DNA from: Syntrophaceae bacterium UBA6252 | Lineage (GTDB): Bacteria; Desulfobacterota; Syntrophia; Syntrophales; UBA6807 | Assembly: GCA_002441265.1 (NCBI GenBank) | Contig: DJVQ01000022.1 | Location: forward strand, 24,290-88,289 | Direction of reading: 5' to 3' | DNA length: 64,000 bases | Part shown: positions 1-64,000 of the stretch, piece by piece | Layout of the letters: the number at the start of each line of letters is the position of its first letter | Position numbering within the stretch: position 1 is the stretch's first letter | The notes under the pieces: model-generated | What the model saw: only the letters and a program-made list of their open reading frames with translations | Told to the model about the DNA's origin: nothing | Database searches by the model: none | Position numbers and translations under genes: made by a program

Positions 1-85
1 CCCTCAGCGAGCCGCCGAAACGGCCGAACGGCGTCCTCACCGCGCTGACACAAACCAGATCGTCCTTGCTTTTCCTGAAACCCAT
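1..85 (-). CDS. acetyl-CoA acetyltransferase (thiolase), N-terminal fragment running off the window
   Basis: The reverse strand from the ATG at 85 reads MGFRKSKDDLVCVSAVRTPFGRFGGSLR. This matches the thiolase N-terminal pattern (V..RTP.G.F.G.L). It lies directly downstream of hbd and crt on the same strand. Confidence 0.65.
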   Translation of the reverse strand, partial: MGFRKSKDDLVCVSAVRTPFGRFGGSLR

Positions 86-202
86 CCCTTCGACTCCTTT
101 CGTCTTGTCTCCGGCGCCGTTCCGATTTCCACAACGGGAAATCGCCGGTGTTCGGGAAGCGGAACGACACGAAACCTTCCCAAAGGCCTGCTTCGGCAAG
201 GG

Positions 203-1048
203 CTAATAGGTATAAAACCCCCGGCCGGTCTTTTGCCCGAGCAGGCCGGCCAACACCCGCCTTTTCAACAGGGGGTGCGGTTTATAGGCGTCGCCGAAAT
301 CGCGGGCCATCGTTTCCATTCCGTGCATGGCGATATCGGCGCCGGCGAGGTCCAGAAGCCGGCACGGCCCCATGGGATGCCCCAGGCACAGCGTGCAGAT
401 CTTGTCGATTTCCTCCGGTTTGTTTCCTTCCTGGATCAATTTCATGACCTCGTTGAACAGAACGTCGACGAGCCTGCTGGCGATGAAGCCCGCGTAGTCG
501 ACGGCCATGATGGGTTCCTTCCCCAATCTCCTTACGAATGCCACGGCGGTTTCCGCTGTGGCATCCGCCGTCAGTTCCCCGCGGATCACCTCGACGCCTT
601 TCATGAGCGGCACGGGATTCATGAAATGGATGCCGATGATTTTATCCCCGCGTCCGGTGACGCTGGCGATTTCCGTGATGGAAATCGTGGAGGTGTTCGT
701 GCCCAGGACGGCCTCCTTCCTGCACAGCCTGTCCAGCTTTCCGAATATGTCGTGCTTGAGGTCGAGGTTCTCGAACACGGCCTCGACCACGAGGTCCGCA
801 TCGGTGCAGGCGCTTTCCAGGGCGGTGGTAAACCGGATACGGCCCAGGGCGGCCTCCATTTCCGCTTCCGTCAGCTTCCCCTTGCCGGCCAGCCTGCCCA
901 GACTCTTCCTGATGGATGCCCCGGCCCTCTCAAGGGCGTCGCCGCTGACATCCTGCAATGTCACGTTATAACCCGCCGCAGCACTGACCTGAGCGATGCC
1001 GCTGCCCATGGCGCCGGCCCCGATGACCCCTATGCTGTTCAATTCCAT
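203..1048 (-). CDS. hbd: 3-hydroxybutyryl-CoA / 3-hydroxyacyl-CoA dehydrogenase
   Basis: From the internal Met the protein reads MELNSIGVIGAGAMGSGIAQV (Rossmann GxGxxG). The rest is typical Hbd sequence (FENLDLKHDIF, IGIHFMNP). The start was trimmed from the track ORF 203..1174. Confidence 0.9.
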   Translation of the reverse strand: MELNSIGVIGAGAMGSGIAQVSAAAGYNVTLQDVSGDALERAGASIRKSLGRLAGKGKLTEAEMEAALGRIRFTTALESACTDADLVVEAVFENLDLKHDIFGKLDRLCRKEAVLGTNTSTISITEIASVTGRGDKIIGIHFMNPVPLMKGVEVIRGELTADATAETAVAFVRRLGKEPIMAVDYAGFIASRLVDVLFNEVMKLIQEGNKPEEIDKICTLCLGHPMGPCRLLDLAGADIAMHGMETMARDFGDAYKPHPLLKRRVLAGLLGQKTGRGFYTY

Positions 1049-1073
1049 AAGCGTGACTCCCTTTCTTTCTCTT

Positions 1074-1862
1074 CTATCTGTCCTTGAATGCGGGTTTTCT
1101 CTTCTCGGCAAAAGCCAGCATCCCCTCGCGGTGGTCCTCCGTCCCGAAGCAGGCGGCGAAACAGCCGATCTCAAGCCGCAACGCCCTGTCCAGATCGAGA
1201 TTGAAGCCGTTGTTGAACGCCTCCTTGGCCAGGGCCAGGATGGGAAGGGACTTGCCGGCGATCACCGATGCCAGTTTCATCGCCTCTCCGATCAGTTCGG
1301 CCTGCGGCACAACCCTGTTCACCAGACCCCATTCATACGCGCGGGCGGCATCGATGATTTTTCCCGAGTAGACCAGCTCCTTGGCCCTGCCCAATCCGAT
1401 CAGCCTGGCCAGCCTCTGCGTGCCGCCGGCTCCCGGGATGAGCCCCAGATTGATTTCCGGTTGACCGAACTTTGCGTTGTCGGAGGCGATCCGTATATCG
1501 CATGCCATCGCCAGTTCACAGCCGCCTCCAAGAGCGAAACCGTTGATCGCCGCAATCACCGGTTTCTCGAATGTCTCGATTTTCTCCTGCGTGCGATTGG
1601 CCGCTCCGGCGAATTCCCTGGCTTCCAGAACCGAATACCGCCGCATCTCCGTGATGTCGGAACCGGCCGCAAACGCCCTGTCCCCCTCTCCGGTAAGCAC
1701 GACCGCCCGGACGCGATCGTCCCTGCCCATCTCTTCGAACACGCCGCCCAGTTCCATGAAGACTTTTCCGTTCAAGGCATTGAGCGCCTCCGGCCTGTTG
1801 ATCGCCACGAGCGCAACGCCTCCGTCGAAGCTGCACTTCAGGGTGTCGCAGGAATACTCCAT
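1074..1862 (-). CDS. crt: enoyl-CoA hydratase (crotonase family)
   Basis: From the internal Met at 1862 it reads MEYSCDTLKCSFDGGVALVAINRPEALNAL, then FAAGSDI and AAINGFALGGGCELAMACD. These are classic crotonase-fold motifs. Confidence 0.9.
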   Translation of the reverse strand: MEYSCDTLKCSFDGGVALVAINRPEALNALNGKVFMELGGVFEEMGRDDRVRAVVLTGEGDRAFAAGSDITEMRRYSVLEAREFAGAANRTQEKIETFEKPVIAAINGFALGGGCELAMACDIRIASDNAKFGQPEINLGLIPGAGGTQRLARLIGLGRAKELVYSGKIIDAARAYEWGLVNRVVPQAELIGEAMKLASVIAGKSLPILALAKEAFNNGFNLDLDRALRLEIGCFAACFGTEDHREGMLAFAEKRKPAFKDR

Positions 1863-2170
1863 CCTCTTGTTCTCCTCTTCCGGCACCGCGACAGACGTCC
1901 CGCCGTCCGCCGCAGCGATGCCGCTCCGATCCGCGCTTCCGTGCTTCCATTCATACGGCCGGAAGGCCGTGCGCATCGCCCGGAAGGCGCCGGACGACCT
2001 CCGACGATTACGGAGATGGCGGCGGTTTCTTGCGGCGGGCCCTCGTTTCTCCCGGGCCGCGGCATCGTTCCTTTCCGGTTCCGGCACGCCGGGACCGCCC
2101 ATCTTCGGAGCTAACCGGCGGATATCGCATCTATTCCCGCAGTGCAGTCACGGAGCGAACCCCGACACCG

Positions 2171-2197
2171 AAAAAAACACGTCCGCCCGCCGGCGGG
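2171..2197 (-). terminator. weak candidate intrinsic terminator after the liv-type operon
   Basis: On the minus strand a short GC palindrome (CCCGCCGGCGGG) is followed within about 7 nt by a T7 run. It lies about 130 nt downstream of the binding-protein stop codon. Confidence 0.3.
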
Positions 2198-2327
2198 AAA
2201 ACCGCGCCGCCCATCGGGCCGGTGCTTTCCGCCGTTCCCCCGGGGCATCCCGGAAGATCCTGCGATCCGGGACGCCCCGAGAGGTCCGTTGTCCGATGAT
2301 TGAAAGATACGGTCCGTTATCCCCGGG

Positions 2328-3542
2328 TCATTTCCCCATATTGCAACCCGTTTCCTCGCAGGGGACTTCCACGGACTCCGCAGTGGCCATACCGACATGC
2401 TTTATAAAAGCATGCTTGAAAAACTTGTTCTCCTTGACGACTTCCGAATACCAGTAAGGCACCTGGCCCTGATGATCGCAGGCCCGCATGGTCCACAAAC
2501 CGGCGGGTCCGTCATAGGTGAGGCCTTCCCAAGCCTTGATCACGGCGTCCACGTCCGTCGTGCCCGCCTTTTTGACCGCCTCGGCCCAGAACATGGTGGC
2601 CATGTAGGACTTGCCCCGCAGCCAGGTCGGATAATATCCCTTGTCCTTATGGAATTTTGCGATGAACTCCTCGTTCTTCTTCGTCGGGATGGCGAGATTG
2701 TAGATTTCCGTTCCCATGTTGCCGATCATGAGGCTGTCGTCGCCCAGCGCCTCGATCGACACCTCGTCGTTGATGAAGTAGGCGAGTATCTTCTGGTTCA
2801 TCCCCATGGGACGGCCCTGTTTGAGCAGCAGCGTCAGGTCGTTGCCCCAGTTCGGCGTAAAGATCACTTCCGGGGCCGCCGCGATGATCTTGCTGACATA
2901 GGGGGCGTAATCCTTGTTGCCCGCCGGATGATAGAGTTCAATCACGATCTGCGTGTCGGGGCTGAGCTGGGCGAGTTTCTTCTTGTAACCCGCCACGGCT
3001 TCCCGGCCCATGGAATAATCCTGGGCGATGATGGCGACCTTCTTGTAACCCATTTTCACGGTCAGCTGCGCCACCGCAAAGGAACGGCAGTCGGTGCTTC
3101 CGCCGGGCCGGAAGAAGTTCCTGCTGCAATCCTTGCCGGTCATGCTCGCGGAATCCGCGTCACAGGTATAGAAAATCAGGTTGTGTCTTTTCGCGAGTTC
3201 CTTCATGGCCATGCCCACGGTGCTTCCCGTACCGCCGTAAAAGAACTTCACGCCGTCCCTCAGAATCAGTTTGGTCGCCTTGCGCGTCGCCACGTCCGGG
3301 TTGAATTCCGAATCGACGGGGATCACTTCCACTTTCTTGCCGAGCAGTCCGCCGTTTTCATTGATCACCTGTGCGGCGTACACGGCACCCTCCAGGTAGC
3401 GCTCGCCGATATCCTTGAAGGTTCCCGACAGCGCCTGCACCGCCCCGAGCTTGATGGTGTCTTCGGCCTGCGCACAAACGGGCAGCACGAGTGTCAAGAC
3501 CATCAGGAAAACACCGATACTACGAACGCATTTTGCCCTCAT
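2328..3542 (-). CDS. ABC transporter substrate-binding protein, branched-chain amino acid (LivK/LivJ-like) family
   Basis: It has a signal peptide (MRAKCVRSIGVFLMVLTLVLPVCAQA) followed by a periplasmic binding protein type I fold (IKLGAVQALSG). An AAGGAGG RBS sits 7 nt upstream of the ATG at 3542. It is the last gene of the livHMGF operon. Confidence 0.85.
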   Translation of the reverse strand: MRAKCVRSIGVFLMVLTLVLPVCAQAEDTIKLGAVQALSGTFKDIGERYLEGAVYAAQVINENGGLLGKKVEVIPVDSEFNPDVATRKATKLILRDGVKFFYGGTGSTVGMAMKELAKRHNLIFYTCDADSASMTGKDCSRNFFRPGGSTDCRSFAVAQLTVKMGYKKVAIIAQDYSMGREAVAGYKKKLAQLSPDTQIVIELYHPAGNKDYAPYVSKIIAAAPEVIFTPNWGNDLTLLLKQGRPMGMNQKILAYFINDEVSIEALGDDSLMIGNMGTEIYNLAIPTKKNEEFIAKFHKDKGYYPTWLRGKSYMATMFWAEAVKKAGTTDVDAVIKAWEGLTYDGPAGLWTMRACDHQGQVPYWYSEVVKENKFFKHAFIKHVGMATAESVEVPCEETGCNMGK

Positions 3543-3620
3543 AAAAAAACCTCCTTTATTCATTTGTGATGCTTTTTTATTGAATTCCCCGCAACACGGC
3601 ATAGGGAATATGGCCTGCCC

Positions 3621-4331
3621 TCATACTTCAAGATACTTCCGCCTCACATCGTCCGCCGCCAGAAGGGCCTCCCGGTCGCCCGAAAATACGATCTGCCCCT
3701 TGCTCATGATGTAGAAACGGTCCGCCAGGTTGACGACCACCTTGAATTTCTGCTCCACGATCAGGACGCAGATGCCGGATTTTCTGATCGTCGCGAGCAT
3801 GTCCAGGACATCCTTGACGATCAGGGGCGCCAGACCCTCGGTCGGTTCGTCGACGAGAATGATGCGGGGGTCCCCCATGAGCGTTCTCGAGACCGTCAGC
3901 ATCTGCTGTTCGCCGCCGGAGAGATGGCCGCCCTTGTTGTTTCTCCTCTTGCCGAGACTCGGGAAGAGATCGTAGACCCGCTCGACGCTCCGGGCGTTTT
4001 CCACGGCGCTTTTCCCGTTTCCGCCCTTGATGCCCATCAGAAGGTTTTCGTGAACCGTAAGACTTCGGAAAATGCGCCGCTCCTCGGGGACGTAACCGAT
4101 GCCGAGCCGGGCGATCTGATAAGGCGCTTTTCCGACCACTTCCCCGCCGTCGAAACGAATGCTTCCCTGCTTCGGCTGAACGACCCCCATGATGCTCTTC
4201 AATGTCGTCGATTTGCCGACGCCGTTCCTTCCGAGGAGACAGACAAGCTCGTTTTCCTTCAGGTCCAGGGACACTCCGTGCAGGATGTGACTTCCACCGT
4301 AATAGCTGTGAATATCTCTGACTTCTAACAT
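3621..4331 (-). CDS. livF: branched-chain amino acid ABC transporter ATP-binding protein
   Basis: It begins MLEVRDIHSYYGGSHILHGVSL. Walker A is GRNGVGKST, the signature is LSGGEQQ, and Walker B is ILVDEP. The start overlaps the stop of livG. Confidence 0.9.
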   Translation of the reverse strand: MLEVRDIHSYYGGSHILHGVSLDLKENELVCLLGRNGVGKSTTLKSIMGVVQPKQGSIRFDGGEVVGKAPYQIARLGIGYVPEERRIFRSLTVHENLLMGIKGGNGKSAVENARSVERVYDLFPSLGKRRNNKGGHLSGGEQQMLTVSRTLMGDPRIILVDEPTEGLAPLIVKDVLDMLATIRKSGICVLIVEQKFKVVVNLADRFYIMSKGQIVFSGDREALLAADDVRRKYLEV

Positions 4332-5077
4332 GCCGCTTCTTCCCCCAGATAGGCGTCCTTGACACGCTGATTGCAACTGACTTTTTCGGGAGTATCGGAC
4401 ATCAGGATCGTGCCGTAATGGAGAACGGAAATGGTGTCGGCAAGCGAGAACACGACGTCCATGTCATGCTCGATGATGATCAGGGTGCGACCGGCCGTCA
4501 CCCGGGCGATCAGCTTGACCGCGCGCGCCGTTTCATCCCGGGTCATGCCCGCGGTGGGTTCGTCGAGGAGGATCAATTCAGGTTCCGTGGAAAGGGTGAC
4601 CCCGATTTCCAGCGCCCTCTGTTGTCCGTAGGAAAGGGAGCTGGCGGGTTGATGCTTCACGTCGGCAAGTCCCACTTCCTCGACGATGGCTTCGACTTTG
4701 TCCATGATGTCCCGATGACGTTCGGGCCTCTTGAAAAAATGATATCGGAGTTCATGCCGGGAGCGCACCCCGGAGAGAATGTTGTCAAAGACGCTCAGTT
4801 CCTGGAAGATGTTCGTAATCTGGAAGGAACGGGAAAGGCCGCGCCGGTTCAACACATAAGGCTGCGTCCCCGATATGTCCTTTCCCTTGAAAACGACGGC
4901 CCCGCAGGACGGCTTCAGCTTTCCGCTCATGATATTGAACAGGGTCGTCTTTCCCGCCCCGTTGGGACCGATGACGGCGTGACGTTCCTTCTCACGGACA
5001 TGAAAGCTTGCGCCCGTGAGAACCTTCAATCCCGAAAAATCCTTGTGAACGTCCCGGATATGAAAATAATCGCTCAT
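4325..5077 (-). CDS. livG: branched-chain amino acid ABC transporter ATP-binding protein
   Basis: Walker A is GPNGAGKTT, the signature is LSYGQQR, and Walker B is ILLDEPTAG. Its position follows livM. Confidence 0.9.
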   Translation of the reverse strand: MSDYFHIRDVHKDFSGLKVLTGASFHVREKERHAVIGPNGAGKTTLFNIMSGKLKPSCGAVVFKGKDISGTQPYVLNRRGLSRSFQITNIFQELSVFDNILSGVRSRHELRYHFFKRPERHRDIMDKVEAIVEEVGLADVKHQPASSLSYGQQRALEIGVTLSTEPELILLDEPTAGMTRDETARAVKLIARVTAGRTLIIIEHDMDVVFSLADTISVLHYGTILMSDTPEKVSCNQRVKDAYLGEEAAC

Positions 5078-6078
5078 GACCTCCCCTCCTCCGGAACGGC
5101 GTATTCGCCGCCGTTTCGAACTTGCTTTCCGAACAGCCGTCGCTGCACTTTCAACAGGAATTCAGACAGGCCGCCTGGAACGAACAGGACCATCAGGATA
5201 AAGATGATCCCCATGAAAAGCGCCCAGTGATCCGTGATCTCGCTCAGATAGTTCTGGAATATGATGTAGATGAAGACCCCCAGGATCGGTCCCCAGAATT
5301 TCTTCGTTCCCCCCACAAAGGTCATGAGCAGCACCACCGTCGTCATGTCGAGACTGACGGCCTTATGGGACACGAATTCGAAATGGAGCACGTAAAAGCT
5401 TCCGGCCAGTCCCGCCAAGGCGCCCGTAAATATGAAAAGGACGAGGCGGGCCGCATTCGTGTTGTACCCGAGGAACTGCATCCGTTCCTCGTTCTCGCGC
5501 ATCAGCACGATCGTTTTTCCCATGGCCGTATGGGTGAAATACCAGCAGAACACGATCGCCGCGCCGACGACGATCAGAACCAGGTAATAGAAATGCGCTA
5601 GGCTGGCCATGGAAACGGTAAAGATTCCCAGGTTGAGGTCGGGGCGCGTGAAGTTGAGTCCGTTGTCTCCCCCGGTGACGGCATACCACTTGATCGCTAT
5701 GGCATAGAAAAGGGCGCTGAATGCCAGCGTCAGCAGTGCGAAGTAGGATCCTTTGTGCCGCAGGAGCAGGCCGCCGATCACGACGCCGGCGACGATGCTC
5801 GGCACAAGGCCGATCAAAACCGTGTTCAAAATGGTAAGTCCGGGGATATGAATGATCGCCAGGGCCGTCGCAAAGCCCGACAGGCCGAAGAACAGGGCAT
5901 GACCGAAGGACAGAAGCCCCGCGTAGCCGAGGAGGAGATTGTAACTCACCGCGAAAAGGGAGAAAATGACGATTTCCGTCATCATGTACAGATGATATTG
6001 TTTGAGGACGAGGGGCATGAGGGCCCCCGCCAGAAGCAGCACACCGATGACCGCGTAGCTGATGTTTTTCTGTCTCAT
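5074..6078 (-). CDS. livM: branched-chain amino acid ABC transporter permease
   Basis: It is a polytopic membrane protein of the LivM type. Its start and stop overlap the neighbouring genes. Confidence 0.85.
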   Translation of the reverse strand: MRQKNISYAVIGVLLLAGALMPLVLKQYHLYMMTEIVIFSLFAVSYNLLLGYAGLLSFGHALFFGLSGFATALAIIHIPGLTILNTVLIGLVPSIVAGVVIGGLLLRHKGSYFALLTLAFSALFYAIAIKWYAVTGGDNGLNFTRPDLNLGIFTVSMASLAHFYYLVLIVVGAAIVFCWYFTHTAMGKTIVLMRENEERMQFLGYNTNAARLVLFIFTGALAGLAGSFYVLHFEFVSHKAVSLDMTTVVLLMTFVGGTKKFWGPILGVFIYIIFQNYLSEITDHWALFMGIIFILMVLFVPGGLSEFLLKVQRRLFGKQVRNGGEYAVPEEGRS

Positions 6079-6941
6079 AACGGCTCCTCACCAAACAGAC
6101 CGGACGGTTTGACGATCAGAATGGAAACCATGAGCAGGTAGACGAGGACCATCGACAACTGCGGAATCAGCAGAACGCCGAAGGACTGGAGCTGACCGAT
6201 GATCAACGAGGCCAGCACGGCCCCGCCCAGGCTTCCGAACCCGCCGACGACGATCACCACAAAGGCGTCGATGAGAATCTCGTTCGCCATGCCCGGGAAC
6301 ACGGAGAGAAGCGGACCGGCGATGACGCCGGCAAATCCCGAAAGCGCCGTGCCGACGGCGAACACGCCGGTGAACACGAGAGGGACATTGATCCCCAGGC
6401 TGCTGACCATCTCGCTGTCGTTGACGGTGGCCCGGATGATGATTCCCAGACGGGTCTTGTAGAGGATCAGGGCCATGGCGACTCCGACGAACACGGCACA
6501 GAAGAAAATGAATATCCGGTAAACGGGATAGGTGATTCCGATGATCTTGACGGTGCTGTTCAGAAATCCGCTGACATTCACGGCCAGGGGATAATTCCCC
6601 CAGTACCACTGAACCAGTTCCGTGACGATATAGGCCAGTCCGAAGGTCATGAGGAGTTCGTGGACATGGCCCAGCTTGTGGACGGGCCTCAGCAGAAAGC
6701 GCTCGATCAGCGCCCCGATGACCAGTAGAATCAGGGGACATATGAGTATGGACAGCCATAGCTGCCCGGAGAAATGCAGCATGACGGAATAGGAAAAGTA
6801 AGCGCCCAGCATGTACATGGCCGCGTGGGCAAAATTGAGAACGTTCATCATTCCGAATATGAGCGTGAGTCCCGCCGAAACCAGAAAAAGGAGTCCCGCG
6901 TAGACAAGCCCGTGAAGAAAAAAGATTGCGACTTCGTGCAT
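6075..6941 (-). CDS. livH: branched-chain amino acid ABC transporter permease
   Basis: It is a polytopic membrane protein of the LivH type (GMMNVLNFAHAAMYMLGAY). It is the first gene of the operon. Confidence 0.85.
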   Translation of the reverse strand: MHEVAIFFLHGLVYAGLLFLVSAGLTLIFGMMNVLNFAHAAMYMLGAYFSYSVMLHFSGQLWLSILICPLILLVIGALIERFLLRPVHKLGHVHELLMTFGLAYIVTELVQWYWGNYPLAVNVSGFLNSTVKIIGITYPVYRIFIFFCAVFVGVAMALILYKTRLGIIIRATVNDSEMVSSLGINVPLVFTGVFAVGTALSGFAGVIAGPLLSVFPGMANEILIDAFVVIVVGGFGSLGGAVLASLIIGQLQSFGVLLIPQLSMVLVYLLMVSILIVKPSGLFGEEPL

Positions 6942-6987
6942 GTGCTTACCCCTCTATTTCGTTCTTTTTTCTTATACCGAATGGCAA

Positions 6988-7677
6988 TCAGCCAGTTACG
7001 GACGTGCTTTTCTTCCTGAGGCTGTGCGCTTCGGATTTCAGTTTCCTCCATTTTTCCTCGTCAACCCTCAGCCCGTGCATAATGAACTCGATGAGGGTCT
7101 GGGCGAAATCCTCGAAGCAGTAACGGTCACGAAAGTTCCAGCCGCGCAGGCCCTCGATGACCAGGAGGAACTGGACGATGTTCGCCGCCATGACGGGATC
7201 TTCGACCCTGAAACTGCCGCTCTGAATGCCGCGCCTTATCAAGGTCTCGAATATTTTCACGAACTCGCTTTCCCTCTCCAGAACCGATTGAAGCGAGTCC
7301 TTGGCAAGGTGGCGGCTTTCCGTGTACATCGTCTTCACTTCACGCTGTAATTCATGGATGGCTTCGACGATCGTGAATACGGCCTTCTGCATGACCACGA
7401 GGGCGTCCTCGTCTTCCGAAGACTGGATCATTTCATAGATGTGCTCGTACTTGCTGGAAACATACTCGTAGAAGAGATACAAGATGTCGTCCTTGGTCGT
7501 GATATATTGATACAGGTAAGAAAGATCGATATTGGATTCCCGGGCGATGTCCCGCATGGAAGCCTTATGAAATCCTTTTTTGAGAAACAGTTCGCTCGCC
7601 GCTTCGATAATCTGCTTGTGCTTCGCTTCAACGAGTTCCTTGTTTGCGATCTTGGCTATAATTTTCTTTCTTGCCAT
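6988..7677 (-). CDS. TetR/AcrR family transcriptional regulator
   Basis: From the Met at 7677 it reads MARKKIIAKIANKELVEAKHKQIIEAASELFLKKGFHKASMRDIARESNIDLSYLYQYI. This is a typical TetR N-terminal HTH. Confidence 0.85.
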   Translation of the reverse strand: MARKKIIAKIANKELVEAKHKQIIEAASELFLKKGFHKASMRDIARESNIDLSYLYQYITTKDDILYLFYEYVSSKYEHIYEMIQSSEDEDALVVMQKAVFTIVEAIHELQREVKTMYTESRHLAKDSLQSVLERESEFVKIFETLIRRGIQSGSFRVEDPVMAANIVQFLLVIEGLRGWNFRDRYCFEDFAQTLIEFIMHGLRVDEEKWRKLKSEAHSLRKKSTSVTG

Positions 7678-7952
7678 CTTTGCTTCCCATACCTCCTCAG
7701 GCAGTGTGTATTTTCCCCGCTGCCGCCGAAACTGCCGTGATCGAGCGCGTTTCAGCCGCCGGCATCCTTCATTGACATCGGAAAACGCTCCCGGTCGTCC
7801 TGGAACGCCGAAGCACCTTTCGCAGTGCTTTCCGGACAATCCTTCCGGGAAGAAACCGCCGGACGCACGACGACGCCGCGGTCCAACAAGTCATGAATTC
7901 CATGTCCGAAAGGAACGTCCGTTCAAAAAAACCGGTATCTGTCATTCGAGGG

Positions 7953-7978
7953 ATACATAACAAACACTTGTTGTGTAT
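7953..7978. promoter_or_regulatory. imperfect palindrome, candidate TetR-type operator
   Basis: The sequence ATACATAACAA-ACAC-TTGTTGTGTAT has 11-nt arms with one mismatch. It lies in the divergent region between the tetR-like gene and the first GT2 gene. Confidence 0.25.
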
Positions 7979-8080
7979 TTTGTCAAGATCTTTTTTTTCG
8001 TGGCAACGTTGCTCCCGCCCGGAAGCGCGTCCGGTCGCCTTCGGACATTGAATCCTGTTTTCACGGAAAGCGATGTCTGA

Positions 8081-8098
8081 TATACAAACCGATGTATA
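8081..8098. promoter_or_regulatory. short palindrome, candidate operator
   Basis: The sequence is TATACA-AACCGA-TGTATA. It shares the TGTAT/ATACA half-site with the palindrome at 7953..7978. Confidence 0.2.
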
Positions 8099-8300
8099 AA
8101 CCCGCCGGTGCCGCCCGGCGCTTTCAAGGAGGGCCGTCGCCGGGGGATGAGGCCCGAAAGGCGCACCCAGCAAGACCGTTACACCGGTTTTTTATAAAAT
8201 GACGTACAATTTTCAGTCTACTGAAAGTGGTTCCATGTCATCGCCGCCCGCTTGCCGCCGTCAAAACCGAAAGCGCGCCGACCGCCACCGGAGCGGCGGA

Positions 8301-9218
8301 ATGACACCTGCCGGGGAACCCCCGATAACCGTCGTCGTATGTACCTACAACAGATCCGATCTATTGAAATCGTGCCTTGACGCGCTCGTCGACCAAAAGA
8401 CGGATGCGCATTCGTTCGAAGTCGTCATCGTCGACAACCGTTCCGTCGATGACACGCAGGAGGTGATCAGGAAATACACGTCGGGGAATCCCGTTTTCAG
8501 GGCGGTCATCGAGATGAACCAGGGGATCAGCCATGCCCGGAACCGGGGATTCCGGGAGGCCCGTGGCGAATATGTCGCCTATCTCGACGACGACGCGATC
8601 GCGGACGGGCGATGGATTGCCGTCATGCTCGATTTCATCCGGCGGCATCCGGAGGCGGCCGCCTTCGGAGGTCCCTGCTACGACTACGTCGACGGAGGAT
8701 TTCCCGAATGGGTTCCCCCGGAATTTCGGAAGTTCGAACTGGACGCTTCCGGGGGGCCGGACCGTCCCATCCAACCGCCCGGGGAAATGTTCGGGGGATG
8801 CAACATGGTGGTGAGGAAGGAACTCCTCCAGGAATTAGGCGGTTTCGATACCTTTGTGGGTCATCACGGCAACAAAGCGAGCTACGGCGAAGACACCGAG
8901 ATGCTGATGAGGATTCATCTGAAAGGGCACGAGATCTTCTACGCCCGCGACATGAAGGTGAAACACTTCATTCCGCGGCACAAACTGCACATGAGACAGC
9001 TTCTTCGGTCCGATTATCTGAAGGGAAGAAGCATCGATCACGCATTGCACAGAAAAGTGGGAAGACTCCGGCATGCCTTCAGGCTGATCGGAAGTTTTTT
9101 CCTGGGTGTCGCACTGTTCTTCAAGCCGGCGTCCATGCCCTTCAAGAGGAGGGTTTACTACGGATGCAGATACTGGGTGTATCAGACGGGAGCCTTCGTC
9201 TCGGCATGGGAAAAGTGA
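8301..9218 (+). CDS. glycosyltransferase family 2
   Basis: Motifs are ITVVVCTYNRSDLL, VVIVDNRSVDDT and YVAYLDDD (DxD). The start is uncertain: the track ORF begins at 8199, and the ATG at 8301 has a GGAG upstream. Confidence 0.8.
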   Translation: MTPAGEPPITVVVCTYNRSDLLKSCLDALVDQKTDAHSFEVVIVDNRSVDDTQEVIRKYTSGNPVFRAVIEMNQGISHARNRGFREARGEYVAYLDDDAIADGRWIAVMLDFIRRHPEAAAFGGPCYDYVDGGFPEWVPPEFRKFELDASGGPDRPIQPPGEMFGGCNMVVRKELLQELGGFDTFVGHHGNKASYGEDTEMLMRIHLKGHEIFYARDMKVKHFIPRHKLHMRQLLRSDYLKGRSIDHALHRKVGRLRHAFRLIGSFFLGVALFFKPASMPFKRRVYYGCRYWVYQTGAFVSAWEK

Positions 9219-9260
9219 ATCCGCCGGCCGCCGGCCCTTTTCGGATTTCTTCTTCGGCTT

Positions 9261-10196
9261 ATGACCTTTTCAGTAGTCATCCCGTTGTTTAATCAAGCGG
9301 GCACGGTCGTCCGGGCCATACGATCCGTGCTCGGCCAGACGTTCGGGGATTACGAGATCATCGTCGTCAACGACGGTTCGGAAGACGACGGGCCCGCCCG
9401 GGTGAAGGCGCTCGACGATCCGAGGATTCGTCTGATTCACCAGGAGAACCGGGGCGTATCGGCCGCAAGAAACAGGGGGATCGGTGAAGCCGGATCCGAC
9501 CTGATCGCGTTTCTCGATGCGGACGACCTGTGGCTTCCCACCTATCTCGAAACGGTTCACGGGCTTGCGACGCGATTTCCCGGATGCGGACTTTATGCGA
9601 CCCGTTACTTCTACAGGAGCCCGGAAGGCCGGGAATACGCCGCCGTCCTGCGCGGCATTCCGGAGGATTTCGAAGGCATACTGGATCATTACTTCGAGAC
9701 CGCGGCCCGCTCCCATCCGCCGGTCTGGACCGGGGCCGCCTGTGCAAGAAAAAAGGCATTGAACCGGATAGGAGGTTTTCCCGCGGGCGTGGCATCGGGA
9801 GAGGACCTGCTCACATGGGCGAGACTTTCGTTCCATTTCCAGGTGGCCTATTCCATGAAACCCCTTGCGGTGTACCACCTCGACAATGCCGCAAGCTACC
9901 GGGACAAACCGGGCCGGGTCCCCGACGCGCCCGATTACGTGGGCGGGGAACTGAGACGATTGTTCCACGAAAGCACGCCGCCCCTCCGGAATTCGCTTGG
10001 CCTGTACTGCGCCCAGTGGCACAAGATGCGCTGCTCATGCTACCTGCGGCTCGGGATGCAGCGCGACGCCCGCCGCGAGATCAGGGCGGCGGGGCGCTAC
10101 GATTTCGATTTTCCGCTTCTCGCTTACCTGCTGGTGAGCCTTCTCCCCGAAGGGGCGATCAGAAAGATATTCAGACTTGTCATGTCGTTCAGGTAA
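9261..10196 (+). CDS. glycosyltransferase family 2
   Basis: Motifs are FSVVIPLFNQAGTV, IIVVNDGSEDD, NRGVSAARNRG and IAFLDADD. Confidence 0.85.
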   Translation: MTFSVVIPLFNQAGTVVRAIRSVLGQTFGDYEIIVVNDGSEDDGPARVKALDDPRIRLIHQENRGVSAARNRGIGEAGSDLIAFLDADDLWLPTYLETVHGLATRFPGCGLYATRYFYRSPEGREYAAVLRGIPEDFEGILDHYFETAARSHPPVWTGAACARKKALNRIGGFPAGVASGEDLLTWARLSFHFQVAYSMKPLAVYHLDNAASYRDKPGRVPDAPDYVGGELRRLFHESTPPLRNSLGLYCAQWHKMRCSCYLRLGMQRDARREIRAAGRYDFDFPLLAYLLVSLLPEGAIRKIFRLVMSFR

Positions 10197-10280
10197 GGAC
10201 GAGGAGGGGTGTCGTGCCCTCCCGAAAGGAGGGCTTTTCGCAGGCAGGCCCTGCAACGTGAGGGACGGCCGTCGTTCTGT

Positions 10281-11777
10281 CTACCGCCCCGCGCCGGCCC
10301 CGATCTGCCGGGCCAGTTCACGGCTTTTCCTGAAATCGAAGTTCCGGAAGGCCTCCAGGCTGGCTTCCATGGTTTCCCTGTCCTTCCCGGCGCCGGCGGG
10401 AGGGCGGTTCCAGAGTCCCAGAAGAGCCCGCGTCGCCGTCAGGGCGTCCGCGCTTTTCTCGAGGGTCGTCACCAGGACGCCCTGGTCCTCCCCGCTCAGC
10501 CAGAGCGGGATGACGGCAAGACGGTTCTCCCGGTCCTCGAAAATGTCCCTTCCCTCCCGGTCGGACCGGAACGTGGCGTGGGAAAAACCCGGAGACCGGG
10601 GGTCGGCGTCCATGATCACCGCCGTGCCCGTGCCTTCCAGGGCTTCCGGATCCACCCTGACGACGAGAAGCCCCGAATCGGGCTGAATCCGGTCGTATCC
10701 GATCCGCCGGCGGTTTTCCACGAGATAGTACTTCCCGCCGGGCAGGGGGATTTTCACGACCAGGGTCTCCCCTCCCCTGTCCAGGGGCGCCAGGAAGACA
10801 CCCCGGGTCTCGCCGGGGTTCACCAGGACCGCCTGGTCCGGCGAGATCCATCCCAGCCGGATCCTCGTAAAGGAGGAAAGGCCCGGCGGCGGTGAATTGA
10901 TGTCGATGTAATGGGAGGACATGACATCCCAGGCACCCATGTACGTCGTGCACTCCTCCCACCGGTGGTTTCTCGAAGCGTCAGCCTGACGCTCGAAATT
11001 GTACAGTCAGGGGACGAGACGCCCGTCGGCGTGCACGCCTCCGAGGGCATGGAGAAAGTCATGGGCGAACATTCCCAGGGGGGCGTTTTCCGTTCCCACG
11101 AAGACCCCGCCTGAAAACTCCCGTCCCCCCTTCGAGCGCAGGGTGACGAACCGGGGATTTCCCCTCACTCCCGTGAGCATCCCCGGGTTGGCGCAGTAGC
11201 ACATCATGCCGTAGCCCTTTCCCGGAACGGTGGCGGCCCCCGGGACAATGAGCATGTTCTGGTACCGCGTGAAATCCACCCTGTCCTCCATGGCGGTCAT
11301 CGCGTCTTCTATGAGCTTCCTGACCCGGGTCCTGTCCACCTTGAAGTTGTCCGGGCTGATCCGGTACGCGGCCAGGGGTTCGGGAAGGGAGACCCACCCC
11401 ACGAAGTCGGACGTCACCCGGGCAAGGCCGTACGACTGGGCCTTGACATAGTCGCTCAATTCCTCCGTCACCCTCCGGCGGATCCTGTCCAGGGAAACCC
11501 TGGGCGCGACGTCGGGGAAACGGACCGCCGCCACGAGAAGACGCTGCTCCCCCGTTCCCCGGGTCGACTGGGGCCCCAGCAAATCCGGCGGGGCAGGGGT
11601 TTCCGTATTTCGTTTGAAGACGTTCTCTCCCTGAAAGACGTCCCCGCCCCGGGAACCTGCCGGCTGCGGGCCCTGGCAGGCCCAGACCAGGCAAAGAACG
11701 ACCCCAAGGGAAAGACCCCGCCATGACCATGCAATCTTTCGCAACATGACGGCCCTCCTTTTCTGAAAGGTTTTCAT
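10281..11777 (-). CDS. metzincin/M6-like metallopeptidase-like lipoprotein, open only if the TGA at 11007..11009 is read through (candidate selenoprotein, or else a pseudogene)
   Basis: Track ORFs 11007..11777 and 10281..10940 are in the same frame and are separated by a single TGA. Hand translation across the gap is continuous: ...FAHDFLHALGGVHADGRLVP-TGA-LYNFERQADASRNHRWEECTTYMGAWDVMSSHY... The N-terminus has a lipoprotein-type signal (LCLVWAC). The motif HDFLHALGGVH fits HxxxHxxGxxH. A SECIS-like hairpin follows the TGA. Confidence 0.5.
10969..10998 (-). promoter_or_regulatory. SECIS-like hairpin downstream of the in-frame UGA
   Basis: The mRNA reads UGA-CUGUACAAU-UUCGA-GCGUCA-GGC-UGACGC-U-UCGA-GAAA. 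The upper stem is 6 bp, the lower stem is 4 bp with one bulged U, and the apical loop is GGC. The GG begins about 21 nt after the UGA. Confidence 0.45.
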
Positions 11778-12015
11778 GCCGCCGGACCGGAAGGGTCTCC
11801 GGTCCGCCCATGCTTCAGCATACTACGAAGAGAGGGAAACGATCCATGGCTTTTTCCAATAGAACCACCTATAATCACTGAATATGAGAAATCCCGGCGG
11901 AGGGTTTCATTTGTGAAAGGCGGGATCGTGGGAGTTTCGATACACGACATTCCCGTAATTCCCTCAACGATCAGGAGACAACTAAGTGCGGCCATGGAAA
12001 AAAGAGGGGGAGCTT

Positions 12016-12930
12016 ATGAAGCGGGGGAACAAGGCAGCCGTCCTCTTTCCGGTGATCCTTTTGCCGGTGTTCCTGGGTTTGTGGATGCCGGAGCCGCTGC
12101 ACGGCGGCGGAAAGGCGGAAACGGAACACTTTGTCGTGAACGACCTCGACGGCCGGTTGACCGGAGAAGCGCTCGAGCGGTTCGCCGCCGACGCCGAGGC
12201 GGAATTTTCGAAAGTGGTCGATTTCTGGTCGCTGCCCTGCAACACGGAGGAAAACGGAAAAATCCTCCTGGAACTGAAACGGGCCCAGGGAGGGAAATCC
12301 TTCACCGTCTTCCAGATCGAGACGGGGGGGGAGGAAACGCGCAGGGTCCTCCGGGTCCAGGGAATCGAGAGCCCGCAGGAACTCGCCCACAAGATGACCC
12401 ACGCCCTTTTTCCCACGGGCGACAAGCTCATCCGGAACATGATGGGCATCCCCACGGAAACGCGCTTCGGAAACCCCGGGTCCTTCCCCATGTGCGGCTG
12501 CGACCTCGACGCCTGGGTCCCGGTCCTGATAAAAACGGGCGATTACATTCCCCTTTCGGAACTCCGGCCGGAGCACGAGGAATGGGGAATGACCTTCAAG
12601 GACAAAACCCCGTCCGTTTCGGACAGGAAAAAGCAGCACGCCTCCTACATCGAAGCGGGGTCGTTCGGTTCCTTCCTGATCCGGCGGTTCGGGATCGAAA
12701 AGGTCAAAGCCTTTTATCAGGCATCCCTCCGGCATCCCAGGCCCTGGAAGAAAATTTTCGGCCTCGACCTCGCCGGGCTGGAAGCGGAGTGGCTCAAAAC
12801 CGTAAGTGATTTCGCCAGGGAGAACGCCGCCCAGGCGGCATTTCTCGAAACGTTGTGGAAGAAGAACCCGGCCAGGGCCTGCTATGAGGCGCAGGACCTG
12901 ACGCGGAAGGGAGACAAGCCCTGGCGGTAG
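12016..12930 (+). CDS. hypothetical secreted protein with a degenerate peptidase-MA-like motif (HKMTH)
   Basis: An AGAGGGGGA RBS precedes the ATG at 12016. The N-terminus is signal-like (MKRGNKAAVLFPVILLPVFLGLW). The motif ELAHKMTHALFP resembles HExxH with Glu replaced by Lys. Confidence 0.5.
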   Translation: MKRGNKAAVLFPVILLPVFLGLWMPEPLHGGGKAETEHFVVNDLDGRLTGEALERFAADAEAEFSKVVDFWSLPCNTEENGKILLELKRAQGGKSFTVFQIETGGEETRRVLRVQGIESPQELAHKMTHALFPTGDKLIRNMMGIPTETRFGNPGSFPMCGCDLDAWVPVLIKTGDYIPLSELRPEHEEWGMTFKDKTPSVSDRKKQHASYIEAGSFGSFLIRRFGIEKVKAFYQASLRHPRPWKKIFGLDLAGLEAEWLKTVSDFARENAAQAAFLETLWKKNPARACYEAQDLTRKGDKPWR

Positions 12931-13093
12931 GGATCCTCCGGTCATCCGGGTCTATCCACCGTTCCGTCACGGACAAACCTCCGCCCCGTTCCGGACGGGA
13001 TATTTTCCCCGCACCGCCTTCAGCGCCTTCAAGTCCCGCATTCTCCGGGCATCCTCCATCGCCGGCCCTCTCGTTCCGGTTCCCTCTTTTTCC

Positions 13094-13121
13094 TTGATCT
13101 ATTCATCAGCATGGTTATAAT
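13094..13121 (+). promoter_or_regulatory. sigma-70-like promoter upstream of the selenopeptide ORF
   Basis: The sequence is TTGATC, a 16-nt spacer, then TATAAT. It lies about 90 nt upstream of the ATG at 13212. Confidence 0.4.
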
Positions 13122-13211
13122 ATGTCATTTGTATTCTATATTTGAAGGTTCTTTCTTTCCCGGGAGGGAGAACCCGGACGTTCAACCCAGTGGACGCAAA
13201 GGAGGCAGGCA

Positions 13212-13433
13212 ATGGAGTCATCGGATCTGAAGAAATTCCTTGCAGGATTGTGCATCGCCAGCCTGCTGGCAGGGACGAGCCTCGGCCTGGCCGGCTGCCA
13301 GAAGAAAGCCCAGACGAGTTGAACCGGCAAAACGGGTACTGGAAGTACCCAGGGAACCGGCGCTCCCGGAGCCCCCGACACGGGGAAGAGCAGTTGAACG
13401 GGAGAAAAGAAAGGTACCGGCGGTACCAATTAA
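13212..13433 (+). CDS. sbtA: SbtA-like RiPP precursor: 73-codon lipoprotein-signal peptide with two in-frame UGA (candidate Sec) codons
   Basis: This ORF is not in the track because it is broken by TGA codons. An AGGAGG RBS sits 6 nt before the ATG at 13212. Hand translation gives MESSDLKKFLAGLCIASLLAGTSLGLAGCQKKAQTS-U-TGKTGTGSTQGTGAPGAPDTGKSS-U-TGEKKGTGGTN, ending in TAA. The TGAs are at 13320..13322 and 13395..13397, and a hairpin follows each. It lies immediately upstream of a radical SAM/SPASM gene. Confidence 0.6.
13334..13350 (+). promoter_or_regulatory. SECIS-like hairpin 1
   Basis: GGGUAC-UGGAA-GUACCC forms a 6-bp perfect stem. The loop begins 17 nt after UGA-1 (13320..13322). Confidence 0.45.
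13413..13427 (+). promoter_or_regulatory. SECIS-like hairpin 2
   Basis: GGUACC-GGC-GGUACC forms a 6-bp perfect stem, or 5 bp with a CGGCG loop. The loop begins 21 nt after UGA-2 (13395..13397). Confidence 0.45.
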
Positions 13434-13675
13434 GTTTTTTCGGCAGAAGCCGGGCGGCGGAAGACGCCCCCCCGGGAACGGATGCGGTTCCGTTTCCCGA
13501 TGGAAGTCTTTCCCGGCCGGACACTCGAAGGATTCAATGAAAGGGATGACGCATCGTTTTGTCTCAGAATGGATGAAATTTTGAGCGCCTGGGAAGAAAC
13601 GGCGATGTCATCCCTTTTCACAGAGGGTCATTCGGGAAGTCTTCTCGAACCCGGACATGCGGTGAGAGGTTCGGA

Positions 13676-15286
13676 ATGCCGCCTTCCCCGCTGGAGGATC
13701 TGGAAAAAATCTGTCCCGTCTGCCGCTCCTGCCTGGCCGGAGCGGGACGGCACGATATCGTGGCGGGATATCCGGGCGGAGGGTCGAATCGATCCTTTGA
13801 CGAGTACCTGAAAGACAATGAAAGCGAACTCGGGGAACTCGCCTTTCTCCCCGAACTCGCGCTGCTGGAACGGATCACGGCGGAGCTGAAGAACGGGGAC
13901 GTTCGGATCCCCTCGCCGGCCCGGCGCTTCGAAACCAATCCATCCATCCGTCTGGAAACGTTTTCCTGGCAAGGGCTTGCCGCGCTCCTCGAGGATGGCC
14001 GTCCCTCCCGGCCGCGCCCCGTGAAAAAACGGGAGACCGTTCTCGTCTGGCTCCATCCCGTATCCCGGTCGGTCATGGTTCAGGCCGGATCGGACGCCGA
14101 CTGGCTGGCCTTGAAGATCGCCGCCGAAGGCATCGACAAGGAACGCCTGGCCGAGAGGGAGGGCGTCCCCCTGGCGGTCATCGAGGAAGCGATGTCCCGG
14201 GCCGTGGAAAAGGGGCTGGTCATCGCGCCCCGCTCCCTGATCCGGAGGAATCCCGAAAGGACCCCTCCGGGGGTCCGGGTGGACGAGGAATTTCTAGAAT
14301 CCCCCTTCTTCACCCTCCAGCTGCACATCACCCAGGACTGCGATCTCCGGTGCAAGCACTGCTACGACCGCAGCCGGAGGTCTTCCCTCGGGCTGATGAA
14401 AGGCACCGCGCTGCTGGACGAGCTCAGGGAATTCTGCAGGGACCGTCACGTCCGGGGCCAGGTTACCTTTTCCGGTGGAAACCCCCTCCTTCACCCCGGC
14501 TTCTTCGATCTGTACCGGGCGGCGGTCGAACGGGGTTTCGTCACCGCCGTCCTCGGGAATCCCGCTTCGAGGGAAAACCTGGAGCGAATCCTCCGGATCC
14601 GGAAACCGGCCTTTTACCAGGTCAGCCTCGAGGGGCTGAGGGAACACAACGATGCGATCCGGGGGAAAGGCAGCTTCGACAAGGTCCTCCGGTTCCTTCC
14701 CCTCCTGAGGGAATACGGGATCCCGTCCCTGGTGATGCTCACCCTGACAGGAGACAACATGGACCAGGTCATCCCGCTGGGAGACCGACTCGCGGGCCTG
14801 ACGGACGGGTTCACATTCAACCGCCTCGCCCAGGTGGGAGAGGGGGCGAACCTCCGCCTACCCGCCCGGGACGATTTTCAATCGTTCCTTGCATCCTACC
14901 TGAAAGCGTCGGAACGGAACCCCGTTCTGACCCTGAAGGACAATCTCTTCAACATCCTCCTGCGGCGGGAGGGGAAAAAGCCCTTCGGGGGCTGCGCCGG
15001 ATACGGATGCAGCGCCGCCTTCAATTTCCTCGCCGTCCTTCCCGACGGGGAGGTCCACGCCTGCCGGAAATTTCCTTCCCTCGTCGGAAACATCCACGAT
15101 CAGCGTCTCGCGGATATCTATGATTCCGAACCCGCCGAAAGGTATCGCCGGGGAACGGCGGCGTGCCGCGCCTGCCCGATCCGGCCCGTCTGCGGAAGCT
15201 GCCTTGCCGTGATGTACGGACGGGGGATGGATATTTTCAACTCCCGGGACCCCCACTGCTTCATGGAGGAGGGCTTTCCGGGGTAA
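13676..15286 (+). CDS. sbtM: radical SAM/SPASM-domain peptide maturase (SbtM-like)
   Basis: The CxxxCxxC motif sits in ITQDCDLRCKHCY. The C-terminal SPASM pattern is GGCAGYGC...GEVHAC followed by CRACPIRPVCGSC...HC. A roughly 200-aa N-terminal extension contains CPVCRSC. A GAGAGG RBS lies upstream. Confidence 0.8.
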   Translation: MPPSPLEDLEKICPVCRSCLAGAGRHDIVAGYPGGGSNRSFDEYLKDNESELGELAFLPELALLERITAELKNGDVRIPSPARRFETNPSIRLETFSWQGLAALLEDGRPSRPRPVKKRETVLVWLHPVSRSVMVQAGSDADWLALKIAAEGIDKERLAEREGVPLAVIEEAMSRAVEKGLVIAPRSLIRRNPERTPPGVRVDEEFLESPFFTLQLHITQDCDLRCKHCYDRSRRSSLGLMKGTALLDELREFCRDRHVRGQVTFSGGNPLLHPGFFDLYRAAVERGFVTAVLGNPASRENLERILRIRKPAFYQVSLEGLREHNDAIRGKGSFDKVLRFLPLLREYGIPSLVMLTLTGDNMDQVIPLGDRLAGLTDGFTFNRLAQVGEGANLRLPARDDFQSFLASYLKASERNPVLTLKDNLFNILLRREGKKPFGGCAGYGCSAAFNFLAVLPDGEVHACRKFPSLVGNIHDQRLADIYDSEPAERYRRGTAACRACPIRPVCGSCLAVMYGRGMDIFNSRDPHCFMEEGFPG

Positions 15287-15328
15287 TCCCTTCCCTGTCC
15301 GGCCCGCGGTCCGTCCGGGCAAAACGGC

Positions 15329-15354
15329 GGAGGGCCGCCCATGGGCGGCCCTCC
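15329..15354. terminator. strong GC hairpin between convergent genes
   Basis: GGAGGGCCGCC-CAUG-GGCGGCCCUCC forms an 11-bp perfect stem. It has no clean T-run on the plus strand and a short GTTTTG on the minus strand. Confidence 0.5.
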
Positions 15355-15400
15355 CGGTCTGTATCGCCGCCGCGACTCACGGCGAAAATCTTCCGGAGCG

Positions 15401-17413
15401 TCACCTTACATACAGAATCGATTCCCGGGTAAGATCCTTGAGGACCTCCTTCCCCATGTCTTCAACCTTCCTTCGGACAAGTTCCTTCTCGCCGAACGTG
15501 ATGGCATCGGTGAGACAGGTCTCCGCGCAGACGGGCAGGTCCCCCACGTGGATCCTCTCGAAGCAGAGGTCGCACTTGTGGGAGTATCCCCGGCCCCCGT
15601 CATACTGGATCACCCCGTAGGGGCAGGACTGGATGCAGGCACAGCCGCAGCTCTGGCAGCGGGCCGCCTCCCCCATGACCGCTTCCGCGGAGAGGCCGGC
15701 GGCGACCTCGTCGAAGGTCCCCGACCGTTCCTTCGGGTTTCTCAGGGGCATCACCGCCCGCTTGGCCGGATCGTATTTTTCCTTCTGGACCTTTGCCGTA
15801 TCCGTCCAGTCCCTTTCCCGGTTTTCACGGAGATCGAGCCCCTTCAGGTATCGGTCGATGGAAACGGCCGCCCTCTTTCCCGCGGCGATGGCCTCGACGA
15901 CCGACCGCGGTCCCGTGACGGCGTCCCCCCCCGCGAAGATGTCGGGATCCTCGCTCTGGAGGGTGACCGGATCGACCCGCAGGGTGCCCGTGCCGGTGAT
16001 CGTGCAGGCGCATTCCGGAGTCAGGCAGGACCAGTCCGTTTCCTGGCCGATGGAAACGATGACGTCGTCCACGGGGCGGGCGAACTCCGTTCCCGGGACA
16101 GGCACCGGTTTCTTCCTCCCGCTTTCGTCCGGTTCGGCAAGGCGCATCCTGATGAATTCGACTGCCTTGACGCGGCCCTGCTCGCCGATGAAGCGGGCAG
16201 GATAGAGAAGGGTCTCGATCCGGATTCCTTCATCCTCGGCTTCCCGGATTTCCTCTTCTCCCGCGGGCATCTCCTCGAGACTCCGGCGGTAGGCGATGAA
16301 GACCTCCTCCGCGCCGAGACGGCGGGCCGAGCGGGCGGCGTCGATGGCGGCATTCCCGCCGCCGATGACGGCCACCCGTTTTCCCATGACGGGCGGTTTC
16401 CCGCTGTTCACGGCGATGAGGAATTCATAGGCGGGATGAATGCCTTTCAGCCCTTCACCTTCGCTTCCCAGCTCCTTGCAGACCTGGGTGCCCACCGCGA
16501 AGAAAAAGGCCCTGTAACGTTTCTTCCTCAGTTTCGCGACGGTGATCTTCTTTCCGAAGTCCACCCCCGTTTTCATTTCGACGCCGAGGTCCCGGATCGC
16601 CCCGATCTCCCCCTCGATGACGTCCCGGGGCAGCCGGTATGCCGGAATCCCCCGGGTCAGCATGCCGCCGATGACGGGGGCCTTCTCGTACACAGTGACC
16701 CCGTACCCTTCCCGGGCGAGATAATAGGCGCAGGTGAGTCCCGCCGGCCCCGATCCGATGACGGCGACTTTTTCCGCCTTTCGGTCCCGGACGGGGGGAA
16801 CGTAACGGGTCTCCGCCTTCCCGTCCAGGTCGGCGAGGAAACGGTGGACGGCCCGGATGGAAACCGCCTCGTCGATCTCGCCCCGGTTGCAATGGGTCTC
16901 GCAGGGGTGGTAGCAGACCCTCCCGCAGACGGCCGGGAAAGGGTTCTCCTCCTTGATGAGGGCGAGAGCCTCCGGGAATTTCCCCTTGGCGGCCAGTCCG
17001 AGGTAGCCTTGGACGTTGATGTGGGTCGGGCAGTGGGCCATGCACGGGGCGGCTTTCGTCTTCTCCGCGGCCAGGGTCTCCGGGATCGTTTTGCATCCGT
17101 TGCAGACCTCCCGGTCGATCCGGACGATCCCCGTCTGGGCGTCCTTGCCGATGGCCCCTTCCGGGCAGGAGGGCAGGCATTTCGGTTCCGGGCAGTGCTG
17201 GCAAGGCATGACCCAGGAATCCACGGCGACGTTCGGGTACGTGCCTCTTTCCCGGTTTTCCACGCGAAGGTAGTAGGGGATCCCGTTGGGCATGGCCCGG
17301 GTGTGGTCAATGATCTCGTGGTAGTTCCTGCAGGCCACGATACAGGTGCTGCACCCGATACAACGGCTCAAATCTATCATCAGGCTTAACTGTTTCATGG
17401 TCTCCTCCTTCAC
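15401..17413 (-). CDS. chimeric electron-transfer subunit: DmsB-type 4Fe-4S ferredoxin with an inserted GltD-like NAD(P)H/FAD oxidoreductase module
   Basis: The N-terminus carries CIGCSTCIVAC, CQHCPEPKCLPSCP and CNGC. The middle is glutamate-synthase small-chain-like (CPTHINVQGY, CGRVCYHPCETHC, VAVIGSGPAGL, VAVIGGGNAAIDAA). The C-terminus carries CQSCGCACIQSCP and CDLCFERI...PVCAETC. The start overlaps the Mo-subunit stop (ATGA). Confidence 0.8.
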   Translation of the reverse strand: MKEETMKQLSLMIDLSRCIGCSTCIVACRNYHEIIDHTRAMPNGIPYYLRVENRERGTYPNVAVDSWVMPCQHCPEPKCLPSCPEGAIGKDAQTGIVRIDREVCNGCKTIPETLAAEKTKAAPCMAHCPTHINVQGYLGLAAKGKFPEALALIKEENPFPAVCGRVCYHPCETHCNRGEIDEAVSIRAVHRFLADLDGKAETRYVPPVRDRKAEKVAVIGSGPAGLTCAYYLAREGYGVTVYEKAPVIGGMLTRGIPAYRLPRDVIEGEIGAIRDLGVEMKTGVDFGKKITVAKLRKKRYRAFFFAVGTQVCKELGSEGEGLKGIHPAYEFLIAVNSGKPPVMGKRVAVIGGGNAAIDAARSARRLGAEEVFIAYRRSLEEMPAGEEEIREAEDEGIRIETLLYPARFIGEQGRVKAVEFIRMRLAEPDESGRKKPVPVPGTEFARPVDDVIVSIGQETDWSCLTPECACTITGTGTLRVDPVTLQSEDPDIFAGGDAVTGPRSVVEAIAAGKRAAVSIDRYLKGLDLRENRERDWTDTAKVQKEKYDPAKRAVMPLRNPKERSGTFDEVAAGLSAEAVMGEAARCQSCGCACIQSCPYGVIQYDGGRGYSHKCDLCFERIHVGDLPVCAETCLTDAITFGEKELVRRKVEDMGKEVLKDLTRESILYVR

Positions 17414-19551
17414 TTCGCGATGCGGACGCGCGTGGACACATGGGACTCACCGCCCACCACATCCTGCCATTCCAGGGTGGAACCGGCGTCGGGAATCAGG
17501 ATATTGTTCGACACGCCCTCCCCCATGACGGCCACCCGGCCGACGGTGGATCCGAACCCATGCCCCAGGCCGAGGCAGTCGGGCCGGATGGTTTCCGTCA
17601 GTTTCAGCCGGACCCGGATGCTGCCGCTCGGGGACTCGAGCGTCACGAGGTCCCCGTCGGAGAGACCCATTTTCGCCGCCGTGCCGGAATGGATCAGAAG
17701 GGGATTTTCGAAAAATCCCGACACCCGGTCGCGGAGCTGCGGGTTGTTGTGGGTCCACTGGCCCGAGCCGGAGTGATAGATGGTCCGGTACGAAACAAGG
17801 ATGAACGGAAACTCCTTCGCGTTGACCTCGTATTCCGGGGCCAGTTCCGGCCTCGGGAACGCCTGGTTCCAGGGCGCTTCCTCGAGGTCCTCCCACCAGA
17901 GGTGCAGTTTCCCGCTCGGGGTGCCGAAACCGCCCGCCTTCTCGTACTTCCGGAACCCCATCGTTCCCGGGGACCAGAGCCCGCCGATTTCCTGGAGCTT
18001 CCTCACCGACAGCCCCAGTCCCTTCAGCTGGATGTCGTAGTAGGCGATGTCGTTCTCGAACCGGAAATATTCCGGGACGATCCGCTTCCCGAGCTCGATG
18101 AAGACCTCGTTGGAGTGACGGCATTCCCCCGGCGGTTCGACGACGGGCTGCCGGAGGGCGATGCCGTGGCCGAAATTGTACCACCAGGGCATGTACAGGA
18201 GTTCCCAGCGCTCGAAGTAGGACTTGTCGGGCAGTACCAGGTCGGCGTATTTCGCCGTCTCCGACATCATGATCTCGAAACAGACCAGAAGTTCGAGAAG
18301 GGGCTCCCCCTTGCCGTCGGTCATGCACACCGCCCGCTGCCATTCCTGCTGGCCCATTTCCGTCAGGGCCGGGTTGGACTCGGCGGTGATCAGGATTTTC
18401 AGGCCCCCGTCCTTGATGGCCTGGGCCTCGTACCAGGTGGGCTCCATGATGAAGGAGTACTTGGCGAACCTGTCCCGGTCGGGGCCCGTACGGTGCCACC
18501 CGAGTTCATGGAGATTCGGGCCCGCCGGAACGGGTTCCACGGGGGACATGGGAGTCAGGTCGGGCAGGGGCTGCCCCCCCGGATTGTCGACGTTGCCCGT
18601 AACGACCAGGAATATGTTCCAGGCATGGGCGAAATCCATTGCATTTCCGAGCATGATGCCCTTGAAACTGTCCACGCCCACGGAGGGGGCCCGCGCACAT
18701 TCCTCCGCCAGATCGACGATCGTCCCGGCGGGCACGTCGCAGATCGCGGCCATCCGCTCGGGGGTCTTGTCGGCGATGTACACTTTCAGTTTCTCGAAAT
18801 CCCCCTCACGAACCCATCTTTCCACGAACGCCCTGTCATAGAGGCCGTTCATGACAAGGTGGTGAATCATCCCCAGGAAGAAAGCGGTGTCCCCGCTCGG
18901 CTTGATGGGAATCCACCAGTCCGCCTTGGCCGCTTCCGGGGTGAACATGGGATCGAGAACCACGAGTTTCGCCCCCCTGTCCCTGGCGTCCAGAATGTCC
19001 CTCGGGACCGAGGCGTCCTCGAGCCCGCCGAAGGCGCGCCGGCCGGACAGAATCATGATTCCTCCCTTGGGAACGGCGAACCACGCCGGAGGAATATGGT
19101 GATTGGGAACCCCGCCCATGGTCCTGATGAAACCGACGATCTTGGCCGAGTCGCAGTGCGGGAGGGCGGTGTTGATGAAACCGCCGTAAGCGTTCAGGAA
19201 CCTCCACTTCGGGTCCGTGATGCTGTGGGGGAAAAAATTCGCCGTGAGCTTGTGGGCCTCCCCCCTCGCCCTGAGCCCTCCGATTTTCTTCTCCAGGATA
19301 TCCATGGCCTCATTCCAGGATATCCGCTCGAACTTCCCTTCCCCCCGTTTGCCGACGCGCTTCAGCGGGTGGGTCAGGCGGTCCGGGGAATACTCCAGGG
19401 AAACGCCTGCCATCCCTTTCACACAGGCTTTTCCCCGGGCTTTGGGATTGCCCCGGACCTCCTTCAGGACGCCATTTTCGACCCTGGCGATAATGGCGCA
19501 TTCGGCCTTGCATTGGTAACAAGCGGTGGGGATCCACTTTGATTTTTCCAT
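17410..19551 (-). CDS. molybdopterin (Mo/W-bisPGD) oxidoreductase catalytic subunit, cytoplasmic type
   Basis: The N-terminal Fe-S motif is CYQCKAECAIIARV...GKACVKG. It has DMSO-reductase-superfamily length and layout. There is no twin-arginine signal. The substrate cannot be assigned from sequence. Confidence 0.85.
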   Translation of the reverse strand: MEKSKWIPTACYQCKAECAIIARVENGVLKEVRGNPKARGKACVKGMAGVSLEYSPDRLTHPLKRVGKRGEGKFERISWNEAMDILEKKIGGLRARGEAHKLTANFFPHSITDPKWRFLNAYGGFINTALPHCDSAKIVGFIRTMGGVPNHHIPPAWFAVPKGGIMILSGRRAFGGLEDASVPRDILDARDRGAKLVVLDPMFTPEAAKADWWIPIKPSGDTAFFLGMIHHLVMNGLYDRAFVERWVREGDFEKLKVYIADKTPERMAAICDVPAGTIVDLAEECARAPSVGVDSFKGIMLGNAMDFAHAWNIFLVVTGNVDNPGGQPLPDLTPMSPVEPVPAGPNLHELGWHRTGPDRDRFAKYSFIMEPTWYEAQAIKDGGLKILITAESNPALTEMGQQEWQRAVCMTDGKGEPLLELLVCFEIMMSETAKYADLVLPDKSYFERWELLYMPWWYNFGHGIALRQPVVEPPGECRHSNEVFIELGKRIVPEYFRFENDIAYYDIQLKGLGLSVRKLQEIGGLWSPGTMGFRKYEKAGGFGTPSGKLHLWWEDLEEAPWNQAFPRPELAPEYEVNAKEFPFILVSYRTIYHSGSGQWTHNNPQLRDRVSGFFENPLLIHSGTAAKMGLSDGDLVTLESPSGSIRVRLKLTETIRPDCLGLGHGFGSTVGRVAVMGEGVSNNILIPDAGSTLEWQDVVGGESHVSTRVRIAK

Positions 19552-19716
19552 GGCGATCTCCTTTCCCCGTACTCAGCCCGGCCTGCCTTCGCACGCCGGT
19601 TCCGGCGATTGGTCAACCGGTCTCCAGGCCCCGCGGAGTCTCCTTCCCCTCCCATTTTTCAAGGTCCCTCGGAGAAACGTTCACGGCCGGCACCGTGAGA
19701 GTCCGGCAGGGCCCCG

Positions 19717-19857
19717 TCATTTCTTGTCTTCCCCGGATTTCCCGGGATATTCCGGGTATTTCCCGCGGTATACTCTGACAATGAGCCATGTAAGAAAACA
19801 AAAGGCGGCAAAGATGATCCATATCGACAGGTCGAAGGGGGTGTACGAGACGTCCAT
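19717..19857 (-). CDS. candidate small membrane protein (46 aa)
   Basis: This ORF is not in the track. It reads MDVSYTPFDLSIWIIFAAFCFLTWLIVRVYRGKYPEYPGKSGEDKK, with one hydrophobic helix and a basic tail. A GAGAGGA lies 7 nt upstream. It starts 12 nt after the FNT stop. Confidence 0.3.
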   Translation of the reverse strand: MDVSYTPFDLSIWIIFAAFCFLTWLIVRVYRGKYPEYPGKSGEDKK

Positions 19858-19869
19858 CGGGATGTCCTC

Positions 19870-20751
19870 TCACAGTTTCTGCATGAAGTTTTTCTTGTCC
19901 CGGTAAAGGGCCATGACGCGTTTCGGATTGGATACGAGCTGAAAGACGATGCCGACGAAGAAAATGCCCCCGATGAAATTCCCGAGAACGGTGTACAACT
20001 GGTTGTGGGCCCAGCCGTATTGTCCGAAGCCCCAGTGGAGAATGACCGGGGCCGCCGACGCCGCCGCCCCGCCTGCCGCCAGAAAGAGGTCCTGCTGGAA
20101 GAGAGGGAGGGCAAGAAACCCGATATTGGCGATGCAGTGCTCCGTCATGCCGGCAACGAAGGCCAGGGGTCCGTAAGCCGCCATGGCGATCTTTGCGATG
20201 TCCTCGTTGGCCTTGACGTACAGGAGGGCCGCCGTCTGGAGCGTCCAGGTGCAGATGATTCCGAGGGCGAAGATCTGTCCCGGGGTCATCCCCGTTTTTT
20301 TCACGGCAATGGCGTGGGACTGTACAAGCCAGGGCAGGGCCATGTAGCTGCCTCCCTTGCTCACCACCCACATGAAAAACATGCTCCCGGCGAAATTGCC
20401 GGCATACCCGGCAACGATACCGACAAGGAACCAGAACCAGTTGATTCTTCTGTGAAAGACGCCGATGATTCCCACGGCCATGTCGGCCGTGACCAGGGTC
20501 ATTCCGCTGAACAGGATGATGACGAGGGAGAAAGCGAAAACCAGCCCCATCACGAGATTGGCAATACCCGGGGCGAGGTTCGTTCCGACACCGGCGCTCA
20601 CCGAAAGGGCGAGCATGGCGCCGAAGACGACGAATGCGCCCCCCGCAAATGCCGAGAGGCAAAAAGCGAAGGGTCGGTTGCGGAGCATGTCCCACTTGTA
20701 GGTACAGATGTCCGCTACCCTGACGACCAGTTCATCGACGTCCACCGGCAT
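19870..20751 (-). CDS. formate/nitrite transporter (FNT) family channel
   Basis: From the Met at 20751 it reads MPVDVDELV, followed by an FNT-like six-helix body (FAGGAFVVFGAML, GNFAGSMFF, NIGFLALP). Confidence 0.85.
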   Translation of the reverse strand: MPVDVDELVVRVADICTYKWDMLRNRPFAFCLSAFAGGAFVVFGAMLALSVSAGVGTNLAPGIANLVMGLVFAFSLVIILFSGMTLVTADMAVGIIGVFHRRINWFWFLVGIVAGYAGNFAGSMFFMWVVSKGGSYMALPWLVQSHAIAVKKTGMTPGQIFALGIICTWTLQTAALLYVKANEDIAKIAMAAYGPLAFVAGMTEHCIANIGFLALPLFQQDLFLAAGGAAASAAPVILHWGFGQYGWAHNQLYTVLGNFIGGIFFVGIVFQLVSNPKRVMALYRDKKNFMQKL

Positions 20752-20983
20752 GGAGCGCCCTTTCGTCGTGTCAGAAGAAACGGAAGGAACGATTGAATGG
20801 AAACGAGCCCCTGTATCCTGATCGTCCGGGGAGCAGTGGTGAGGCGGGGGGGATGAAACGTATTGCCGAAGCTCCAATGGAAAAAGCCGCGGAATTGGAG
20901 AAAAAAACGATCAACCCGGAATTCGATTATTGCCGAGATCGGATCGTTTGTCAAGACAGCCGGCGTGATCGGCAAGTCGTCGC

Positions 20984-22678
20984 CTACAGCTTGCCCGAGC
21001 GGAGGACGGCAATCAGGAGCCAGACCCCGAGGACCGCCGCGAGAAGGAAGCCGAAGAGGCCGAGGGCGGACACCCCGAATATCCGGGGACCCACGCCCGC
21101 CTGGATGATGAGGGACGATCCGATGATGATGGCGGAAGCCACGAGGGCGAAGGAGATCCGGTTGGACGACCGGTCCATTTCGAAGAGGAGATCCTCCAGT
21201 CCCCGGTGCTCGAACCCGATCCGGGTCCTGCCCTGCCGCAGCTGTTTCAGGATTTCCCGGATATCGGCGGGGATTTCCCGGAGAAGAAGGACGAGGTCCC
21301 CCATGGACTCGCCGATTTCCCCGGCGATCCGACCGGGACGGAGCCGGTCCATCTTGAGCCGCCTGATGTAGGGCGCCACCCTGGCGGTCATGTCGAAGTC
21401 CGGATCGAGGATCCGGCCCAGTCCCTCCGTGGTCGCCAGCGCCTTGACCATGAGGTACCGCTCCCAGGGAAGGCGCAGCCGGTGCCGGGAAATGAGCCGG
21501 AGAAGCTGTTCCAGGAGCGCCCCCATCCGGATCTCCCTAAGCGGCCGGTCCACGTAAAGATCCATGAGTTCGGAAAGATCCCTTTCGAGGGCCCTGCGGT
21601 CCGGTTCCTCCTCCCACTCCACAAGCTGGAGAAGCACGGCGGCGGCCTTCGCCTCGTCCCGCTTCACGATGGCGTACGCCATGTCCGCCATGTCTTCCCG
21701 GGAACGGCGGTCCACCGACCCCATCATGCCGAAATCGAGGTAACAGATCACGTTTCCCGGCAGGACGGTGAGATTCCCGGGATGCGGGTCCCCGTGAAAG
21801 AAGCCGAAATGGAAGATCTGCTCCAGGAGGAGGTCCGCCCCCCGGCGGGCGATGATTTTCCGGTCGTACCCGCCGGCATCCAGGAGATCCACCCGGGAGG
21901 CCTTGATTCCCTGGACGTATTCCATGGTGAGGACCCGTTTCGACGACTCCCCGCGGTACATCCGGGGAACGTGAAGGGTCTCGTTCCCCCGGAAGATCCG
22001 GGCGAACCGTTCCCCCTGGCCGGCCTCGGTCCGGTAGTCCATTTCCCGCTCCATGGTCCGGGCGAATTCCTCGACGATCCGGGCGGGGCGGTAGAACGCG
22101 CCCTCCTCGGTATGCCGTTCCAGGAGGACCGCCAGGTGATGGAGGATTTCCAGGTCCGCGGTGACCATTTCCTCGATGCCCGGCCTCTGGATCTTCACGA
22201 TGACCTCCTCGCCGCCCCGGAGCGCGGCCCGGTGGACCTGGCCGATGGAGGCGGCGGCCAGGGGGGCCTCGTCGAACCGGAGATAGACTTCCTCCAGGGG
22301 CCGGCCCAGTTCCTTCTCCACGATGTTCCGAACCTGGGAAAAGGGAAATGGGGGAACGTTGTCCTGGAGGCCGGCGAGTTCCTCGACGAGATCGACGGGA
22401 ACGAGATCGGGCCGGGTCGAGAGAATCTGTCCGAGCTTGATGAAGGTCGGACCGAGTTCCTCCATGGCGAGACGGATCCGTTCCGCCCGCGTCAACCGCT
22501 CCAGCCCCTCGATGGGTTTCCCGGAAACGGCCCGGACCCTCGCCTCCAGGGACTTTCCCAGGGGGACCCGGTCCAGGATGTCGCCGAACCCGTAGCGGAT
22601 GATGACGGAAAGGATCTGCCGGTACCGCCGGACATGGCGGTAGGTTCGTCTCAGAATGTTGGCCTTGCCGAAGGTCAT
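20984..22678 (-). CDS. ubiB: ABC1/UbiB family kinase-like protein
   Basis: Motifs are LGPTFIKLGQILSTRPDLVP, AAASIGQVHRA and FFHGDPHPGNL, with a C-terminal TM pair. Confidence 0.85.
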   Translation of the reverse strand: MTFGKANILRRTYRHVRRYRQILSVIIRYGFGDILDRVPLGKSLEARVRAVSGKPIEGLERLTRAERIRLAMEELGPTFIKLGQILSTRPDLVPVDLVEELAGLQDNVPPFPFSQVRNIVEKELGRPLEEVYLRFDEAPLAAASIGQVHRAALRGGEEVIVKIQRPGIEEMVTADLEILHHLAVLLERHTEEGAFYRPARIVEEFARTMEREMDYRTEAGQGERFARIFRGNETLHVPRMYRGESSKRVLTMEYVQGIKASRVDLLDAGGYDRKIIARRGADLLLEQIFHFGFFHGDPHPGNLTVLPGNVICYLDFGMMGSVDRRSREDMADMAYAIVKRDEAKAAAVLLQLVEWEEEPDRRALERDLSELMDLYVDRPLREIRMGALLEQLLRLISRHRLRLPWERYLMVKALATTEGLGRILDPDFDMTARVAPYIRRLKMDRLRPGRIAGEIGESMGDLVLLLREIPADIREILKQLRQGRTRIGFEHRGLEDLLFEMDRSSNRISFALVASAIIIGSSLIIQAGVGPRIFGVSALGLFGFLLAAVLGVWLLIAVLRSGKL

Positions 22679-22681
22679 GGC

Positions 22682-23020
22682 TTACTCGCCGGGGACGTTT
22701 TCACCCTTCTCCGGTTTCTTCTTTTCCGAAGCCCCTTTTCCTTCCAGGGCATCGACCTTCGCCTTCAGCGATTCCCATTCGTCCCGCGAGGGGATCCGGA
22801 GGCGTTTCAGGACGTCCTGAACCAGTTCATCCACCCTTTCCACGAGGTCCTTTTTCACCTCTTCCGACTTTTCCAGGAGGGCGTGGACGGTCTCCTTTCC
22901 CTCCTTCTCCGACATTTCCCCCTTGGCGATCATGTCGTCCACCACGGACTCGACCTTTTCCCGGGTCGCCATGGCGAGACCAACGCCGAACAACATGCTT
23001 TTTCTAACGAAATCCTTCAT
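22682..23020 (-). CDS. phasin-family / PHA-granule-regulator-like protein
   Basis: It is a small helical protein (MKDFVRKSMLFGVGLAMATREKVESVVDDMIAKGEMSEKEG...RIPSRDEWESLKAKVDALE). This type is typically found directly upstream of ubiB. Confidence 0.6.
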   Translation of the reverse strand: MKDFVRKSMLFGVGLAMATREKVESVVDDMIAKGEMSEKEGKETVHALLEKSEEVKKDLVERVDELVQDVLKRLRIPSRDEWESLKAKVDALEGKGASEKKKPEKGENVPGE

Positions 23021-23092
23021 GATGCGTTCCTCCTTGAATTCAACCTGTCTTTGCGGAACATCCCGCGATCGGCCCGCCGTCCCGGCGGATCC

Positions 23093-24475
23093 TCAATTTC
23101 CTCCCTTGCCTGCGACGAACGTGAAAATGGAATCGGGATACACGATCCCCATGGATCGCTCGAGGCGGGCGATGGCGATGCTGTAGTCACTCAACGCATT
23201 GGAATAATCGGACTTGGTCTGGGTAAGGAGCGTTTCCGCGTCGATCACGTCGGTGGACGTGGCGACCTGCTCCTTGTAGCGTTCCCGGTTGATTCGGAAG
23301 TTTTCCTCCGCCTGTTCGATCGCCTTTTCGGTGACGAAGATTTGTTTTTCCGCTTCTCGGACATACAGGTAGGCGTACTTCACGTCCAGGGAGATCATGT
23401 CCGTCAGATTGACCATGCCGTCCTGTGCCTGGACGAGCCTGCTTTTTCTCACATCCACGTTGTATCTGGTCCGGCCCCATTCCCAGAAATTCCAGCTCGC
23501 GACGGCCGCGACGTACCAGCTGTCCTTCTCCTCGTAAGGGCTCCCGGAAACGCTCGGCGTGTCCCCGGCCCGCGAATAGTTTCCCACGAGGCTCACCGAG
23601 GGGTAATAATCCCCTTTGGCCAGGGCCACCCCTTTTTCCGCCTGCCTGATTCCGAGGCTGGTGGATCGGATTTCCGGCCGCCTCTCGAGGGCCGTCTGCA
23701 GGCATTCCTCGAGGCTTCCGCCCATGGGGCGATAGGTGAGTATGTCTTCCACCTCCACCGACGCGGTCACCGGCCTCCTCAGGACGGTGTTGAACCGGGC
23801 CTTCGCCACGGCGACGCCGTTTTCCGCCTTGACGAGGTTCCGCTGCCCGCTCGCCAGCTGGACCTCGGCATACAGGAGATCGTTTTTCGGGATGATGCCC
23901 ACGTCGTAGAAACTCTGGGCGGTGTCCCGGTGGTTCTTCAACTGTTCCACGGACTGGAGGGCGACGGCGAGCATCCGCTCCGCCTTGAGAATGTCGAAAT
24001 AGGCCTCCTTGACCTCCTGGTCGATATTCTGGACGGTCGTGTCCTCGTCCGTCCGCGCGATCTGCGCGGCCAGGTCGCTGATTTCGTAATTCCGGAGGAT
24101 CTTACCGCCGGCGAAGACCGGCTGGGTCACGCTCATGCTCCAGGTGTAGTTGTCCCGGGTCCCCGTAACGTATTTGTGCCCCAGAATTTCCATCTCCGGT
24201 TCCTTGTTCAGTCTCGTGTAATCGTAGGAGGTGTTGAACACCGGGAGAAAATCGGCCCGGGCGACCTTCCGGCCCGACTCGGCGGCGGCGACGCCCTCCG
24301 TGGCCGAATGGATCACCACGCTCTGCCGCCGGGCGAGTTCGATGCTCTCCTTGAGGGTGAGCTTCAGAACCGGTTCCTCCGCGGAAACGGGCGTGACAAG
24401 GACAAGGAAAAGGAAGAAACAGAGCATCCGGACGATCCGTCGTTGAACGATCCCCATGACCTGACGAGCCTCCAT
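23093..24475 (-). CDS. TolC-family outer membrane efflux protein
   Basis: It has a signal peptide and the duplicated TolC repeat pattern (LTLKESIELA, AEVQLASGQRNL, SDYSIAIARLERSMG). Confidence 0.85.
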   Translation of the reverse strand: MEARQVMGIVQRRIVRMLCFFLFLVLVTPVSAEEPVLKLTLKESIELARRQSVVIHSATEGVAAAESGRKVARADFLPVFNTSYDYTRLNKEPEMEILGHKYVTGTRDNYTWSMSVTQPVFAGGKILRNYEISDLAAQIARTDEDTTVQNIDQEVKEAYFDILKAERMLAVALQSVEQLKNHRDTAQSFYDVGIIPKNDLLYAEVQLASGQRNLVKAENGVAVAKARFNTVLRRPVTASVEVEDILTYRPMGGSLEECLQTALERRPEIRSTSLGIRQAEKGVALAKGDYYPSVSLVGNYSRAGDTPSVSGSPYEEKDSWYVAAVASWNFWEWGRTRYNVDVRKSRLVQAQDGMVNLTDMISLDVKYAYLYVREAEKQIFVTEKAIEQAEENFRINRERYKEQVATSTDVIDAETLLTQTKSDYSNALSDYSIAIARLERSMGIVYPDSIFTFVAGKGGN

Positions 24476-24554
24476 CCCCCTCGACGGCTCCGAAAAAGTC
24501 CCCGCGGCGCAACCCCGGCACGGGTCCCCGGAACTCGGACACCCGGTTTCGGCG

Positions 24555-24600
24555 GCTTTTTCCTGCCGTTCGAAATAGTGTGGTTTTAACCGTTTACGAG
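24555..24600 (+). repeat. intergenic repeat, copy A
   Basis: GCTTTTTCCTGCCGTTCGAAATAGTGTGGTTTTAACCGTTTACGAG is near-identical over about 45 nt to 32653..32700. Confidence 0.5.
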
Positions 24601-24604
24601 TTCG

Positions 24605-25105
24605 TCACCCCTCGAAATGGATGAACTTCTCCTTTTTCGCGCCGCAGACGGGGCAGATGTCCGGGGCCTCTCCCTCGGCGATGTAACCGCACACGGTGCA
24701 GACATAATAGTCGGGGTCCCGCTCCGCCATCATGTCCTGGAGGGCGTTCCGGTAGAGGCGGGCGTGGACCTCCTCCACGTCCCGGCTTGCCGTGAAGTGC
24801 CACTGGGCCCCCTTGTCCTGCAGTTCGTAGGCGAGTTTCAGAAACTCCCCGTATGCGAGACCCGCCACGTTCTGCTCCTTTTCGAAGCTTTCCTTCAGGT
24901 TCTCCTCCGTGGTTCCGATTTCCCTGGCGATCCGGAGGGCCCGCTCCCCGTGAATTTCCTCGGAATAGGCGATCACCCGGAAAAGCTTGGCGATCTCGTG
25001 GTACCCTTCCTCATCCGCCTTTTTCGCAAACACCTTGAGCCGCAGGGCCGCCTTGGCTTCTCCGATGAAGGCTTCCCGCATCGCTTTCTTGATCCGTTCA
25101 TCCAT
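24605..25105 (-). CDS. rubrerythrin
   Basis: It has a ferritin-like diiron domain (EAKAALRLKVFAKKADEEGYHEIAKLF, SEEIHGE). The C-terminal rubredoxin-type site is CTVCGYI...CPVCG. Confidence 0.9.
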   Translation of the reverse strand: MDERIKKAMREAFIGEAKAALRLKVFAKKADEEGYHEIAKLFRVIAYSEEIHGERALRIAREIGTTEENLKESFEKEQNVAGLAYGEFLKLAYELQDKGAQWHFTASRDVEEVHARLYRNALQDMMAERDPDYYVCTVCGYIAEGEAPDICPVCGAKKEKFIHFEG

Positions 25106-25952
25106 TGCCGCTTCTCCTGTCGTTGGTTCCGGAATCGTCTGAAAACCACACGGCCCGTTCCTCGCCGGGCCCCATCCCGAGACGGGTCAGGGCGAAATCG
25201 TACCGTACGGGGTCCCCCGGTTCGAGGGACCGGAAGAAACGGGTGATCTCGACGGCCGTCGCCATGGAGGCGTCCTTTCTCCCGGTGATCCGAAGGCGCC
25301 GGCAGAGCCGGTGCATGTGGACGTCCACGGGGACGATCAGCTTTTCCGGGGAGACGCCCTCCCACCCGCCGGGGTCGATCTCGTCCCTGCGGACCATCCA
25401 GCGGAGAAAAAGATTCAGCCGCTTGCAGGCGCTCTTCCGTCCCGGAAGGGGCAGGAGAAAACCGGTCCCGCCGCCTCCGCCCGCCGTCAGCTTTTCCACG
25501 AAGGGGTCGAGGGAGCCCGCCACCGTCTCCCCCCGCTCCCGGTACCCGTCGAGAAAGCACGCGTTCAACGATCCGTATTCCCGAAGAACGCCCCTCACGG
25601 CATCGAGAAAGCGGACCAGGGTTTCACCGGAAACGAAACGGTACCGGAAATCGCCGAAGGACGCCTTCAGGTCCGCCGGATCGGCCCGTTCGAGGAAATC
25701 CCTCGGCCGGAGTCCCATTTTCCCCAGAACCTCGCGCACCGCGGCAAGGATCTGCCCAACCCGGCCGAAGGCGAGGGATGCCGCCACCAGGGCGGCGATT
25801 TCCCGGTCCTTCCCGTCGGGATAGTCGTAAAGCACCTCCAGGGGATCGGGGTGGACCCGCTCCCTCCTGTGGTATCTCCCGTAAAGTGAATCGAACCAGG
25901 CCCTGCTCGCGGGCGGGTGCTTCTCCCACCCGCCGGTGGAAGGACCGGTCAT
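25098..25952 (-). CDS. DUF2400 (TIGR02757-type) family protein
   Basis: Motifs are [44 protein letters not shown] and [14 protein letters not shown]. The start overlaps the rubredoxin stop, and the stop overlaps the rubrerythrin start. Confidence 0.7.
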
Positions 25953-26107
25953 TCCGGTGAAAACTGGTCCTTGGAGGCGCCGCAGATGGGGCAGGTCCAG
26001 TCGTCGGGCAACTCTTCGAAGGGGGTCCCGGGGGGGATGTTCCCGTCGGGGTCCCCTTTTTCAGGATCGTAGATGTAACCGCAGACACCGCAGACGTACT
26101 TCTTCAT
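25949..26107 (-). CDS. rubredoxin (52 aa)
   Basis: It is below the track length cutoff. Hand translation gives [52 protein letters not shown], with two CxxCG knuckles. Confidence 0.9.
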
Positions 26108-26173
26108 GAACGCTCCTTTCCTCGAATGATCCGCCGTCCCGCCGGGCCGCCCGGCGGGAGGAGCCTTGCCGTT

Positions 26174-27373
26174 CTATTTCTCAATCAGTTTGTCGGCCAC
26201 CTTTTGCCCCATCTCATAGCAGGCCTGGAGAACCTCAACGCCGGGAACGTGTTTCACCGCCATCCCTTCCGAAACGAGTTCCACCTTCATCTCCTTCAGG
26301 ATCTCCTCCACCTGGCGGACCGACTCGCCGCTCCAGCCGAAGGAGCCGAAGGCGGCGCCGACGAGATTTCTCGGCCTCAGGCCTTTCAGGTACGTGAGGA
26401 CGTCGGCCATGGAGGGGAACAGGTTGTTGTTCAGCGTCGGGGACCCCGCGACGAGGGCACCCGCCTCCAGAATTTCACGGGCCACGTCGCTCCGGTGGTT
26501 CTCCGCCATGGAAAGCAGCCGGACGTCCACGCCCCGGGAGGCCAGGCCCTCGGCGACCGCCAGGGCCATGCGTTCCGTGCTGTGCCACATGGTGGCGTAA
26601 ACGACGACGGCTTTGCGGGTCTTCTTCTGTTCTCCCCACCGCCGGTACTGTTCGAGAATCCTCCCGATCCCCTTTCTCCATATGGGGCCGTGGTCGGGGG
26701 CGACGTATTTCACGTCCCACCCCATGGCGCCCACCTTGTCGAGGGTTTTCCCGATCAGGGCGGCGTAAGGGAGGAGGATGTTGGCGAAATAGGTGGCGCT
26801 CTCCTCGTCGAGAACGGCGGGATCGATTTCATCGTCGAAACGGCCGCTCGAGGCGAGGTGCATTCCGAAAGCGTCCTGGGAAAAGAGGAGGTTTTCCTCC
26901 CCGAGCCAGGAAATCATGCTGTCCGGCCAGTGAAGCATCCGGGTTTCGTAAAAGGCGAGTTCGCAGTTCCCGAGGGAGAGTTTCTCGCCGTCCTTGACGG
27001 CAATGACATTCTCCAGGGTATGATAGATCTCGTTGAGTGTCTTCGCCCCCATGGCGGAGACATAGACGGCCTTCGGCCCGATTTCCCGCGCCGTTTCGAA
27101 GAGACAGCCCGAATGATCCATTTCCGAGTGCTGGGAAACGATGTACTCGATCCGTTTCGGATCGACCACCGATGCGATCCGGGACATCATTTCCCCCCGG
27201 AAGGGGGCCCGGACGGTGTCGATGAGGGTGATTTTATCCGCCAGGATGAGATAGGCGTTGTAGGTCGATCCACGCTTCGTGGTATACCCGTGGAAATCCC
27301 GGATGTTCCAGTCGATGGCGCCGACCCACCAGACCCGGTCCGTGATCTGTACCGCTTTGAATACGTCGTTCAT
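26174..27373 (-). CDS. fprA: flavodiiron protein (FprA / rubredoxin:oxygen oxidoreductase type)
   Basis: From the Met at 27373 it reads MNDVFKAVQITDRVWWVGAIDWNIRDFHGY. It has a metallo-beta-lactamase-like diiron domain (SQHSEMDHSG) and a C-terminal flavodoxin domain. Confidence 0.9.
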   Translation of the reverse strand: MNDVFKAVQITDRVWWVGAIDWNIRDFHGYTTKRGSTYNAYLILADKITLIDTVRAPFRGEMMSRIASVVDPKRIEYIVSQHSEMDHSGCLFETAREIGPKAVYVSAMGAKTLNEIYHTLENVIAVKDGEKLSLGNCELAFYETRMLHWPDSMISWLGEENLLFSQDAFGMHLASSGRFDDEIDPAVLDEESATYFANILLPYAALIGKTLDKVGAMGWDVKYVAPDHGPIWRKGIGRILEQYRRWGEQKKTRKAVVVYATMWHSTERMALAVAEGLASRGVDVRLLSMAENHRSDVAREILEAGALVAGSPTLNNNLFPSMADVLTYLKGLRPRNLVGAAFGSFGWSGESVRQVEEILKEMKVELVSEGMAVKHVPGVEVLQACYEMGQKVADKLIEK

Positions 27374-27610
27374 GGTCTTTTCTCCTTCATCGTCCTTTTT
27401 AACAGGATTCGCCCCGCCGTGACAACGATATTCTGACGGTTTCGCAAAAAGTCCATGGACTGCGCGCCCTTCATCCATCCTTCCCGCGGCGTGCGAAAGA
27501 AGCGCCCCCGTCGCCGGGACCCGGGCGCTCCGGAATCCGCTCCCCGTCACCCCGCGCGGGCGATGTTCGGACTTTTGTGGAGGTATTCGATGCGTTCGGA
27601 AATACCCCGG

Positions 27611-28561
27611 TTATGCCGTTTCGCCGGAAACCAGTACGGAAATGCACCGTGGGACGATGTCAATGGAAAGGGGCAGCCGTCCCGGCTGTTCCCCGTCCAT
27701 GTCGATGAGAACCGTTTCCCCGGAGGTGGCCTCGATGCGTCTTCCCTTGAGATTCAGGATCTTCCGGTGCCCGTAGATCTTCCCGTTGTAAAGCCGGGGC
27801 ATCTGAAAAAGGATCTCGGGAAGTTTGAAATCGCCGACGACGGTCACGTGGAGAAGGCCGTCGTCGATCCGGGCGTCCGGGGCGACCCACATGCCGCCCC
27901 CGTGGAACTGGCCGTTCGCCACGGCGACGTTCCAGCTCGTCACCTCCCCGTCGAAGCTGTCGTCCACCCGGAGGCGGATCCGCTTTCTCCTGTAAAGAAG
28001 GAGGGAGACTCCGGTGGCGAGGAGGAAGGACGGAAATCCGCCGAGGCGCTTCCGGGACCGGTTCACCCGGTTGTTCACTTCCCCCCCCAGGCCGAAGCTC
28101 GTGATGTTGTGGAAATAACGCGACATCGGTTTGCCCCGGCGATCCCGGCAGACCATCCGTCCCAGATCGATCGTTTTCGTACCCAGGGGCGAGACGCCTT
28201 TCAGCGCCTGCAGGATGTCCTTGGACTGGCGGAGCGTCCTGACGAAGTCGCATCCGGTGCCGCAGGGGAAATAGGCGAGCAGGGCGCCGGCGCGAAGGGG
28301 CTCCCCGCCGTCCATGAACCCGTTGACGACCTCGTTCAGGGTGCCGTCGCCGCCGACGCAGACGATTCCGTCGGATCCGTTCAGGAGGGCGTCCCGGGCC
28401 AGCAGGGTCGCATCCCCCGGCGAGGCGGTGTACGCCTCCCGGAGGGGACCGAAGAACCGCGCCGCTTCGCTCCTCATGAGCCTCCAGACCCTCCCGGCCC
28501 TGCCCCCGCCGGCCATGGGGTTGATGACGAACTGAAATTTCCTCGATCCCAATGAAAACAT
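27611..28561 (-). CDS. diacylglycerol/lipid kinase family protein (YegS/BmrU-like)
   Basis: From the Met at 28561 the motifs are FQFVINPMAGGGRAG, IVCVGGDGTLNEV and GGE. Confidence 0.8.
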   Translation of the reverse strand: MFSLGSRKFQFVINPMAGGGRAGRVWRLMRSEAARFFGPLREAYTASPGDATLLARDALLNGSDGIVCVGGDGTLNEVVNGFMDGGEPLRAGALLAYFPCGTGCDFVRTLRQSKDILQALKGVSPLGTKTIDLGRMVCRDRRGKPMSRYFHNITSFGLGGEVNNRVNRSRKRLGGFPSFLLATGVSLLLYRRKRIRLRVDDSFDGEVTSWNVAVANGQFHGGGMWVAPDARIDDGLLHVTVVGDFKLPEILFQMPRLYNGKIYGHRKILNLKGRRIEATSGETVLIDMDGEQPGRLPLSIDIVPRCISVLVSGETA

Positions 28562-28762
28562 GATCCCCCCGGCCCCTCCGTTCGCAAAAAAAGAATCTTT
28601 TACGTTCTGAAAGGGAAGATGCCAGATTGTTTGACGATTTTCAAGGACTTTCCCTGCGATGCCTCCCCCGGGCAGGGCCGGACGTCGTTTCCCAGGGAAA
28701 TCCTCTTGTTTTTCCATGAGATATTTTCTAAAATGGCTTCGCTTATCTTCCTCGGGAGTCTT

Positions 28763-30127
28763 ATGGAATACCAAGCCATCATCGTCGGCGCCGGACCGGC
28801 GGGCATCTTCTCCGCGTTGACCCTCATGGAAAAGGGGATCGACGGCATCCTGCTCCTGGAGCAGGGAAAGGGGATCCGCGAGCGGACCTCCTCCCCTTCA
28901 CGGGAGATCCTCTGCGGCTGGGGCGGGGCGGGGGCATACAGCGACGGCAAGCTGACGTTTTCCCCGGACGTGGGCGGGTACCTGGGGGAATACATGTCCC
29001 CTGCGTCGTTCCGGGACCTTCTCTCCCGGACCGACGGGATCTTTCTCCGCTACGGAGCCCCCCGGGAGCGCCTCTTCGGCGACTTTTCACCGGAAGTGGA
29101 AGCCCTGGTCGAGCGGGCCCGCAGGGCGGAGCTGGAATTCATTCCCAACAGGATCCGCCACATGGGCACGGAGAACTGCCGTACCGTCCTGTGCAACCTG
29201 TACGACGACCTGAAGGACCGCATCGAGATCCGGACGGACTGCCGGGCGGAAGCCGTTCTCGCCGGAGAGGGTCTTGCCCGGGGCGTCCGTCTGGAAGACG
29301 GGTCCGTCGAGCGGGGCCGGTTCGTGATCGCCGCTCCGGGGAGGTCGGGGTCCCGCTGGATGAAGGACCAGGCGGAAGCCCTGGGCCTCCAGACCAGTGT
29401 GAGCCCCGTGGACATCGGGGTCCGGGTGGAACTGCCGGCGGCCTTCCTGAACGAGATCACCGATCTCACCTATGAATCGAAGCTGGTCTATTACTCCAGG
29501 ACGTTCGACGACCGCGTGCGGACCTTCTGCATGAATCCCGGCGGGGAAGTGGTCAACGAAAGGTCGGGGGACCTGATCACCGTGAACGGCCACAGCTTCG
29601 CGAACCGGAAAAGCGAAAACACAAATTTCGCGATACTCGTGAGCAGCATGTTCACCGAGCCGTTCCGCGATCCCATCGCTTACGGGAGATACATCGCGCA
29701 ACTGGCCAACCTGCTGAGCGGCGGAACCATCGTCCAGAGGCTCGGCGACCTTCTGGCCGGAAGGCGCTCCACCCGGGCCAGGATCGACCGCTGCCTCACG
29801 ACCCCGACGCTGAAACAGGCCGTGCCGGGCGATCTCAGCTACGTTTTTCCCTACCGCCACCTGAGGGACATCATCGAGATGATCGAGGCCATGGACCGCC
29901 TGGCCCCTGGGGTTTCCTCCCGGCACACCCTCCTGTACGGCGTAGAGGTCAAGTTCTACTCGAATCGGATCGAAGTGACGGAGGAACTGGAGACGGGGGT
30001 GAAAAACCTCTTCGCCGTGGGGGACGGGGCGGGACTGACCCGGGGACTCCTCCAGGCCGCCGCTTCCGGCATCGTCGCCGCCGAGGCCGTCGCAGGCCGG
30101 CTTCATCACGAACCTCACGACTCATAA
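28763..30127 (+). CDS. NAD(P)/FAD-dependent oxidoreductase (COG2509-like)
   Basis: The N-terminal dinucleotide fold is MEYQAIIVGAGPAGIFSAL. The C-terminal motif is NLFAVGDGAG. Confidence 0.7.
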   Translation: MEYQAIIVGAGPAGIFSALTLMEKGIDGILLLEQGKGIRERTSSPSREILCGWGGAGAYSDGKLTFSPDVGGYLGEYMSPASFRDLLSRTDGIFLRYGAPRERLFGDFSPEVEALVERARRAELEFIPNRIRHMGTENCRTVLCNLYDDLKDRIEIRTDCRAEAVLAGEGLARGVRLEDGSVERGRFVIAAPGRSGSRWMKDQAEALGLQTSVSPVDIGVRVELPAAFLNEITDLTYESKLVYYSRTFDDRVRTFCMNPGGEVVNERSGDLITVNGHSFANRKSENTNFAILVSSMFTEPFRDPIAYGRYIAQLANLLSGGTIVQRLGDLLAGRRSTRARIDRCLTTPTLKQAVPGDLSYVFPYRHLRDIIEMIEAMDRLAPGVSSRHTLLYGVEVKFYSNRIEVTEELETGVKNLFAVGDGAGLTRGLLQAAASGIVAAEAVAGRLHHEPHDS

Positions 30128-30233
30128 AAGGATCTCCATGCTGTTTCTCGAACCCGACGAAAAGGAACGCGCCGCGATCAGGACACCGTCAAAACCCCCC
30201 TTCCTGCGCCGCCACAACATCCGCATCCCCATC

Positions 30234-31883
30234 ATGATGAAGATGATGATCGCCTTCGTGGTGCTCACCCTCTCCTCCCTCGCCATCGTGGGGTCCATCA
30301 CGCTGAACGACATCCGGGACATCGGCCAGTATGCCTACCGGAGCAGCGTAACCCTCGGGGAGAGCGCCATCAGCGACAGCACGAACGCCCTGGAAACCCT
30401 GGGAAGGAAAATCATCCGGCAACGGGCCCTGGACGTGGCCGCCCAGTGCGCCCTCTATCTCAAGTTTCAATCCCCCGGCTCCAAAGAGGATCTCATGGGA
30501 AACCGTGAATTCCACAAGATCGCCGTCCAGCCGGTGGGGAACCGGGGCTACACCCTTCTTTTCGAGAAAAAAACGGGGATCATCCTGTTCCACATCAACC
30601 CCGACCTCGTTCGTTTCGACACCCACAGGCTGGCCGATCCTCTCCCCACGGCATGGAAACTGTTCAGGGAAACCCTCGACGGTTCCCCCGCGGCGGGATT
30701 TTACGACTGGCGGGACCCCGACGGGGTGGTCCGTGAAAAGTACATGGCCATCGTGCCGGTGGACAACAGCCCCTACATGGTCGCCGCCACGACGTACATG
30801 GACGAGTTTCTCGGCCCCGTAAAGGAAACGATGGGGAAGATTTCCGACGCCACCCTGAACATCGGAAGCCATATCAACACCCGCATGCAGAACACGCGGA
30901 ACACCTTCCTCGACATCTTCATTCTTCTCATTCTCCTCGTGTCGGGGATCTCCCTTTTTCTTTCCAGGATGATCACCCTGCCCCTGCTCAGCCTCATGGA
31001 AGGCGTGCAGGTCCTGGGCCGGGGGGACATGGACCACAAGGTGGACGTCCGCACGAGCGACGAGCTGGGGGAACTGGCCGAATCGTTCAACCAGATGACC
31101 CGGGATCTGAAGGACTACATGGAAAGGCTTCACTGCACGACGGCGGAACAGGAAAGGCTCGTGAAGGAGCTGGAAATCGCACGGAGAATCCAGCAGAACA
31201 TCCTTCCCCGGGAAACACCGGCCATCGCGGGGGCCGACGTCTGGGGAACGAACATCCCCGCCCGCGAAGTGGGCGGCGATTTCTTCGACTACATCCCCAT
31301 CGACAGGAACCACTGGGGAATCACCATCGCCGACGTCTCGGGCAAAGGAATGGCGGCGGCCATTTTCATGGGGCTGTCGAGAACGATCCTGAGGGCGAGC
31401 ACGTCGGGAAACCTGAACATCAGCGCTGCGCTCCGCCACGCCAACGAACTCATCTGCCGGGATTCCACCTCGGGAATGTTCGTGACCCTTTTCTACAGCG
31501 TCTTCAACACCCGAACCAAGGAACTCTCCTACATCAACGCGGGCCATTACCCCGCTCTCGTGTTCCACGCGGGGACGGAGGAAACGTCTCACCTCGAGGC
31601 CCGGGGAATCCCCCTGGGCATCACCGAGAAGATCGAACTGGAGGAAAAGACCCTGTCCCTGCAGTCCGGTGACGTTCTCGTTCTCTACACGGACGGGGTC
31701 ACGGAAGCAATGAATGAAACGGAGGCGGTCTTCGGCGAGGAGAGGCTGGCGCGGCTGATTCTCGACTGCCGCGCCCTGCCCGCCCGTGAAATCGTCCGGA
31801 AGGTCGAAGACGAGATCCTTCTCTTTGCCGGGGATCAGCCCCAGTTCGACGATCTCACCCTGGTGGTCGTGAAAGTCCTTTAG
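30234..31883 (+). CDS. membrane sensor with HAMP domain and PP2C/SpoIIE-type serine phosphatase
   Basis: It has an N-terminal TM, an extracytoplasmic domain, a second TM, a HAMP domain (LPLLSLMEGVQVLGRGDMDHKVDVRTSDELGELAESFNQM), and a PP2C domain (GGDFFDY, ADVSGKGM, LYTDGVTEA). The start is uncertain. Confidence 0.8.
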   Translation: MMKMMIAFVVLTLSSLAIVGSITLNDIRDIGQYAYRSSVTLGESAISDSTNALETLGRKIIRQRALDVAAQCALYLKFQSPGSKEDLMGNREFHKIAVQPVGNRGYTLLFEKKTGIILFHINPDLVRFDTHRLADPLPTAWKLFRETLDGSPAAGFYDWRDPDGVVREKYMAIVPVDNSPYMVAATTYMDEFLGPVKETMGKISDATLNIGSHINTRMQNTRNTFLDIFILLILLVSGISLFLSRMITLPLLSLMEGVQVLGRGDMDHKVDVRTSDELGELAESFNQMTRDLKDYMERLHCTTAEQERLVKELEIARRIQQNILPRETPAIAGADVWGTNIPAREVGGDFFDYIPIDRNHWGITIADVSGKGMAAAIFMGLSRTILRASTSGNLNISAALRHANELICRDSTSGMFVTLFYSVFNTRTKELSYINAGHYPALVFHAGTEETSHLEARGIPLGITEKIELEEKTLSLQSGDVLVLYTDGVTEAMNETEAVFGEERLARLILDCRALPAREIVRKVEDEILLFAGDQPQFDDLTLVVVKVL

Positions 31884-32482
31884 AGAAACACCGCCGCGAC
31901 GGCCTCGGCCATGTACCGGTACCCCTCGGAGTTGGGGTGAACGCCGTCGAACTGGACAAGGCTGGAGAAGGAAACCCCCTCGGCGATCTTCCGCTTCCAG
32001 GTTTCGTGGACCCGGGCGAGGGCGTGCCCGTACGTCCCGGCGATCCGTTCCATTTCCCCGTAGTACCTTTCGATGAAAAGGTTTTCCCGTTCACCGTCCA
32101 GACAGACGGAGGTGACCAGCACGATTTCGCCGTCGCTTTCCTCCTCGATCGTCCGGACGATTTCCTCGACGGCCTTTCCGAAGCCCTCCGGCGTCTCCCC
32201 GCAGAAGGCGTCGTTCAGGGCGAACTGGACCAGAACGCAGTCCGGATCGAAGGAAAGAACGTCTCTGCGGAGCCGGTAGAGCCCTCCCCGGGCCGTGTCC
32301 CCGGGGATTCCCTGGTTCATGAGGGAAAAGGGGCTTTTCGGATAGGCCACCGCCAGCATCTCCTTGAGAAAAGCCAGGTAGCCCTTTCCCACCATCCATC
32401 CGTAGGTGAGGGAATCGCCCAGGGCGACGATGTCGGCCTTGCCGCCGTTCTTCATTTTTTCGATGGTCTTGTAAGGTTTCAT
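31880..32482 (-). CDS. SGNH/GDSL hydrolase family protein
   Basis: Motifs are IVALGDSLTYG (block I Ser), QGIPGD, FALNDA and DGVHPN (block V). Confidence 0.75.
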   Translation of the reverse strand: MKPYKTIEKMKNGGKADIVALGDSLTYGWMVGKGYLAFLKEMLAVAYPKSPFSLMNQGIPGDTARGGLYRLRRDVLSFDPDCVLVQFALNDAFCGETPEGFGKAVEEIVRTIEEESDGEIVLVTSVCLDGERENLFIERYYGEMERIAGTYGHALARVHETWKRKIAEGVSFSSLVQFDGVHPNSEGYRYMAEAVAAVFL

Positions 32483-32652
32483 CGTTTTCTTCCCTTCGCT
32501 TCGGGGCTACGTACGGGGATCGCGTCCATTTGTCAAGGCAAAACAGACGGCTTCGTAAAAAGCCCATATGCTGCGTCGCCCTTCTTCCCCCGACCCTTCG
32601 GCGTACCATCAGCACGCCTCATTCCTCGGGATTCGGGCGCCTTGCCTATGGA

Positions 32653-32700
32653 GCTTTTTCCTTTGCCGTTCGAAAAAGTGTTGATTTGGTCTTATTACGA
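32653..32700 (+). repeat. intergenic repeat, copy B
   Basis: GCTTTTTCCTTTGCCGTTCGAAAAAGTGTTGATTTGGTCTTATTACGA. Its CTTTGCCG pairs with CGGCAAAG at 32705..32712. Confidence 0.5.
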
Positions 32701-32796
32701 TTTCGGCAAAGCAGGGACGCTAAAGATTGTTGCATAATGTACCGATTCCGTCTAATGTAACAAAACTAAGTTATCGTGCGCACACGGGTGTAAACA

Positions 32797-35109
32797 ATGG
32801 AATTTTTCAGCAGGAAACCGGCGCCGGCGAACACGACCATTGAAAGCCAGATCGAACAGCTCCGGGAGCAGATCCGGAGACAGCAGGCCATTCAGAACCT
32901 GGCGAACCGGATTCACGCAGCCCAGAACGTCAAGCAGATCATCGTCGACCTGAAGGAGGAAATCCTCCGGATGTACGATGCCTCCGTGGTCACGATCTAC
33001 GCCGTGGACCCGAAGACGGAGGAGATTTATTCCCTCTTTCTCTCCGGGCCGGACCTGGCGGAGATCCGCGTTCCCATCGGCAACGGGAGCATCGCCGGTT
33101 TCGCGGCGAACAACCGCAGGGCGATCAACATCGCCGACGCCTACGACGAGTCCGAACTCCGGGCGATCCACCCGGATCTCAGCTTCGACAGGCGGTGGGA
33201 CCAGAAGTCGGGACTCAGAACGACCCAGGTCCTCGCCGTCCCCATCCTCCACGAGGACCGCCTCATGGGCATCGTCCAGATCCTGAACAAGAAAGGGGGC
33301 GTCCCCTTCAGCGACGAGGACCAGAGCCGCCTGGAAGAGCTGGCCCAGGTTCTCGGAATCGCCTTTTACAACCAGGAGAGAATCCGCAAGAAAAAGAAGT
33401 CCCGTTTCGACTACCTTCTCCGCCACGGGCTCATCAAGGACGAGGAGCTGGAGGGTTCCTGGGGGGAGGCGCGGAAAAGCCGGGAAACCATCGAAGACTA
33501 CCTCATGAAGAAATTCAAGATCGCCCGGGAGGCGATCGTCCAGTCCCTCGAGGAGTTCTTCGGCTGCCCCTACATTTCCTTCAGCGGCAAGTACCCCATT
33601 CCCGTAGATCTCCTGAGAAACCTCAAGGAGGAGTATCTCCGCAGGGAGCTGTGGGTCCCACTGGAAAGAAAGGACGGGAAGATCCGCGTCTGCATCGACG
33701 ACCCCAACAACATCCTGAAGCGGGACATGATCGAAAGCCTCCTGAAGACGGGGAACGTGGAATACTGCGTTTCCATGTACGACGACATTCTCCGTTTCAT
33801 CAACCAGTTCTACCGGTCGGAATCGGGCAGGGAGTCCATCGACGACCTCATCGGCAAGCTGGAAGTGGAGGAGTCGGAGGAGGAAGAGGACGCCTTCAGC
33901 GAGTCGGACAGCATCATCATGCAGCTCGTGAACAAGATCATCCGGGACGCCCACGCGAAAGGGGCCTCGGACATCCACATCGAGCCCAACACCATGACCC
34001 GGAACGTGGAAATCCGGTTCCGCGTGGACGGGGATCTCGCCCTCTACCAGACGGTCCCCTTCACGTACCGGTCGGCCATCATTTCGAGAATCAAGATCAT
34101 GTCCAACCTGGACATCACGGAACGGCGGCTTCCCCAGGACGGCAAGATCAAGTTCAGGAGGAGCCGGGGGGAGGAAATCGAACTTCGCGTGGCCACCCTC
34201 CCCACCCAGGGAGGGGTCGAGGACGTGGTCTTGCGAATCCTCGCAAAGGGGGACACCCTGCCCCTGGAGGCGCTCGCCATGTCTGCCCGGAACTACCGGA
34301 ACATACTGGACCTCCTGGAGAAGCCCTACGGGATCATCCTCGCAGTGGGCCCCACCGGGTCGGGAAAGACGACGACCCTTCACGCCGCCCTGCGGCACAT
34401 CAACACGCCGGAAACGAAGATCTGGACCGCCGAGGACCCCGTGGAAATCACCCAGAACGGGCTTCGCCAGGTCCAGGTGAACCCCAAGGTGGGGCTCGAC
34501 TTCGCCCACGCCATGCGTTCCTTCCTCCGGGCGGACCCCGACGTGATCATGGTGGGGGAAATGCGGGACTACGAAACGGCCAAGACCGCCGTGGAGGCCT
34601 CCCTGACGGGGCACCTCGTCCTGAGCACCCTTCACACGAACAGCGCCCCGGAGACCATCGTCCGTCTTCTGGACATGGGAATCGACCCCCTCAACTTCGC
34701 CGACTCCCTCCTTGGCATCCTCGCCCAGCGGCTGGTCCGGACCCTGTGCGGAAAGTGCAAGGAAAAATACCATCCCGAACGGGAGGAATACGACCTCATC
34801 GTCCGCCACTACGGGGGCGAAGAGGCCTTCACGGCCCTCAACATCCCCTACGACGAGAACTTCACCCTCCACCGCCCGAAGGGGTGTTCCGCCTGCGACA
34901 GCACAGGATACAAAGGAAGAATGGGGATCCACGAACTGCTCATCGCCACGAGGGAGATGAAGCACCTCATCCAGCAGCGGGCGACGGTGGAAACGATGCG
35001 GGATCTTGCCGCCGGCGAGGGGATGACCACCCTCCTCCAGGACGGGATCGACAAGGTCCTCCAGGGGTACACCGACCTGCACCAGGTCCTGCGGGTCTGC
35101 TTCCGCTGA
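32797..35109 (+). CDS. GAF-domain-containing GspE/PilB-family secretion ATPase
   Basis: It has an N-terminal GAF-like region, a T2SSE_N/MshEN-like segment (YLLRHGLIKDEELE) and an ATPase core (VGPTGSGKTTT, IMVGEMRD, tetracysteine CGKC...CSAC). Confidence 0.85.
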   Translation: MEFFSRKPAPANTTIESQIEQLREQIRRQQAIQNLANRIHAAQNVKQIIVDLKEEILRMYDASVVTIYAVDPKTEEIYSLFLSGPDLAEIRVPIGNGSIAGFAANNRRAINIADAYDESELRAIHPDLSFDRRWDQKSGLRTTQVLAVPILHEDRLMGIVQILNKKGGVPFSDEDQSRLEELAQVLGIAFYNQERIRKKKKSRFDYLLRHGLIKDEELEGSWGEARKSRETIEDYLMKKFKIAREAIVQSLEEFFGCPYISFSGKYPIPVDLLRNLKEEYLRRELWVPLERKDGKIRVCIDDPNNILKRDMIESLLKTGNVEYCVSMYDDILRFINQFYRSESGRESIDDLIGKLEVEESEEEEDAFSESDSIIMQLVNKIIRDAHAKGASDIHIEPNTMTRNVEIRFRVDGDLALYQTVPFTYRSAIISRIKIMSNLDITERRLPQDGKIKFRRSRGEEIELRVATLPTQGGVEDVVLRILAKGDTLPLEALAMSARNYRNILDLLEKPYGIILAVGPTGSGKTTTLHAALRHINTPETKIWTAEDPVEITQNGLRQVQVNPKVGLDFAHAMRSFLRADPDVIMVGEMRDYETAKTAVEASLTGHLVLSTLHTNSAPETIVRLLDMGIDPLNFADSLLGILAQRLVRTLCGKCKEKYHPEREEYDLIVRHYGGEEAFTALNIPYDENFTLHRPKGCSACDSTGYKGRMGIHELLIATREMKHLIQQRATVETMRDLAAGEGMTTLLQDGIDKVLQGYTDLHQVLRVCFR

Positions 35110-35377
35110 TCCCGGCCAGGTTCCCTTCAGGACGATAAAGAAAAAGTCCAGCCGCAACACCGTTTACGCGCCCTTCGACGGCTGTTTTCTGCGGTAAAAA
35201 TCCCGGTGGATGACAGGAATCTTCAAATGGAATCCGGGGCTTCAGCCCCGGTCGGAACAGGGAAAGCTGTTTGACATGGCGGTTCCTGGGGAGCGCGGAC
35301 GGTTTTCCGGCTCAGGAACCGCTTTTCGACGGTTCCATTTTCTTGATGCACTGGTAAAAGTCTAAGAAATACCCTGG

Positions 35378-35394
35378 ACGGCAAAGGAAAAAGC
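35378..35394 (-). repeat. intergenic repeat, partial inverted copy C
   Basis: The reverse complement GCTTTTTCCTTTGCCGT is identical to the 5' 17 nt of copy B. The 10-mer ACCGTTTACG at 35158..35167 matches the 3' part of copy A. Confidence 0.4.
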
Positions 35395-35445
35395 TTGGCA
35401 GGGAGGAGGGGCGAAGGGGCAGCATAGGAACTTTTTCCAACGCCG

Positions 35446-38058
35446 TCATGCCCCCTTAAGGCGCTTCTGCCATTCGGCGAGACGATTCAGGGCGTCCAGC
35501 GGCGTCAGGCCCGTGACGTCCGCCCCCCGGAGTTCCCCCAGCACCCGGTCCTCCTCGCTCGCGAACAGGCTGAGCTGCCTGGGCCCCTTCGCCGGGGGCG
35601 CCTTCTTCCCCCGGGCGATCCGGGGCTGGCCCACGTCGTCCAGCTCTCCCTTTTCCAGGTTCCTCAGGATCTCCTTGGCCCGGCCGATCACCTCGCCGGG
35701 AACGCCGGCGAGCTGGGCCACCTGGATGCCGTAGCTCCGGTTCGTGCCCCCCTCCACGATCTTTCGCAGGAAGATGATCCGGTCCTCCCACTCCCGGACG
35801 GCCACGGAAAAGTTCTTCACCCCCTCCCGGGTCCGGGCGAGGTCGATGAGTTCGTGGTAATGGGTGGCGAAGAGGGTCCGGGCGCCGAGGCGGCCGGCGT
35901 CCTCGATGTATTCCGCCACCGCCCAGGCGATGCTGAGCCCGTCGAAGGTGCTCGTCCCGCGGCCCACCTCGTCGAGGAGGACGAGGCTTTTTCTCGTCGC
36001 CCTCCGGAGAATGCTGGCCACCTCGGTCATTTCCACCATGAAGGTGCTCTGGCCCAGGGACAGGCTGTCCGACGCGCCGAGCCGGGTGAAGATCCGGTCG
36101 ACGATGCCGATCGTCGCCTCCCGGGCGGGAACGAAACTCCCCATCTGGGCGAGAAGAACGATGAGGGCCACCTGGCGGATGAAGGTCGACTTCCCCGCCA
36201 TGTTCGGGCCCGTGATGATGAGAAGGCGGTTCTCCCGGCAGTCCAGGGCGGCGTCGTTGGGGACGAACCCCTCGGGAAGGTCCATCCGCTCCACCACGGG
36301 ATGACGGCCGTCCCGGATTTCGATCCCGTCGCCCTCGTCGATCCGGGGGCAGCAGTACCGGTACCGGTCCGCCACCCCGGCGAGGCACGCCAGGACGTCC
36401 AGGTCGGCGAGCAGGGAGGCCGTCCTCTGGATCCTCCGGATCTCCCCGGCCACCCGTTCCCGGATGGCGGTGAAGATCCCGTATTCCAGTTCCCTCCTGC
36501 GCTCCTCGGCGTGGAGGACCTTGTATTCGTACTCCTTCAGCTCCTCGTTGATGTAGCGCTCGCTCCCCACCAGGGTCTGCTTCCGGACGTAATCCGGGGG
36601 CACCAGGGCCGTGTTGGCCCGGGTGACCTCGATGTAGTACCCGAAGACCTGGTTGAAGCCCACCTTGAGGGACCCGATCTTCGTCCGTTCCCTCTCCCGT
36701 GCCTCGAGCGCGGAGATCCACGTTTTCCCGTCCCGGCTCGCCGAGATCAGCCCGTCCAGGTCCGGGTCGTATCCCTCCCGGATCATGCCGCCTTCCCGGA
36801 CGGTGAAGGGGGGATCGTCCACGACGGCCCGCTCCAGGAGATCGAGAAGGTCCTCCAGGGGATCGAGACCCTCGTGGATGGAAGCGAGGAGTTCTCCTTC
36901 GAATGCCGCCGCCAGGTCCCGGATTCCGTCGATCTTTCCGATGGAGGCCCTGAGGGCCGCCAGGTCCCGGGCGTTGGCGACGCCCATGACGGCCCGCGTC
37001 CCGAGCCGCTCCATGTCCTGGACGCCCTTGAGGCGTTCCGCCAGTTCCATCCTCTCGGAATGGCGGTTTTTCAGCTCCGACACCGCGGCAAGCCGTTCCC
37101 GGATCCGTTCCGGCGACAGGAGGGGGGCGCTCATCCAGCGCCGGAGCCTTCTTCCCCCCATGGCGGTGACGGTCTCGTCGAGGACGTGGAAGAGGGACCC
37201 TTCCTTCCGGTTCTCCTTCAGGGTGGTGAAGAGTTCCAGGTTCCGCCGGGCCGCCTGGTCCATGACGAGGTAACGGGCGCTTCCGTGCCACTCGATCCGG
37301 TTGATGTGGGACAGCCCTTCCTTCTGGGTTTCCCGAACGTATCGGAGAACCGCACCGGCGGCCCGCAGGACGGTTTCGTGCCCTTCGAGACCGGCCCTTT
37401 CGAGGGTCTCCGCGGGAAAATGGGCCCCCAGGAGTTCCTCCGCCCCACTGCGGTCGAAGCACGCCGGGGGAACGACCCGGACGATGGCGGGCAGGTCCGC
37501 CCGAAGGGGCGCCCCGTCACGGTCTTCCTGGACCAGCATCTCACGGAGGTTCAGGCCGTCCAGTTCGTCCTCCAGGGCCTCCGTCCCGTCGAACTCGGCC
37601 ACCCGGAACTCCCCCGTGGAGATGTCCACGAAGGCGAGCCCCTCGGTCCCGCCGGCGCGGCAGACGGCCCCGAAATAGTTGTTCTCCTTCTCCGAAAGGT
37701 TGGCGGGGTCCAGGACCAGCCCGGGGGTGACGACGCGGATCACCTCCCGCCGCACGATGCCCTTGGCCTCCTTCGGATCCTCCACCTGCTCGCAGATGGC
37801 CACCTTGAACCCGCGGCCGATCAGTTTCGCGATGTACCCGGCGGCGGCATGCCAGGGGAAACCGCACAGGGGAACGGCATCCTCCTTTCCCTTGTCCCGG
37901 GAGGTGAGGGTGATGTCGAGGATCGGGGCGGCGGTCACCGCGTCCTCGAAGAACATTTCGTAAAAATCCCCCATCCGGAAGAAAAGGATGCAGTCGCCGT
38001 ACTGCTCCTTGATCTCCCGGTACTGTCTCATGGCGGGAGTGAGGGAATTCACTCCCAT
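35446..38058 (-). CDS. mutS: DNA mismatch repair protein MutS
   Basis: Motifs are [14 protein letters not shown]...[20 protein letters not shown] and [14 protein letters not shown]. Confidence 0.95.
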
Positions 38059-38465
38059 CGGTCCTTCCCCTTTTGCCGAAGTTCGATCACGTCATCCCCG
38101 CCGCCCCCCCGGGGCGGGCGCCCTCCCCTTTCCGCCAGGAGGTTGAACAGAAGGCCCACCACGCTGATGACCACGGCGCCCAGGACGGCGGCCCCGAACC
38201 CCCGGACGACGAAGCCGGAGATGACGCCGGAGACCATCAGGAGGAGTATGGCATTGATGACGAACGTGAACAACCCGAGGGTCAGGACGTTGAGCGGAAG
38301 GGTGAGAAGGAGGAGCAGGGGCCGGAAAAGGACGTTCAGGACCCCGAGGACGGCCGCCGCGGAGAGGGCCGACGGGAAGTCGCGGACAAAAATTCCGGGA
38401 ATCAGGTGCGATGCGGCCAGGATGGCCATCGTGAGAACGGCCCACCGGAAAACGAGAAACAGCAT
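38049..38465 (-). CDS. phage-holin-4_2 family membrane protein (YvlD-like)
   Basis: It has four hydrophobic helices and the motif [30 protein letters not shown]. It overlaps the mutS start by 10 nt. Confidence 0.7.
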
Positions 38466-38487
38466 CCTTACTCCTCCTTACGCTTCT

Positions 38488-38778
38488 TCAGTTCCACTTG
38501 CGGAAAGCCCCCTTCTCGGCCCCGCACTCGGGACACACCCACCATTCGGGGAGCTTCGAGAAAGGCGTTCCCGGCGGGATTCCCTGGGTGGGGTCCCCTT
38601 TGGCCGGGTCATAGACATAACCGCAGATGGGGCAGTAGTATTTCTGCGCGTCCTCCGTCCCTTCCGCCCGCGACACCCGGGGCAGGAAGGGCAGGACGCC
38701 CGCCGCGACGGCGAGCACGGAGGCGACGGTCCGAAGAAACCCCCTCCGGCTGAGGGTCTTTTCCGATGATCTTTCCAT
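38488..38778 (-). CDS. rubredoxin with an N-terminal twin-arginine (Tat) signal peptide
   Basis: It begins [32 protein letters not shown]...AEG. A canonical rubredoxin follows ([12 protein letters not shown]...WVCPECG). Confidence 0.8.
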
Positions 38779-38793
38779 GGCGGCACCTCCCTG

Positions 38794-39429
38794 TCATGGG
38801 TACTTCACCCGGAGGTCCATGACCTCCCGGCGGTATTTTTCATGGATCATCTTCCCGTCATACTCGCACATCCTCTGGAGCAGTTCCTGCTGCTCCGCCT
38901 TGGAAAAGGCGTCCAGGCTGGGCAGGAAAAGGACCTTGTCCTCCTTCCGGATGTGCTCCCGGTAAAGACCGGGAAGTTTTCCCAGGGCGTTTTCGATGTC
39001 CTTCCGGGCGGCCTGGTCCCCCTTCTCGTACCGGTCAAGCGCCCCGGCCAGTTCCCCGATGATTCCCCGCGCCTGCTGGTGCTCCCGGATCAGTTCCTCC
39101 ATGAGCGACCGCTCCGCGGTGGGGATCTTCTTCTTCGCCAGTTCGTGGAAATAGATCTTTTCCTCCTTCCCGTGGTGGACCTCGTCGCCGTAGGTGTGGA
39201 AAAAATCCACGATCGCCGCAACCGCCGCCGTGTCCACTTTTCCCGTCCGTTCCATTTCGCCTTTCACCGCATCGATCACGGGAAGTATCTTTTCGATGAG
39301 CCTGTGCTCGATCATCATGGGGGCGACCGGCGTCATCGGCCCCCTTTCGGCAGGTACGGGTGACACCGCAAAAAGGATCAGGACGATCGCAATGAAAACC
39401 GGCAATAAAAAAACTTTCACTCGATCCAT
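38794..39429 (-). CDS. hemerythrin (HHE cation-binding) domain protein with signal peptide/anchor
   Basis: It has an N-terminal hydrophobic segment (VFLLPVFIAIVLILFAV). Hemerythrin-like His/Glu motifs follow (MMIEHRLIEK, HHGKEEKIYF, HIRKED). Confidence 0.7.
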   Translation of the reverse strand: MDRVKVFLLPVFIAIVLILFAVSPVPAERGPMTPVAPMMIEHRLIEKILPVIDAVKGEMERTGKVDTAAVAAIVDFFHTYGDEVHHGKEEKIYFHELAKKKIPTAERSLMEELIREHQQARGIIGELAGALDRYEKGDQAARKDIENALGKLPGLYREHIRKEDKVLFLPSLDAFSKAEQQELLQRMCEYDGKMIHEKYRREVMDLRVKYP

Positions 39430-39553
39430 GGCCTTCCTCCTTTCTCCGTGCCCGGATTGTGCGAATCACGGGAACGTGATAAAAAAACAACGTTCAATGT
39501 AGCACAAGAAGGGGGTCCTGGCAATTTCGCCGGCCCGGCACGGAAGGGGTCCA

Positions 39554-39991
39554 ATGAAAAACGAAGCCCTGAAAAAAGTCCTCACGGAGCAGCGGTTCGC
39601 CGTCCTGGCCACCCACGACGAGGGCCAGCCTCATGGAAGCCTCGTCGCCTTCACCGTCTCCGGCGATTTTCGGAACCTGTATTTCGCCACGATCCGGGAA
39701 ACCCGCAAGTACAAGAACATGGCGAGGGACCCCCGGGTGGCCCTCGTGGCGGACGACAGGATGAACCGGGAGTCGGACCTGACGCGGGCGGTCGCCGTGA
39801 CCGCCGCCGGCGAGGCCCGTGAAATCACCGGGAAGGAGCGGGCGGAAGCGGCCGCCGTCTTCCTGTCCAGGCACGGCGGGATGAAGGATTTCCTTGAAAA
39901 CCCCCGGTGCGCCCTGATGAAGGTCTCCGTGGCGAAATACTTCGTCGTCTCTGAATTCGGGAACGTGGAGGAGGTGGTTCCCGTTCCCTAG
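39554..39991 (+). CDS. pyridoxamine 5'-phosphate oxidase family (FMN-binding split barrel) protein
   Basis: Motifs are FAVLATHDEGQPHGSLVAF, YFATIRETRKYKNMARDPRVAL. Confidence 0.75.
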   Translation: MKNEALKKVLTEQRFAVLATHDEGQPHGSLVAFTVSGDFRNLYFATIRETRKYKNMARDPRVALVADDRMNRESDLTRAVAVTAAGEAREITGKERAEAAAVFLSRHGGMKDFLENPRCALMKVSVAKYFVVSEFGNVEEVVPVP

Positions 39992-40902
39992 GCGGGCCGG
40001 ACAAGAAGCCAGCGGTACTCCCGGGCGTGATCGAGAAACTCGTAGAGGATCTCCCATTCATCGGAGGACACGGCCCGCATCCGAAATACGAACCGCATCT
40101 TCGGCGTGTTTTCCACGCCGAGGAAGTCGAGGAGGGACCCCGTCTCCACCGTCCGGCCCCAGGCCCGGGCCACCCGGACGAGATGGGAAAAACGGATGGT
40201 GAACTCCGAGTGCCCCGTGAGCCGAATCTCGCGGGGATAGCCGTCCGGCGTCAGACCCTCCCAAAGATATTCCATCCCCCGGGGAACGACGGGATCGCTC
40301 GCATGTTCCGTGAGCAGGGCGGAGACACCCCTCCTGCAGAGGGCCTCCACCAGGGACAGGGCTCCCAGGTTGAAATGAAAGGGCTCCTTTTCGGGAATTT
40401 CCAGGCCGTACTGCCGGACGAACCGGTCCACTTCCGGGGGAAGCCTCCCGGGGTCTACGTTCGTCCAGGTTTCCAGGTCTCCCATCATTTCATTCAGGAT
40501 GAAGCAATGGATCCCGGAAAGGGCGGACACGAGTTCGACGGCGTCGCCGCAGAGAAAGGACGTCCGGTCCGACCAGGGCCCGAGCGCCCGGCGCTGTCTC
40601 TTCAGCAGGTAACGGGAGAGGTCCGCCATGACGACGTGGCCCACGCGGGTCCCGTGTTCCTCCAGGAGCCCCCGCATCAGGCTCCCGTACCCTCCCCCGA
40701 TTTCACAGATCCGGCAGCCCGGCGGGAGCAGTCCCCGCCCGTCAAGGAAGGCCCCCACGAGGGCTCCGTAGGGTTTCCTGACCGTAAGCGCGCCCAGGGA
40801 GGGAGACCCGGCCCGGGCCAGGGATTCGCAAACGGTGTACTCGGTAAAGAGGTCGATGGCCCCGTTCCGGTGATAATCGTCGGTTCGATGGATCGAAGTC
40901 AT
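39988..40902 (-). CDS. class I SAM-dependent methyltransferase-like protein
   Basis: The motif I-like sequence is ICEIGGGYGSLMRGLL. The start was chosen at MTSIHRTDDY. Confidence 0.6.
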   Translation of the reverse strand: MTSIHRTDDYHRNGAIDLFTEYTVCESLARAGSPSLGALTVRKPYGALVGAFLDGRGLLPPGCRICEIGGGYGSLMRGLLEEHGTRVGHVVMADLSRYLLKRQRRALGPWSDRTSFLCGDAVELVSALSGIHCFILNEMMGDLETWTNVDPGRLPPEVDRFVRQYGLEIPEKEPFHFNLGALSLVEALCRRGVSALLTEHASDPVVPRGMEYLWEGLTPDGYPREIRLTGHSEFTIRFSHLVRVARAWGRTVETGSLLDFLGVENTPKMRFVFRMRAVSSDEWEILYEFLDHAREYRWLLVRPA

Positions 40903-40930
40903 TTTACGGCGCTCCTCGCCCCCATGCCTC

Positions 40931-41275
40931 ATGAGCGGAAAACAGTCTGAAAATAAAGAGAATGCCCCCTGCCGCCGGTGCGGAATGTGCTGTCAAACCC
41001 ATTTTACCTTCTACGTGAAAGACGGCGATCTGGCAAGATGGAGAAAAGAGGGAAGAACGGACATCCTGGAGCGGCTCGAAAGGGACGAGGCGGTCTGGGC
41101 GGGAGACCGGTTCGTCCACAGGAGGAACGGGCACTTGGTGCGTTCCTGCCCCTTTCTCGTCCGGGAGGGCGGCCGGTTTGCCTGCGCCATTTACGACACA
41201 CGTCCCCGGACCTGCAGGGACTACCGGCCGGGATCGAACGAACTTTGCCCCCTCCATCGCCCGGCCCGGGGCTGA
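40931..41275 (+). CDS. YkgJ-family cysteine-cluster protein
   Basis: Motifs are CRRCGMCC and CPFL...CAIYDTRPRTCRDY. Confidence 0.75.
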   Translation: MSGKQSENKENAPCRRCGMCCQTHFTFYVKDGDLARWRKEGRTDILERLERDEAVWAGDRFVHRRNGHLVRSCPFLVREGGRFACAIYDTRPRTCRDYRPGSNELCPLHRPARG

Positions 41276-41403
41276 CGTCCCGGGCTTCGGGGGGATCGAT
41301 CATGGAACGAAGGGGAAAGATCTGATAAAAGAACGTCCATGGGGGCTGCCGGCCGCCGGAAAGCCACGGGCGACAAACATCACGGAAAAAGGAGGGAAAC
41401 GTC

Positions 41404-42120
41404 ATGATGAAAGCGATTCGAACCATCCTGCATGCGGTCGTCGTCCTTGTCGTCGTTCCATCCCTGTTTCTGACGCTTTCCGGCTGTGCGGCCCATGATC
41501 CCGCCAAACCCGCAGCGGCCGGGGAACCCGCCTCTTCCGGGTTTTTCGGCGATCCGTCCCTCTACGTCCGGCTGACACCCGGACCGGAGGGCGGAGCGAA
41601 ACTGCGCTGGGTGAAGGAAGCGGCGGACCCGAAACGATACGACAGGTTCATGGTGGACGGCGTCACATTCTTTTTTTCGGACAAGTCGGAATACAAGGGC
41701 ATCGATCCCCAGGAGACGAAGGATCTGGCGGACCGGTTCAACCGGGAAATCGTGAAGGCCTTCAAGGATAAGTACCCGATCGTGGCGGAGGCCGGTCCCG
41801 GCGTGGCGCGGATCCGGATCGCCATCACGAGCATAAAGCCGAGCAAACCGGGCATGAGCGCCGTCACGTCGATCATCCCCATCGGGCTGGGCGTCAGTCT
41901 CGTCAGGAAAGGCGCCACGGGCGGCTGGTCCGGCAGCGGGGAAACGGGCATGGAGCTGATGGCCCTCGACAGCATGACCGGAGAGGTCCTCGCCCTCGCC
42001 GTGGACCAGCAGAAGGCGGCCTTCGAGTCGCGGTTTTCCAAGTGGGGATCGGCCGACGACGCCTTCAAGTTCTGGTCGGAGCGGATCGTGGCGTTCATCG
42101 ACGGCGAGATGAAAAAATAG
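41404..42120 (+). CDS. lipoprotein, DUF3313-like
   Basis: The lipobox is LTLSGC. The family assignment is from recall of overall sequence character only. Confidence 0.5.
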   Translation: MMKAIRTILHAVVVLVVVPSLFLTLSGCAAHDPAKPAAAGEPASSGFFGDPSLYVRLTPGPEGGAKLRWVKEAADPKRYDRFMVDGVTFFFSDKSEYKGIDPQETKDLADRFNREIVKAFKDKYPIVAEAGPGVARIRIAITSIKPSKPGMSAVTSIIPIGLGVSLVRKGATGGWSGSGETGMELMALDSMTGEVLALAVDQQKAAFESRFSKWGSADDAFKFWSERIVAFIDGEMKK

Positions 42121-42202
42121 GGACCGTGTTTCCCCCATATTTCCGTTGAATTTCTCTCGATCTTCCGATAGAATTCGCCACTTCTTTTCAAGGGAAGGAA
42201 TC

Positions 42203-44149
42203 ATGGCAAAGAACGTCACGGAAAAAATACTCGAGGCCCATCTCGTTTCGGGCCGTCCGTCGCCGGGAGAGGAAGTGGCCCTCCGGATCGACCAGACCCT
42301 CACCCAGGACGCCACGGGAACCATGGCCTGCCTCCAGTTCGAAACCCTGAACATCCCGAGGGTGCGGACGGAACTCTCGGTGAGCTACATCGATCACAAT
42401 ACCGTTCAGGTGGGATTCGAAAACGCCGACGACCACCTCTACCTTCAGTCGGCCGCGCGGAAATACGGCATGTTCCTTTCCCGGGCGGGAAATGGAATCT
42501 GCCACCAGGTCCACCTGGAGCGGTTCGGAAAACCCGGAAAGACCCTTCTCGGGTCGGACAGCCACACCCCCACGGGAGGCGGCATCGGGATGGTGGCCAT
42601 CGGCGCGGGCGGCCTCGACGTGGCCATTGCCATGGGAGGCGGCCCCTTTTACCTCTCCTGGCCGAGGGTCATCGGCGTCGAGCTTTCGGGAAAGCTTCCC
42701 CCCTGGATCTCGGCCAAGGACGTGATCCTGAAGGTCCTGGAAATCTTCACGACCCGGGGAAACGTGGGGACCGTCCTGGAATACTTCGGGGAAGGCGCGG
42801 CCGCCCTGTCCGTTCCCGAACGGGCGACGATCACGAACATGGGCGCCGAGTGCGGCGTGACGACCTCCGTCTTCCCGAGCGACGGGCAGACGAGAAAATT
42901 CCTCCGCGCCCAGGGCCGCGAGGGAGACTTCACCGAGTGGTCCGCGGACCCCGGCGCGCGGTACGACCGGGTCGTGTCCATCGACCTTTCCCGGCTCGAA
43001 CCTCTGGCCGCCGCCCCCCACAGCCCGGAAAACATCCGGACGGTGCGGGATCTCCTGGACCTGCCCGTCCAGCAGGTCTGCATCGGAAGCTGCACCAACT
43101 CCTCCTACAGGGACCTGGCGACGGTGGCGAAGATTCTCGAAGGGAAAACGGTCCACCGGGACGTGAGCCTCATCGTTTCACCGGGTTCGAGACAGGTTCT
43201 CGAAACCCTCGCCCGGGACGGCCACCTGGCGGAACTCATCCGGGCGGGCGCGCGGATCGCCGAAAGTTCCTGCAACTTCTGCATCGGCAACAGTTTCAGT
43301 CCCCCATCCCGGGGAGTGTCCCTCCGGACGTCCAACCGGAACTTCCAGGGCCGCTCGGGAACGAAGGACGCCGATGTCTATCTGGTGAGCCCCGAAACGG
43401 CTGCGGCCGCCGCCCTCTCCGGGAAGATCGCCGATCCCCGGGACCTCCCCATGGCGTATCCCGCGGTGGTTCCGCCGGAATCCTTCCGCATCGACGACGG
43501 CATGATCCTCCGGCCGGAGGACGAGCCCGACCCCGGGTCCGTCGTCCTTTACCGGGGGCCCAACATCGGAAGCCCGCCGAAGAACGATCCCCTCCCGGAG
43601 GACATCGACGGCGTCGCCGCCATCAAGGTGGGCGACCGGATCACCACGGACCACATCATCCCCGCCGGGGCCCGGATGAAGTACCGCTCCAACATCCCCA
43701 GGTACTCCGATTTCGTCTTCGAGGGGCTCGACCCGGACTTTGCCGGAAGGGCCGCCGCGAACCGCGACCGGGGGCTTCACAACATCGTCGTCGCCGGGGT
43801 CTCCTACGGCCAGGGTTCCTCCCGGGAACACGCCGCCATCTGCCCCATGTTCCTGGGGGTGAAGGCGGTGATCGCCCGGTCCTTCGAACGGATCCACGCG
43901 GCCAACCTCGTCAATTTCGGGATCGCCCCCCTGGTCTTCGGGGACGGCGGGACCTGGGAACGGATTGACGCCGGGGACCGCCTTTACATCGCCGGCGCCC
44001 GGAAGCAGATGGGGGAGAAGGAATCCATCACCATTCACAACCGGACAAAGGGATTCACCTTCGAGACGATCCTCCTTCTCACGGAACGCCAGAGGCGGAT
44101 TCTCCTCGCGGGCGGGGTGCTGAACCTTGCCGGCGGCCATGGGGACTGA
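42203..44149 (+). CDS. aconitate hydratase (aconitase family)
   Basis: It begins MAKNVTEKILEAHL. Further motifs are DQTLTQDATG, GSDSHTPTGGG, IGSCTNSS and NRNFQGRSG, followed by a swivel domain. A GGAAGGA RBS lies upstream. Confidence 0.85.
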   Translation: MAKNVTEKILEAHLVSGRPSPGEEVALRIDQTLTQDATGTMACLQFETLNIPRVRTELSVSYIDHNTVQVGFENADDHLYLQSAARKYGMFLSRAGNGICHQVHLERFGKPGKTLLGSDSHTPTGGGIGMVAIGAGGLDVAIAMGGGPFYLSWPRVIGVELSGKLPPWISAKDVILKVLEIFTTRGNVGTVLEYFGEGAAALSVPERATITNMGAECGVTTSVFPSDGQTRKFLRAQGREGDFTEWSADPGARYDRVVSIDLSRLEPLAAAPHSPENIRTVRDLLDLPVQQVCIGSCTNSSYRDLATVAKILEGKTVHRDVSLIVSPGSRQVLETLARDGHLAELIRAGARIAESSCNFCIGNSFSPPSRGVSLRTSNRNFQGRSGTKDADVYLVSPETAAAAALSGKIADPRDLPMAYPAVVPPESFRIDDGMILRPEDEPDPGSVVLYRGPNIGSPPKNDPLPEDIDGVAAIKVGDRITTDHIIPAGARMKYRSNIPRYSDFVFEGLDPDFAGRAAANRDRGLHNIVVAGVSYGQGSSREHAAICPMFLGVKAVIARSFERIHAANLVNFGIAPLVFGDGGTWERIDAGDRLYIAGARKQMGEKESITIHNRTKGFTFETILLLTERQRRILLAGGVLNLAGGHGD

Positions 44150-44186
44150 CAAAAAAAACGCACCTGAAAAGAACAAAGGATTTGCC

Positions 44187-45416
44187 ATGACAGCGGAATA
44201 TCGCCGAATCGCCATGAAGACCCCGCTCGTGGAGCTCGACGGGGACGAAATGACCCGGGTCATGTGGGAAATGGTGAAGAAGAAGCTTCTCCTGCCCTTC
44301 GTAGACCTCCGGGTGGAATACTACGACCTCCATCTCGGCAACCGTGACCAAACGGACGACCAGGTCACCCTTGACGCCGCGAGGGCCATCATGAAGCACG
44401 GCGTCGGCGTCAAATGCGCCACCATCACCCCCAACGCGGACCGGGTCCGGGAATACGGGCTGAAAAAAATGTGGAAGAGCCCGAACGGGACCATCCGGGC
44501 CATCCTCGACGGGACGGTTTTCCGGAAACCCATCCCCGTGAGGAACGTGCATCCCTTCGTCCGTTCCTGGAAGAAACCCATCGTCATCGGCCGTCACGCC
44601 TACGGAGACGTCTACAGCGGGACGGAGGTCCGGATCGAACGCCCGGGAAAGGCGGAGATCGTTTTCACTCCCGGAGACGGCGGGAAGGAGGAACGCCTCG
44701 CCGTCCACAATTTCACCGGCCCCGGGATCGTCCAGGGGGTCCACAACACGGACGCGTCCATCGCCGCCTTCGCCGAAGCCTGCTTCGCCTTCGCCCACGA
44801 GGAGAAGATCGACCTGTGGTTCAGCACGAAGGACACCATCTCGAAGGTTTACGACGCCCGTTTCCGGGAAATCTTCGAGGAAACCCACGACCGCTGGAAA
44901 GAACGGTTCCGCTCCCGGGGGATCGAGTACTTCTTCACGCTCATCGACGACGCCGTGGCCCGGATCGTCCGTTCCGAAGGGGGAATTCTCTGGGCATTGA
45001 AGAACTACGACGGCGACGTCATGTCGGACATGGTCGCCGCTGCCAACGGGAGTCTCGCCATGATGACGTCGGTGCTGGTCTCCCCCCAGGGGTACTTCGA
45101 GTACGAAGCGGCCCACGGGACCGTCCAGAAGCACTACTACCGGCACCTGGAGGGAGGGGAAACCTCGACGAACTCCATGGCCCTCATCTTCGCCTGGACG
45201 GGAGCCCTCCGGAAGCGGGGCGAGATGGACGGGCTCGAGGAACTTGCCGGATTCGCCGGCAGGCTGGAGGAAGCCTCCCTCGAAACGGTGGAGGCGGGAA
45301 TCATGACGGGGGACCTTCTCGCCGTGGCGGACGAAAGCCCGTCAAACCGCAAGGTCAGCACGGAAGCCTTTATCGATGCCATCGCAGAACGTCTCGCCGG
45401 AAAGCTCCGGGGATAG
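44187..45416 (+). CDS. icd: NADP-dependent isocitrate dehydrogenase
   Basis: Motifs are PLVELDGDEMTRVMW, GVKCATITPN, KPIVIGRHAYGD, NYDGDVMSD and AHGTVQKHY. Confidence 0.9.
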   Translation: MTAEYRRIAMKTPLVELDGDEMTRVMWEMVKKKLLLPFVDLRVEYYDLHLGNRDQTDDQVTLDAARAIMKHGVGVKCATITPNADRVREYGLKKMWKSPNGTIRAILDGTVFRKPIPVRNVHPFVRSWKKPIVIGRHAYGDVYSGTEVRIERPGKAEIVFTPGDGGKEERLAVHNFTGPGIVQGVHNTDASIAAFAEACFAFAHEEKIDLWFSTKDTISKVYDARFREIFEETHDRWKERFRSRGIEYFFTLIDDAVARIVRSEGGILWALKNYDGDVMSDMVAAANGSLAMMTSVLVSPQGYFEYEAAHGTVQKHYYRHLEGGETSTNSMALIFAWTGALRKRGEMDGLEELAGFAGRLEEASLETVEAGIMTGDLLAVADESPSNRKVSTEAFIDAIAERLAGKLRG

Positions 45417-45432
45417 GCCGGACCTGAAGAAC

Positions 45433-46443
45433 ATGACCCTTCCCGAGATGGAGGAATTCCTCTCCCATCTCGGCAGGGAGAAGTACCGGGCCCGGCAGAT
45501 CTTCAAGTGGATGTACCGGAAGGGGACGGTCCACTTCGAGGAGATGACCGATCTCGCCCGGTCCTTCAGGGAGGAGATCTCCTCCCTGGCCCGGATCGGC
45601 ACCGTCGAAATCGCCGACTCGACGACGTCCCGGGACGGAACGAGGAAATTCCTGTACACCCTCGAGGACGGCCTCACAGTCGAGAGCGTCCTCCTTCGGG
45701 AAAGGAACCACTGGACGCTTTGCGTCTCCACCCAGGCGGGATGCCGGATGGGATGCCGGTTCTGCCTCACCGGGACCTTCGGGCTGAAACGGAACCTCCG
45801 CCCCGGGGAGATCACGGGACAGGTGACGGCCCTCCGGCTCGGCATCCCCGAGGGACCGGACATCCGGAACCTGGTCCTGATGGGGATGGGCGAGCCCCTG
45901 GACAACTACGACAACGTCCTTCGGGCCATCCGGATCCTCACGGACGACTGCGGCCACGGCTTTTCGAACCGGAGGATCACCGTTTCCACCTGCGGCCTCG
46001 CGCCCGCCATCCCGGACCTCAGCAGGGACTCGGCGGTCAATCTCGCCGTGTCCCTGAACGCCCCGGACGACGAAACGAGAAACCGCCTCATGCCGATCAA
46101 CCGGAAATACCCCCTGGCGGCCCTCCTCGCCGCCTGCCGGGACTACGAAATGCCCCTGAGGCGGAGGATCACCTTCGAGTACATCCTCATCAAGGGGGTG
46201 AACGACTCGGTGGCGCAGGCGCAGGAACTGGCCCGCCTCCTCCGGGGGGTCCGGTGCAAGATCAATCTCATCCCGTTCAACGAGTTCCCGGAGTCGGAGT
46301 TCCGACGCCCGACGGACGAGGAAATCGAAGCCTTCCGGAACGTGCTCGTCGAACGGAATTTCACGGCCATCGTCCGGGCCGGCAAGGGCCTGGACATTCT
46401 CGCCGCCTGCGGGCAGCTGAGCGGACGCCGGCGCCCCGAATAG
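45433..46443 (+). CDS. rlmN: 23S rRNA/tRNA (adenine-C2)-methyltransferase RlmN
   Basis: Motifs are YRARQIFKWMY, the radical SAM CRMGCRFC, and LMGMGEPL. Confidence 0.9.
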   Translation: MTLPEMEEFLSHLGREKYRARQIFKWMYRKGTVHFEEMTDLARSFREEISSLARIGTVEIADSTTSRDGTRKFLYTLEDGLTVESVLLRERNHWTLCVSTQAGCRMGCRFCLTGTFGLKRNLRPGEITGQVTALRLGIPEGPDIRNLVLMGMGEPLDNYDNVLRAIRILTDDCGHGFSNRRITVSTCGLAPAIPDLSRDSAVNLAVSLNAPDDETRNRLMPINRKYPLAALLAACRDYEMPLRRRITFEYILIKGVNDSVAQAQELARLLRGVRCKINLIPFNEFPESEFRRPTDEEIEAFRNVLVERNFTAIVRAGKGLDILAACGQLSGRRRPE

Positions 46444-46472
46444 CGGCAAAGAAGGCAGAAAGGAGAATCCTC

Positions 46473-47069
46473 ATGAACGTGAAGAAAGCGATCGTCACCG
46501 GCCTTTTCGCATTGGCCTTCCTCTTTCCGCCCGCCGTCCTCCCGGCGGCGGCGGACGACATCACGGACGAGATCGGGCGCGGATTGAAGCAGTACGAGCA
46601 GGGCCGGTACACCCAGGCGTCGCAGGCCCTCGACACGGCGTCCCAGATGATCCGCCAGAAGCGGGGGGAACAGCTCAAGGGAATCCTTCCCGAACCCCTG
46701 GAAGGATGGACGGCGGACGAGCCCGACGTCCAGTCGGCGGGCGCGGCCCTCCTCGGCGGCGGGATCACCGTCGAGCGGGCCTACCACCGGGGAGAAGGTT
46801 CGGTGACGGTCACCGTCGTGGCGGAGTCCCCCATGGTCCAGGCCATGGCGGTCCTCTTCACGAATCCCATGCTCACCGCCTCGGGGGAGGGAAAGATCGA
46901 AAAAATCAAGGGCCGGACGGCCCTGGTGAAGTACGACCGCGAGGGCCGGTCGGGCTCCGTCCAGATCCTTGTGGACAACCGTATGCTGATCACCGCCGAG
47001 GGAAACGGCATCGATCTGGAAGACCTGAAACGCTACGCCGGCGCGGTGAAAGAGGAAAACCCCTCGTAG
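46473..47069 (+). CDS. hypothetical secreted protein
   Basis: An AGGAGA RBS precedes a signal peptide (MNVKKAIVTGLFALAFLFPPAVLPAAA). I recognise no family. Confidence 0.5.
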   Translation: MNVKKAIVTGLFALAFLFPPAVLPAAADDITDEIGRGLKQYEQGRYTQASQALDTASQMIRQKRGEQLKGILPEPLEGWTADEPDVQSAGAALLGGGITVERAYHRGEGSVTVTVVAESPMVQAMAVLFTNPMLTASGEGKIEKIKGRTALVKYDREGRSGSVQILVDNRMLITAEGNGIDLEDLKRYAGAVKEENPS

Positions 47070-47106
47070 GAAAGTCCCGCCAACGAACGTCATCCTCATA
47101 AAAAAA

Positions 47107-47134
47107 GGGGCGGGACCTTTTCAGGTCCCGCCCC
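47107..47134. terminator. bidirectional intrinsic terminator
   Basis: AAAAAAA-GGGGCGGGACC-TTTTCA-GGTCCCGCCCC lies between convergent genes. The A-run on the plus side serves as the T-run for the minus-strand gene. Confidence 0.6.
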
Positions 47135-47155
47135 GGTTCATCGGTTTCTCTTCGA

Positions 47156-49081
47156 TCAGTTGATTTCGATTTCCAGAACCGCTTTCGTCCTCATGTAGAT
47201 CCAGTACTGTTTCCCGTTTTCGATGGTCTGCAGTGTGTTGCTGCTGTAGTTGGGATAGTAGATCAGCCAGCGACCGCCTTCGAAGAGCCACACGCTCGTG
47301 TATTTGCCCTTGATCGATTCGAGGGCCCCGGCGATGTCCGCCCGGACCGGCGTGCCGATCATGGTGATGACGTTCCAGCCCTTGTTGAGGGAGTACTCGA
47401 CCGTGTCGTACTCTTCTTCCGTCGGGCTGACGGTGACGGAACAGCCGTCCGAGGACTGGAGTCCGCCGCGGTCGGTGACGGTGAGCTGGAATTCCAGGAC
47501 CGTGGCCGCCGTAACCTGGGGCGCCGTGAAGACCGGCGCGGCCGCCGTGGGATCGGACAGGACCACCGGGGCTCCCGAAAGCTGGGTCCACCGGTAGGAA
47601 GCGATTCCGTCATCGGGGTCGGAGGAATTGCCGCCGTTGAGCGTCACCACGTCCCCGCTGCCGGCCGCCTGATCCGTTCCCGCATCGGCCACGGGGGCTT
47701 CGTTCTTCCAGCTCACGTTCACGATGCAGTTGTCCTGGGATTTCAGGCCGCCCGCGTCGGTCACCGTCAGCTGGAACACCAGGGAGGCGCCTTCCATCGT
47801 GACATCGGGGGCGACGAAATAGGGCCGGGAGGAAGAGGCGTCGGACAGGGCCACGGGGATACCCGAGGTCTGCGTCCACCAGTAGGAGGAGATACCGTCG
47901 TCGGGGTCCTCGGACAGGGAGGCGTCGAGGGTGACCGTGTATCCTTCGTACACGCTCCGGTTGTCACCGGCATCGGCCACGGGAGGATCGTTCACCCAGG
48001 TGATGTTCACGATGCAGGTGTCCTTGGATTCCAGTCCGTCGGCGTCGCGGACGGTCAGCTGGAAGACCAGCGAAGCGCCGTCGAAGCTGACGAACGGGGC
48101 CTGGAACACCGGGGAGGAGGTTTCGGAATTGGACAGCTGGACCGAAGGTCCTTCCAGCTGGAGCCAGGAGTAGGAAAGGACGTCTCCGTCGGGATCGGTG
48201 GAGTTCTCGCCGCTCAGGGTCACTTCATCGTTCTCTTCCACCTGCTGATCCGGTCCCGCGTCGGCCTCGGGCGCACCGTTTTCGAGCATGAAGCTCACCG
48301 CGACCGCGTGGTTCGCCGTGACGTTGCTGAACGTGACGGACTCGGCATCGCCCTGGGACACCCCGTCCACGACCACGTTCGACACGCGGTATCCGATTTC
48401 CGGGGTCATCGTGAAGGTGGCGTCGTCTCCCTGGTTCACCGAAACAGCGCCGGAGGGGGAGATGATTCCGTTACCCGACGAAGAAGCCGTGATGGTCCAG
48501 GTGATCGGCGTGAAGACCGCCTGGATCGTGTGATCCGCCGCCACGGAGGAGAAGGTGTAGTAGGCAATGGCGCCCTGGGACACCCCGTCCACGACCACCT
48601 TCGAAACCATGTACCCCGTGCTCGGGGCGATGGCGTACGTCACGGAAGAGCCCTCGCTCACGACGGCCGTCCCCGAGGGAACCATGGTCCCGCTCCCCGA
48701 GGAAGAAGCCGTGATCGTGAAGGTCGACGGAACGGCGGCAGGAACCGTGTAGGCGACTTCATCCGAAAAATCGCTTTCCAGGCTGCTGGAATTGATGGCC
48801 GTCGCGGCGAAGTAATAGGTTTTCCCCGCCTCGAGGCCGCTCATGGTGATGCTCGTCGCCAGATTGCTTGTGAAAACATTCGACGTGTAGGCCCCGGACT
48901 GCAGGCCCTTGTAGATGCGGTATCCTGCAATGTCCGTTTCGCTGTTGGCGTTCCAGGTCAGTTGGACCTCGTCAGCGAAGGCTGAGAAACAAATGCATCC
49001 AATGATGAGAAGCAATGTCATCCCGGAAAGGATCCCTTTCAGGACGGATCGGGATTTTGATCTGAAAAATAAGTTTTTCAC
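47156..49081 (-). CDS. large secreted repeat protein (Fn3-like, two InlB-B-like repeats, three PKD-like repeats, unique C-terminal domain)
   Basis: The GTG start at 49081 has a perfect AGGAGG 7 nt upstream. The signal peptide ends in CFSAFA. The internal repeats are visible in the translation. Confidence 0.7.
   Translation of the reverse strand: MKNLFFRSKSRSVLKGILSGMTLLLIIGCICFSAFADEVQLTWNANSETDIAGYRIYKGLQSGAYTSNVFTSNLATSITMSGLEAGKTYYFAATAINSSSLESDFSDEVAYTVPAAVPSTFTITASSSGSGTMVPSGTAVVSEGSSVTYAIAPSTGYMVSKVVVDGVSQGAIAYYTFSSVAADHTIQAVFTPITWTITASSSGNGIISPSGAVSVNQGDDATFTMTPEIGYRVSNVVVDGVSQGDAESVTFSNVTANHAVAVSFMLENGAPEADAGPDQQVEENDEVTLSGENSTDPDGDVLSYSWLQLEGPSVQLSNSETSSPVFQAPFVSFDGASLVFQLTVRDADGLESKDTCIVNITWVNDPPVADAGDNRSVYEGYTVTLDASLSEDPDDGISSYWWTQTSGIPVALSDASSSRPYFVAPDVTMEGASLVFQLTVTDAGGLKSQDNCIVNVSWKNEAPVADAGTDQAAGSGDVVTLNGGNSSDPDDGIASYRWTQLSGAPVVLSDPTAAAPVFTAPQVTAATVLEFQLTVTDRGGLQSSDGCSVTVSPTEEEYDTVEYSLNKGWNVITMIGTPVRADIAGALESIKGKYTSVWLFEGGRWLIYYPNYSSNTLQTIENGKQYWIYMRTKAVLEIEIN
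47423..48280 (-). repeat. three tandem ~95-aa PKD-like coding repeats
   Basis: The unit is N.(A/P)P.ADAG.(D/N)(Q/R)....VTL....S.DPD(G/D).(L/I).SY.W(L/T)Q..G..V.LS....(S/A).P.F.AP.V....(L/V).FQLTV.D..GL.S.D.C.V.(I/V)(T/S). It occurs three times, at aa 292-387, 388-483 and 484-577 of the track ORF. Confidence 0.8.
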
Positions 49082-49779
49082 GGCGGAACCTCCTGGTTTT
49101 TCGATGCGACCAAGCAAAAGCAGCATCTGGAGGTGCCGCCGTTTGCCCGGCAACCCTGCTACCGTATCCTCGCTGAGGACTTAGGCCAGTGGCTTTGCGT
49201 CCCACCCTTTCGGATGGTTTGCCTTTTTCGAGACAAATCGTGATGCGTTTTCTGTTTTCAAAAAGCTTCAATGACCTTGCTTTTGCTTCCTTATAAGCAA
49301 ATAGGATGCCATGCAAAATTACTTTATGATTTCAGAAAGATAGAATTGGTCCGATTGCGTTTTCCATTGCAGGCGCACACTTTTCGGGAACCGGGCGGCG
49401 GCAGTCAGTCGATCTTCCTTCCGGTTAACGACGCCAACCAATTGTAGTTGTTATTCTTTATTTAAATTGTTCGGGGAGGGTTCCCACGGCGAATACCGGT
49501 TGGCAGTTGTACATCGATTACAATTTCGAAACTCCGGTGCAAGTTATGCAAGACGGAGGGATCGGCGGAAGGCGCCTTCCTTCCGCGGCGGGCGGCGGTG
49601 CCCGACGGCGGGGGAAAACCCGCCTCAGGAACCCGCGGTTCTAGCTGTTCCCGTCATGTCCGGGGGAACGGGCAAGCTTTTCGGAAAGGAAACAAACCCC
49701 GCTTCCGGGGTGGAGGTATGACATTTGCAGGACTTCAAGGCAGATGGCTCTATAAATTCGCAAACCGGGAGATTTTCCC

Positions 49780-50175
49780 ATGAACCGCATCCAGATGGAA
49801 ATCCCCTTTCTTCTTCTTTCTTTCCGGGTAAACACGGAGGGGGAGCTGGAAAAGAGGTTTCTCACGCCCTTCGGCCTGATCGACGTCATATTCAGGAAAA
49901 CCGGGGGAATCGATCATTCCAGGCATGTTTACGACATCGAGGTGGAAGGGGACACGGACAGCTGGGTGTCCGTCGAGCCCGTGGCCATCGATTTCAAGGA
50001 AGCCCTGTTGAAATTCATTATGGGAATTGTGGAAAAGGACCTGGGCAAGTACCGGGAACCGCTTCAATTCGAGAAACTCATCGTTCGGATCCGGGGAGCC
50101 GAAACGAATCTCAGCCTTCCTCCCGGCCCCGGAAGCGATTGCGACACCGATGGGGTCTTCCGCGACCTTTTATGA
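49780..50175 (+). CDS. hypothetical protein
   Basis: This is an open frame only. I recognise no family, and any RBS is weak. Confidence 0.3.
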   Translation: MNRIQMEIPFLLLSFRVNTEGELEKRFLTPFGLIDVIFRKTGGIDHSRHVYDIEVEGDTDSWVSVEPVAIDFKEALLKFIMGIVEKDLGKYREPLQFEKLIVRIRGAETNLSLPPGPGSDCDTDGVFRDLL

Positions 50176-51555
50176 GTCCCCGCCGGATGTCTTGTGTTTC
50201 CTCCAGCGGGCATGGGTGATACCGAGAACCTTGATCTTGTAGTTCAGCGCCCGCGGGGAAATCCCCAGGATTTTCGCCGCGTCTTTCTGAATCCAGAGGG
50301 ATTTTTCAAGGGCCTTCCGAATGAGCTCCTTCTCGTTGTCGGCGATCGAGGAGGGAATCACATCCTCCTCCCGGTTTTTTTCCGCGGGGGGACCCGCGAG
50401 AACGAGTTCGGGAAGAACGATGTTTTCCTTCTGGATGACGTCCCGTTCCTCGAGGATGATTGCCCGTTCGATGACGTTCGCCAGCTGGCGGATGTTTCCC
50501 GGCCAGGAGTAGGTTCGAAACAGCGACAGGGCTTCACCGGAGAAGCCCTTCACCCTCTTTTTCAGATTGCGCCCGATTCTGCCCATCAGATACAGGCTCA
50601 AGGGTTCGATGCATTCCCGCCGCTCCCGGATCGGGGGCAGGTTGACCCGCAGGACGTTGATCCGGTAATACAGGTCCTCCCGGAACTTGCCCTCCCGGAC
50701 CTGGTCCTCCAGGATGCGGTTCGTCGCGGCGATGACCCGCACGTCCGAATGAATCGTTTTGTTCCCCCCCACCCTCTCGAAGGCCTTTTCCTCCAGAAAT
50801 CGGAGGAGCTTGGACTGAAGCTGCAGGGGCATCTCCCCGATCTCGTCGAGGAACACCGTCCCGTTTTTCCCCTGTTCCAGCCTTCCGATCCTGGTCTTGT
50901 TCGCGCCGGTGAAGGAGCCCTTCTCATGGCCGAAAAGCTCGCTCTCCAGAAGATTCTCCGGAATGTTGGTGCAGTTGATCTTGATGAACGGGTGCTTCCT
51001 TCTCGAACTGTTGAAGTGGATGGCGCCGGCGAGGAAGCTTTTCCCCGTCCCCGTCTCCCCGGTCATCAGGATGGTCGAATCGGTCCGGGCGAATTTCTTG
51101 AGTGTCGAGATGGTCTGCTTCATGGCCGGGCTTTTCGCGATGATCCGGTCGAAATCGTAGATGATGTCCTGCTCCCTCCGGAGATAATCGATCTCGTCCC
51201 TCAGGTGCCGGTTCTCCATCGCCCTGGAGATGGAAAGCTGGATTTCCCCGGAATTGAAGGGCTGCGTCAGGAAATCGAAAGCGCCCTCCTTGACGGACCG
51301 GACGATGAGGCCCGTGTCCTCCCCCGTCCCGAGAATGATGACGGGGATATGGGGATGATTGTCCCCGATCACCTTCATCAGGGAGAGGTCCGCCTCCGAC
51401 CGCACCCGGAGAAACACGACGTCGTATTCCTCCCTCTGAAGACAGGCCTCCAGTTCCCCCTGAATGCATCCGCGGAGTTCATGATCGCCCTGAAGCGCCT
51501 TTCCCAGATCGCTGAACCATTTTCCATCGTCATGTATTACGAGAATCTTCGGCAT
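50170..51555 (-). CDS. sigma-54-dependent transcriptional activator (degenerate receiver, AAA+, Fis-type HTH), PrsR-like by context
   Basis: The AAA+ core has GETGTGKS, GAFTGA replaced by GSFTGA, and ESELFGHEKG. The C-terminal HTH is AAKILGISPRALNYKIK. It is divergent from the PrsT-like gene. Confidence 0.9.
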   Translation of the reverse strand: MPKILVIHDDGKWFSDLGKALQGDHELRGCIQGELEACLQREEYDVVFLRVRSEADLSLMKVIGDNHPHIPVIILGTGEDTGLIVRSVKEGAFDFLTQPFNSGEIQLSISRAMENRHLRDEIDYLRREQDIIYDFDRIIAKSPAMKQTISTLKKFARTDSTILMTGETGTGKSFLAGAIHFNSSRRKHPFIKINCTNIPENLLESELFGHEKGSFTGANKTRIGRLEQGKNGTVFLDEIGEMPLQLQSKLLRFLEEKAFERVGGNKTIHSDVRVIAATNRILEDQVREGKFREDLYYRINVLRVNLPPIRERRECIEPLSLYLMGRIGRNLKKRVKGFSGEALSLFRTYSWPGNIRQLANVIERAIILEERDVIQKENIVLPELVLAGPPAEKNREEDVIPSSIADNEKELIRKALEKSLWIQKDAAKILGISPRALNYKIKVLGITHARWRKHKTSGGDS

Positions 51556-51749
51556 GATCCACCTTGTCCGGATGATCCGTCGTCTCCCGCCGGCACCAAG
51601 GGCAAAACCGCGGGGAGGTCACTGACTGTCTCAATGTACCAGCAATCCCGCTGGAAAACCACCGTTTTCCGGACCGGGCCCGCCGCGGGTCTTCCGGTCC
51701 TCCGATATTCGTGGAATTGTTTGCATAAGTATGTTACACAACGAAAAAT

Positions 51750-54068
51750 ATGTCAAAGGAGGCATGCTCCGTGAAAGCTGGAAAATATTACATTCTTATT
51801 GCGATTTTATCAATCGTTTTCATCGGCTGCGGAACTTCCGAGACAAAAAAAATGAAATTTTATAATACCGGCGAACAGCTCTACCAGAAGGGGGACTACG
51901 AAAAGGCCGCCCGGAACTTCGCCAACGCGGCCATGGTGGATCCGAATTTCGCCGAGGCTTATGAAAAACTGGGTCTGTCCCTCTACCGAATGACCAGGAT
52001 CCGGGAAGCGTACGGGGCCTTCGAGAAGGCGGTGGAACTCAAACCGGGACTCCTGGACGCCCAGGTCCATCTGGGGAAGATCCTGCTTCTTGCCGGGAAA
52101 AAGGACGAAGCCCTGGCGAAGGCGGACCTCGTCCTGGCGGCGAGGCAGGGGGACGGGGAGGCACTGCTGCTGCGGGCGGCAAGCCTCGCGGCCCTCGGGA
52201 AGACGAACGAGGCCCTGGGCATCCTAGAAGGCCTGGTTTCGAAGGACCCAAAAAATGTAGAAGTCCTCTTTCTCATGAGCAAGATCCAGATGGACACCGG
52301 GGACGAGGCCGCAGCGGAGCGGACCCTGAGGAACCTCATCGCCAATGACGGCGGAAACGTCGCCGCCAGGCTCGCCGTCGCGAGGCTCCTGGAAAAGAAC
52401 GGAAGGATGGACGAAGCGGAAAGCGAGTATCAGGCCATCGCCGGCCTGTCCCCGGGGGATGACAAGTACAAGCTGCTTCTCGTCGGCTTTTACGAACGGG
52501 CGGGAAAATCCGAGGACGGCGAGCGGGTCCTGAAGGAACTCGTGGCGGCCCATCCCGACCGGACGGAATACCGGATCTATCTCGCCAGTTTCTACAGCGG
52601 GAGGAAACAGGAGGCGGAGATGCGGCAGGTCCTCGAAAAGACGATCCAGGACCTTCCGAAGGAATACGAACCCTACCAGATGCTCGCCGCTCACGAGATG
52701 GAAAAGAAGGAACGGGGGAAGGCCGCCCAGTTGATGGAACAGTTCATGGGCATCGTTCCCTACGGGCCGGAGCATCTCAAGGCGAAGATCTTCCTCGCCG
52801 CCATCTATTCCCAGGACGGGAAAATGGACCAGACGAAACGCCTCGTGGAGGAAGTGCTGAAGGAAAATCCCCGGGACGTCGCGGCCCACCGGATGAAGGG
52901 CGACCTCCTGCTCACGGAGAAGGATTTCCCCGGCGCCATTGCCGAGTACCGCCTCGTCCGCCAGGAACTCCCGGACGACATCCGGGCCACGCTGGCCCTC
53001 GCAAGGGCGCACCTTCTGAACGGGGAACAGACCCTGGCGGAGGACATGTACAAGGATGCCCTGAAAATCGATCCCTCGTCCCGGGAAGCACTGAACATGC
53101 TCGGCGATATCGCCATCGCGAAGAAGGACTACCGGTCGGCGGACGAATACGCCGAGAAGATCCTTGTGCTCGATCCCGCCTCGGCCCATCCTCTATATAG
53201 AAAGGGCGTCGTTCTGGCCCTCCAGGGAAAGGATGACGAGGCCCTGCCGCTCTTCGAGAAGGCGCTCGCCGTGGACCCCGGTTTCTCGCCGGCCATGGTC
53301 CAGCTCACGGGGCTCCTCATCCGGAAGCAGAAAGACGTCAAAGGCGCGATCCGCCGGGTAGAGGAACAGATCAAGAAGACCCCGGAAAACGCCGACTATC
53401 CCCTCCTGCTGGCGGAACTGCTCGTCAGGAACGGGGAAAGCGGAAAAGCCCGGCAGGTGCTTTCCCAGGCGGCGGAGAAACGTCCCAACGTCCTGACATA
53501 CCGGGTCCGCCTCGCCGACCTGGACCGGATGGAGGGAAAACGCGACAAGGCCGTCGAGGCCTACGCGGCGATTCTGAAGGGAAACCCCGGCAACCAGTCG
53601 GTTTCCATGGCCCTGGCCTCCCTGTACGAGGAAATGGGGGACTTCGACAAGGCCGGGAAACTTTACGAGGACATGCTGTCCCGGAACCCGGAAGACGGCA
53701 TCGCGGCGAACAATCTCGCCTTCTTCTACGCCGAGCACGCCCCCGCGCCGGAGAACCTGGAAAAGGCGGAGAAACTGCTGACCCCCTTCTTCGAGAAGAA
53801 CAGGGGAGCCCCTGCGATCGCCGACACCATGGCCTGGATCAAATTCCGTAAGGGCGATTACGAGAAGGCACGGGTCCTGCTGGAGGAAAGCGCGGGCACG
53901 GGCGGAGAGATGTCCCCCCCGATGGCGTATCACCTGGGGATGACCCTGTCCCGTCTGGGGAATAAGGAAAAGGCCGTCGATTACCTGGCGAAAGCCGTGA
54001 ACAGCGGCACAAACTTCCCCGGAAAAGGGGAAGCGGAAAAGACGCTGAAGGAGCTGAAATCGAAATGA
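51750..54068 (+). CDS. prsT: TPR-repeat lipoprotein, PEP-CTERM system PrsT-like
   Basis: The lipobox is IVFIGC and the body is TPR throughout. It heads the EPS export cluster. The likely true start is the GTG at 51771, which has AAGGAGG 8 nt upstream. Confidence 0.7.
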   Translation: MSKEACSVKAGKYYILIAILSIVFIGCGTSETKKMKFYNTGEQLYQKGDYEKAARNFANAAMVDPNFAEAYEKLGLSLYRMTRIREAYGAFEKAVELKPGLLDAQVHLGKILLLAGKKDEALAKADLVLAARQGDGEALLLRAASLAALGKTNEALGILEGLVSKDPKNVEVLFLMSKIQMDTGDEAAAERTLRNLIANDGGNVAARLAVARLLEKNGRMDEAESEYQAIAGLSPGDDKYKLLLVGFYERAGKSEDGERVLKELVAAHPDRTEYRIYLASFYSGRKQEAEMRQVLEKTIQDLPKEYEPYQMLAAHEMEKKERGKAAQLMEQFMGIVPYGPEHLKAKIFLAAIYSQDGKMDQTKRLVEEVLKENPRDVAAHRMKGDLLLTEKDFPGAIAEYRLVRQELPDDIRATLALARAHLLNGEQTLAEDMYKDALKIDPSSREALNMLGDIAIAKKDYRSADEYAEKILVLDPASAHPLYRKGVVLALQGKDDEALPLFEKALAVDPGFSPAMVQLTGLLIRKQKDVKGAIRRVEEQIKKTPENADYPLLLAELLVRNGESGKARQVLSQAAEKRPNVLTYRVRLADLDRMEGKRDKAVEAYAAILKGNPGNQSVSMALASLYEEMGDFDKAGKLYEDMLSRNPEDGIAANNLAFFYAEHAPAPENLEKAEKLLTPFFEKNRGAPAIADTMAWIKFRKGDYEKARVLLEESAGTGGEMSPPMAYHLGMTLSRLGNKEKAVDYLAKAVNSGTNFPGKGEAEKTLKELKSK

Positions 54069-54625
54069 ACAAAGGATCTTTCATCGCTTTTTCCCTGATC
54101 CTCATTCTCCTCGCGTTTCCGGGGTCTCTCCCGGCGGAGGAAGGGGCCTACCGGATCGGGCCGGGGGACGAAATCGAGATATCGGTCTGGAAAGACACGA
54201 ACCTGACCCGGCAGATCGTCGTCCCGCCGGACGGCATCATCACCTTCCCCCTCATCGGAGACGTGGACACGAAAACCCTCACCATCTCCGACCTCCGGAA
54301 GACCGTCACGGAAAAGCTCGGCACCTATATCAAGACCCCATCCGTCACCGTCATCCTGGTCAAGCCCAACAGCCTGATCGCATACGTGGTGGGAAAGGTG
54401 AACAAGCCCGGCCAGTATGCCATCAACATGGACACCACGGTACTCCAGATCCTCGCCATGGCCCAGGACCTGAATCCTTTCGCTTCGGCCGGCAGCATCA
54501 CCATCCTGAGAAAGGAAAACGGCGAAACGAAAACGATCCCCTTCGACTACAACGAGGTCAAAAAGGGGAAAAACCTGCAGCAGAACATCGTCTTGAAACG
54601 GGGGGACGTGGTCATCGTACCGTAG
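54065..54625 (+). CDS. polysaccharide export protein (Wza/EpsE-like periplasmic component)
   Basis: It has a signal peptide, the motif YRIGPGDEIEISVW, the soluble-ligand-binding segment GEVNKPG-type (GKVNKPGQY), and VVIVP at the C-terminus. Confidence 0.85.
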   Translation: MNKGSFIAFSLILILLAFPGSLPAEEGAYRIGPGDEIEISVWKDTNLTRQIVVPPDGIITFPLIGDVDTKTLTISDLRKTVTEKLGTYIKTPSVTVILVKPNSLIAYVVGKVNKPGQYAINMDTTVLQILAMAQDLNPFASAGSITILRKENGETKTIPFDYNEVKKGKNLQQNIVLKRGDVVIVP

Positions 54626-54794
54626 AAAACCGGCGAAGGCCTGAAGAAACAAACGGGGGGAAAACCATTTCAGCCGCCGCGCCGGCGCGGTTCCTCCCCC
54701 GGGCTGTCCCCGGGGAGGCCGGGTTCCGGCACCGGCGGGAACGACAGGAAAGATTCCGGCTTGTATCCAAGCCGTCAGAAAGGAGGGGTCCGGA

Positions 54795-55958
54795 ATGGGG
54801 AAAAACATTGCCATCGCGCTGGCGCTTTCGATTTTCATCCTGAGCCCGGCGGTTCTCATGGGAGCGGACGTCACGTTGACGCCGTCCGTGAGCCTGAAGG
54901 GAGAATATAACGACAACATCAACTACACGGCGGAAGACAAAAAAGGAGATTACATCGGCTCCGTCGCGCCGGGACTGAAACTGGAATATGAGACTCCCCG
55001 TTTTTCCATGAAAACGGAAGGGAAGGCGGAGATTTTGAGATACCTTGACGTTACGGAGAACAACACGGAGAAGTACAACGTCTCTCTCGACGGAAACTAC
55101 CGGTATCTCGAACAGTCGAACCTGTTCGGACAGGCCTCGTTCGTCCGCGACACGACCCTGGACCAGGAATTCGACGAAACCGGGCTCGCCAGGAAAAGGG
55201 TCAATCGGAACGCCTACACCGGGGGGCTGGGGTTCCTCCATTATTTCACCGCGAACGTATCCGCCGGTCTCGCCTACCAGTACCAGCGGAAGGACTATTC
55301 CGGAGATTTCTACACGGACAGCTACGGCCACGACATCGCCGGCCGTCTCGACTATGTCTTCAACGACGGCATCGACACGGTATCCCTGCAACCCATGTTT
55401 GCGACCATGCGTTCGGACCTGATCCGGGTCAACCAGTACGGCACCGCCCTCGGCCTCACGCACCGGGTTTCGGACACCGTGGAGGTCTCCATAAAGGGCG
55501 GGGCGGTTTATTCCGAGACCACCGACAGGGAAAACGAAGGGGAAGGGGACAAGACCGGATGGGGCTGGGTCGCCGAGGCGGGACTGAAGAAGCAATGGGA
55601 AACCTTTTCCCTTTCCTTCAATTATTCCCGGCAGGACATGCTCGACTCCTCCTCGTCCTTCGTGACGGTGAACCGGTTCCTCCTTTCGGCCCGATACGAC
55701 CTGACGGAACGGCTTTCCCTGGATCTGGCGGGCGGGCTCTACTTCACCAGGTCCTCCGATGTCCTGGAGAAGGACGAAACGGACGAGCGGTCGTTCTATG
55801 TCCAGCCGAAAATAAGTTATCGGTTCACGGAAAACATCCGCCTGGATCTCGCCTATTCTTACTCGAAGACGAAGGACCGCCTGCGCGAGGAGAACGACGC
55901 GTGGGACCGGAACCAGGTCTGGTTTCTTCTCACGTTCGAGTTCCCGAAGAAACTGTGA
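54795..55958 (+). CDS. outer-membrane beta-barrel protein of PEP-CTERM-type EPS loci
   Basis: It has a signal peptide and alternating-hydrophobic strands, with a C-terminal aromatic (LLTFEFPKKL). Position supports the assignment. Confidence 0.55.
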   Translation: MGKNIAIALALSIFILSPAVLMGADVTLTPSVSLKGEYNDNINYTAEDKKGDYIGSVAPGLKLEYETPRFSMKTEGKAEILRYLDVTENNTEKYNVSLDGNYRYLEQSNLFGQASFVRDTTLDQEFDETGLARKRVNRNAYTGGLGFLHYFTANVSAGLAYQYQRKDYSGDFYTDSYGHDIAGRLDYVFNDGIDTVSLQPMFATMRSDLIRVNQYGTALGLTHRVSDTVEVSIKGGAVYSETTDRENEGEGDKTGWGWVAEAGLKKQWETFSLSFNYSRQDMLDSSSSFVTVNRFLLSARYDLTERLSLDLAGGLYFTRSSDVLEKDETDERSFYVQPKISYRFTENIRLDLAYSYSKTKDRLREENDAWDRNQVWFLLTFEFPKKL

Positions 55959-56088
55959 GGCACAGCGGGCACGATCCTTGCTAACACCTGCTTAAAGCGA
56001 AAAGGGGCTCGGGCGCACCCCGGCGGGGGTGCCGGAGGAAGAGCCGGCCCCGATCGAAAGAAATCATTCAGAAGGGTTGCAGACGACC

Positions 56089-57846
56089 ATGGCGGAGATG
56101 TCATTTCGACAATTCAGGCGAATTCTCAGGAAACGGTTGTCCGCTTTCATCATAACCTTTTTCGCCATCCTGGCCGTTTCTCTCACGGTGGTCTATCTTC
56201 TTCCCCCCATTTACGTCTCCACCTCGACGATCCTCATCGAATCCCAGCAGATCCCGGAGGAATACGTCCGGGCGACCGTGAGAAGCTACGTGGAGGAAAG
56301 GCTCCAGACCATCACCCAGCAGATCATCAGCAGGCCCAATCTCATCCGGATCATCAACGAATTCGACCTCTACGCGGACATGAGGAAGAAATACGCCACC
56401 GAGGTGGTCATCGACAGGATGCGGAAGGACATCAGCCTCGACACGATCAGCTCCGCCGACATCCGGGGACGGGGGAGCAGCGCGGCAAAGACGGTCGCCT
56501 TCAAGCTCTCCTACGAGGGGAGGAACCCCGGCACGGTGCAGAAGGTGTCGAACGTCCTCGCTTCCCTTTATCTCGAGGAAAACCTGAAAGCGCGGGAGGA
56601 ACAGGCCGCAAGAACGACGGCATTCCTGGAAAAGGAACTGGAGCAGCTCCGCACCCAGATCAACGACTACGAAAACAAGATCTCACAGTTCAAGACGGTC
56701 CATGCGGGTGAACTCCCGGAAAACCTGGACGCCAACCGCCGCACGGCGGAGGAGCTGAGAAGGTCCCTGGAACAGCTCGGCATGCAGTTTCTCTCTCTCA
56801 AGGAAAGAAGAATCTACCTGGAGGGCCAGCTCGCCACCATCGACCCCGTTTCGCCCGTGATGGCCGAGGAGGGCAAATCCTCCCCCGCGGAGAGGCTTCT
56901 CTTCCTGAGGATGCAGCTCATCAACATGGAAACCGGCCTTTCGGAAAAGCACCCGGACGTCATCCGGCTCAAAAGCGAGATCGCGGAGCTGGAATCGCAG
57001 CTCGGCGAGAGTTCCCCGGCGGTGAAGAAACAGCGGGCCTACGCCGATCTCCAGAGGCGGCTAAAAACCGTCAAGGAGAAGGAAGGGGACCTCCACCCCG
57101 AAGTCATCCGGCTCACCCGGGAAGCGGAGTCCCTGAAGAAGGAGATCGAAACCCTCTCGCGGGAAGGCAAGCCGCTTCGGGACGCCTCGGAGAAACCCAC
57201 CAACCCGGCCTATATCAGCCTGAAGGCCCAGATCGACGCCATCGACATCGAGGCGAAGAGCCTTCTGACACAGCGGGCAAGAATCGAGGAGGAGCTGACC
57301 CTCTACCGGAAGAGAATCGAGAACGCCCCCCTCGTCGAAAAGGCCTACAATGACCTGACGATGGACTACGGCCACATCCGGGCGCAGTACAACCAGATCA
57401 AGTCCAAGGAGCTCGAAGCGAACGTGGCGCGGGAGATGGAGGCCACCCAGCACGGGGAGCGATTCACGATCATCGAGCCCGCCTCGAAACCGGAAGCGCC
57501 AAGCAAGCCCGACCGCATGAAGCTGGCCCTCATGAGCCTGCTTCTCTCCCTGGCGGGAGCGGCGGGCCTGGTGTTTCTCCTGGAAAATTTCGACCACTCC
57601 ATCAAGTCGGAAAAAGAAATCATGGATACCGTCGGCCTCCCCGTATTCGCAACGATTCCATTCGTGGAAACGGCGGAGGAAGTGGCGACAAGAAGGCGAA
57701 GGTGGATCGTCGCCGTCTCCGTCCTTGTGTCCGCCATGGTGGTGGGCATCGCGGCGATTCATTTCTTATGGATGCCGCTGGAAATTCTCTGGATCAAGAT
57801 CCAGGGGAAGTTTTTCACCCATTTCATGAATGTCATGAAATTCTGA
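56089..57846 (+). CDS. polysaccharide chain-length determinant (Wzz/GumC-like, PEP-CTERM locus type)
   Basis: It has an N-terminal TM, a long coiled-coil periplasmic region and a C-terminal TM. It lies adjacent to the kinase-like ATPase. Confidence 0.8.
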   Translation: MAEMSFRQFRRILRKRLSAFIITFFAILAVSLTVVYLLPPIYVSTSTILIESQQIPEEYVRATVRSYVEERLQTITQQIISRPNLIRIINEFDLYADMRKKYATEVVIDRMRKDISLDTISSADIRGRGSSAAKTVAFKLSYEGRNPGTVQKVSNVLASLYLEENLKAREEQAARTTAFLEKELEQLRTQINDYENKISQFKTVHAGELPENLDANRRTAEELRRSLEQLGMQFLSLKERRIYLEGQLATIDPVSPVMAEEGKSSPAERLLFLRMQLINMETGLSEKHPDVIRLKSEIAELESQLGESSPAVKKQRAYADLQRRLKTVKEKEGDLHPEVIRLTREAESLKKEIETLSREGKPLRDASEKPTNPAYISLKAQIDAIDIEAKSLLTQRARIEEELTLYRKRIENAPLVEKAYNDLTMDYGHIRAQYNQIKSKELEANVAREMEATQHGERFTIIEPASKPEAPSKPDRMKLALMSLLLSLAGAAGLVFLLENFDHSIKSEKEIMDTVGLPVFATIPFVETAEEVATRRRRWIVAVSVLVSAMVVGIAAIHFLWMPLEILWIKIQGKFFTHFMNVMKF

Positions 57847-57867
57847 TCGTTTGAAACGGAAGGCCTG

Positions 57868-58674
57868 ATGAGCAAACTGAAAAAAGCTCTGGAAAAGGCG
57901 AGGTTGTCCAGGGAAGGGATTCCCGAGCCGGAGACCGGCGCGGAAAAGACGACAGAGGACGAGGAGTTCCATCCCCGGGTCAGTTGCGAGATCAACCCGA
58001 TCTACGTGCACACGAAGATCCAGAACATCGATTATCGCAAGCTCGTCGATCAGAGAATCATCTCGATCCACCACTGCAACGCCGTCTCCGACTGTTTCAA
58101 GCTTCTCCGCACCCAGGTCCTCTCCCTCCTCAGGGAGCAGGGGAACAACTGCATCCTCATCACCAGCGCCAACCGGAGGGAAGGAAGAACGACGACGGCG
58201 ATCAACCTCGCCGTCAGTATGGCCCAGCAACTGGACAACACGGTCCTCCTGGTGGACTCCGATTTCAAGGAACCCGCAATCCACAGGATCCTCGGCCTCT
58301 CGATGGAACAGGGGCTTTCCGACTGCCTTCTGGGGAAGGCGACCATCGAGGAAACCCTGATCAATCCGGGGATCAACCGGCTCGTCGTCCTTCCGGGCGG
58401 CCGCCCCATACCGAATTCGGCGGAAATCCTCGGCTCACCGCGGACGGAGACCATTTTCCGGGAGTTGAAGGAGCGGTACGGAGACCGGTACGTGATCTTC
58501 GACAGCCCTCCCCTTCTGGCGAGCGCGGACAGCCTCATCCTCTCGGACTACGCAGACGCGATCCTTCTCGTCGTCGAAGCCGAAAGGACGACGAAAAACG
58601 ATCTTCTCCGGACGAGGGACCTCCTCGGCGGCAAGCCGGTCATCGGGACCATCTTCACGAAAGTCCGCCAATAG
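57868..58674 (+). CDS. tyrosine-autokinase-like P-loop ATPase (CpsD/Wze-like)
   Basis: Walker A-like ITSANRREGRTTTAINLA, Walker A' VLLVDSDF, and Walker B VIFDSPP. It lacks an obvious C-terminal Tyr cluster. Confidence 0.75.
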   Translation: MSKLKKALEKARLSREGIPEPETGAEKTTEDEEFHPRVSCEINPIYVHTKIQNIDYRKLVDQRIISIHHCNAVSDCFKLLRTQVLSLLREQGNNCILITSANRREGRTTTAINLAVSMAQQLDNTVLLVDSDFKEPAIHRILGLSMEQGLSDCLLGKATIEETLINPGINRLVVLPGGRPIPNSAEILGSPRTETIFRELKERYGDRYVIFDSPPLLASADSLILSDYADAILLVVEAERTTKNDLLRTRDLLGGKPVIGTIFTKVRQ

Positions 58675-58687
58675 GGGAATCCGCTCC

Positions 58688-59920
58688 ATGTACAAGGAAT
58701 ATTACGGACTCACCGACAAACCGTTCAACCTCACACCCGATCCCGACTACCTTTTCATGAGCAGGGGGCACGAGGAGGCGTACACCCATCTCGAGTACGC
58801 CATCGCGGAGCAGAAGGGGTTCGTCGTCATCACGGGGGAGATCGGCTCGGGGAAAACCACGCTGGTCCACTACTTTCTGAACCGGATCCCCGGGGATGTC
58901 GAGTATGGGCTCATCAACCAGACCATGGTCCAGCCCAGGGAATTCGTCAAGATGGTCTGCCGGGAATTCGATCTGTCCGTGGACGGCCTGGACAAGACGG
59001 GCATGCTGAACCTCTTCCACGAATTCCTGATCAAAAAATTCGGCGAGAGGAAAAGGGTCGTCCTCATCGTCGACGAGGCGCAGAACCTGCCCGCGGCCAC
59101 CCTGGAAGAACTCCGGATGCTTTCCAACCTGGAATCGACAAAGCACCACCTCATCCAGATCATCCTCCTCGGCCAGCCGGAACTGAAGCAGAAGCTCCGG
59201 AGCCGGCGGCTGGAACAGTTCACCCAGCGGGTGACGGTCTACTGGCATCTCGCCGGGATGGACCGCGACGAGGTGGAACAGTATATCCGCCACCGGCTCC
59301 ATATCGCCGGCGCTCGGGAAAACACCATCTTCAACAGCGAGGCCATCGAGGCGATCTTCAAGCACTCCCGGGGGATCCCCCGTCTCATCAACATCCTGTG
59401 CGATTCCGCTCTTGTCCACGGCTACGCCGACGACAAGAAGATCATCGACGGGGCGTGCATCGAGGAAGTCGTCCGGTACAGAGACATCGATATCGCCGAA
59501 AACGGGGAAAATCCGGAAACACCGGAACACGGTTTCCCGGAGGGGGCCGTCGCGGGCCCGTCCCCGGAAGTCTTCCTCCAGATGAACAAGAGGATGAACC
59601 TGCTGGAAAAGCGGATCGACTTCCTGGAAAACAGCGTTCAAAATGTAATGGGAATTACAAGACACCTGGGGGCCTTCTTCGGTTCGAGCGAAAAACGGGA
59701 CCAGCTGCTCATCGATCTCGTCAGGATGTCCAAACAGAGCATGGAAAAACGGATCGACCATGTCCTGGATTCCCTGAAGGCGGCGGATGTGCCGCGGCAG
59801 GAAACTCCCGAGCCCGCGGGGGCGGGCCGGAAGGCGAAGGCCTTCATCCTTCCCGCCGCCGTTTTCCTTGCATTTCTGCTGGGGATCGCCTTCTACTATC
59901 TATATCCCCATTTTCGGTGA
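58688..59920 (+). CDS. ExeA-like AAA ATPase (PEP-CTERM system-associated ATPase type)
   Basis: Motifs are PFNLTPDPDYLF, VVITGEIGSGKTT and LIVDEAQNL, with a C-terminal TM. Confidence 0.8.
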   Translation: MYKEYYGLTDKPFNLTPDPDYLFMSRGHEEAYTHLEYAIAEQKGFVVITGEIGSGKTTLVHYFLNRIPGDVEYGLINQTMVQPREFVKMVCREFDLSVDGLDKTGMLNLFHEFLIKKFGERKRVVLIVDEAQNLPAATLEELRMLSNLESTKHHLIQIILLGQPELKQKLRSRRLEQFTQRVTVYWHLAGMDRDEVEQYIRHRLHIAGARENTIFNSEAIEAIFKHSRGIPRLINILCDSALVHGYADDKKIIDGACIEEVVRYRDIDIAENGENPETPEHGFPEGAVAGPSPEVFLQMNKRMNLLEKRIDFLENSVQNVMGITRHLGAFFGSSEKRDQLLIDLVRMSKQSMEKRIDHVLDSLKAADVPRQETPEPAGAGRKAKAFILPAAVFLAFLLGIAFYYLYPHFR

Positions 59921-60255
59921 CTCCTGCCTCAGGGAAATCGACCACGAAACTTCACAAAAAAACCCTTTGATCCCCGCTCAAAATCACGTATAATTATTAC
60001 CCCTTATCTTTACGGGGGGTAATTTGTAAGTGTGTCCGTGCCCTTCCGAACTGGAGCGAGGCACGATTATTACACCGGCGGAGGGATTGAACGCGGGCGA
60101 TTCCCGCGACATTGCCGGTATCTTTCATCGGGAAAGCGTAATCGCAACCTTCCCCACGAAACTGAAAATACGTAATTGTAATTCAACGGATGGGCCTGAA
60201 CGCTGAAATACCATTGACAGCGGTGCCCGGGGGCTTCCTGTCCCAGCCCCCCGGA

Positions 60256-60271
60256 AGGTGCCGCATTTGCA
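60256..60271 (+). promoter_or_regulatory. sigma-54-like -24/-12 element
   Basis: AGGTGCCGCATTTGCA has GG-N10-GC spacing and the TTGCA part intact. The -24 half (GGTGCC versus GGCACG) is weaker. Confidence 0.3.
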
Positions 60272-60510
60272 ATGCGCGCACGGACAATCCGCCCTGCGGG
60301 ACGGTGGATGGACAGCCGCGCCCGACCACCGGTACCCTCTGTTTCGAAACAATCCCACCCCTTTCGGCCATAGCTGAGAAATCGAAAATTTTTTTTATAG
60401 TTCAATTATTCCGTATGGATATACGACTATCGCCCAGGGGCGCCTGAAGACGGGCATATCTATTGCTTATTAACAGGGAAACCGGTTCAGGAAGAAAGAA
60501 GAGACGCCCC

Positions 60511-61659
60511 ATGAAAAACCTATTTCAGTTGCATCCGCTGGTGAAGAAAATGGACGGGGAATTCCTGAAAGACGAAAGCCGTCTCCTGTACTCGGAGGAG
60601 TTCTTTCAGGAGCTGCTTCAGATCGAAAGGAAAAGGTCCTCCAGGACGGGGATACCTTTCCTCCTCGTTCTGATTCACCTTTCCAGCCATTTCGAACATC
60701 CCGCCTCCACGGGGATCGTTCGGTCCATCGCCGCAGTTCTCAAGGAAACGACCCGGGAAACCGATATCAAGGGATGGTTCAAGGAAAGAAGTACGATCGG
60801 AATCCTCTTCACGGAGATGAGCGAGTCGAAGGACCGGATGATCGACATCTTCCGGGAAAGGATCGAGGGAAAGATCCGGGAAATCCTGCATACCTGTCCC
60901 GGTCACGGCGTGGAGATCTCCTTCAACTGGTTCCCGGAGGAGGCGAAGGTCATCACCCGTCAAAACGGCGAAAACCTGGTCTTCTATCCGGAGTTGCAGG
61001 ATGACGGGAAAATGGACTTCCGCGGCTTTCTGAAGAGAGCCATCGACATCGCGGGCAGTCTCCTGGGGCTGATCGTATTTTCACCGCTCTTTCTCATCAT
61101 ACCGCTTTGCATCAAGGCAACCTCGAAGGGCCCTGTCTTTTTCCGTCAGGAAAGGCTCGGCCTGCACGGCAGAAAATTCAACTTCCTCAAGTTCCGGTCC
61201 ATGTATGTGGGCAACGACGATGACATTCACAGAAACTACGTGAAGGATCTCATCCACGGAAACGGGCTGGAACCGGGAAACGGGAACGGCGGTCCGGACC
61301 AGGTGTTCAAACTGACAGGCGACCCCAGGATCACCCCATTCGGGAATTTCCTCCGGAAGTCGAGTCTCGACGAGCTTCCCCAGTTCCTCAACGTCCTTAA
61401 GGGGGACATGTCCCTCGTCGGTCCGAGACCCCCCATTCCCTACGAGTTCGACGACTACAAGGTCTGGCACCGGAAAAGGGTCGTCGAGGTGAAACCCGGC
61501 ATCACGGGCCTGTGGCAGGTGAAGGGAAGAAGTTCCTGCAGTTTTGACGAAATGGTCCGCCTCGATCTCCGTTACATTCACGAATGGTCCATCTGGCTCG
61601 ACATCAAGATTCTCATCCAGACCCCCTGGGCGGTTCTGAGGGGGAAGGGTGCTTACTGA
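60511..61659 (+). CDS. priming sugar transferase (bacterial sugar transferase / WbaP C-terminal type) with N-terminal degenerate GGDEF-like domain
   Basis: The C-terminal domain has KRAIDIAGSLLGLIVFSPLFL, GPVFFRQERLG, FLKFRSM, DELPQFLNVLKGDMSLVGPRP and GLWQV. The N-terminal ~180 aa resembles a GGDEF fold. The track ORF starts at a TTG at 60463. Confidence 0.85.
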   Translation: MKNLFQLHPLVKKMDGEFLKDESRLLYSEEFFQELLQIERKRSSRTGIPFLLVLIHLSSHFEHPASTGIVRSIAAVLKETTRETDIKGWFKERSTIGILFTEMSESKDRMIDIFRERIEGKIREILHTCPGHGVEISFNWFPEEAKVITRQNGENLVFYPELQDDGKMDFRGFLKRAIDIAGSLLGLIVFSPLFLIIPLCIKATSKGPVFFRQERLGLHGRKFNFLKFRSMYVGNDDDIHRNYVKDLIHGNGLEPGNGNGGPDQVFKLTGDPRITPFGNFLRKSSLDELPQFLNVLKGDMSLVGPRPPIPYEFDDYKVWHRKRVVEVKPGITGLWQVKGRSSCSFDEMVRLDLRYIHEWSIWLDIKILIQTPWAVLRGKGAY

Positions 61660-61687
61660 GACGCCGTCTCAAGGGGAGGAAACCGTT

Positions 61688-62689
61688 ATGATTCGCATGG
61701 GAGTCATCGGATATGGGTACTGGGGTCCAAACATCGTCCGCAATTTTTCGAATGCAGAGGGGGCCGGGGTGGTCGCAATCTGTGATAACCATCCCAATGC
61801 AAGGACAAAAGCGGGAAAAGCCTGGCCCGGCATGAAAATCTACGACGATTGCGATCGTCTGATCCAGTCGCCGGACGTCGATGCCGTCGCCGTGGTAACC
61901 CCCGTCTACAGCCATTACGAACTGGCCAAAAAGGCACTGGAAAACGGCAAACACGTCTTCGTCGAAAAACCCTTCACGTCCTCGGTCCAGCAGGCGGAGG
62001 AACTGATCGAACTCGCGGAGAGGAAAAACCTCACGATCATGGTGGACCACACCTTCCTCTTCACCGGTGCGGTCCGGAAGATCAAGGAGTTGATCGACGG
62101 ACAAGCACTGGGAAGGCTCTTCTATTTCGACTCGACGCGGGTGAACCTGGGTCTCTTCCAGCACGACGTCAACGTCATCTGGGATCTCGCCCCGCACGAT
62201 CTCGCCATCATGGACTACCTGATCGGCGAACAGCCGGAGGCCATCTCCGCCACCGGCCAGAGCCACCTCAACGGGAAAGAGGATATCGCGTTCATCACGC
62301 TGTACTTCAAGAACCAGTTCATCGCCCATTTCAACGTGAACTGGCTCTCCCCGGTAAAGATCCGCCAGACCCTGATCAGCGGCGATAAGAAGATGCTCGT
62401 CTGGAACGATCTCGACGCCGACCAGAAGATCAAGATCTACGACAAGGGGGTCGACGTCACCTCCAGGGAAAGCATCTACGAACTCCTGGTGCGATACCGG
62501 TCCGGCGACGTGTGGATTCCGAGGATCGACGGCGCGGAGGCGCTCCAGGTCGAGGCGGGATACTTCATCAGGTGCATCCAAAACGGCGAGAAGCCCATGA
62601 ACGACGGCAACGCCGGTCTCCGGGTCGTCCGAATCCTGGAGGCGACGAACCAATCCCTGAAGAACCGGGGGGAACTCATTCACGTATGA
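61688..62689 (+). CDS. Gfo/Idh/MocA-family sugar-nucleotide dehydrogenase (WbpB-like)
   Basis: Motifs are IRMGVIGYGYWGPN and EKP. A GGAGGA RBS lies upstream. Confidence 0.8.
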   Translation: MIRMGVIGYGYWGPNIVRNFSNAEGAGVVAICDNHPNARTKAGKAWPGMKIYDDCDRLIQSPDVDAVAVVTPVYSHYELAKKALENGKHVFVEKPFTSSVQQAEELIELAERKNLTIMVDHTFLFTGAVRKIKELIDGQALGRLFYFDSTRVNLGLFQHDVNVIWDLAPHDLAIMDYLIGEQPEAISATGQSHLNGKEDIAFITLYFKNQFIAHFNVNWLSPVKIRQTLISGDKKMLVWNDLDADQKIKIYDKGVDVTSRESIYELLVRYRSGDVWIPRIDGAEALQVEAGYFIRCIQNGEKPMNDGNAGLRVVRILEATNQSLKNRGELIHV

Positions 62690-63174
62690 ATCCCTATCTG
62701 TGCATCTCCGACGACGTCGAACTGGGACCGAACGTTGTCCTCGCGAAATTCATCAATCTCTACGGGTGCAGGATCGGGGAAAACACGAAGATCGGCACCT
62801 TCGTCGAGGTCCAGAAAAAGGCCGCCGTCGGCAGGAACTGCAAGATCTCGAGCCACACCTTCATCTGCGAGGGAGTGACCATCGAGGACAACGTCTTCAT
62901 CGGCCACGGCGTCACCTTCACCAACGATACCTATCCCCGGGCCACGAATCCGACCGGAACGCTCCAGACGGAAAAGGACTGGAAGGTGGAACCCACCATC
63001 GTGAGGAAGGGGGCCTCCATCGGTTCCGGCGCGACGATTCTGAGCAACCTGGTCATTCACGAAAACGCCATTGTCGGGGCGGGAAGCGTCGTCACGAAAG
63101 ACGTCCCCGCCGGCACGATCGTGGCGGGAAATCCCGCAAAAGTCATTCGGAAGATCGGAGACAAACACCCATGA
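62686..63174 (+). CDS. hexapeptide-repeat N-acetyltransferase (WbpD-like)
   Basis: It has left-handed beta-helix repeats (IGENTKIGTFVEV, IGHGVTFTND, IGSGATILSN, VGAGSVVTKDVP). The start overlaps the upstream stop. Confidence 0.8.
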   Translation: MNPYLCISDDVELGPNVVLAKFINLYGCRIGENTKIGTFVEVQKKAAVGRNCKISSHTFICEGVTIEDNVFIGHGVTFTNDTYPRATNPTGTLQTEKDWKVEPTIVRKGASIGSGATILSNLVIHENAIVGAGSVVTKDVPAGTIVAGNPAKVIRKIGDKHP

Positions 63175-64000
63175 AAGTCCCCTTCATCGATCTGGGAGCC
63201 CAGTACGCATCCATTCAGACGGAGATCCACGACGCAATCGACAAGGTCCTGAAAAGCAGCGCTTTCGCAGGGGGTCCCTTCGTTGCCGGATTCGAGGAGA
63301 ATTTCGCCAGGTACTGCGGAACGAAACACGCCATCGGCGTCGGAAACGGCACGGACGCCCTCTGGTTCGCCCTCCTTGCCGCGGGCGTCGGTCCCGGCGA
63401 CGAGGTGATCACCGTTCCGAACACCTTCATCGCCACGGCGGAGGCCGTAAGCTTCTGCGGGGCGACGCCCGTTTTCGTCGACGTGGACGAGAAGACCTGC
63501 ACCATGGACCCGGCCCTGGTCGAAGGGGCGATCACTTTGAAAACGAAAGCCATCCTTCCCGTCCACCTTTACGGCCAGACGGCGGACATGGACCCCATCC
63601 TGAAACTGGCGGGCGACCGGGGAATCCCCGTGATCGAGGACGCCTGCCAGGCACACGGCAGCGCATACAAGGGAAGACCGTCGGGTTCCATGGGGCTCGC
63701 CGGATGTTTCAGTTTCTATCCCGGGAAGAACCTGGGCGCCTACGGCGAGGCGGGCGCGGTGGTGACGAACGACGGGGCCCTGGCCGAGAGGATCCGCATG
63801 CTCAGGGACCACGGGCAGAACCGGAAATACGAGCACCGGGTGATCGGCTGGAACGGACGGATGGACGGAATCCAGGGGGCCGTTCTGGACGTCAAGCTCC
63901 GGCACCTCGACGCCTGGAACGAGGCGCGGCGGAAACATGGAAGGCTCTACACGGAACTCCTGAAAGACGTCCACGGGCTGATTCCCCCGCACGAGGCACC
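63171..64000 (+). CDS. DegT/DnrJ/EryC1/StrS-family aminotransferase (WbpE-like), 3' end outside the window
   Basis: It is not in the track because there is no stop in the window. Hand translation gives MKVPFIDLGAQYASIQTEIHDAIDKVL...GNGTDAL...FSFYPGKNLGAYGEAG... Confidence 0.85.
   Translation, partial: MKVPFIDLGAQYASIQTEIHDAIDKVLKSSAFAGGPFVAGFEENFARYCGTKHAIGVGNGTDALWFALLAAGVGPGDEVITVPNTFIATAEAVSFCGATPVFVDVDEKTCTMDPALVEGAITLKTKAILPVHLYGQTADMDPILKLAGDRGIPVIEDACQAHGSAYKGRPSGSMGLAGCFSFYPGKNLGAYGEAGAVVTNDGALAERIRMLRDHGQNRKYEHRVIGWNGRMDGIQGAVLDVKLRHLDAWNEARRKHGRLYTELLKDVHGLIPPHEA

What the first reader, a model, noticed from the sequence alone, without database searches (positions are those of the whole stretch)
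10281..11777. Metzincin-like lipoprotein gene interrupted by a single in-frame TGA that carries its own SECIS-like hairpin
Two track ORFs (11007..11777 and 10281..10940) share a frame. Translating the 66-nt gap gives a continuous sequence with no other stop.

- **Position of the TGA:** it falls 8 residues after an HDFLHALGGVH motif (HExxHxxGxxH with Glu to Asp), in ...GRLVP-U-LYNFERQ... This aligns with the PDLYD/PDEYD segment that follows the zinc site in M6-type peptidases.
- **Hairpin:** a 10-bp bulged hairpin with a GGC apical loop follows. The first G of the loop is the 21st nt after the UGA.
- **Context:** a nearby Cys (EECTTY) could partner the Sec. The gene lies two genes from the two-UGA peptide.

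A Sec next to a metalloprotease active site would be a new selenoprotein type. The alternative is a recent nonsense pseudogene.
Basis: partly seen in the sequence, partly recalled or inferred. Interest (0 to 1): 0.75.

Follow-up and report, generated by a model that had tools for sequence, protein, structure and literature searches.

The report
Selenocysteine replaces metal ligand in protease-like protein
The single in-frame TGA in this exported, protease-like gene is almost certainly a genuine selenocysteine codon with its own conserved insertion hairpin, and it sits where related enzymes place the third ligand of their catalytic zinc, which defines a selenoprotein family absent from the catalogues I could check.

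Summary

- **One gene.** ORFs 11007..11777 and 10281..10940 (minus strand) form one 498-codon gene, interrupted only by TGA at 11009..11007.
- **Homologues.** 120 of 120 full-length homologues have Cys at that column. Of 61 loci in species-representative genomes that carry the motif, 51 have TGA there, 10 have TGC/TGT, and the frame always continues. At least 120 metagenome contigs show the same arrangement.
- **SECIS hairpin.** TGA-bearing genes keep GCGUCAG[G/U]CUGACGC at nt 18-32, with synonymous sites frozen and compensatory G-C/U-A/A-U changes at one pair. Cys forms vary freely in this stretch. All four published bacterial SECIS criteria are met.
- **Fold.** The protein is a distant M6 (immune inhibitor A) relative; Foldseek's top hit is 4YU6.
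- **Ligand column.** Canonical relatives read HExxHxxGLPDLYD, and a sister clade with the same insertion also keeps this Asp. This family reads HDxxH..GG+8 aa..P[C/U]LYD. The Sec column holds only Asp, His, Cys or Sec, so Sec most likely ligates the catalytic metal.
- **Novelty.** No peptidase family appears in a 2026 catalogue of 119 prokaryotic selenoprotein families or in NCBIfam.
The "third His" and the EECTTY Cys are not conserved, and linkage to the neighbouring SbtA/SbtM genes is not conserved.

The parts
10281..11777 (-). Complete gene for the M6-like selenoprotein. It has 498 codons from the first ATG. The more likely start is the ATG at 11747, and the stop is TAG at 10283..10281.
   Evidence: single frame with one internal TGA. 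TIGR03296 matches residues 104-373, across the TGA; full-length homologues of 460-477 aa.
11754..11760 (-). Shine-Dalgarno-like AAGGAGG, 6 nt upstream of the second ATG (11747). This suggests the true start is MLRKIAW...
   Evidence: Read directly from the sequence. N-termini of homologues align with this start.
11676..11747 (-). Signal peptide ending in the lipobox-like LVWA-C (Cys34 of the long numbering, 11678..11676), followed by QGPQ.
   Evidence: The closest subclade has ...[LI]xGC[KT]GPQ at the same place. Other subclades have ordinary signal peptides without this Cys. This rests on pattern matching only.
11193..11201 (-). Invariant C193-Y-C195 of the GYGMxCYCANPGM motif.
   Evidence: C193 and C195 are invariant in A1, and C195 is nearly invariant in the larger alignment A2. 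The motif is also present in the Asp-type sister clade, so it is not tied to Sec.
11049..11063 (-). HDFLH (His239, Asp240, His243). This is the HExxH-equivalent motif on the active-site helix, with Asp in place of the catalytic Glu.
   Evidence: D240 is invariant and H239/H243 nearly invariant. The motif aligns with HExxH of canonical M6-like proteins and of InhA2.
11007..11009 (-). UGA, read as selenocysteine 257. It lies in the column of the third metal ligand.
   Evidence: Cys in 120/120 homologous proteins. TGA in 51, TGC/TGT in 10 and GAC (Asp) in 7 related genome loci. Canonical relatives have Asp here and one relative has His.
11001..11003 (-). Invariant Tyr259, two residues after the ligand column (PxLY). 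This is the position of the metzincin "tyrosine switch".
   Evidence: Y259 is invariant. The role of the equivalent Tyr in metzincins is described in PMC12237041. The assignment here is an inference.
10971..10998 (-). Bacterial SECIS hairpin. The lower stem is specific to this lineage. The conserved core GCGUCAGGCUGACGC is at 10992..10978 and the apical loop GGC at 10986..10984.
   Evidence: Fold results. The core is exact in 49/52 genome sequences and 114/120 metagenome sequences. Synonymous sites are frozen only in TGA forms. Pair 18-32 occurs as G-C, U-A or A-U.
10920..10934 (-). GAWDVMS with Met286, the Met-turn equivalent.
   Evidence: M286 and D284 are invariant. The segment aligns with W[SC]LMS of InhA2 and canonical M6-like proteins.

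Best explanation
The gene 10281..11777 (minus strand) encodes one exported protein of about 490 aa. Its UGA at 11009..11007 is decoded as selenocysteine.

**Recoding.** Decoding is directed by a bacterial SECIS hairpin in the coding sequence immediately downstream. The hairpin has a 6-bp invariant core, an apical loop G[G/U]C and 20 nt of spacing from the UGA. It is presumably bound by SelB carrying Sec-tRNA(Sec). The comparative pattern is shown here; the SelB step is inferred from the established bacterial mechanism.

**Protein.** It is a divergent relative of M6/thuringilysin (immune inhibitor A) metzincin-type metallopeptidases. Sec257 occupies the column that holds the third zinc ligand in canonical relatives, the Asp of HExxHxxGxPD.

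**Proposed active site (inferred, not shown).**
- The metal is held by His239, His243 and the selenolate of Sec257.
- Asp240 stands in for the catalytic Glu.
- The invariant Tyr259 and the Met286 turn complete a catalytically competent site.

**Proposed function (inferred).** It is a periplasmic or membrane-anchored metallohydrolase whose metal centre has been made softer. The precedent is the His2Cys Fe(II) site of peptide deformylase, which I cite from my own knowledge.

**Evolution.** The ligand went from Asp (kept in a sister clade) to Cys/Sec, with repeated Sec/Cys exchanges afterwards.
For: **Recoding**
- All 120 full-length homologues have Cys at the TGA column.
- Of 61 motif-bearing loci from GTDB species-representative genomes, 51 have TGA, 7 TGC and 3 TGT, and the frame stays open.
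- A metagenome scan used a pattern that contained the TGA but no SECIS bases.
- In 52 Sec forms, codon entropy is 0 at codons +5 to +9 (GAG, CGT, CAG, TCT/GCT, GAC), against 0.8-1.9 at other degenerate codons of the same genes.
- In Cys forms the same codons vary; Arg, for example, uses four codons.
- Across 112 distinct sequences, nt 19-24 and 28-31 are invariant and nt 25 is only G or U.
- Pair 18-32 appears as G-C, U-A and A-U.
- Hairpin energy is lower in Sec forms than in Cys forms (mean -9.9 vs -5.8 kcal/mol, Mann-Whitney p = 1.3e-5).
- The Asp forms lack the conserved GCGUCAG[G/U]CUGACGC core, and what they fold into differs from one sequence to the next.
- All four bSECIS criteria in PMC13188914 are met: loop 3-9 nt, G in the first two loop positions with G[G|U], spacing 16-37 nt, and MFE no higher than -7.5 kcal/mol.
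- The same window holds SbtA (a known selenoprotein family) and SbtM. Hairpins after both SbtA UGAs have GG[A/C] triloops at the same distance.

**Protein**
- TIGR03296 matches across the TGA.
- The AlphaFold2 model of a 64%-identical Cys homologue has pLDDT 90.7. Its best PDB match is InhA2, 4YU6 (E = 3.5e-14, TMq 0.58), followed by ADAM and fragilysin metzincins.
- The InhA2 active site reads GVFAH(A)FGHDLGLPDEYD...WSLMS.
- A graded alignment runs from HExxHxLGLPDLYD, to HExxHxLGG+insertion+LPDLYD, to HDxxHxLGG+insertion+P[D/H/C/U]LYD. It places Sec in the Asp-ligand column.
- Only metal-ligating residue types occur in that column.

**Misannotation**
- Eight of the 150 listed 50%-identity cluster representatives end exactly at ...RL[VIA]P, the residue before the Sec.
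Against: - No experiment shows Se incorporation.
- No tRNA-Sec or selA/B/D gene lies in the window, so Sec competence of this genome is indirect, resting on SbtA/SbtM.
- The hairpin core is nearly invariant, so classical covariation is thin: 2 of 8 pairs, with 6 of 500 shuffles reaching the observed score.
- Metal ligation by Sec rests on sequence homology. I could not get model coordinates to measure distances.
- The structure was predicted for a Cys homologue, not for the window protein.
- Glu to Asp in HExxH usually cripples metzincins. NCBIfam also has a model for "M6-like inactivated metalloprotease" that weakly matches residues 297-358, so catalytic activity is uncertain.
- No conserved neighbouring genes hint at a substrate.
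Confidence: 0.85

Rival explanations
1. The TGA is a recent nonsense mutation (TGC/TGT to TGA) or a sequencing error, and the gene is a pseudogene.
For: TGC to TGA is a single-base change. Cys is the residue in all annotated full-length homologues. No read data are available for the window.
Against: TGA sits at the identical column in 51 other species-level genomes and in at least 120 metagenome contigs, all with open frames downstream. Amino-acid conservation continues through the "gap". A hairpin under purifying selection accompanies only the TGA forms.
Confidence: 0.01
2. Translation really stops at the TGA. The locus makes two polypeptides, an N-terminal 256-aa piece and a C-terminal 219-aa piece restarted at ATG 10940, which may assemble.
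For: Gene callers annotate it this way. Truncated products ending at ...RLVP are in public protein sets. An ATG exists at 10940.
Against: The 22 codons between the TGA and that ATG are conserved as protein, LY[DN]FERQ[AS]DAS.... The ATG codon is the conserved Met of the YMG motif, not a start. The split would cut a single domain between the active-site helix and the Met-turn. Cys and Asp forms are single chains.
Confidence: 0.02
3. Sec is incorporated but acts as a redox centre, not as a metal ligand. It could form a selenenylsulfide with a Cys, such as the invariant CxC or the subclade-specific EECT Cys. The protease scaffold would then serve as a redox enzyme or a redox-gated protease.
For: Most known selenoproteins are redox enzymes (PMC13188914). 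C193/C195 are invariant. By metzincin topology they would lie on the strand bordering the cleft, which is my inference. The window's subclade has an extra Cys 19 residues downstream.
Against: The CxC motif is equally invariant in the Asp-type sister clade, so it did not co-evolve with Sec/Cys. The column holds Asp, or in one case His, in relatives. These are ligand-competent but not redox-active residues. The EECT Cys is absent from most Sec forms.
Confidence: 0.12
4. Sec is incorporated, but the protein is a catalytically dead pseudo-protease. It would use the His2Sec site to bind or sense a thiophilic metal or metalloid (for example Hg, Cd, Cu or As) at the cell surface.
For: The catalytic Glu is replaced by Asp in the whole clade. 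There is a weak match to an "inactivated M6-like" model. Several recently described selenoproteins are metal-binding (Table 1 of PMC13188914).
Against: The rest of the catalytic apparatus is invariant, namely the Tyr two residues after the ligand, the Met-turn and the Gly of the turn. That is unusual for dead enzymes. Asp can still act as a general base. No metal-resistance genes are conserved nearby.
Confidence: 0.15

Closest known systems
Immune inhibitor A / thuringilysin, MEROPS family M6 (PDB 4YU5/4YU6; TIGR03296; PF05547)
   Same: - It is the best structural match of the family model (E = 3.5e-14).
- The significant HMM match spans the TGA.
- The active-site block shares its layout: xFAHxFxHxLG...P-ligand-xYD...WxxMS.
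- Both are exported.
   Different: - Scores fall below both curated cut-offs (71 vs 110.8 bits; 13 vs 22 bits).
- The catalytic Glu is Asp.
- An 8-residue insertion separates the Gly turn from the ligand.
- The third ligand Asp is replaced by Sec (Cys in some members).
- The protein is much shorter, about 470-500 aa against 750-800.
Snapalysin (M7) and other metzincins with HExxHxxGxxD/H
   Same: The motif logic is the same: two His on the helix, a Gly turn, a third ligand, then a Tyr two residues later and a Met-turn.
   Different: Among those I looked at, no metzincin has Cys or Sec as the third ligand. PMC12237041 lists only His or, rarely, Asp.
Selenoproteins in which Sec ligates a metal: formate dehydrogenase (Mo/W-Se) and [NiFeSe] hydrogenase (Ni-Se)
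   Same: Sec replaces Cys as a direct metal ligand. Sec and Cys forms coexist in related organisms. Both are typical of anaerobic Thermodesulfobacteriota (PMC13188914).
   Different: Those are redox enzymes with complex cofactors. Here the scaffold is a mononuclear-metal hydrolase fold, and ligation is only inferred.
Peptide deformylase (HExxH plus a Cys ligand, Fe(II)); cited from my own knowledge
   Same: It is a hydrolase with a His2Cys metal site built on an HExxH helix. This shows that a thiolate third ligand is compatible with hydrolysis.
   Different: The fold is unrelated, no Sec forms are known to me, and it is cytoplasmic.
SbtA/SbtM thio(seleno)oxazole RiPP system (TIGR04081/TIGR04082), present in the same window
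   Same: The genome is the same. Both use in-frame UGA followed by hairpins with GG[A/C] triloops at nt 22-27.
   Different: The proteins are unrelated, and homologues of the M6-like gene are not found next to SbtM elsewhere.

Membership tests
Bacterial selenoprotein gene (Sec-UGA + bSECIS) | In-frame UGA aligned with Cys in full-length homologues | tested here: met
   120/120 homologues have Cys at the column. 10 genome loci have TGC/TGT.
Bacterial selenoprotein gene (Sec-UGA + bSECIS) | UGA conserved at the same column in orthologues of many species, with the reading frame continuing | tested here: met
   51 of 61 genome loci. 120 metagenome stretches, all open downstream.
Bacterial selenoprotein gene (Sec-UGA + bSECIS) | bSECIS model of PMC13188914: 3-9 nt loop, 4-16 bp stem, G in the first two loop positions (G[G|U]), 16-37 nt spacing, MFE no higher than -7.5 kcal/mol | tested here: met
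   Loop GGC, or A-GGC-U with A and U paired. Stem of 6 bp (core) up to 12 bp. Spacing of 20 nt. Energy of -9.5 kcal/mol for the 19-nt core and -14.3 for 45 nt.
Bacterial selenoprotein gene (Sec-UGA + bSECIS) | RNA-level selection on the hairpin, specific to UGA-bearing genes | tested here: met
   Codon entropy is 0 at codons +5 to +9 in 52 Sec forms and 0.5-1.8 in Cys forms. Invariant third positions are seen in 112 distinct sequences. Compensatory changes occur at pair 18-32.
Bacterial selenoprotein gene (Sec-UGA + bSECIS) | Sec machinery (selA, selB, selC, selD) in the same genome | not testable with these tools
   No tRNA in the 64-kb window. Support is indirect: SbtA with two UGAs plus SbtM in the window.
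Bacterial selenoprotein gene (Sec-UGA + bSECIS) | Selenium shown in the protein (75Se labelling or mass spectrometry) | not testable with these tools
   No experimental data were available.
MEROPS M6 / thuringilysin (TIGR03296, PF05547) | Family HMM score above the curated cut-off | tested here: not met
   TIGR03296 scores 71 bits against a cut-off of 110.8 (E = 1.5e-19). PF05547 scores 13 bits against 22.
MEROPS M6 / thuringilysin (TIGR03296, PF05547) | Thuringilysin-like fold | tested here: met
   The AF2 model of Cys homologue P0001 (pLDDT 90.7) best matches 4YU6 (E = 3.5e-14, TMq 0.58). The window protein itself was not modelled.
MEROPS M6 / thuringilysin (TIGR03296, PF05547) | HExxH with a catalytic Glu | tested here: not met
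   The motif is HDFLH, and Asp240 is invariant in the whole clade.
MEROPS M6 / thuringilysin (TIGR03296, PF05547) | Asp as third zinc ligand (HExxHxxGxPD) | tested here: not met
   The column holds Sec in the window. It holds Asp in canonical relatives and in the sister clade.
MEROPS M6 / thuringilysin (TIGR03296, PF05547) | Met-turn downstream of the ligand | tested here: met
   WDVMS with invariant Met286 aligns with WSLMS/WCLMS. This is by sequence only.
   The His of GGVH is Y, S, F, Q, E, D or H in homologues.
SbtA/SbtM selenobiotic gene cluster | Conserved co-location of the M6-like gene with SbtM/SbtA | tested here: not met
   tblastn of SbtM and the other neighbours against 74 homologous loci, each with up to 6 kb of flank, gave no SbtM hit. 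No conserved neighbour cluster was found.
Bacterial lipoprotein | Signal peptide ending in a lipobox Cys | tested here: inconclusive
   The window has LVWA-C and the closest subclade has xxGC followed by GPQ. Other subclades lack the Cys. No dedicated predictor was available.

The most novel reading that the evidence does not exclude
This would be the first selenoprotein family built on a metalloprotease (metzincin/M6) fold. A selenolate would directly ligate the catalytic metal in place of the canonical Asp or His. That would be a "seleno-metallohydrolase" widespread in anaerobic Thermodesulfobacteriota, and a natural experiment running Asp to Cys to Sec in tuning a hydrolytic metal centre.
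Probability: 0.55. Interest if true: 0.8.

Novelty: new variant of a known kind. Interest (0 to 1): 0.7.

Why it matters
- **New kind of role for Sec.** Known selenoproteins are overwhelmingly thiol-type redox enzymes or redox metalloenzymes. A Sec in the ligand position of a hydrolase-type metal site would extend selenium biology to a new enzyme class. It would also give metalloprotease chemistry a natural soft-ligand variant, with three natural states (Asp, Cys, Sec) to compare.
- **Annotation.** Sec forms outnumber Cys forms about five to one among the species-representative genomes sampled. They are stored in public protein sets as truncated fragments ending at ...RLVP. An HMM plus SECIS rule would repair hundreds of gene models and add a family to selenoprotein catalogues.
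- **A clean SECIS example.** The tightly conserved hairpin shows RNA structure dictating protein sequence. Loop nucleotide 25 can be only G or U, so residue +8 can be only Ala or Ser.

Tried and rejected
- **PDB profile search.** Searching solved structures with the family alignment found nothing relevant by sequence: 0 hits at E up to 1, and one spurious hit at E up to 10. The link to InhA2 came from fold comparison and from a short query that I wrote from memory of the M6 motif. That query retrieved the real 4YU5 sequence.
- **Structure of the fused window protein.** I modelled homologue P0001 instead. Coordinates are not returned, so Sec-to-His distances could not be measured.
- **Rfam.** An E-value scan of 10900..11100 gave no SECIS family, only a chance snoRNA match at E = 1.3.
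- **Gene context.** SbtM, the two unknown neighbours, the glycosyltransferases and the TetR gene are not found beside homologues. Clustering of flanking ORFs gave no conserved partner; the best real cluster was an ABC ATPase in 6 of 61 loci. The idea that this protein is the SbtA leader peptidase is therefore rejected as a general function.
- **EECTTY Cys as resolving partner.** Rejected as a general feature because it occurs in one subclade only.
- **Alternative genetic code (TGA read as Trp or Gly).** Rejected: the TGA is confined to one Cys-aligned column and is accompanied by a SECIS.
- **Literature.** Full-text searches found no bacterial peptidase-type selenoprotein. Term searches inside the 2026 review, deep-Sep, BSepDB and the Haft preprint also found none. 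PMC4706643 (InhA2 structure) and PMC12013261 (Haft and Tolstoy 2025) are not held. The BSepDB supplements are not held either.
- **Molybdopterin oxidoreductase at 17410..19551.** I checked for an upstream in-frame TGA and found none.
Full report
**1. The observation**

On the minus strand, ORF 11007..11777 and ORF 10281..10940 share a frame. Translating 10281..11777 gives 498 codons with a single internal stop, the TGA at 11009..11007, in ...HDFLHALGGVHADGRLVP-*-LYNFERQADASRNHRWEECTTYMGAWDVMS....

The sequence after the TGA folds into a bulged hairpin. Nt 12-23 pair with nt 27-39, counted from the U of UGA, and the apical loop is GGC at nt 24-26. This is window 10998..10971. The 45-nt stretch folds at -14.3 kcal/mol, z = -2.56, which is suggestive but not decisive. 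The fused protein matches the M6-domain model TIGR03296 over residues 104-373, across the TGA (E = 1.5e-19).

**2. Is the TGA a Sec codon?**

*Homologous proteins.* A search of the large protein collection with the fused sequence returned 222 relatives. The 120 listed are mostly full-length proteins of 460-477 aa at 50-68% identity. In a MAFFT alignment, all 120 have Cys in the column of the TGA.

*Genome loci.* Gene callers cannot produce Sec forms, so I fetched DNA. The search for related loci on one genome per GTDB species gave 74 loci, nearly all titled as Thermodesulfobacteriota or "Deltaproteobacteria" MAGs. They include Desulfobacterales, Syntrophales, Smithella and Desulfatiglandaceae. 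Of the 61 loci with the motif:
- 51 have TGA at exactly this codon;
- 7 have TGC and 3 have TGT;
- the frame continues with conserved protein sequence in every case.

*Metagenomes.* I scanned metagenome contigs with a pattern that encodes G-M-x-x-H-D-[FY]-x-H-x3-G-x9-TGA-CTN-TAY and contains no hairpin bases. All 120 are open after the TGA.

A nonsense pseudogene or a sequencing error cannot explain this pattern.

**3. The hairpin behaves as a SECIS**

*Core sequence.* In Sec forms the core GCGUCAG[G/U]CUGACGC (nt 18-32) is exact in 49/52 genome sequences and 114/120 metagenome sequences.

*Compensatory changes.* The exceptions include double changes at pair 18-32. Three Smithella genomes have U-A and L092 has A-U. 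L040 has C-G at pair 17-33.

*Frozen synonymous sites.* Within the 52 Sec forms, codon-choice entropy is 0 at codons +5 to +9 (GAG, CGT, CAG, TCT or GCT, GAC). Other degenerate codons of the same genes show 0.8-1.9 bits; the Arg at -4, for example, uses five codons. In the 10 Cys forms the same positions vary, with Arg +6 using four codons and Ser +8 using four.

*Larger sample.* Over 112 distinct sequences, nt 19-24 and 28-31 are invariant. Nt 25 is only G or U, so residue +8 is only Ala or Ser.

*Controls.* Hairpin energies are lower in Sec than in Cys forms (mean -9.9 vs -5.8 kcal/mol, p = 1.3e-5). The Asp-type relatives do not carry the conserved core, and their local folds differ from one another.

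*Published criteria.* The bacterial SECIS model in PMC13188914 requires a 3-9 nt loop, a 4-16 bp stem, G in the first two loop positions (usually G[G|U]), 16-37 nt between the UGA and the loop, and MFE no higher than -7.5 kcal/mol. All are met: loop GGC, a stem of at least 6 bp, 20 nt spacing, and -9.5 kcal/mol for the 19-nt core.

*Limit of the covariation evidence.* Formal covariation is thin because the core hardly varies. Two of 8 pairs show double changes, and 6 of 500 shuffles reach the observed score. The weight of the argument lies in synonymous-site freezing that is specific to TGA genes.

*Rfam.* No matching family was found. I expected this, because bacterial SECIS elements seem to differ from one gene family to the next.

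**4. Internal control in the same window**

- ORF 13676..15286 is SbtM (TIGR04082, 686.8 bits against a cut-off of 350).
- 13212..13433 encodes an SbtA precursor with two in-frame UGAs (TIGR04081, 45.4 bits against 30.5). SbtA is a catalogued selenoprotein family.
- The hairpins after both SbtA UGAs have 6-7 bp stems and GGA or GGC triloops at nt 22-24 and 25-27. This is the same geometry as the M6-like hairpin.

The organism therefore decodes UGA as Sec and uses this hairpin shape. No tRNA-Sec or sel gene lies in the window.

**5. What the protein is**

*Family scores.* Pfam and NCBIfam place it below threshold in M6: PF05547 at 13 bits against 22, and TIGR03296 at 71 against 110.8. The same holds for Cys and Asp relatives.

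*Fold.* An AlphaFold2 model of the 64%-identical Cys homologue P0001, built on a 102-sequence alignment, has mean pLDDT 90.7 and pTM 0.89. Its best PDB matches are the Bacillus anthracis immune inhibitor A2 zymogen, 4YU6 and 4YU5 (E = 3.5e-14, TMq 0.58). ADAM, ADAMTS, fragilysin and snake-venom metzincins follow.

*Active-site comparison.* The InhA2 active site in the PDB reads GVFAH(A)FGHDLGLPDEYD...WSLMS, where the Ala is the engineered Glu, and snapalysin reads HETGHVLGLPDHY. According to PMC12237041, the metzincin motif is HExxHxxG/NxxH/D, and Asp is the third zinc ligand in snapalysins and thuringilysins. The window protein reads GMFAHDFLHALGG-VHADGRLV-P-U-LYN...WDVMS.

**6. Sec sits in the ligand column**

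Three results support this.

- **Asp sister clade.** Seven more distant genome homologues (40-44% identity) carry the same 8-residue insertion and HDxxH, but have GAC (Asp) at the Sec column: RLVPDLYDF.
- **Sequence gradient.** An exhaustive phmmer search with the N-terminal fragment returned a gradient of relatives. The local-pair alignment of 23 of them is unambiguous:
  - canonical HExxHxLGLPDLYD...W[SC]LMS;
  - HExxHxLGG + insertion + LPDLYD (P0237);
  - HDxxHxLGG + insertion + PDLYD;
  - ...PCLYD;
  - one ...PHTYD (P0202);
  - the window's ...PULYN.
- **Residue types.** The column contains only Asp, His, Cys or Sec, all of which can ligate a metal.

The rest of the apparatus is invariant or nearly so: His239, Asp240, His243, Gly246/247, Tyr259 (the position of the metzincin "tyrosine switch") and Met286.

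Its candidate partner Cys (EECTTY) exists only in the window's subclade. The invariant C193-x-C195 motif is also present in the Asp clade, so it did not arise with Sec.

**7. Mechanism I commit to**

*Shown comparatively:* UGA257 is recoded as Sec through a coding-region SECIS.

*Inferred from the established bacterial pathway:* SelB with GTP and Sec-tRNA(Sec) binds the apical loop G24-K25 and delivers Sec to the ribosome.

*Inferred from signal peptides:* the protein is exported. In the window's subclade a lipobox-like xxGC/LVWAC, followed by GPQ, suggests lipid anchoring. Other subclades have plain signal peptides. The likely start is ATG 11747, which is preceded by AAGGAGG.

*Inferred from homology:* His239, His243 and the selenolate of Sec257 bind the catalytic metal. 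Asp240 is the general base, and Tyr259 and the Met-turn support catalysis. The protein would be a metallohydrolase with a softer metal site than its Asp-ligand relatives. Peptide deformylase, with a His2Cys Fe(II) site on an HExxH helix, is a precedent for a hydrolytic site with a thiolate ligand; I cite this from my own knowledge.

*Not known:* which metal is bound, which substrate is cleaved, and what advantage selenium gives. No conserved gene neighbourhood helps.

*My estimates:*

| Claim | Probability |
|---|---|
| Sec is incorporated | about 0.95 |
| Sec is a metal ligand | about 0.65 |
| The protein is an active hydrolase | about 0.5 |

**8. Evolution**

A neighbour-joining tree of 62 sequences puts the Asp forms as a separate outgroup clade. 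Cys forms appear at seven or more separate places among Sec forms. Some Cys forms still carry an intact or nearly intact core hairpin (L031, L054, L066), which suggests recent Sec-to-Cys conversion. One MAG carries both a Cys and a Sec paralogue (L003 and L007). This is the usual dynamic of Sec/Cys families.

**9. Is it known?**

- A 2026 review tabulates 119 prokaryotic selenoprotein families and subfamilies. None is a peptidase or M6-like protein, and none has a PULY-type motif.
- The words peptidase, protease and metalloprotease do not occur in that review, in deep-Sep, in BSepDB or in the Haft and Gwadz preprint.
- NCBIfam release 20 holds models for the recently named selenoprotein families. 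It gave no dedicated hit for the Sec, Cys or Asp forms.
- Public sources name the Cys forms "M6 family metalloprotease-like protein" or "hypothetical protein".
- Sec forms appear as truncated proteins ending at ...RL[VIA]P. Eight of the 150 listed cluster representatives end this way.

The family therefore appears undescribed as a selenoprotein. Two caveats apply: the library lacks most subscription journals, and two relevant papers could not be read.

**10. Verdict**

The recoding mechanism is ordinary, a standard bacterial SECIS. What is new is the protein family and the position of Sec, the metal-ligand column of a metzincin-type fold combined with HDxxH. I rate it a new variant of a known kind, with interest 0.7.

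Noticed in passing
window 13212..13433 (+) and 13676..15286 (+): An SbtA thio(seleno)oxazole RiPP precursor with two in-frame UGAs (at 13320 and 13395) lies next to its radical SAM maturase SbtM. Both score above the NCBIfam cut-offs. Hairpins after both UGAs have GGA or GGC triloops at nt 22-27, the same geometry as the M6-like SECIS.
   Followed up: partly
window 11986..12930 (+) and 15341..17389 (+): Two sizeable ORFs flank the SbtA/SbtM pair: 314 aa with a signal peptide and an HKMTH motif, and 682 aa. Neither has a Pfam or NCBIfam match, and neither is found next to homologues of the M6-like gene. They could be uncharacterised parts of the Sbt cluster.
   Followed up: partly
window 11563..11577 (-), residues 67-71 (LGPQS); same motif in all family members: An invariant LGPQS motif sits in the otherwise low-confidence, poorly conserved N-terminal region, just before the first strand of the catalytic domain. 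It could be a propeptide or latency segment, or a processing site.
   Followed up: no
window 10984..10986 (-); loci L001-L194: In Sec forms, the residue 8 positions after Sec is only Ala (GCU) or Ser (UCU), because its first base is loop nucleotide 25 of the SECIS, which is only G or U. This is a clear case of RNA structure constraining protein sequence. Cys forms also show Pro and other Ser codons there.
   Followed up: yes
P0166 (218 aa, ends ...HDTLHLVGGSIGDRRLTP): A more distant HDTxH-type clade (about 36% identity) whose full-length members have PCLYD also includes a representative truncated exactly at the ligand column. Sec forms may therefore exist in that clade too.
   Followed up: no
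P0202 (415 aa): One relative has His at the ligand column (LPHTYD) together with HDxxH. Four residue types (Asp, His, Cys, Sec) thus occupy this position across the superfamily.
   Followed up: partly
L003 and L007 (both from MAG JAPLIW01); L006/L020 and L005/L025: Single genomes carry two paralogues of the family. In one case a Cys form and a Sec form sit side by side in the same MAG. This suggests subfunctionalisation, or a selenium-independent backup copy.
   Followed up: no
window 17410..19551 (-): A molybdopterin oxidoreductase of the PhsA/formate-dehydrogenase type lies close by (best match 270 bits, below all equivalog cut-offs). It has a complete N-terminus and no upstream in-frame TGA.
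   Followed up: partly

Follow-up and report, generated by a model that had tools for sequence, protein, structure and literature searches.

The pairing of the small selenopeptide precursor SbtA with the radical SAM maturase SbtM was reportedly predicted by Haft and Basu in 2011. Thio(seleno)oxazole formation by SbtM is credited to Lewis et al. 2021 (Bandarian laboratory) where that work is cited in PMC13188914. With the Geobacter SbtM, a unit of Gly-Cys or Gly-Sec becomes 4 Da lighter; beta-hydrogens are abstracted and an oxazole with a free thiol or selenol is formed, and the enzyme has been likened to anSME-like oxidation of the Cys beta-carbon (PMC9204691). In the Geobacter system, absorbance near 304-313 nm has been reported. 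Members of the SbtA family are stated to have at least two Sec (Bandarian perspective, PMC9204691), and TIGR04081, with 2 Sec, is one of the 119 known selenoprotein families catalogued in a 2026 review (PMC13188914). A preliminary description of the DNA studied here had named both the Haft prediction and the Bandarian thio(seleno)oxazole chemistry, in agreement with this literature (PMC9204691, PMC13188914); its further remark that a form with two Sec and a lipoprotein signal was uncharacterised does not stand, the family having already been listed with 2 Sec (PMC13188914).

The DNA analysed was a single stretch of 64 kb, hereafter the window. Positions 13212-15286 of it very probably represent a two-gene sbtA-sbtM cassette of the TIGR04081/TIGR04082 RiPP selenopeptide family. 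The first gene, a small one that seems to stop after 36 codons, encodes a predicted 73-residue precursor with two selenocysteines.

The sbtA and sbtM genes

Direct reading of the plus strand showed that sbtA occupies 13212..13433, with an ATG at 13212-13214, in-frame TGA codons at 13320-13322 and 13395-13397, and a TAA at 13431-13433, which the frame reaches only when both TGAs are read through. The resulting translation of 73 codons is MESSDLKKFLAGLCIASLLAGTSLGLAGCQKKAQTS-U-TGKTGTGSTQGTGAPGAPDTGKSS-U-TGEKKGTGGTN. The first UGA (13320..13322, +) corresponds to Sec37 in the context T-S-U-T-G and is kept in L002, a locus from a close relative; the second (13395..13397, +) corresponds to Sec62 in the context S-S-U-T-G and is kept in L002 and in a still closer relative, L001. 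Assignment of the gene as sbtA, encoding a precursor peptide and containing two in-frame UGA (Sec) codons, is based on this translation, on its orthologs and on NCBIfam model TIGR04081, to which the peptide scored 45.4 bits (cutoff 30.5), with residues 1-26 aligned to model positions 1-26 of 27 and the same outcome whether U was written as C or X. Comparison of the peptide with a local Pfam copy gave no match, and the precomputed label PF27804 is present on truncated SbtA homologs.

Truncation is also what gene callers produce, the product called in L002-L004 being a 36-aa stub. The corresponding 36-aa ORF of the window, 13212-13322, appears in the ORF list at a min_aa of 30; the preliminary description had found the ORF track empty here, which depends on the length cut-off and does not hold at that value. 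Its gene coordinates, reading frame, two TGAs, promoter, ribosome binding site and hairpin 3′ of each TGA were all present. The called 36-aa products are what would be seen if the UGAs were ordinary stops, the product a 36-residue leader-like peptide, and the hairpins incidental or terminators; a 36-mer of this kind, however, would be a leader with no core, leaving SbtM no [SGA]-U/C-[SGT]-G motif.

The adjacent gene, sbtM, lies on the same strand at 13676..15286 (+), separated from sbtA by a spacer of 242 nt, and encodes a protein of 536 aa annotated as a radical SAM/SPASM thio(seleno)oxazole maturase on the basis of TIGR04082, Pfam, invariant cysteines and predicted fold. Its score against TIGR04082 was 686.8 bits (cutoff 350), with residues 37-529 aligned to model positions 24-516 of 516, so that the SbtM and SbtA models were both exceeded at their curated cutoffs; the runner-up NCBIfam family, ACGX radical SAM, scored 157 bits, under its cutoff of 400. 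Pfam matches to Radical_SAM (PF04055, 68.5 bits) and SPASM (PF13186, 38.4 bits) bear out the earlier identification of the neighbor as a CxxxCxxC plus SPASM radical SAM enzyme. The three cysteines of the CxxxCxxC motif (C222, C226 and C229) and all eight C-terminal ones (C440, C445, C463, C497, C500, C506, C509 and C528) are invariant in 22 homologs.

The structure predicted for SbtM had a mean pLDDT of 73.7. Its best PDB fold matches were SuiB, CteB and SkfB (E 5e-12 to 1e-10, about 470 aligned columns), and residues about 90-180 were predicted to form a beta3-alpha3 unit of the kind that binds leaders. The modeled fold thus resembles those of leader-binding RiPP maturases. Comparison with PDB sequences found no solved structure of SbtM itself. 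Relatives of the enzyme are numerous: 2,777 proteins matched at E <= 1e-30, and in GTDB species-representative genomes at least 562 stretches encode one. The nearest assembly-derived relative, that of L002, showed 69% identity, and identity to GTDB species representatives was at most 55% among the matches listed.

Upstream of sbtA, a sigma-70-type promoter-like site, TTGATC-16-TATAAT, was found at 13094..13121 (+), matching at 10 of 12 positions. Scanning of 2.6 kb gave 2 sites of such quality, compared with 0.3 expected, and in L002 the aligned elements read TTGATG and TATACT. The ribosome binding site, AGGAGG, read directly at 13200..13205 (+), lies 6 nt 5′ of the ATG and is kept in L002 as AAGGAGG. 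Within the sbtA-sbtM spacer, which had a folding z-score of -2.6, a long hairpin (GGGAUGAC...GUCAUCCC) followed by UUUUC spans 13543..13619 (+), and its arms are conserved in L001 and L002. The spacer sequence could be aligned just to these two loci and not to more distant ones. The hairpin may be an attenuator or a partial terminator limiting read-through into sbtM.

RNA hairpins and predicted decoding of the UGA codons

In classical bacterial selenoprotein genes, E. coli fdhF for example, the SECIS element is a stem-loop directly 3′ of the UGA with a G in its apical loop. A candidate element of this type was found after each UGA of sbtA by folding and by a covariance model. The first (13324..13359, +) contains an apical hairpin, GGGUAC-UGGAA-GUACCC, at 13334-13350, which begins 11 nt past the UGA; RNAfold gave it 7 bp and a GGA loop, within an outer CCGG/CCGG helix formed by 13324-13327 and 13356-13359. 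The second (13413..13427, +), GGUACC-GGC-GGUACC, begins 15 nt past its UGA. The distance from UGA to loop is about 18-21 nt, and the range accepted by bSECIS search tools takes in such distances.

By energy alone these hairpins are unremarkable, with z-scores of -1.4 for hairpin 1 alone, -1.1 for hairpin 2 alone and -2.1 for the whole 121 nt; their significance must therefore rest on comparison with other genomes. Such weak single-hairpin scores would also be seen if the UGAs were plain stops, as would the flagging of hairpin 2, together with the T-run 3′ of it, as terminator-like. For this comparison, a covariance model was built from 116 family hairpins of other genomes, with those of the window and of its close relative L002 excluded, and the whole 64-kb window was scanned on both strands with filters off. 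The best two matches were 13407-13433 (24.2 bits, E 2e-4) and 13329-13355 (23.6 bits, E 3e-4), that is, the two sbtA sites; the third reached 14 bits (E 0.17). It is this model, not folding energy, that settles the significance of the sbtA hairpins. With Rfam at gathering thresholds, no SECIS family was matched in the window. The sole Rfam match there was a c-di-GMP-I riboswitch.

Comparison with close relatives indicates that the sbtA frame continues past the first UGA. In L002, the peptide reads MDREDLKKFLAGLCVASLLAGASLGLTGCQKNAQTS-U-SGKAGTGSTQETGKSS-U-SGSK, with both UGAs at aligned places. The window gene is set apart from it by many synonymous changes of leader codons and, between the UGAs, by a 24-nt indel that preserves the frame; the changes around the UGAs are also synonymous. 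Hairpin 1 is identical and its outer helix is retained. The L002 peptide ends earlier, and a conserved GGUACC-GGU-GGUACC hairpin lies 3′ of its stop codon; that this second hairpin is conserved beyond the stop suggests that selection acts on the RNA and not on the protein. Of L001, a 95% relative, just the 3′ end of sbtA is covered; the second UGA is present in this fragment, and 3 of 3 substitutions are synonymous in the sbtA frame. Frame, UGA positions and hairpins are thus kept in the orthologous loci, the conservation beyond the first TGA on which the preliminary description had made its reading depend.

For a wider survey, 80 GTDB loci with SbtM were translated in six frames, with TGA written as U, and searched with a small leader profile. 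This yielded 78 SbtA-like frames, 73 of them distinct and almost all located just upstream of sbtM, with such a frame adjoining sbtM in the great majority of the 80 loci. The number of U per distinct peptide was 0 in 11, 1 in 6, 2 in 23, 3 in 27, 4 in 3 and 5 in 3. The cores repeat the motif [SGA]-U-[SGT]-G: among 160 Sec sites, position -1 was S, G or A in 157, position +1 was S, G or T in 138, and position +2 was G in 133. Ser was the commonest choice at -1 (82/160), and Thr occurred at +1 in 16 of the 160. The 11 peptides without a core UGA (of 73) carry Cys at the motif positions, for example TSCSG. Alternation of Sec and Cys, which had been proposed as a check on the two-Sec reading, was thus seen family-wide, and it is the pattern expected of a true selenoprotein family.

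Hairpins were scored in the same loci as contiguous stems of >=6 bp starting 6-34 nt downstream of the codon. They were found 3′ of 81% of the 160 UGA codons, as against 28% of 65 core Cys codons and 11% of shuffles, with offsets from the UGA peaking at 14 and 11 nt, and their consensus was RGUGC-AGGUN-GCACY. Several pair types occur at single stem positions (CG:35, GC:32 and UA:30 at pair 16/32; GC:79 and AU:40 at pair 17/31; UA:97 and CG:26 at a further pair), and 216 double-change cells were counted, compared with 90 in shuffles, a value reached by 0 of 500 shuffles. Slid registers of the hairpin alignment were 25-47% paired. The hairpins were picked by a hairpin search, which biases the percentage paired upward but leaves untouched both the range of pair types and the contrast between UGA and Cys codons. 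At C-terminal UGAs, hairpins persist 3′ of the stop codon. Read in frame, the consensus hairpin gives G-[AT]-G-[GS]-T, which explains a recurrent peptide motif; this motif would largely be translated SECIS.

These results bear directly on whether the UGAs are ordinary stops. Under that reading, there would be no call for the frame, the second UGA and the in-frame indel to be conserved downstream of the first UGA, for other species to have Cys in place of UGA at equivalent motif positions, for hairpins to be far commoner after UGA than after Cys codons or in shuffles, or for a model trained elsewhere to single out both sbtA sites. We consider it extremely improbable, although one further point in its favor is that no Sec machinery was seen in the window: no tRNA gene was found in the 64 kb, and neither selA, selB nor selD was among the 30 window proteins scanned with NCBIfam.

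The same null result would also suit a read-through without selenium, in which a near-cognate tRNA inserts Cys or Trp at the UGAs and the product is a thio-oxazole. SbtM takes Cys as well as Sec in vitro (PMC9204691), and all-Cys orthologs exist. Passive read-through, however, would have no need for hairpins of SECIS type that are correctly spaced, conserved and covarying, and a second window gene carries a UGA/Cys and hairpin signature of its own; decoding without selenium is accordingly rated as very improbable. Reassignment of UGA as a sense codon throughout was rejected, since TGA is the commonest stop codon in the window and ends 34 of 57 predicted genes.

The second gene lies 2.2 kb upstream of sbtA, at 10281-11777 (-), and is an M6-metalloprotease-like gene with a single frame of 498 codons and one in-frame UGA (11007-11009). 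At the position of this UGA, 18 full-length homologs have an invariant Cys (RLVP-C-LYNF). In the window, a hairpin of 12 bp begins 8 nt past the UGA; it has one bulged U, and its loop is GGC. Three Cys homologs lack the hairpin because synonymous differences break the stem. A blind scan of the window for further in-frame UGAs, using third-position GC on both sides and too noisy at 60.6% GC, yielded this gene as its one real candidate. It is a probable second selenoprotein gene, and its signature, typical of genuine genes of this type, suggests that the genome decodes Sec; being a single case, it is possibly a pseudogene in which TGC has become TGA.

No other gene appears to belong to the cassette. 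In all-against-all clustering of about 80 loci, sbtM was the only family present in more than 9, and tblastn of the window neighbors against 84 loci returned scattered matches only (ABC-transporter-like genes in 1-5 loci, a TolC-like protein in 3 and UbiB in L001), evidence that the sbtA-sbtM cassette has no conserved partner genes. The M6-like protease, considered as a conserved partner, was rejected with tblastn matches in 0 of 84 loci.

Leader, proposed maturation and export

Residues 1-29 of SbtA (13212..13298, +) combine the region covered by the family model (residues 1-26) with a lipoprotein-type signal peptide pattern. K7-K8 would form the n-region and F9-L26 the hydrophobic stretch, followed by L26-A27-G28-C29, which fits the four-residue lipobox pattern used, [LVI][ASTVI][GAS]C. 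In the survey, the strict lipobox was present in 26 of 73 peptides, and 36 of 73 fitted a relaxed pattern; Cys occurred at residues 21-38 in 55 of 73. The preliminary description had taken two Sec combined with a lipoprotein signal as something not yet characterised; that such a form is unusual is not borne out by these counts, nor by the 23 of 73 peptides with 2 Sec and the 27 with 3, two or three Sec being usual in the family.

The following course of events is proposed. The sbtA gene would be transcribed from its own promoter. The hairpin with a GG-containing apical loop, 11-15 nt past each UGA, would act as a bacterial SECIS and recruit SelB and Sec-tRNA(Sec), and translation is expected to pass through both UGAs because each has such a SECIS-type hairpin downstream. 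Hairpin 2 might, in addition to this role or in place of it, be a terminator. The resulting precursor would have 73 residues, and its core, rich in Gly, Thr and Lys, would hold Sec37 and Sec62, both in S-U-T-G. Cytoplasmic SbtM, by homology to the Geobacter enzyme, would bind the conserved N-terminal region and carry out two radical SAM oxidations per Sec. Each Sec would cyclise with the carbonyl of the preceding residue, here Ser, to give an oxazole with a free selenol and a loss of 4 Da per site. Formation of the thio(seleno)oxazole by this SbtM, with loss of 4 Da at x-Cys/Sec, is thus inferred from its studied homolog. That it acts on Ser-Sec is a supposition based on how common Ser is before Sec in the family, at about half of the sites surveyed (82/160).

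Export is the least certain part of the scheme. The N-terminal region may also serve as a lipoprotein-type signal peptide. Since no conserved transporter or protease gene lies beside the cassette, the modified peptide would probably be exported by the general Sec pathway; cleavage and lipidation at Cys29 would then leave a peptide of 45 residues, anchored in the membrane and bearing two seleno-oxazoles. The order given is an assumption, as the radical SAM enzyme has to do its work ahead of export. We know of no demonstrated case of a radical SAM RiPP that undergoes cytoplasmic maturation and is then routed via Sec/Lgt/LspA. Export and lipidation at Cys29, the weakest step, are judged from the sequence pattern to stand at about even odds, and Sec insertion, modification and lipidation of SbtA are all deduced from sequence.

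A full version of this scheme, in which the leader doubles as a lipoprotein signal and the lipid-anchored 45-residue peptide, with its two selenol-bearing oxazoles, is metal-binding or redox-active in the envelope, is put forward only tentatively. If true, it needs no dedicated exporter or protease, and an envelope role would explain the cassette as a self-contained two-gene unit. The cassette is spread over anaerobic Desulfobacterota, Nitrospirota and others.

Alternatively, SbtA may be a genuine SbtA/SbtM selenopeptide without being a lipoprotein, its N-terminus serving either as a RiPP leader alone or as a signal peptide removed by some protease, such as signal peptidase I. In that case the product would be soluble, either secreted or cytoplasmic, and Cys29 might be a further substrate of SbtM, Gly28-Cys29 fitting the Gly-Cys motif modified in vitro (PMC9204691). 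Consistent with this are the limited occurrence of the strict lipobox, some members having Ala-x-Ala-type sites or no Cys there, and the restriction of the family model to the N-terminal 26 residues, as for an enzyme-recognised leader. L-A-G-C behind KK and a hydrophobic stretch is, on the other hand, a textbook lipobox; most members have a Cys in the corresponding region, and the lack of a conserved protease or exporter beside the cassette fits the general secretion and lipoprotein pathways. We regard the non-lipoprotein alternative as possible but somewhat unlikely. The selenopeptide assignment of the locus is common to this alternative and to the lipid-anchored scheme.

Comparison with known systems

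In terms of annotation, ordinary gene callers cut sbtA to 36 codons, and the two-Sec reading recovers what would be the true substrate of the adjacent enzyme. A rule for finding such genes follows from the survey, namely the motif [SGA]-U-[SGT]-G together with an RGUGC-AGGUN-GCACY hairpin 11-14 nt downstream. With this locus, the SbtA/SbtM family gains a well-formed member whose lineage is uncultured; real novelty, if any, would lie in the final product and role of that family.

Among enzymes of solved structure, the best PDB sequence matches to SbtM were SuiB (5v1q/5v1s/5v1t), CteB (5wgg/5why), SkfB (6efn) and anSME (4k39). They share with it the CxxxCxxC motif and auxiliary-cluster cysteines. 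These enzymes differ in forming Lys-Trp or thioether cross-links, or formylglycine, and not oxazoles; the N-terminal region of SbtM is longer (about 210 residues), and identity to them is only 15-20%.

The sbtA hairpins share with the classical bSECIS of fdhF the position just downstream of the UGA and the G in the apical loop. Unlike that element, SbtA hairpins are short (6-8 bp) and have a family-specific consensus; several occur per gene, some of them in the 3′ untranslated region.

The closest known system is SbtA/SbtM itself (TIGR04081/TIGR04082; PF27804 GSU1558_StbA-like). Each of its defining traits that can be checked in sequence was present. The window locus agrees with it in exceeding the curated cutoffs of both models, in the order sbtA, spacer, sbtM with a SPASM radical SAM maturase, in a low-complexity core with predicted Sec in x-U-x-G, in SECIS-type hairpins within or just past the small gene, and in having at least 2 Sec sites (PMC9204691, PMC13188914). 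It differs in its motif, S-U-T-G, whereas GGUG/SGUG is quoted in the literature, and in having Ser before Sec where the studied peptide has Gly-Cys/Sec (PMC9204691); in addition, its host is uncultured and the locus is known from sequence alone. As read here, the locus is a clear further example of the known SbtA/SbtM system and not a new type of system.

SbtA cores and gene arrangement among related loci

Among the 80 GTDB loci with SbtM that were surveyed (L005-L084), the peptide motif G-[AT]-G-[GS]-T was found to recur 4–6 residues C-terminal to each Sec of the SbtA cores. This motif is largely the SECIS hairpin read in frame (GGU GCA GGU GGC ACC); as judged by eye, most all-Cys SbtA orthologs in the survey lacked it. 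Neighbouring UGAs in the cores (USSU, UNGU) had one hairpin in common. Three loci (L034, L042, and L062) carried two sbtA genes each, and in five (L023, L024, L025, L049, and L065) sbtA was located downstream or on the opposite strand.

The order sbtM then sbtA was observed in a related contig, L004 (ENA ERZ27257484 k141_1244011, 2,670 nt), the ends of which (1–141 and 2530–2670) were identical over 141 nt. From its sequence this contig looks circular or tandem. Since L002, a relative with 69% SbtM identity, carries these genes on a stretch of chromosome, a k-mer assembly artefact or a tandem duplication of the cassette is the probable origin of L004.

Regions flanking sbtM

The 242-nt spacer between sbtA and sbtM had a folding z of -2.6. 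At 13543–13619 (plus strand) it contained a long hairpin, GGGAUGAC...GUCAUCCC, with UUUUC on its 3' side; the arms were kept only in L002 and L001, the 95% relative. A possible role for this hairpin is attenuation, which would set the precursor:enzyme ratio.

Compared with the 95%-identical L001, in which sbtM and a UbiB-like gene were 122 nt apart, the window had an extra 5.7 kb directly 3' of sbtM (15285–20980). This segment contained genes for a GltD-like NAD(P)/Fe-S oxidoreductase, a PhsA/Fdh-alpha-like molybdopterin oxidoreductase (713 aa, with no in-frame UGA in its gene), and a formate/nitrite-family channel.

Other genes of the window

The window is confirmed to be ordinary chromosome by a run of XrtA/PEP-CTERM exopolysaccharide genes (51750–62689, plus strand), encoding a PrsT-like TPR protein, chain-length determinant, system ATPase, and priming glycosyltransferase, and by mutS, aconitase, icd, rlmN, and pilB. 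On the minus strand, an M36-like metallopeptidase gene (47156–49153) was immediately preceded by a c-di-GMP-I riboswitch (49146–49233; 87.2 bits against a gathering score of 35).

An M6-metalloprotease-like gene (10281–11777, minus strand) formed a single 498-codon frame with one in-frame UGA at 11007–11009, which aligned with a Cys invariant in 18 homologs (RLVP-C-LYNF). A pseudogene produced by a TGC-to-TGA change is the alternative to a Sec codon at this position. On the 3' side of the UGA lay a 12-bp hairpin that has a GGC loop and a bulged U; three Cys homologs did not have this hairpin. On these sequence features, the M6-like product is probably a selenoprotein, to be set beside the 119 selenoprotein families in the list of a 2026 review (PMC13188914), none of which is a protease or peptidase family.

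Follow-up and report, generated by a model that had tools for sequence, protein, structure and literature searches.

The sbtA-sbtM locus

The window, a 64,000-nucleotide stretch of the Syntrophaceae bacterium UBA6252 genome (contig DJVQ01000022.1), encodes a short precursor peptide, SbtA, with two in-frame TGA codons read as selenocysteine (Sec). It is followed on the same strand by the gene for the maturase SbtM, which starts 243 nt downstream of sbtA. The following features were identified, all on the forward (+) strand.

13094..13121, +, promoter-like sequence (TTGATC-16-TATAAT) some 90 nt ahead of sbtA; a consensus match only (10 of 12 consensus positions)
13200..13205, +, Shine-Dalgarno sequence AGGAGG, read from the sequence, 6 nt ahead of the sbtA ATG
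13212..13433, +, sbtA, a precursor gene of 73 codons plus a TAA stop; two in-frame TGA codons are translated as Sec
13212..13295, +, predicted lipoprotein signal peptide, SbtA residues 1-28, from patterns, hydropathy and column conservation
13287..13298, +, lipobox L26-A27-G28-C29, with a predicted LspA cut between G28 and C29; C29 is the predicted site of the diacylglyceryl and N-acyl groups
13296..13430, +, predicted mature core of 45 residues (C29-N73), rich in Gly, Thr and Lys and hydrophilic
13320..13322, +, TGA codon for Sec37 (T-S-U-T-G), from the translation, with a hairpin downstream
13334..13350, +, SECIS-like hairpin of 7 bp with a GGA loop, 14 nt 3' of the first TGA; -16.1 kcal/mol over a 46-nt stretch, z -1.8
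13395..13397, +, TGA codon for Sec62 (S-S-U-T-G), from the translation, with a hairpin downstream
13413..13427, +, hairpin of 6 bp with a GGC loop, 18 nt 3' of the second TGA; z -1.1, followed by a T-run and hence also terminator-like
13676..15286, +, sbtM, radical SAM/SPASM thio(seleno)oxazole maturase; TIGR04082 686.8 bits (cut-off 350), without a signal peptide
13676..14239, +, N-terminal domain of SbtM (residues 1-188), with a helical sub-domain followed by an RRE of three strands and three helices; the fold resembles HvfC/DUF2063 (mean pLDDT of the model 89; Foldseek)

SbtA scores 45.4 bits on the NCBIfam model TIGR04081, for which the cut-off is 30.5. Only residues 1-26 are matched, and the model itself is 27 positions long; thus, the SbtA family is defined by the very N-terminal segment that is at issue here. 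In whole-genome scans of the 3.3-Mb assembly (70 contigs), SbtA was the sole match to this model above the cut-off, and the runner-up reached 9.6 bits. The Pfam matches in SbtM are to Radical_SAM and SPASM. The genome also encodes SelB (selB, 354 bits in a profile search).

The SbtA/SbtM system has already been described (Haft and Basu 2011; Lewis et al. 2021, as summarised in PMC9204691, PMC11002830), and its natural product and biological role are stated to be unknown (PMC9204691). The genes in the window resemble the described system in that both score above curated cut-offs and form a two-gene cassette, the UGA codons are accompanied by hairpins, and the enzyme is of the radical SAM/SPASM type with an N-terminal extension. 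They differ in the residue ahead of Sec, which is Ser at both sites (T-S-U-T-G and S-S-U-T-G) and not the Gly of the described Gly-Sec motif (GGUG/SGUG), although that motif is typical of the family rather than strictly defining.

A protein homologue search with the 73-aa SbtA against 5.8 billion predicted proteins returned zero candidates. Gene callers stop at UGA codons, so SbtA-like precursors are absent from such a search and are overlooked in annotation. A Pfam search of the SbtA peptide gave no match, the short lipid-attachment models included.

A predicted lipoprotein-type signal in SbtA

The original prediction placed a lipoprotein signal peptide with an LAGC lipobox in residues 1-29, and this reading holds up. 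Residues 1-8 are polar and include K7 and K8. Residues 9-28 are hydrophobic and uncharged (an uncharged run of 20-22 residues), and the Kyte-Doolittle mean over residues 9-26 is 1.92. SbtA matches PROSITE PS51257 together with both of its side rules (a K or R among residues 1-7; Cys no earlier than 15 and no later than 35), and residues 9-28 supply the stretch of at least six uncharged residues that this pattern places ahead of the lipobox. SbtA also fits the G+LPP pattern for lipoproteins and, as a lipobox in the strict sense, [LVI][ASTVI][GAS]C. One coordinate needs correction: residues 1-29 occupy 13212-13298, and the end point first given, 13301, closes Q30. The predicted mature part is as first proposed, with 45 residues from C29 on (GRAVY -1.1) and Sec at 37 and 62.

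A rough genome scan, limited to frames of at least 120 aa, found a Shine-Dalgarno sequence combined with a lipoprotein-type signal in 46 of 11,604 frames. LAGC is the most frequent lipobox tetrapeptide among these (7 of 46). The median position of the lipobox Cys in this genome is 21.5, so that Cys29 of SbtA comes later and its signal is on the long side. The acidic residues E2 and D5 in the n-region count against a lipoprotein signal, as do the late Cys and the lack of a match to the Pfam lipid-attachment models. By every test run, nonetheless, the SbtA N-terminal sequence reads as a lipoprotein-type Sec signal peptide, and the prediction is supported.

Genes for lipoprotein processing and transport (lgt, lspA, lnt, lolCE and lolA) were all identified above curated cut-offs, and pal and bamD are also encoded. 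Thus, the genome is that of a diderm with the full triacyl-lipoprotein route.

The hydrophobic segment could instead be an uncleaved signal-anchor, that is, an N-in/C-out transmembrane helix that stays unprocessed, in which case the peptide would be tethered by its own helix and not by a lipid. An uncharged stretch of this length can span a membrane, and the segment is unusually conserved and has glycines at 12 and 21 that recall helix-packing motifs. Against this, the segment ends in a canonical lipobox or AxA site in nearly all SbtA peptides, which points to cleavage, and Lgt, LspA and Lnt are encoded. We consider an uncleaved anchor quite improbable. Residues 1-28 are likely to form a Sec-type lipoprotein signal of the kind cleaved by signal peptidase II, and this signal probably doubles as a leader recognized by SbtM.

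Variation of the predicted signal across the SbtA family

SbtM was found in 30 genomes of an even, phylum-wide sample of 401, and in 28 of the 301 genomes taken from the window's order. A locus search seeded with SbtM alone had returned 2 loci only, and the genome search was used in its place. In the 56 SbtM-positive genomes, SbtA homologues were identified by scanning the flanks of sbtM with UGA read through, using an iterated leader profile.

Every SbtA N-terminus detected in these genomes has the n/h/c architecture of a signal peptide. The 49 distinct N-termini follow a common plan, with K/R at position 7, a hydrophobic stretch over residues 9-24 (mean GRAVY 1.96) and strongly conserved columns within it: L10 (48 of 49), G12 (49 of 49), L18 (49 of 49), G21 (46 of 49) and L24 (43 of 49). 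[GAS]-Cys occurs at 27-29 in 30 of the 49 peptides, at 29 in 24 of those 30. The 26 Sec-bearing peptides with a lipobox use 12 different tetrapeptides, e.g., VSGC, MSGC, VVGC, VTGC, ITGC, VISC, LTGC and LAGC. The residue at -3 is V, M, L, I or T, that at -2 is S, T, V, A or G, and that at -1 is mostly Gly but can be Ser or Ala.

Another 12 of the 49 peptides lack Cys in this place; at 28-31 they have a small-x-small site resembling that of signal peptidase I (e.g., ANA, AQA, ALA, VHA, TLA and ASA). The remaining seven are a mixed group: in three a longer c-region precedes a Cys at 36, two are of the Cys type and have ALA or SAA sites, one is a second paralogue that lacks Sec, and one is a broken gene. 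By genome, the 30 SbtM-positive members of the phylum sample include 10-11 with the lipobox, nine without Cys, two with both kinds of site and three with the late Cys; an intact SbtA was not found in five of these 30. In the window's order, 22 of 28 SbtM-positive genomes have the lipobox type and 4 of 28 the Cys-less type.

In an IQ-TREE phylogeny of SbtM with 46 rows, the lipobox and Cys-less states are clustered. Seven changes are needed to explain them, with at least four forced by well-supported branches, and one switch separates sister sub-clades within a single genus. The SbtM clade of the window (seven rows, support 95/92) is entirely of the lipobox type.

Conservation of the lipobox Cys, named at the outset as a check on the lipoprotein reading, is therefore uneven: the residue is invariant in the window's clade and present in most of the order, but about a third of the SbtM-positive genomes of the phylum sample have an AxA-type site instead. 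The lipobox is missing from about a third of the family, and on these sequences lipidation is not essential to the system. That it is replaced by an AxA-type site at the same position supports an export signal instead of refuting it, since a lipobox or an AxA site in one place is expected of a Sec signal peptide and there is no reason for it in a cytoplasmic recognition helix. Switching between signal peptidases I and II within one family has been reported for chryseobasin-like peptides made by MNIO enzymes and for bufferins (PMC13056109, PMC12452194).

Cys29 and the selenocysteine sites

Cys29 might itself be a substrate of SbtM, with G28-C29 as the first Gly-Cys motif of the core, converted to a thiooxazole and not lipidated. 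SbtM does modify a Gly-Cys(Sec) motif in vitro (PMC9204691), and Gly precedes the Cys in most lipobox-type SbtA. The spacing and context of the Cys speak for a different role. The first Sec lies at 35-38 in Cys-bearing and Cys-less SbtA alike; thus, Cys29 is an extra element with no equivalent among the core sites, and the idea that it corresponds to the first core Sec was rejected. The lipobox Cys is followed by A, E, Q, V or K and then by K or T. The pair [GST]-G, found after 48 of 55 Sec residues, never occurs there. The residues at -3 and -2 obey lipobox rules, that at -1 may be Ser or Ala, and the Cys is placed directly where the hydrophobic stretch ends. Modification of Cys29 by SbtM in place of lipidation is, on this evidence, very improbable, and we retain Cys29 as the predicted lipidation site.

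The residue ahead of Sec follows the type of SbtA, being Ser or Ala at 50 of 55 Sec sites in the lipobox type and Gly at 30 of 30 in the Cys-less type. We also considered whether Sec could itself serve as the lipobox residue in Cys-less SbtA (G-S-G-U). The residue at -3 is then Gly, Gln or Ala, against lipobox rules, and we set this idea aside as a remote curiosity.

SbtM and probable recognition of the leader

In an AlphaFold2 model of SbtM (mean pLDDT 90.6), the N-terminus is a folded helical domain and not a signal peptide. A Pfam search by sequence gave no match for this N-terminal domain. By structure, Foldseek matched it to TglHI (8hci_A, chain A of the holoenzyme; E 1.3e-5) and to H. 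influenzae HI_1599 (E 8.9e-7), with PqqD matches over residues 73-182. ESM Atlas clusters that contain DUF2063 or are named 'HvfC family' maturation proteins were matched with TM 0.65-0.74, and in one of these clusters DUF2063 is fused to an MNIO bufferin maturase. MNIO enzymes have their precursors bound by HvfC-type partners, which contain an RRE (PMC11252979).

The SbtA signal region is conserved to a degree that is unusual for a signal peptide. Across six genomes that range from the same genus to the same phylum, it is 63% identical on average and SbtM 55%. Pal and BamD served as the only two controls in these genomes; for Pal, identity is 35% in the signal peptide and 53% in the mature part, and for BamD it is 29% and 50%. 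Given this conservation and the HvfC/DUF2063-type domain in SbtM, we infer that a conserved face of the leader is bound by that domain. Thus, the SbtA leader probably doubles as the recognition sequence for SbtM. Caution is called for here, as the signal peptide was dispensable for modification of BufA1 and HvfA (PMC11626156, PMC11252979).

A purely cytoplasmic recognition helix would show such conservation too. The segment could then be a RiPP leader only, bound by SbtM and removed by a non-dedicated protease, its likeness to a lipoprotein signal incidental and the product kept inside the cell or exported by another route. The near-invariance of L10, G12, L18 and G21, the restriction of TIGR04081 to the leader and the fusion of an RRE-containing domain to SbtM are all in keeping with this. 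A recognition helix does not, however, explain why a lipobox or AxA c-region is found at the same position in every clade, nor why K/R at 7-8 is followed by 16-20 uncharged residues. Precursors of bufferins and oxazolins, which have partner domains of the same family, nevertheless have real Sec signal peptides that are cleaved (PMC11626156, PMC11252979).

The neighbourhood of sbtAM argues in the same direction, as no conserved protease or exporter was found beside it: SbtM is the only family shared within 1.5 kb (56 loci) and within 8 kb (21 loci). The next most frequent neighbours are generic signalling proteins (GGDEF, PAS and histidine-kinase proteins). A conserved module of sbtAM with the exported peptidase-like neighbours in the window, an HKMTH protein and an M6-like selenoprotein, was rejected because these adjoin sbtAM in 0 of 56 other loci. 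We regard a leader with a cytoplasmic role only as improbable. A stand-alone two-gene cassette fits reliance on the housekeeping Sec pathway, signal peptidase and Lgt/Lnt. Binding of the leader by the maturase, envisaged earlier together with removal by a dedicated protease as the contrary outcome, is thus likely given the conserved leader and the HvfC/DUF2063-type domain; the second element, the protease, has no conserved counterpart near sbtAM. Recognition by SbtM and export would then be two functions of one segment.

Proposed pathway

We infer the following course for SbtA, covering its export, lipidation and cleavage, the order of these events, and the final location and function of the product. 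The 73-residue peptide would be translated with two SelB/SECIS-directed selenocysteines, involving two slow Sec-decoding steps, and released into the cytoplasm. A peptide this short barely exposes its signal by the end of translation; its targeting must then be post-translational, which leaves time for modification. SbtM, in the cytoplasm, would hold SbtA via its fused HvfC/DUF2063-type domain and convert Ser-Sec37 and Ser-Sec62 into selenooxazoles. The expectation that the radical SAM enzyme is cytoplasmic and acts before export is supported by the gene: SbtM is an Fe-S enzyme without a signal peptide and so acts in the cytoplasm, and modification must precede export.

The modified SbtA would then be exported by SecYEG. 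By analogy with the argument made for bufferins, the small heterocycles should pass through this channel (PMC11626156). Lgt would place diacylglycerol on Cys29, LspA would cleave between G28 and C29, and Lnt would N-acylate the new N-terminus. The pathway would yield an envelope-anchored peptide of 45 residues that bears three acyl chains and two selenooxazoles. From its sequence, we conclude that enzyme-modified SbtA probably crosses the inner membrane and becomes lipid-anchored. Given the Gln at +2 and the LolCE and LolA encoded in the genome, transfer to the outer membrane may be possible; the +2 sorting rule is not universal. The role that we favour for the product, by analogy with bufferins and oxazolins, is soft-metal or redox handling in the envelope.

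Relationship to known systems

Bufferins carry thiooxazoles and are exported by the Sec route (PMC11626156); lipoprotein signals occur in about 16% of the Buf2 bufferins (PMC12452194). The BufABC/HvfABC products, bufferins and oxazolins, are periplasmic copper-binding peptides with thiooxazole or oxazolone-thioamide groups (PMC11626156, PMC11252979, PMC12452194). SbtA/SbtM resembles these systems in having a Sec signal peptide where a classical leader would be expected, and in its precursor-binding module of the HvfC/DUF2063 fold. Also shared are Cys-derived five-membered heterocycles with an exocyclic chalcogen, installed before export, and lipoprotein signals in a minority of the bufferin and oxazolin precursors have their counterpart in the SbtA lipobox. 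The systems differ in several respects. In SbtM the module is fused to a radical SAM enzyme able to work without oxygen, whereas theirs is the partner of an O2-dependent MNIO. The SbtA core is of low complexity, whereas theirs is a folded small protein. Further, the signal that BufA1 and HvfA can dispense with during modification is the sole conserved part of SbtA. If our reading is true, the oxygen-independent and oxygen-dependent routes to thio(seleno)oxazoles would share a precursor-binding fold and an export logic.

The order of events proposed for SbtA has a parallel in the anaerobic sulfatase-maturing enzyme, a radical SAM/SPASM enzyme that oxidizes a Cys or Ser side chain of a signal-peptide-bearing sulfatase in the cytoplasm before export. 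That system is unlike SbtM in that the substrate is a large enzyme, the product is formylglycine and not an oxazole, and there is no lipid anchor. The likeness of SbtM to the sulfatase-maturing enzyme has been noted (PMC9204691).

The closest precedent for the lipid anchor is provided by the DAG-RiPPs of MNIO families (e.g., DybA and NedA), which are triacylated via the lipoprotein pathway and include signal peptidase I and II variants in one family (PMC13056109). As in our reading of SbtA/SbtM, the precursor adjoins a cytoplasmic modifying enzyme and has a signal peptidase II signal, the invariant lipobox Cys is not a modification site, and relatives have signal peptidase I signals. Processing is by the housekeeping Lgt, LspA and Lnt and not by a dedicated protease or exporter, as is predicted for SbtA. 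SbtM is, in contrast, a radical SAM/SPASM enzyme and not an MNIO, and its likeness to the MNIO partner proteins is confined to the N-terminal domain. The SbtA core also bears selenocysteine, and lipidation has been demonstrated for DAG-RiPPs whereas that of SbtA is predicted from sequence. Mining for DAG-RiPPs was confined to MNIO neighbourhoods (PMC13056109), and MNIO, an enzyme family unrelated to SbtM, is so far the only one for which a lipoprotein route for RiPPs is shown experimentally.

The proposal that a lipid-anchored, selenium-containing RiPP would be an unusual class of natural product would here apply to a radical-SAM, selenium-bearing variant. A lipid anchor on a RiPP is in itself no longer unprecedented, DAG-RiPPs having been shown for MNIO families in 2025-26 (PMC13056109). 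In the accessible literature, which leaves out the primary papers (Haft and Basu 2011; Lewis et al. 2021), we found no description of the SbtA N-terminus as a signal peptide or lipoprotein signal and no experimental report of export, cleavage or lipidation of any SbtA.

In summary, SbtA of the window is a radical-SAM, selenium-bearing candidate DAG-RiPP, with family-wide support for Sec export that is wholly computational. We suggest, tentatively, that the SbtA peptides of its clade may be the first lipoprotein-pathway RiPPs that are made by a radical SAM enzyme and bear selenium. The 28-residue segment would serve both as the leader for SbtM and as the Sec/LspA signal, and the triacylated 45-residue product would display two selenooxazoles in the envelope of an anaerobe, where they might bind soft metals or shuttle electrons or chalcogens, an O2-independent counterpart of the bufferins and oxazolins made by MNIO enzymes. 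If this is true, the product of SbtA should be sought in membrane or outer-membrane-vesicle fractions, and not in the culture supernatant or cytosol, and it should be purified by lipoprotein extraction. The lipoprotein-pathway route for RiPPs would then no longer be confined to MNIO enzymes but would take in radical SAM chemistry and selenium as well.

Precursor variation

The residue preceding selenocysteine (Sec) co-varies with the type of SbtA signal, both in the window (13320-13397) and across the SbtM-positive loci L009-L069. Among precursors with a lipobox-type signal, Ser or Ala precedes Sec in 50 of 55 cases, including both Sec residues of the window peptide. Among Cys-less precursors, which carry an AxA-type signal peptidase I site instead, the preceding residue is Gly in every case (30/30). 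The characterised SbtM substrate has Gly-Sec, whereas Ser precedes both Sec residues of the window SbtA. Because the SbtA sequences compared are related to one another, this co-variation may be an effect of lineage rather than of function.

One feature follows the second in-frame TGA of sbtA:

13413-13440, hairpin (GGTACC-GGC-GGTACC) with the stop codon and then a run of T immediately after it, and with a terminator-like score

This hairpin may have a double use, in Sec insertion and in partial termination between sbtA and sbtM.

Two genes resembling sbtA occur together in some loci (L031, L033 and L021). The pair in L031 and L033 consists of a Cys-less copy that carries Sec and, beside it, a Sec-free copy in which the signal ends in MGC or VGC and is followed by a Cys-containing core. 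Selenium-free relatives of SbtA were also identified in L018, L032 and L034 and as the second copy of L021, and their cores contain repeated G-S-C-G-G-G or G-C-G-x-S-C-G motifs. The selenium-free relatives show that the same leader (the N-terminal signal region) is common to Cys-type and Sec-type SbtA cores.

Broken or split genes were also encountered. At L066/L068 (G488:C22:249718-251264), SbtM is in two pieces, with one in-frame TGA within the match; the gene could be a pseudogene or frameshifted, or the maturase could itself contain a Sec residue. In L025 (genome G229), the SbtA leader is whole and the frame diverges past residue 23, without any Sec. This precursor looks like a frameshifted sbtA beside an SbtM gene that is intact.

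Gene order and mobility of the sbtAM cassette

The position of sbtA relative to sbtM varies, and it is not upstream in every locus. It lies downstream and convergent in three genomes of one genus (L045, L048 and L049); in L045, the 1.5 kb preceding sbtM yielded no sbtA. In L017, L056, L032 and L034, sbtA follows sbtM on the same strand. The exported M6-like selenoprotein and HKMTH peptidase-like protein encoded upstream of sbtA in the window (10281-12930) adjoin sbtAM in no other locus examined. Thus, synteny does not support a conserved "selenium module" combining these proteins with sbtAM.

L044 derives from a genome (G405) of the same genus as the window genome, with which its control lipoproteins Pal and BamD share 77% and 69% identity, respectively. 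Its SbtM is only 49% identical to that of the window (13676-15286) and falls in a different SbtM clade. Given close Pal and BamD but a distant SbtM, the sbtAM cassette appears to move horizontally.
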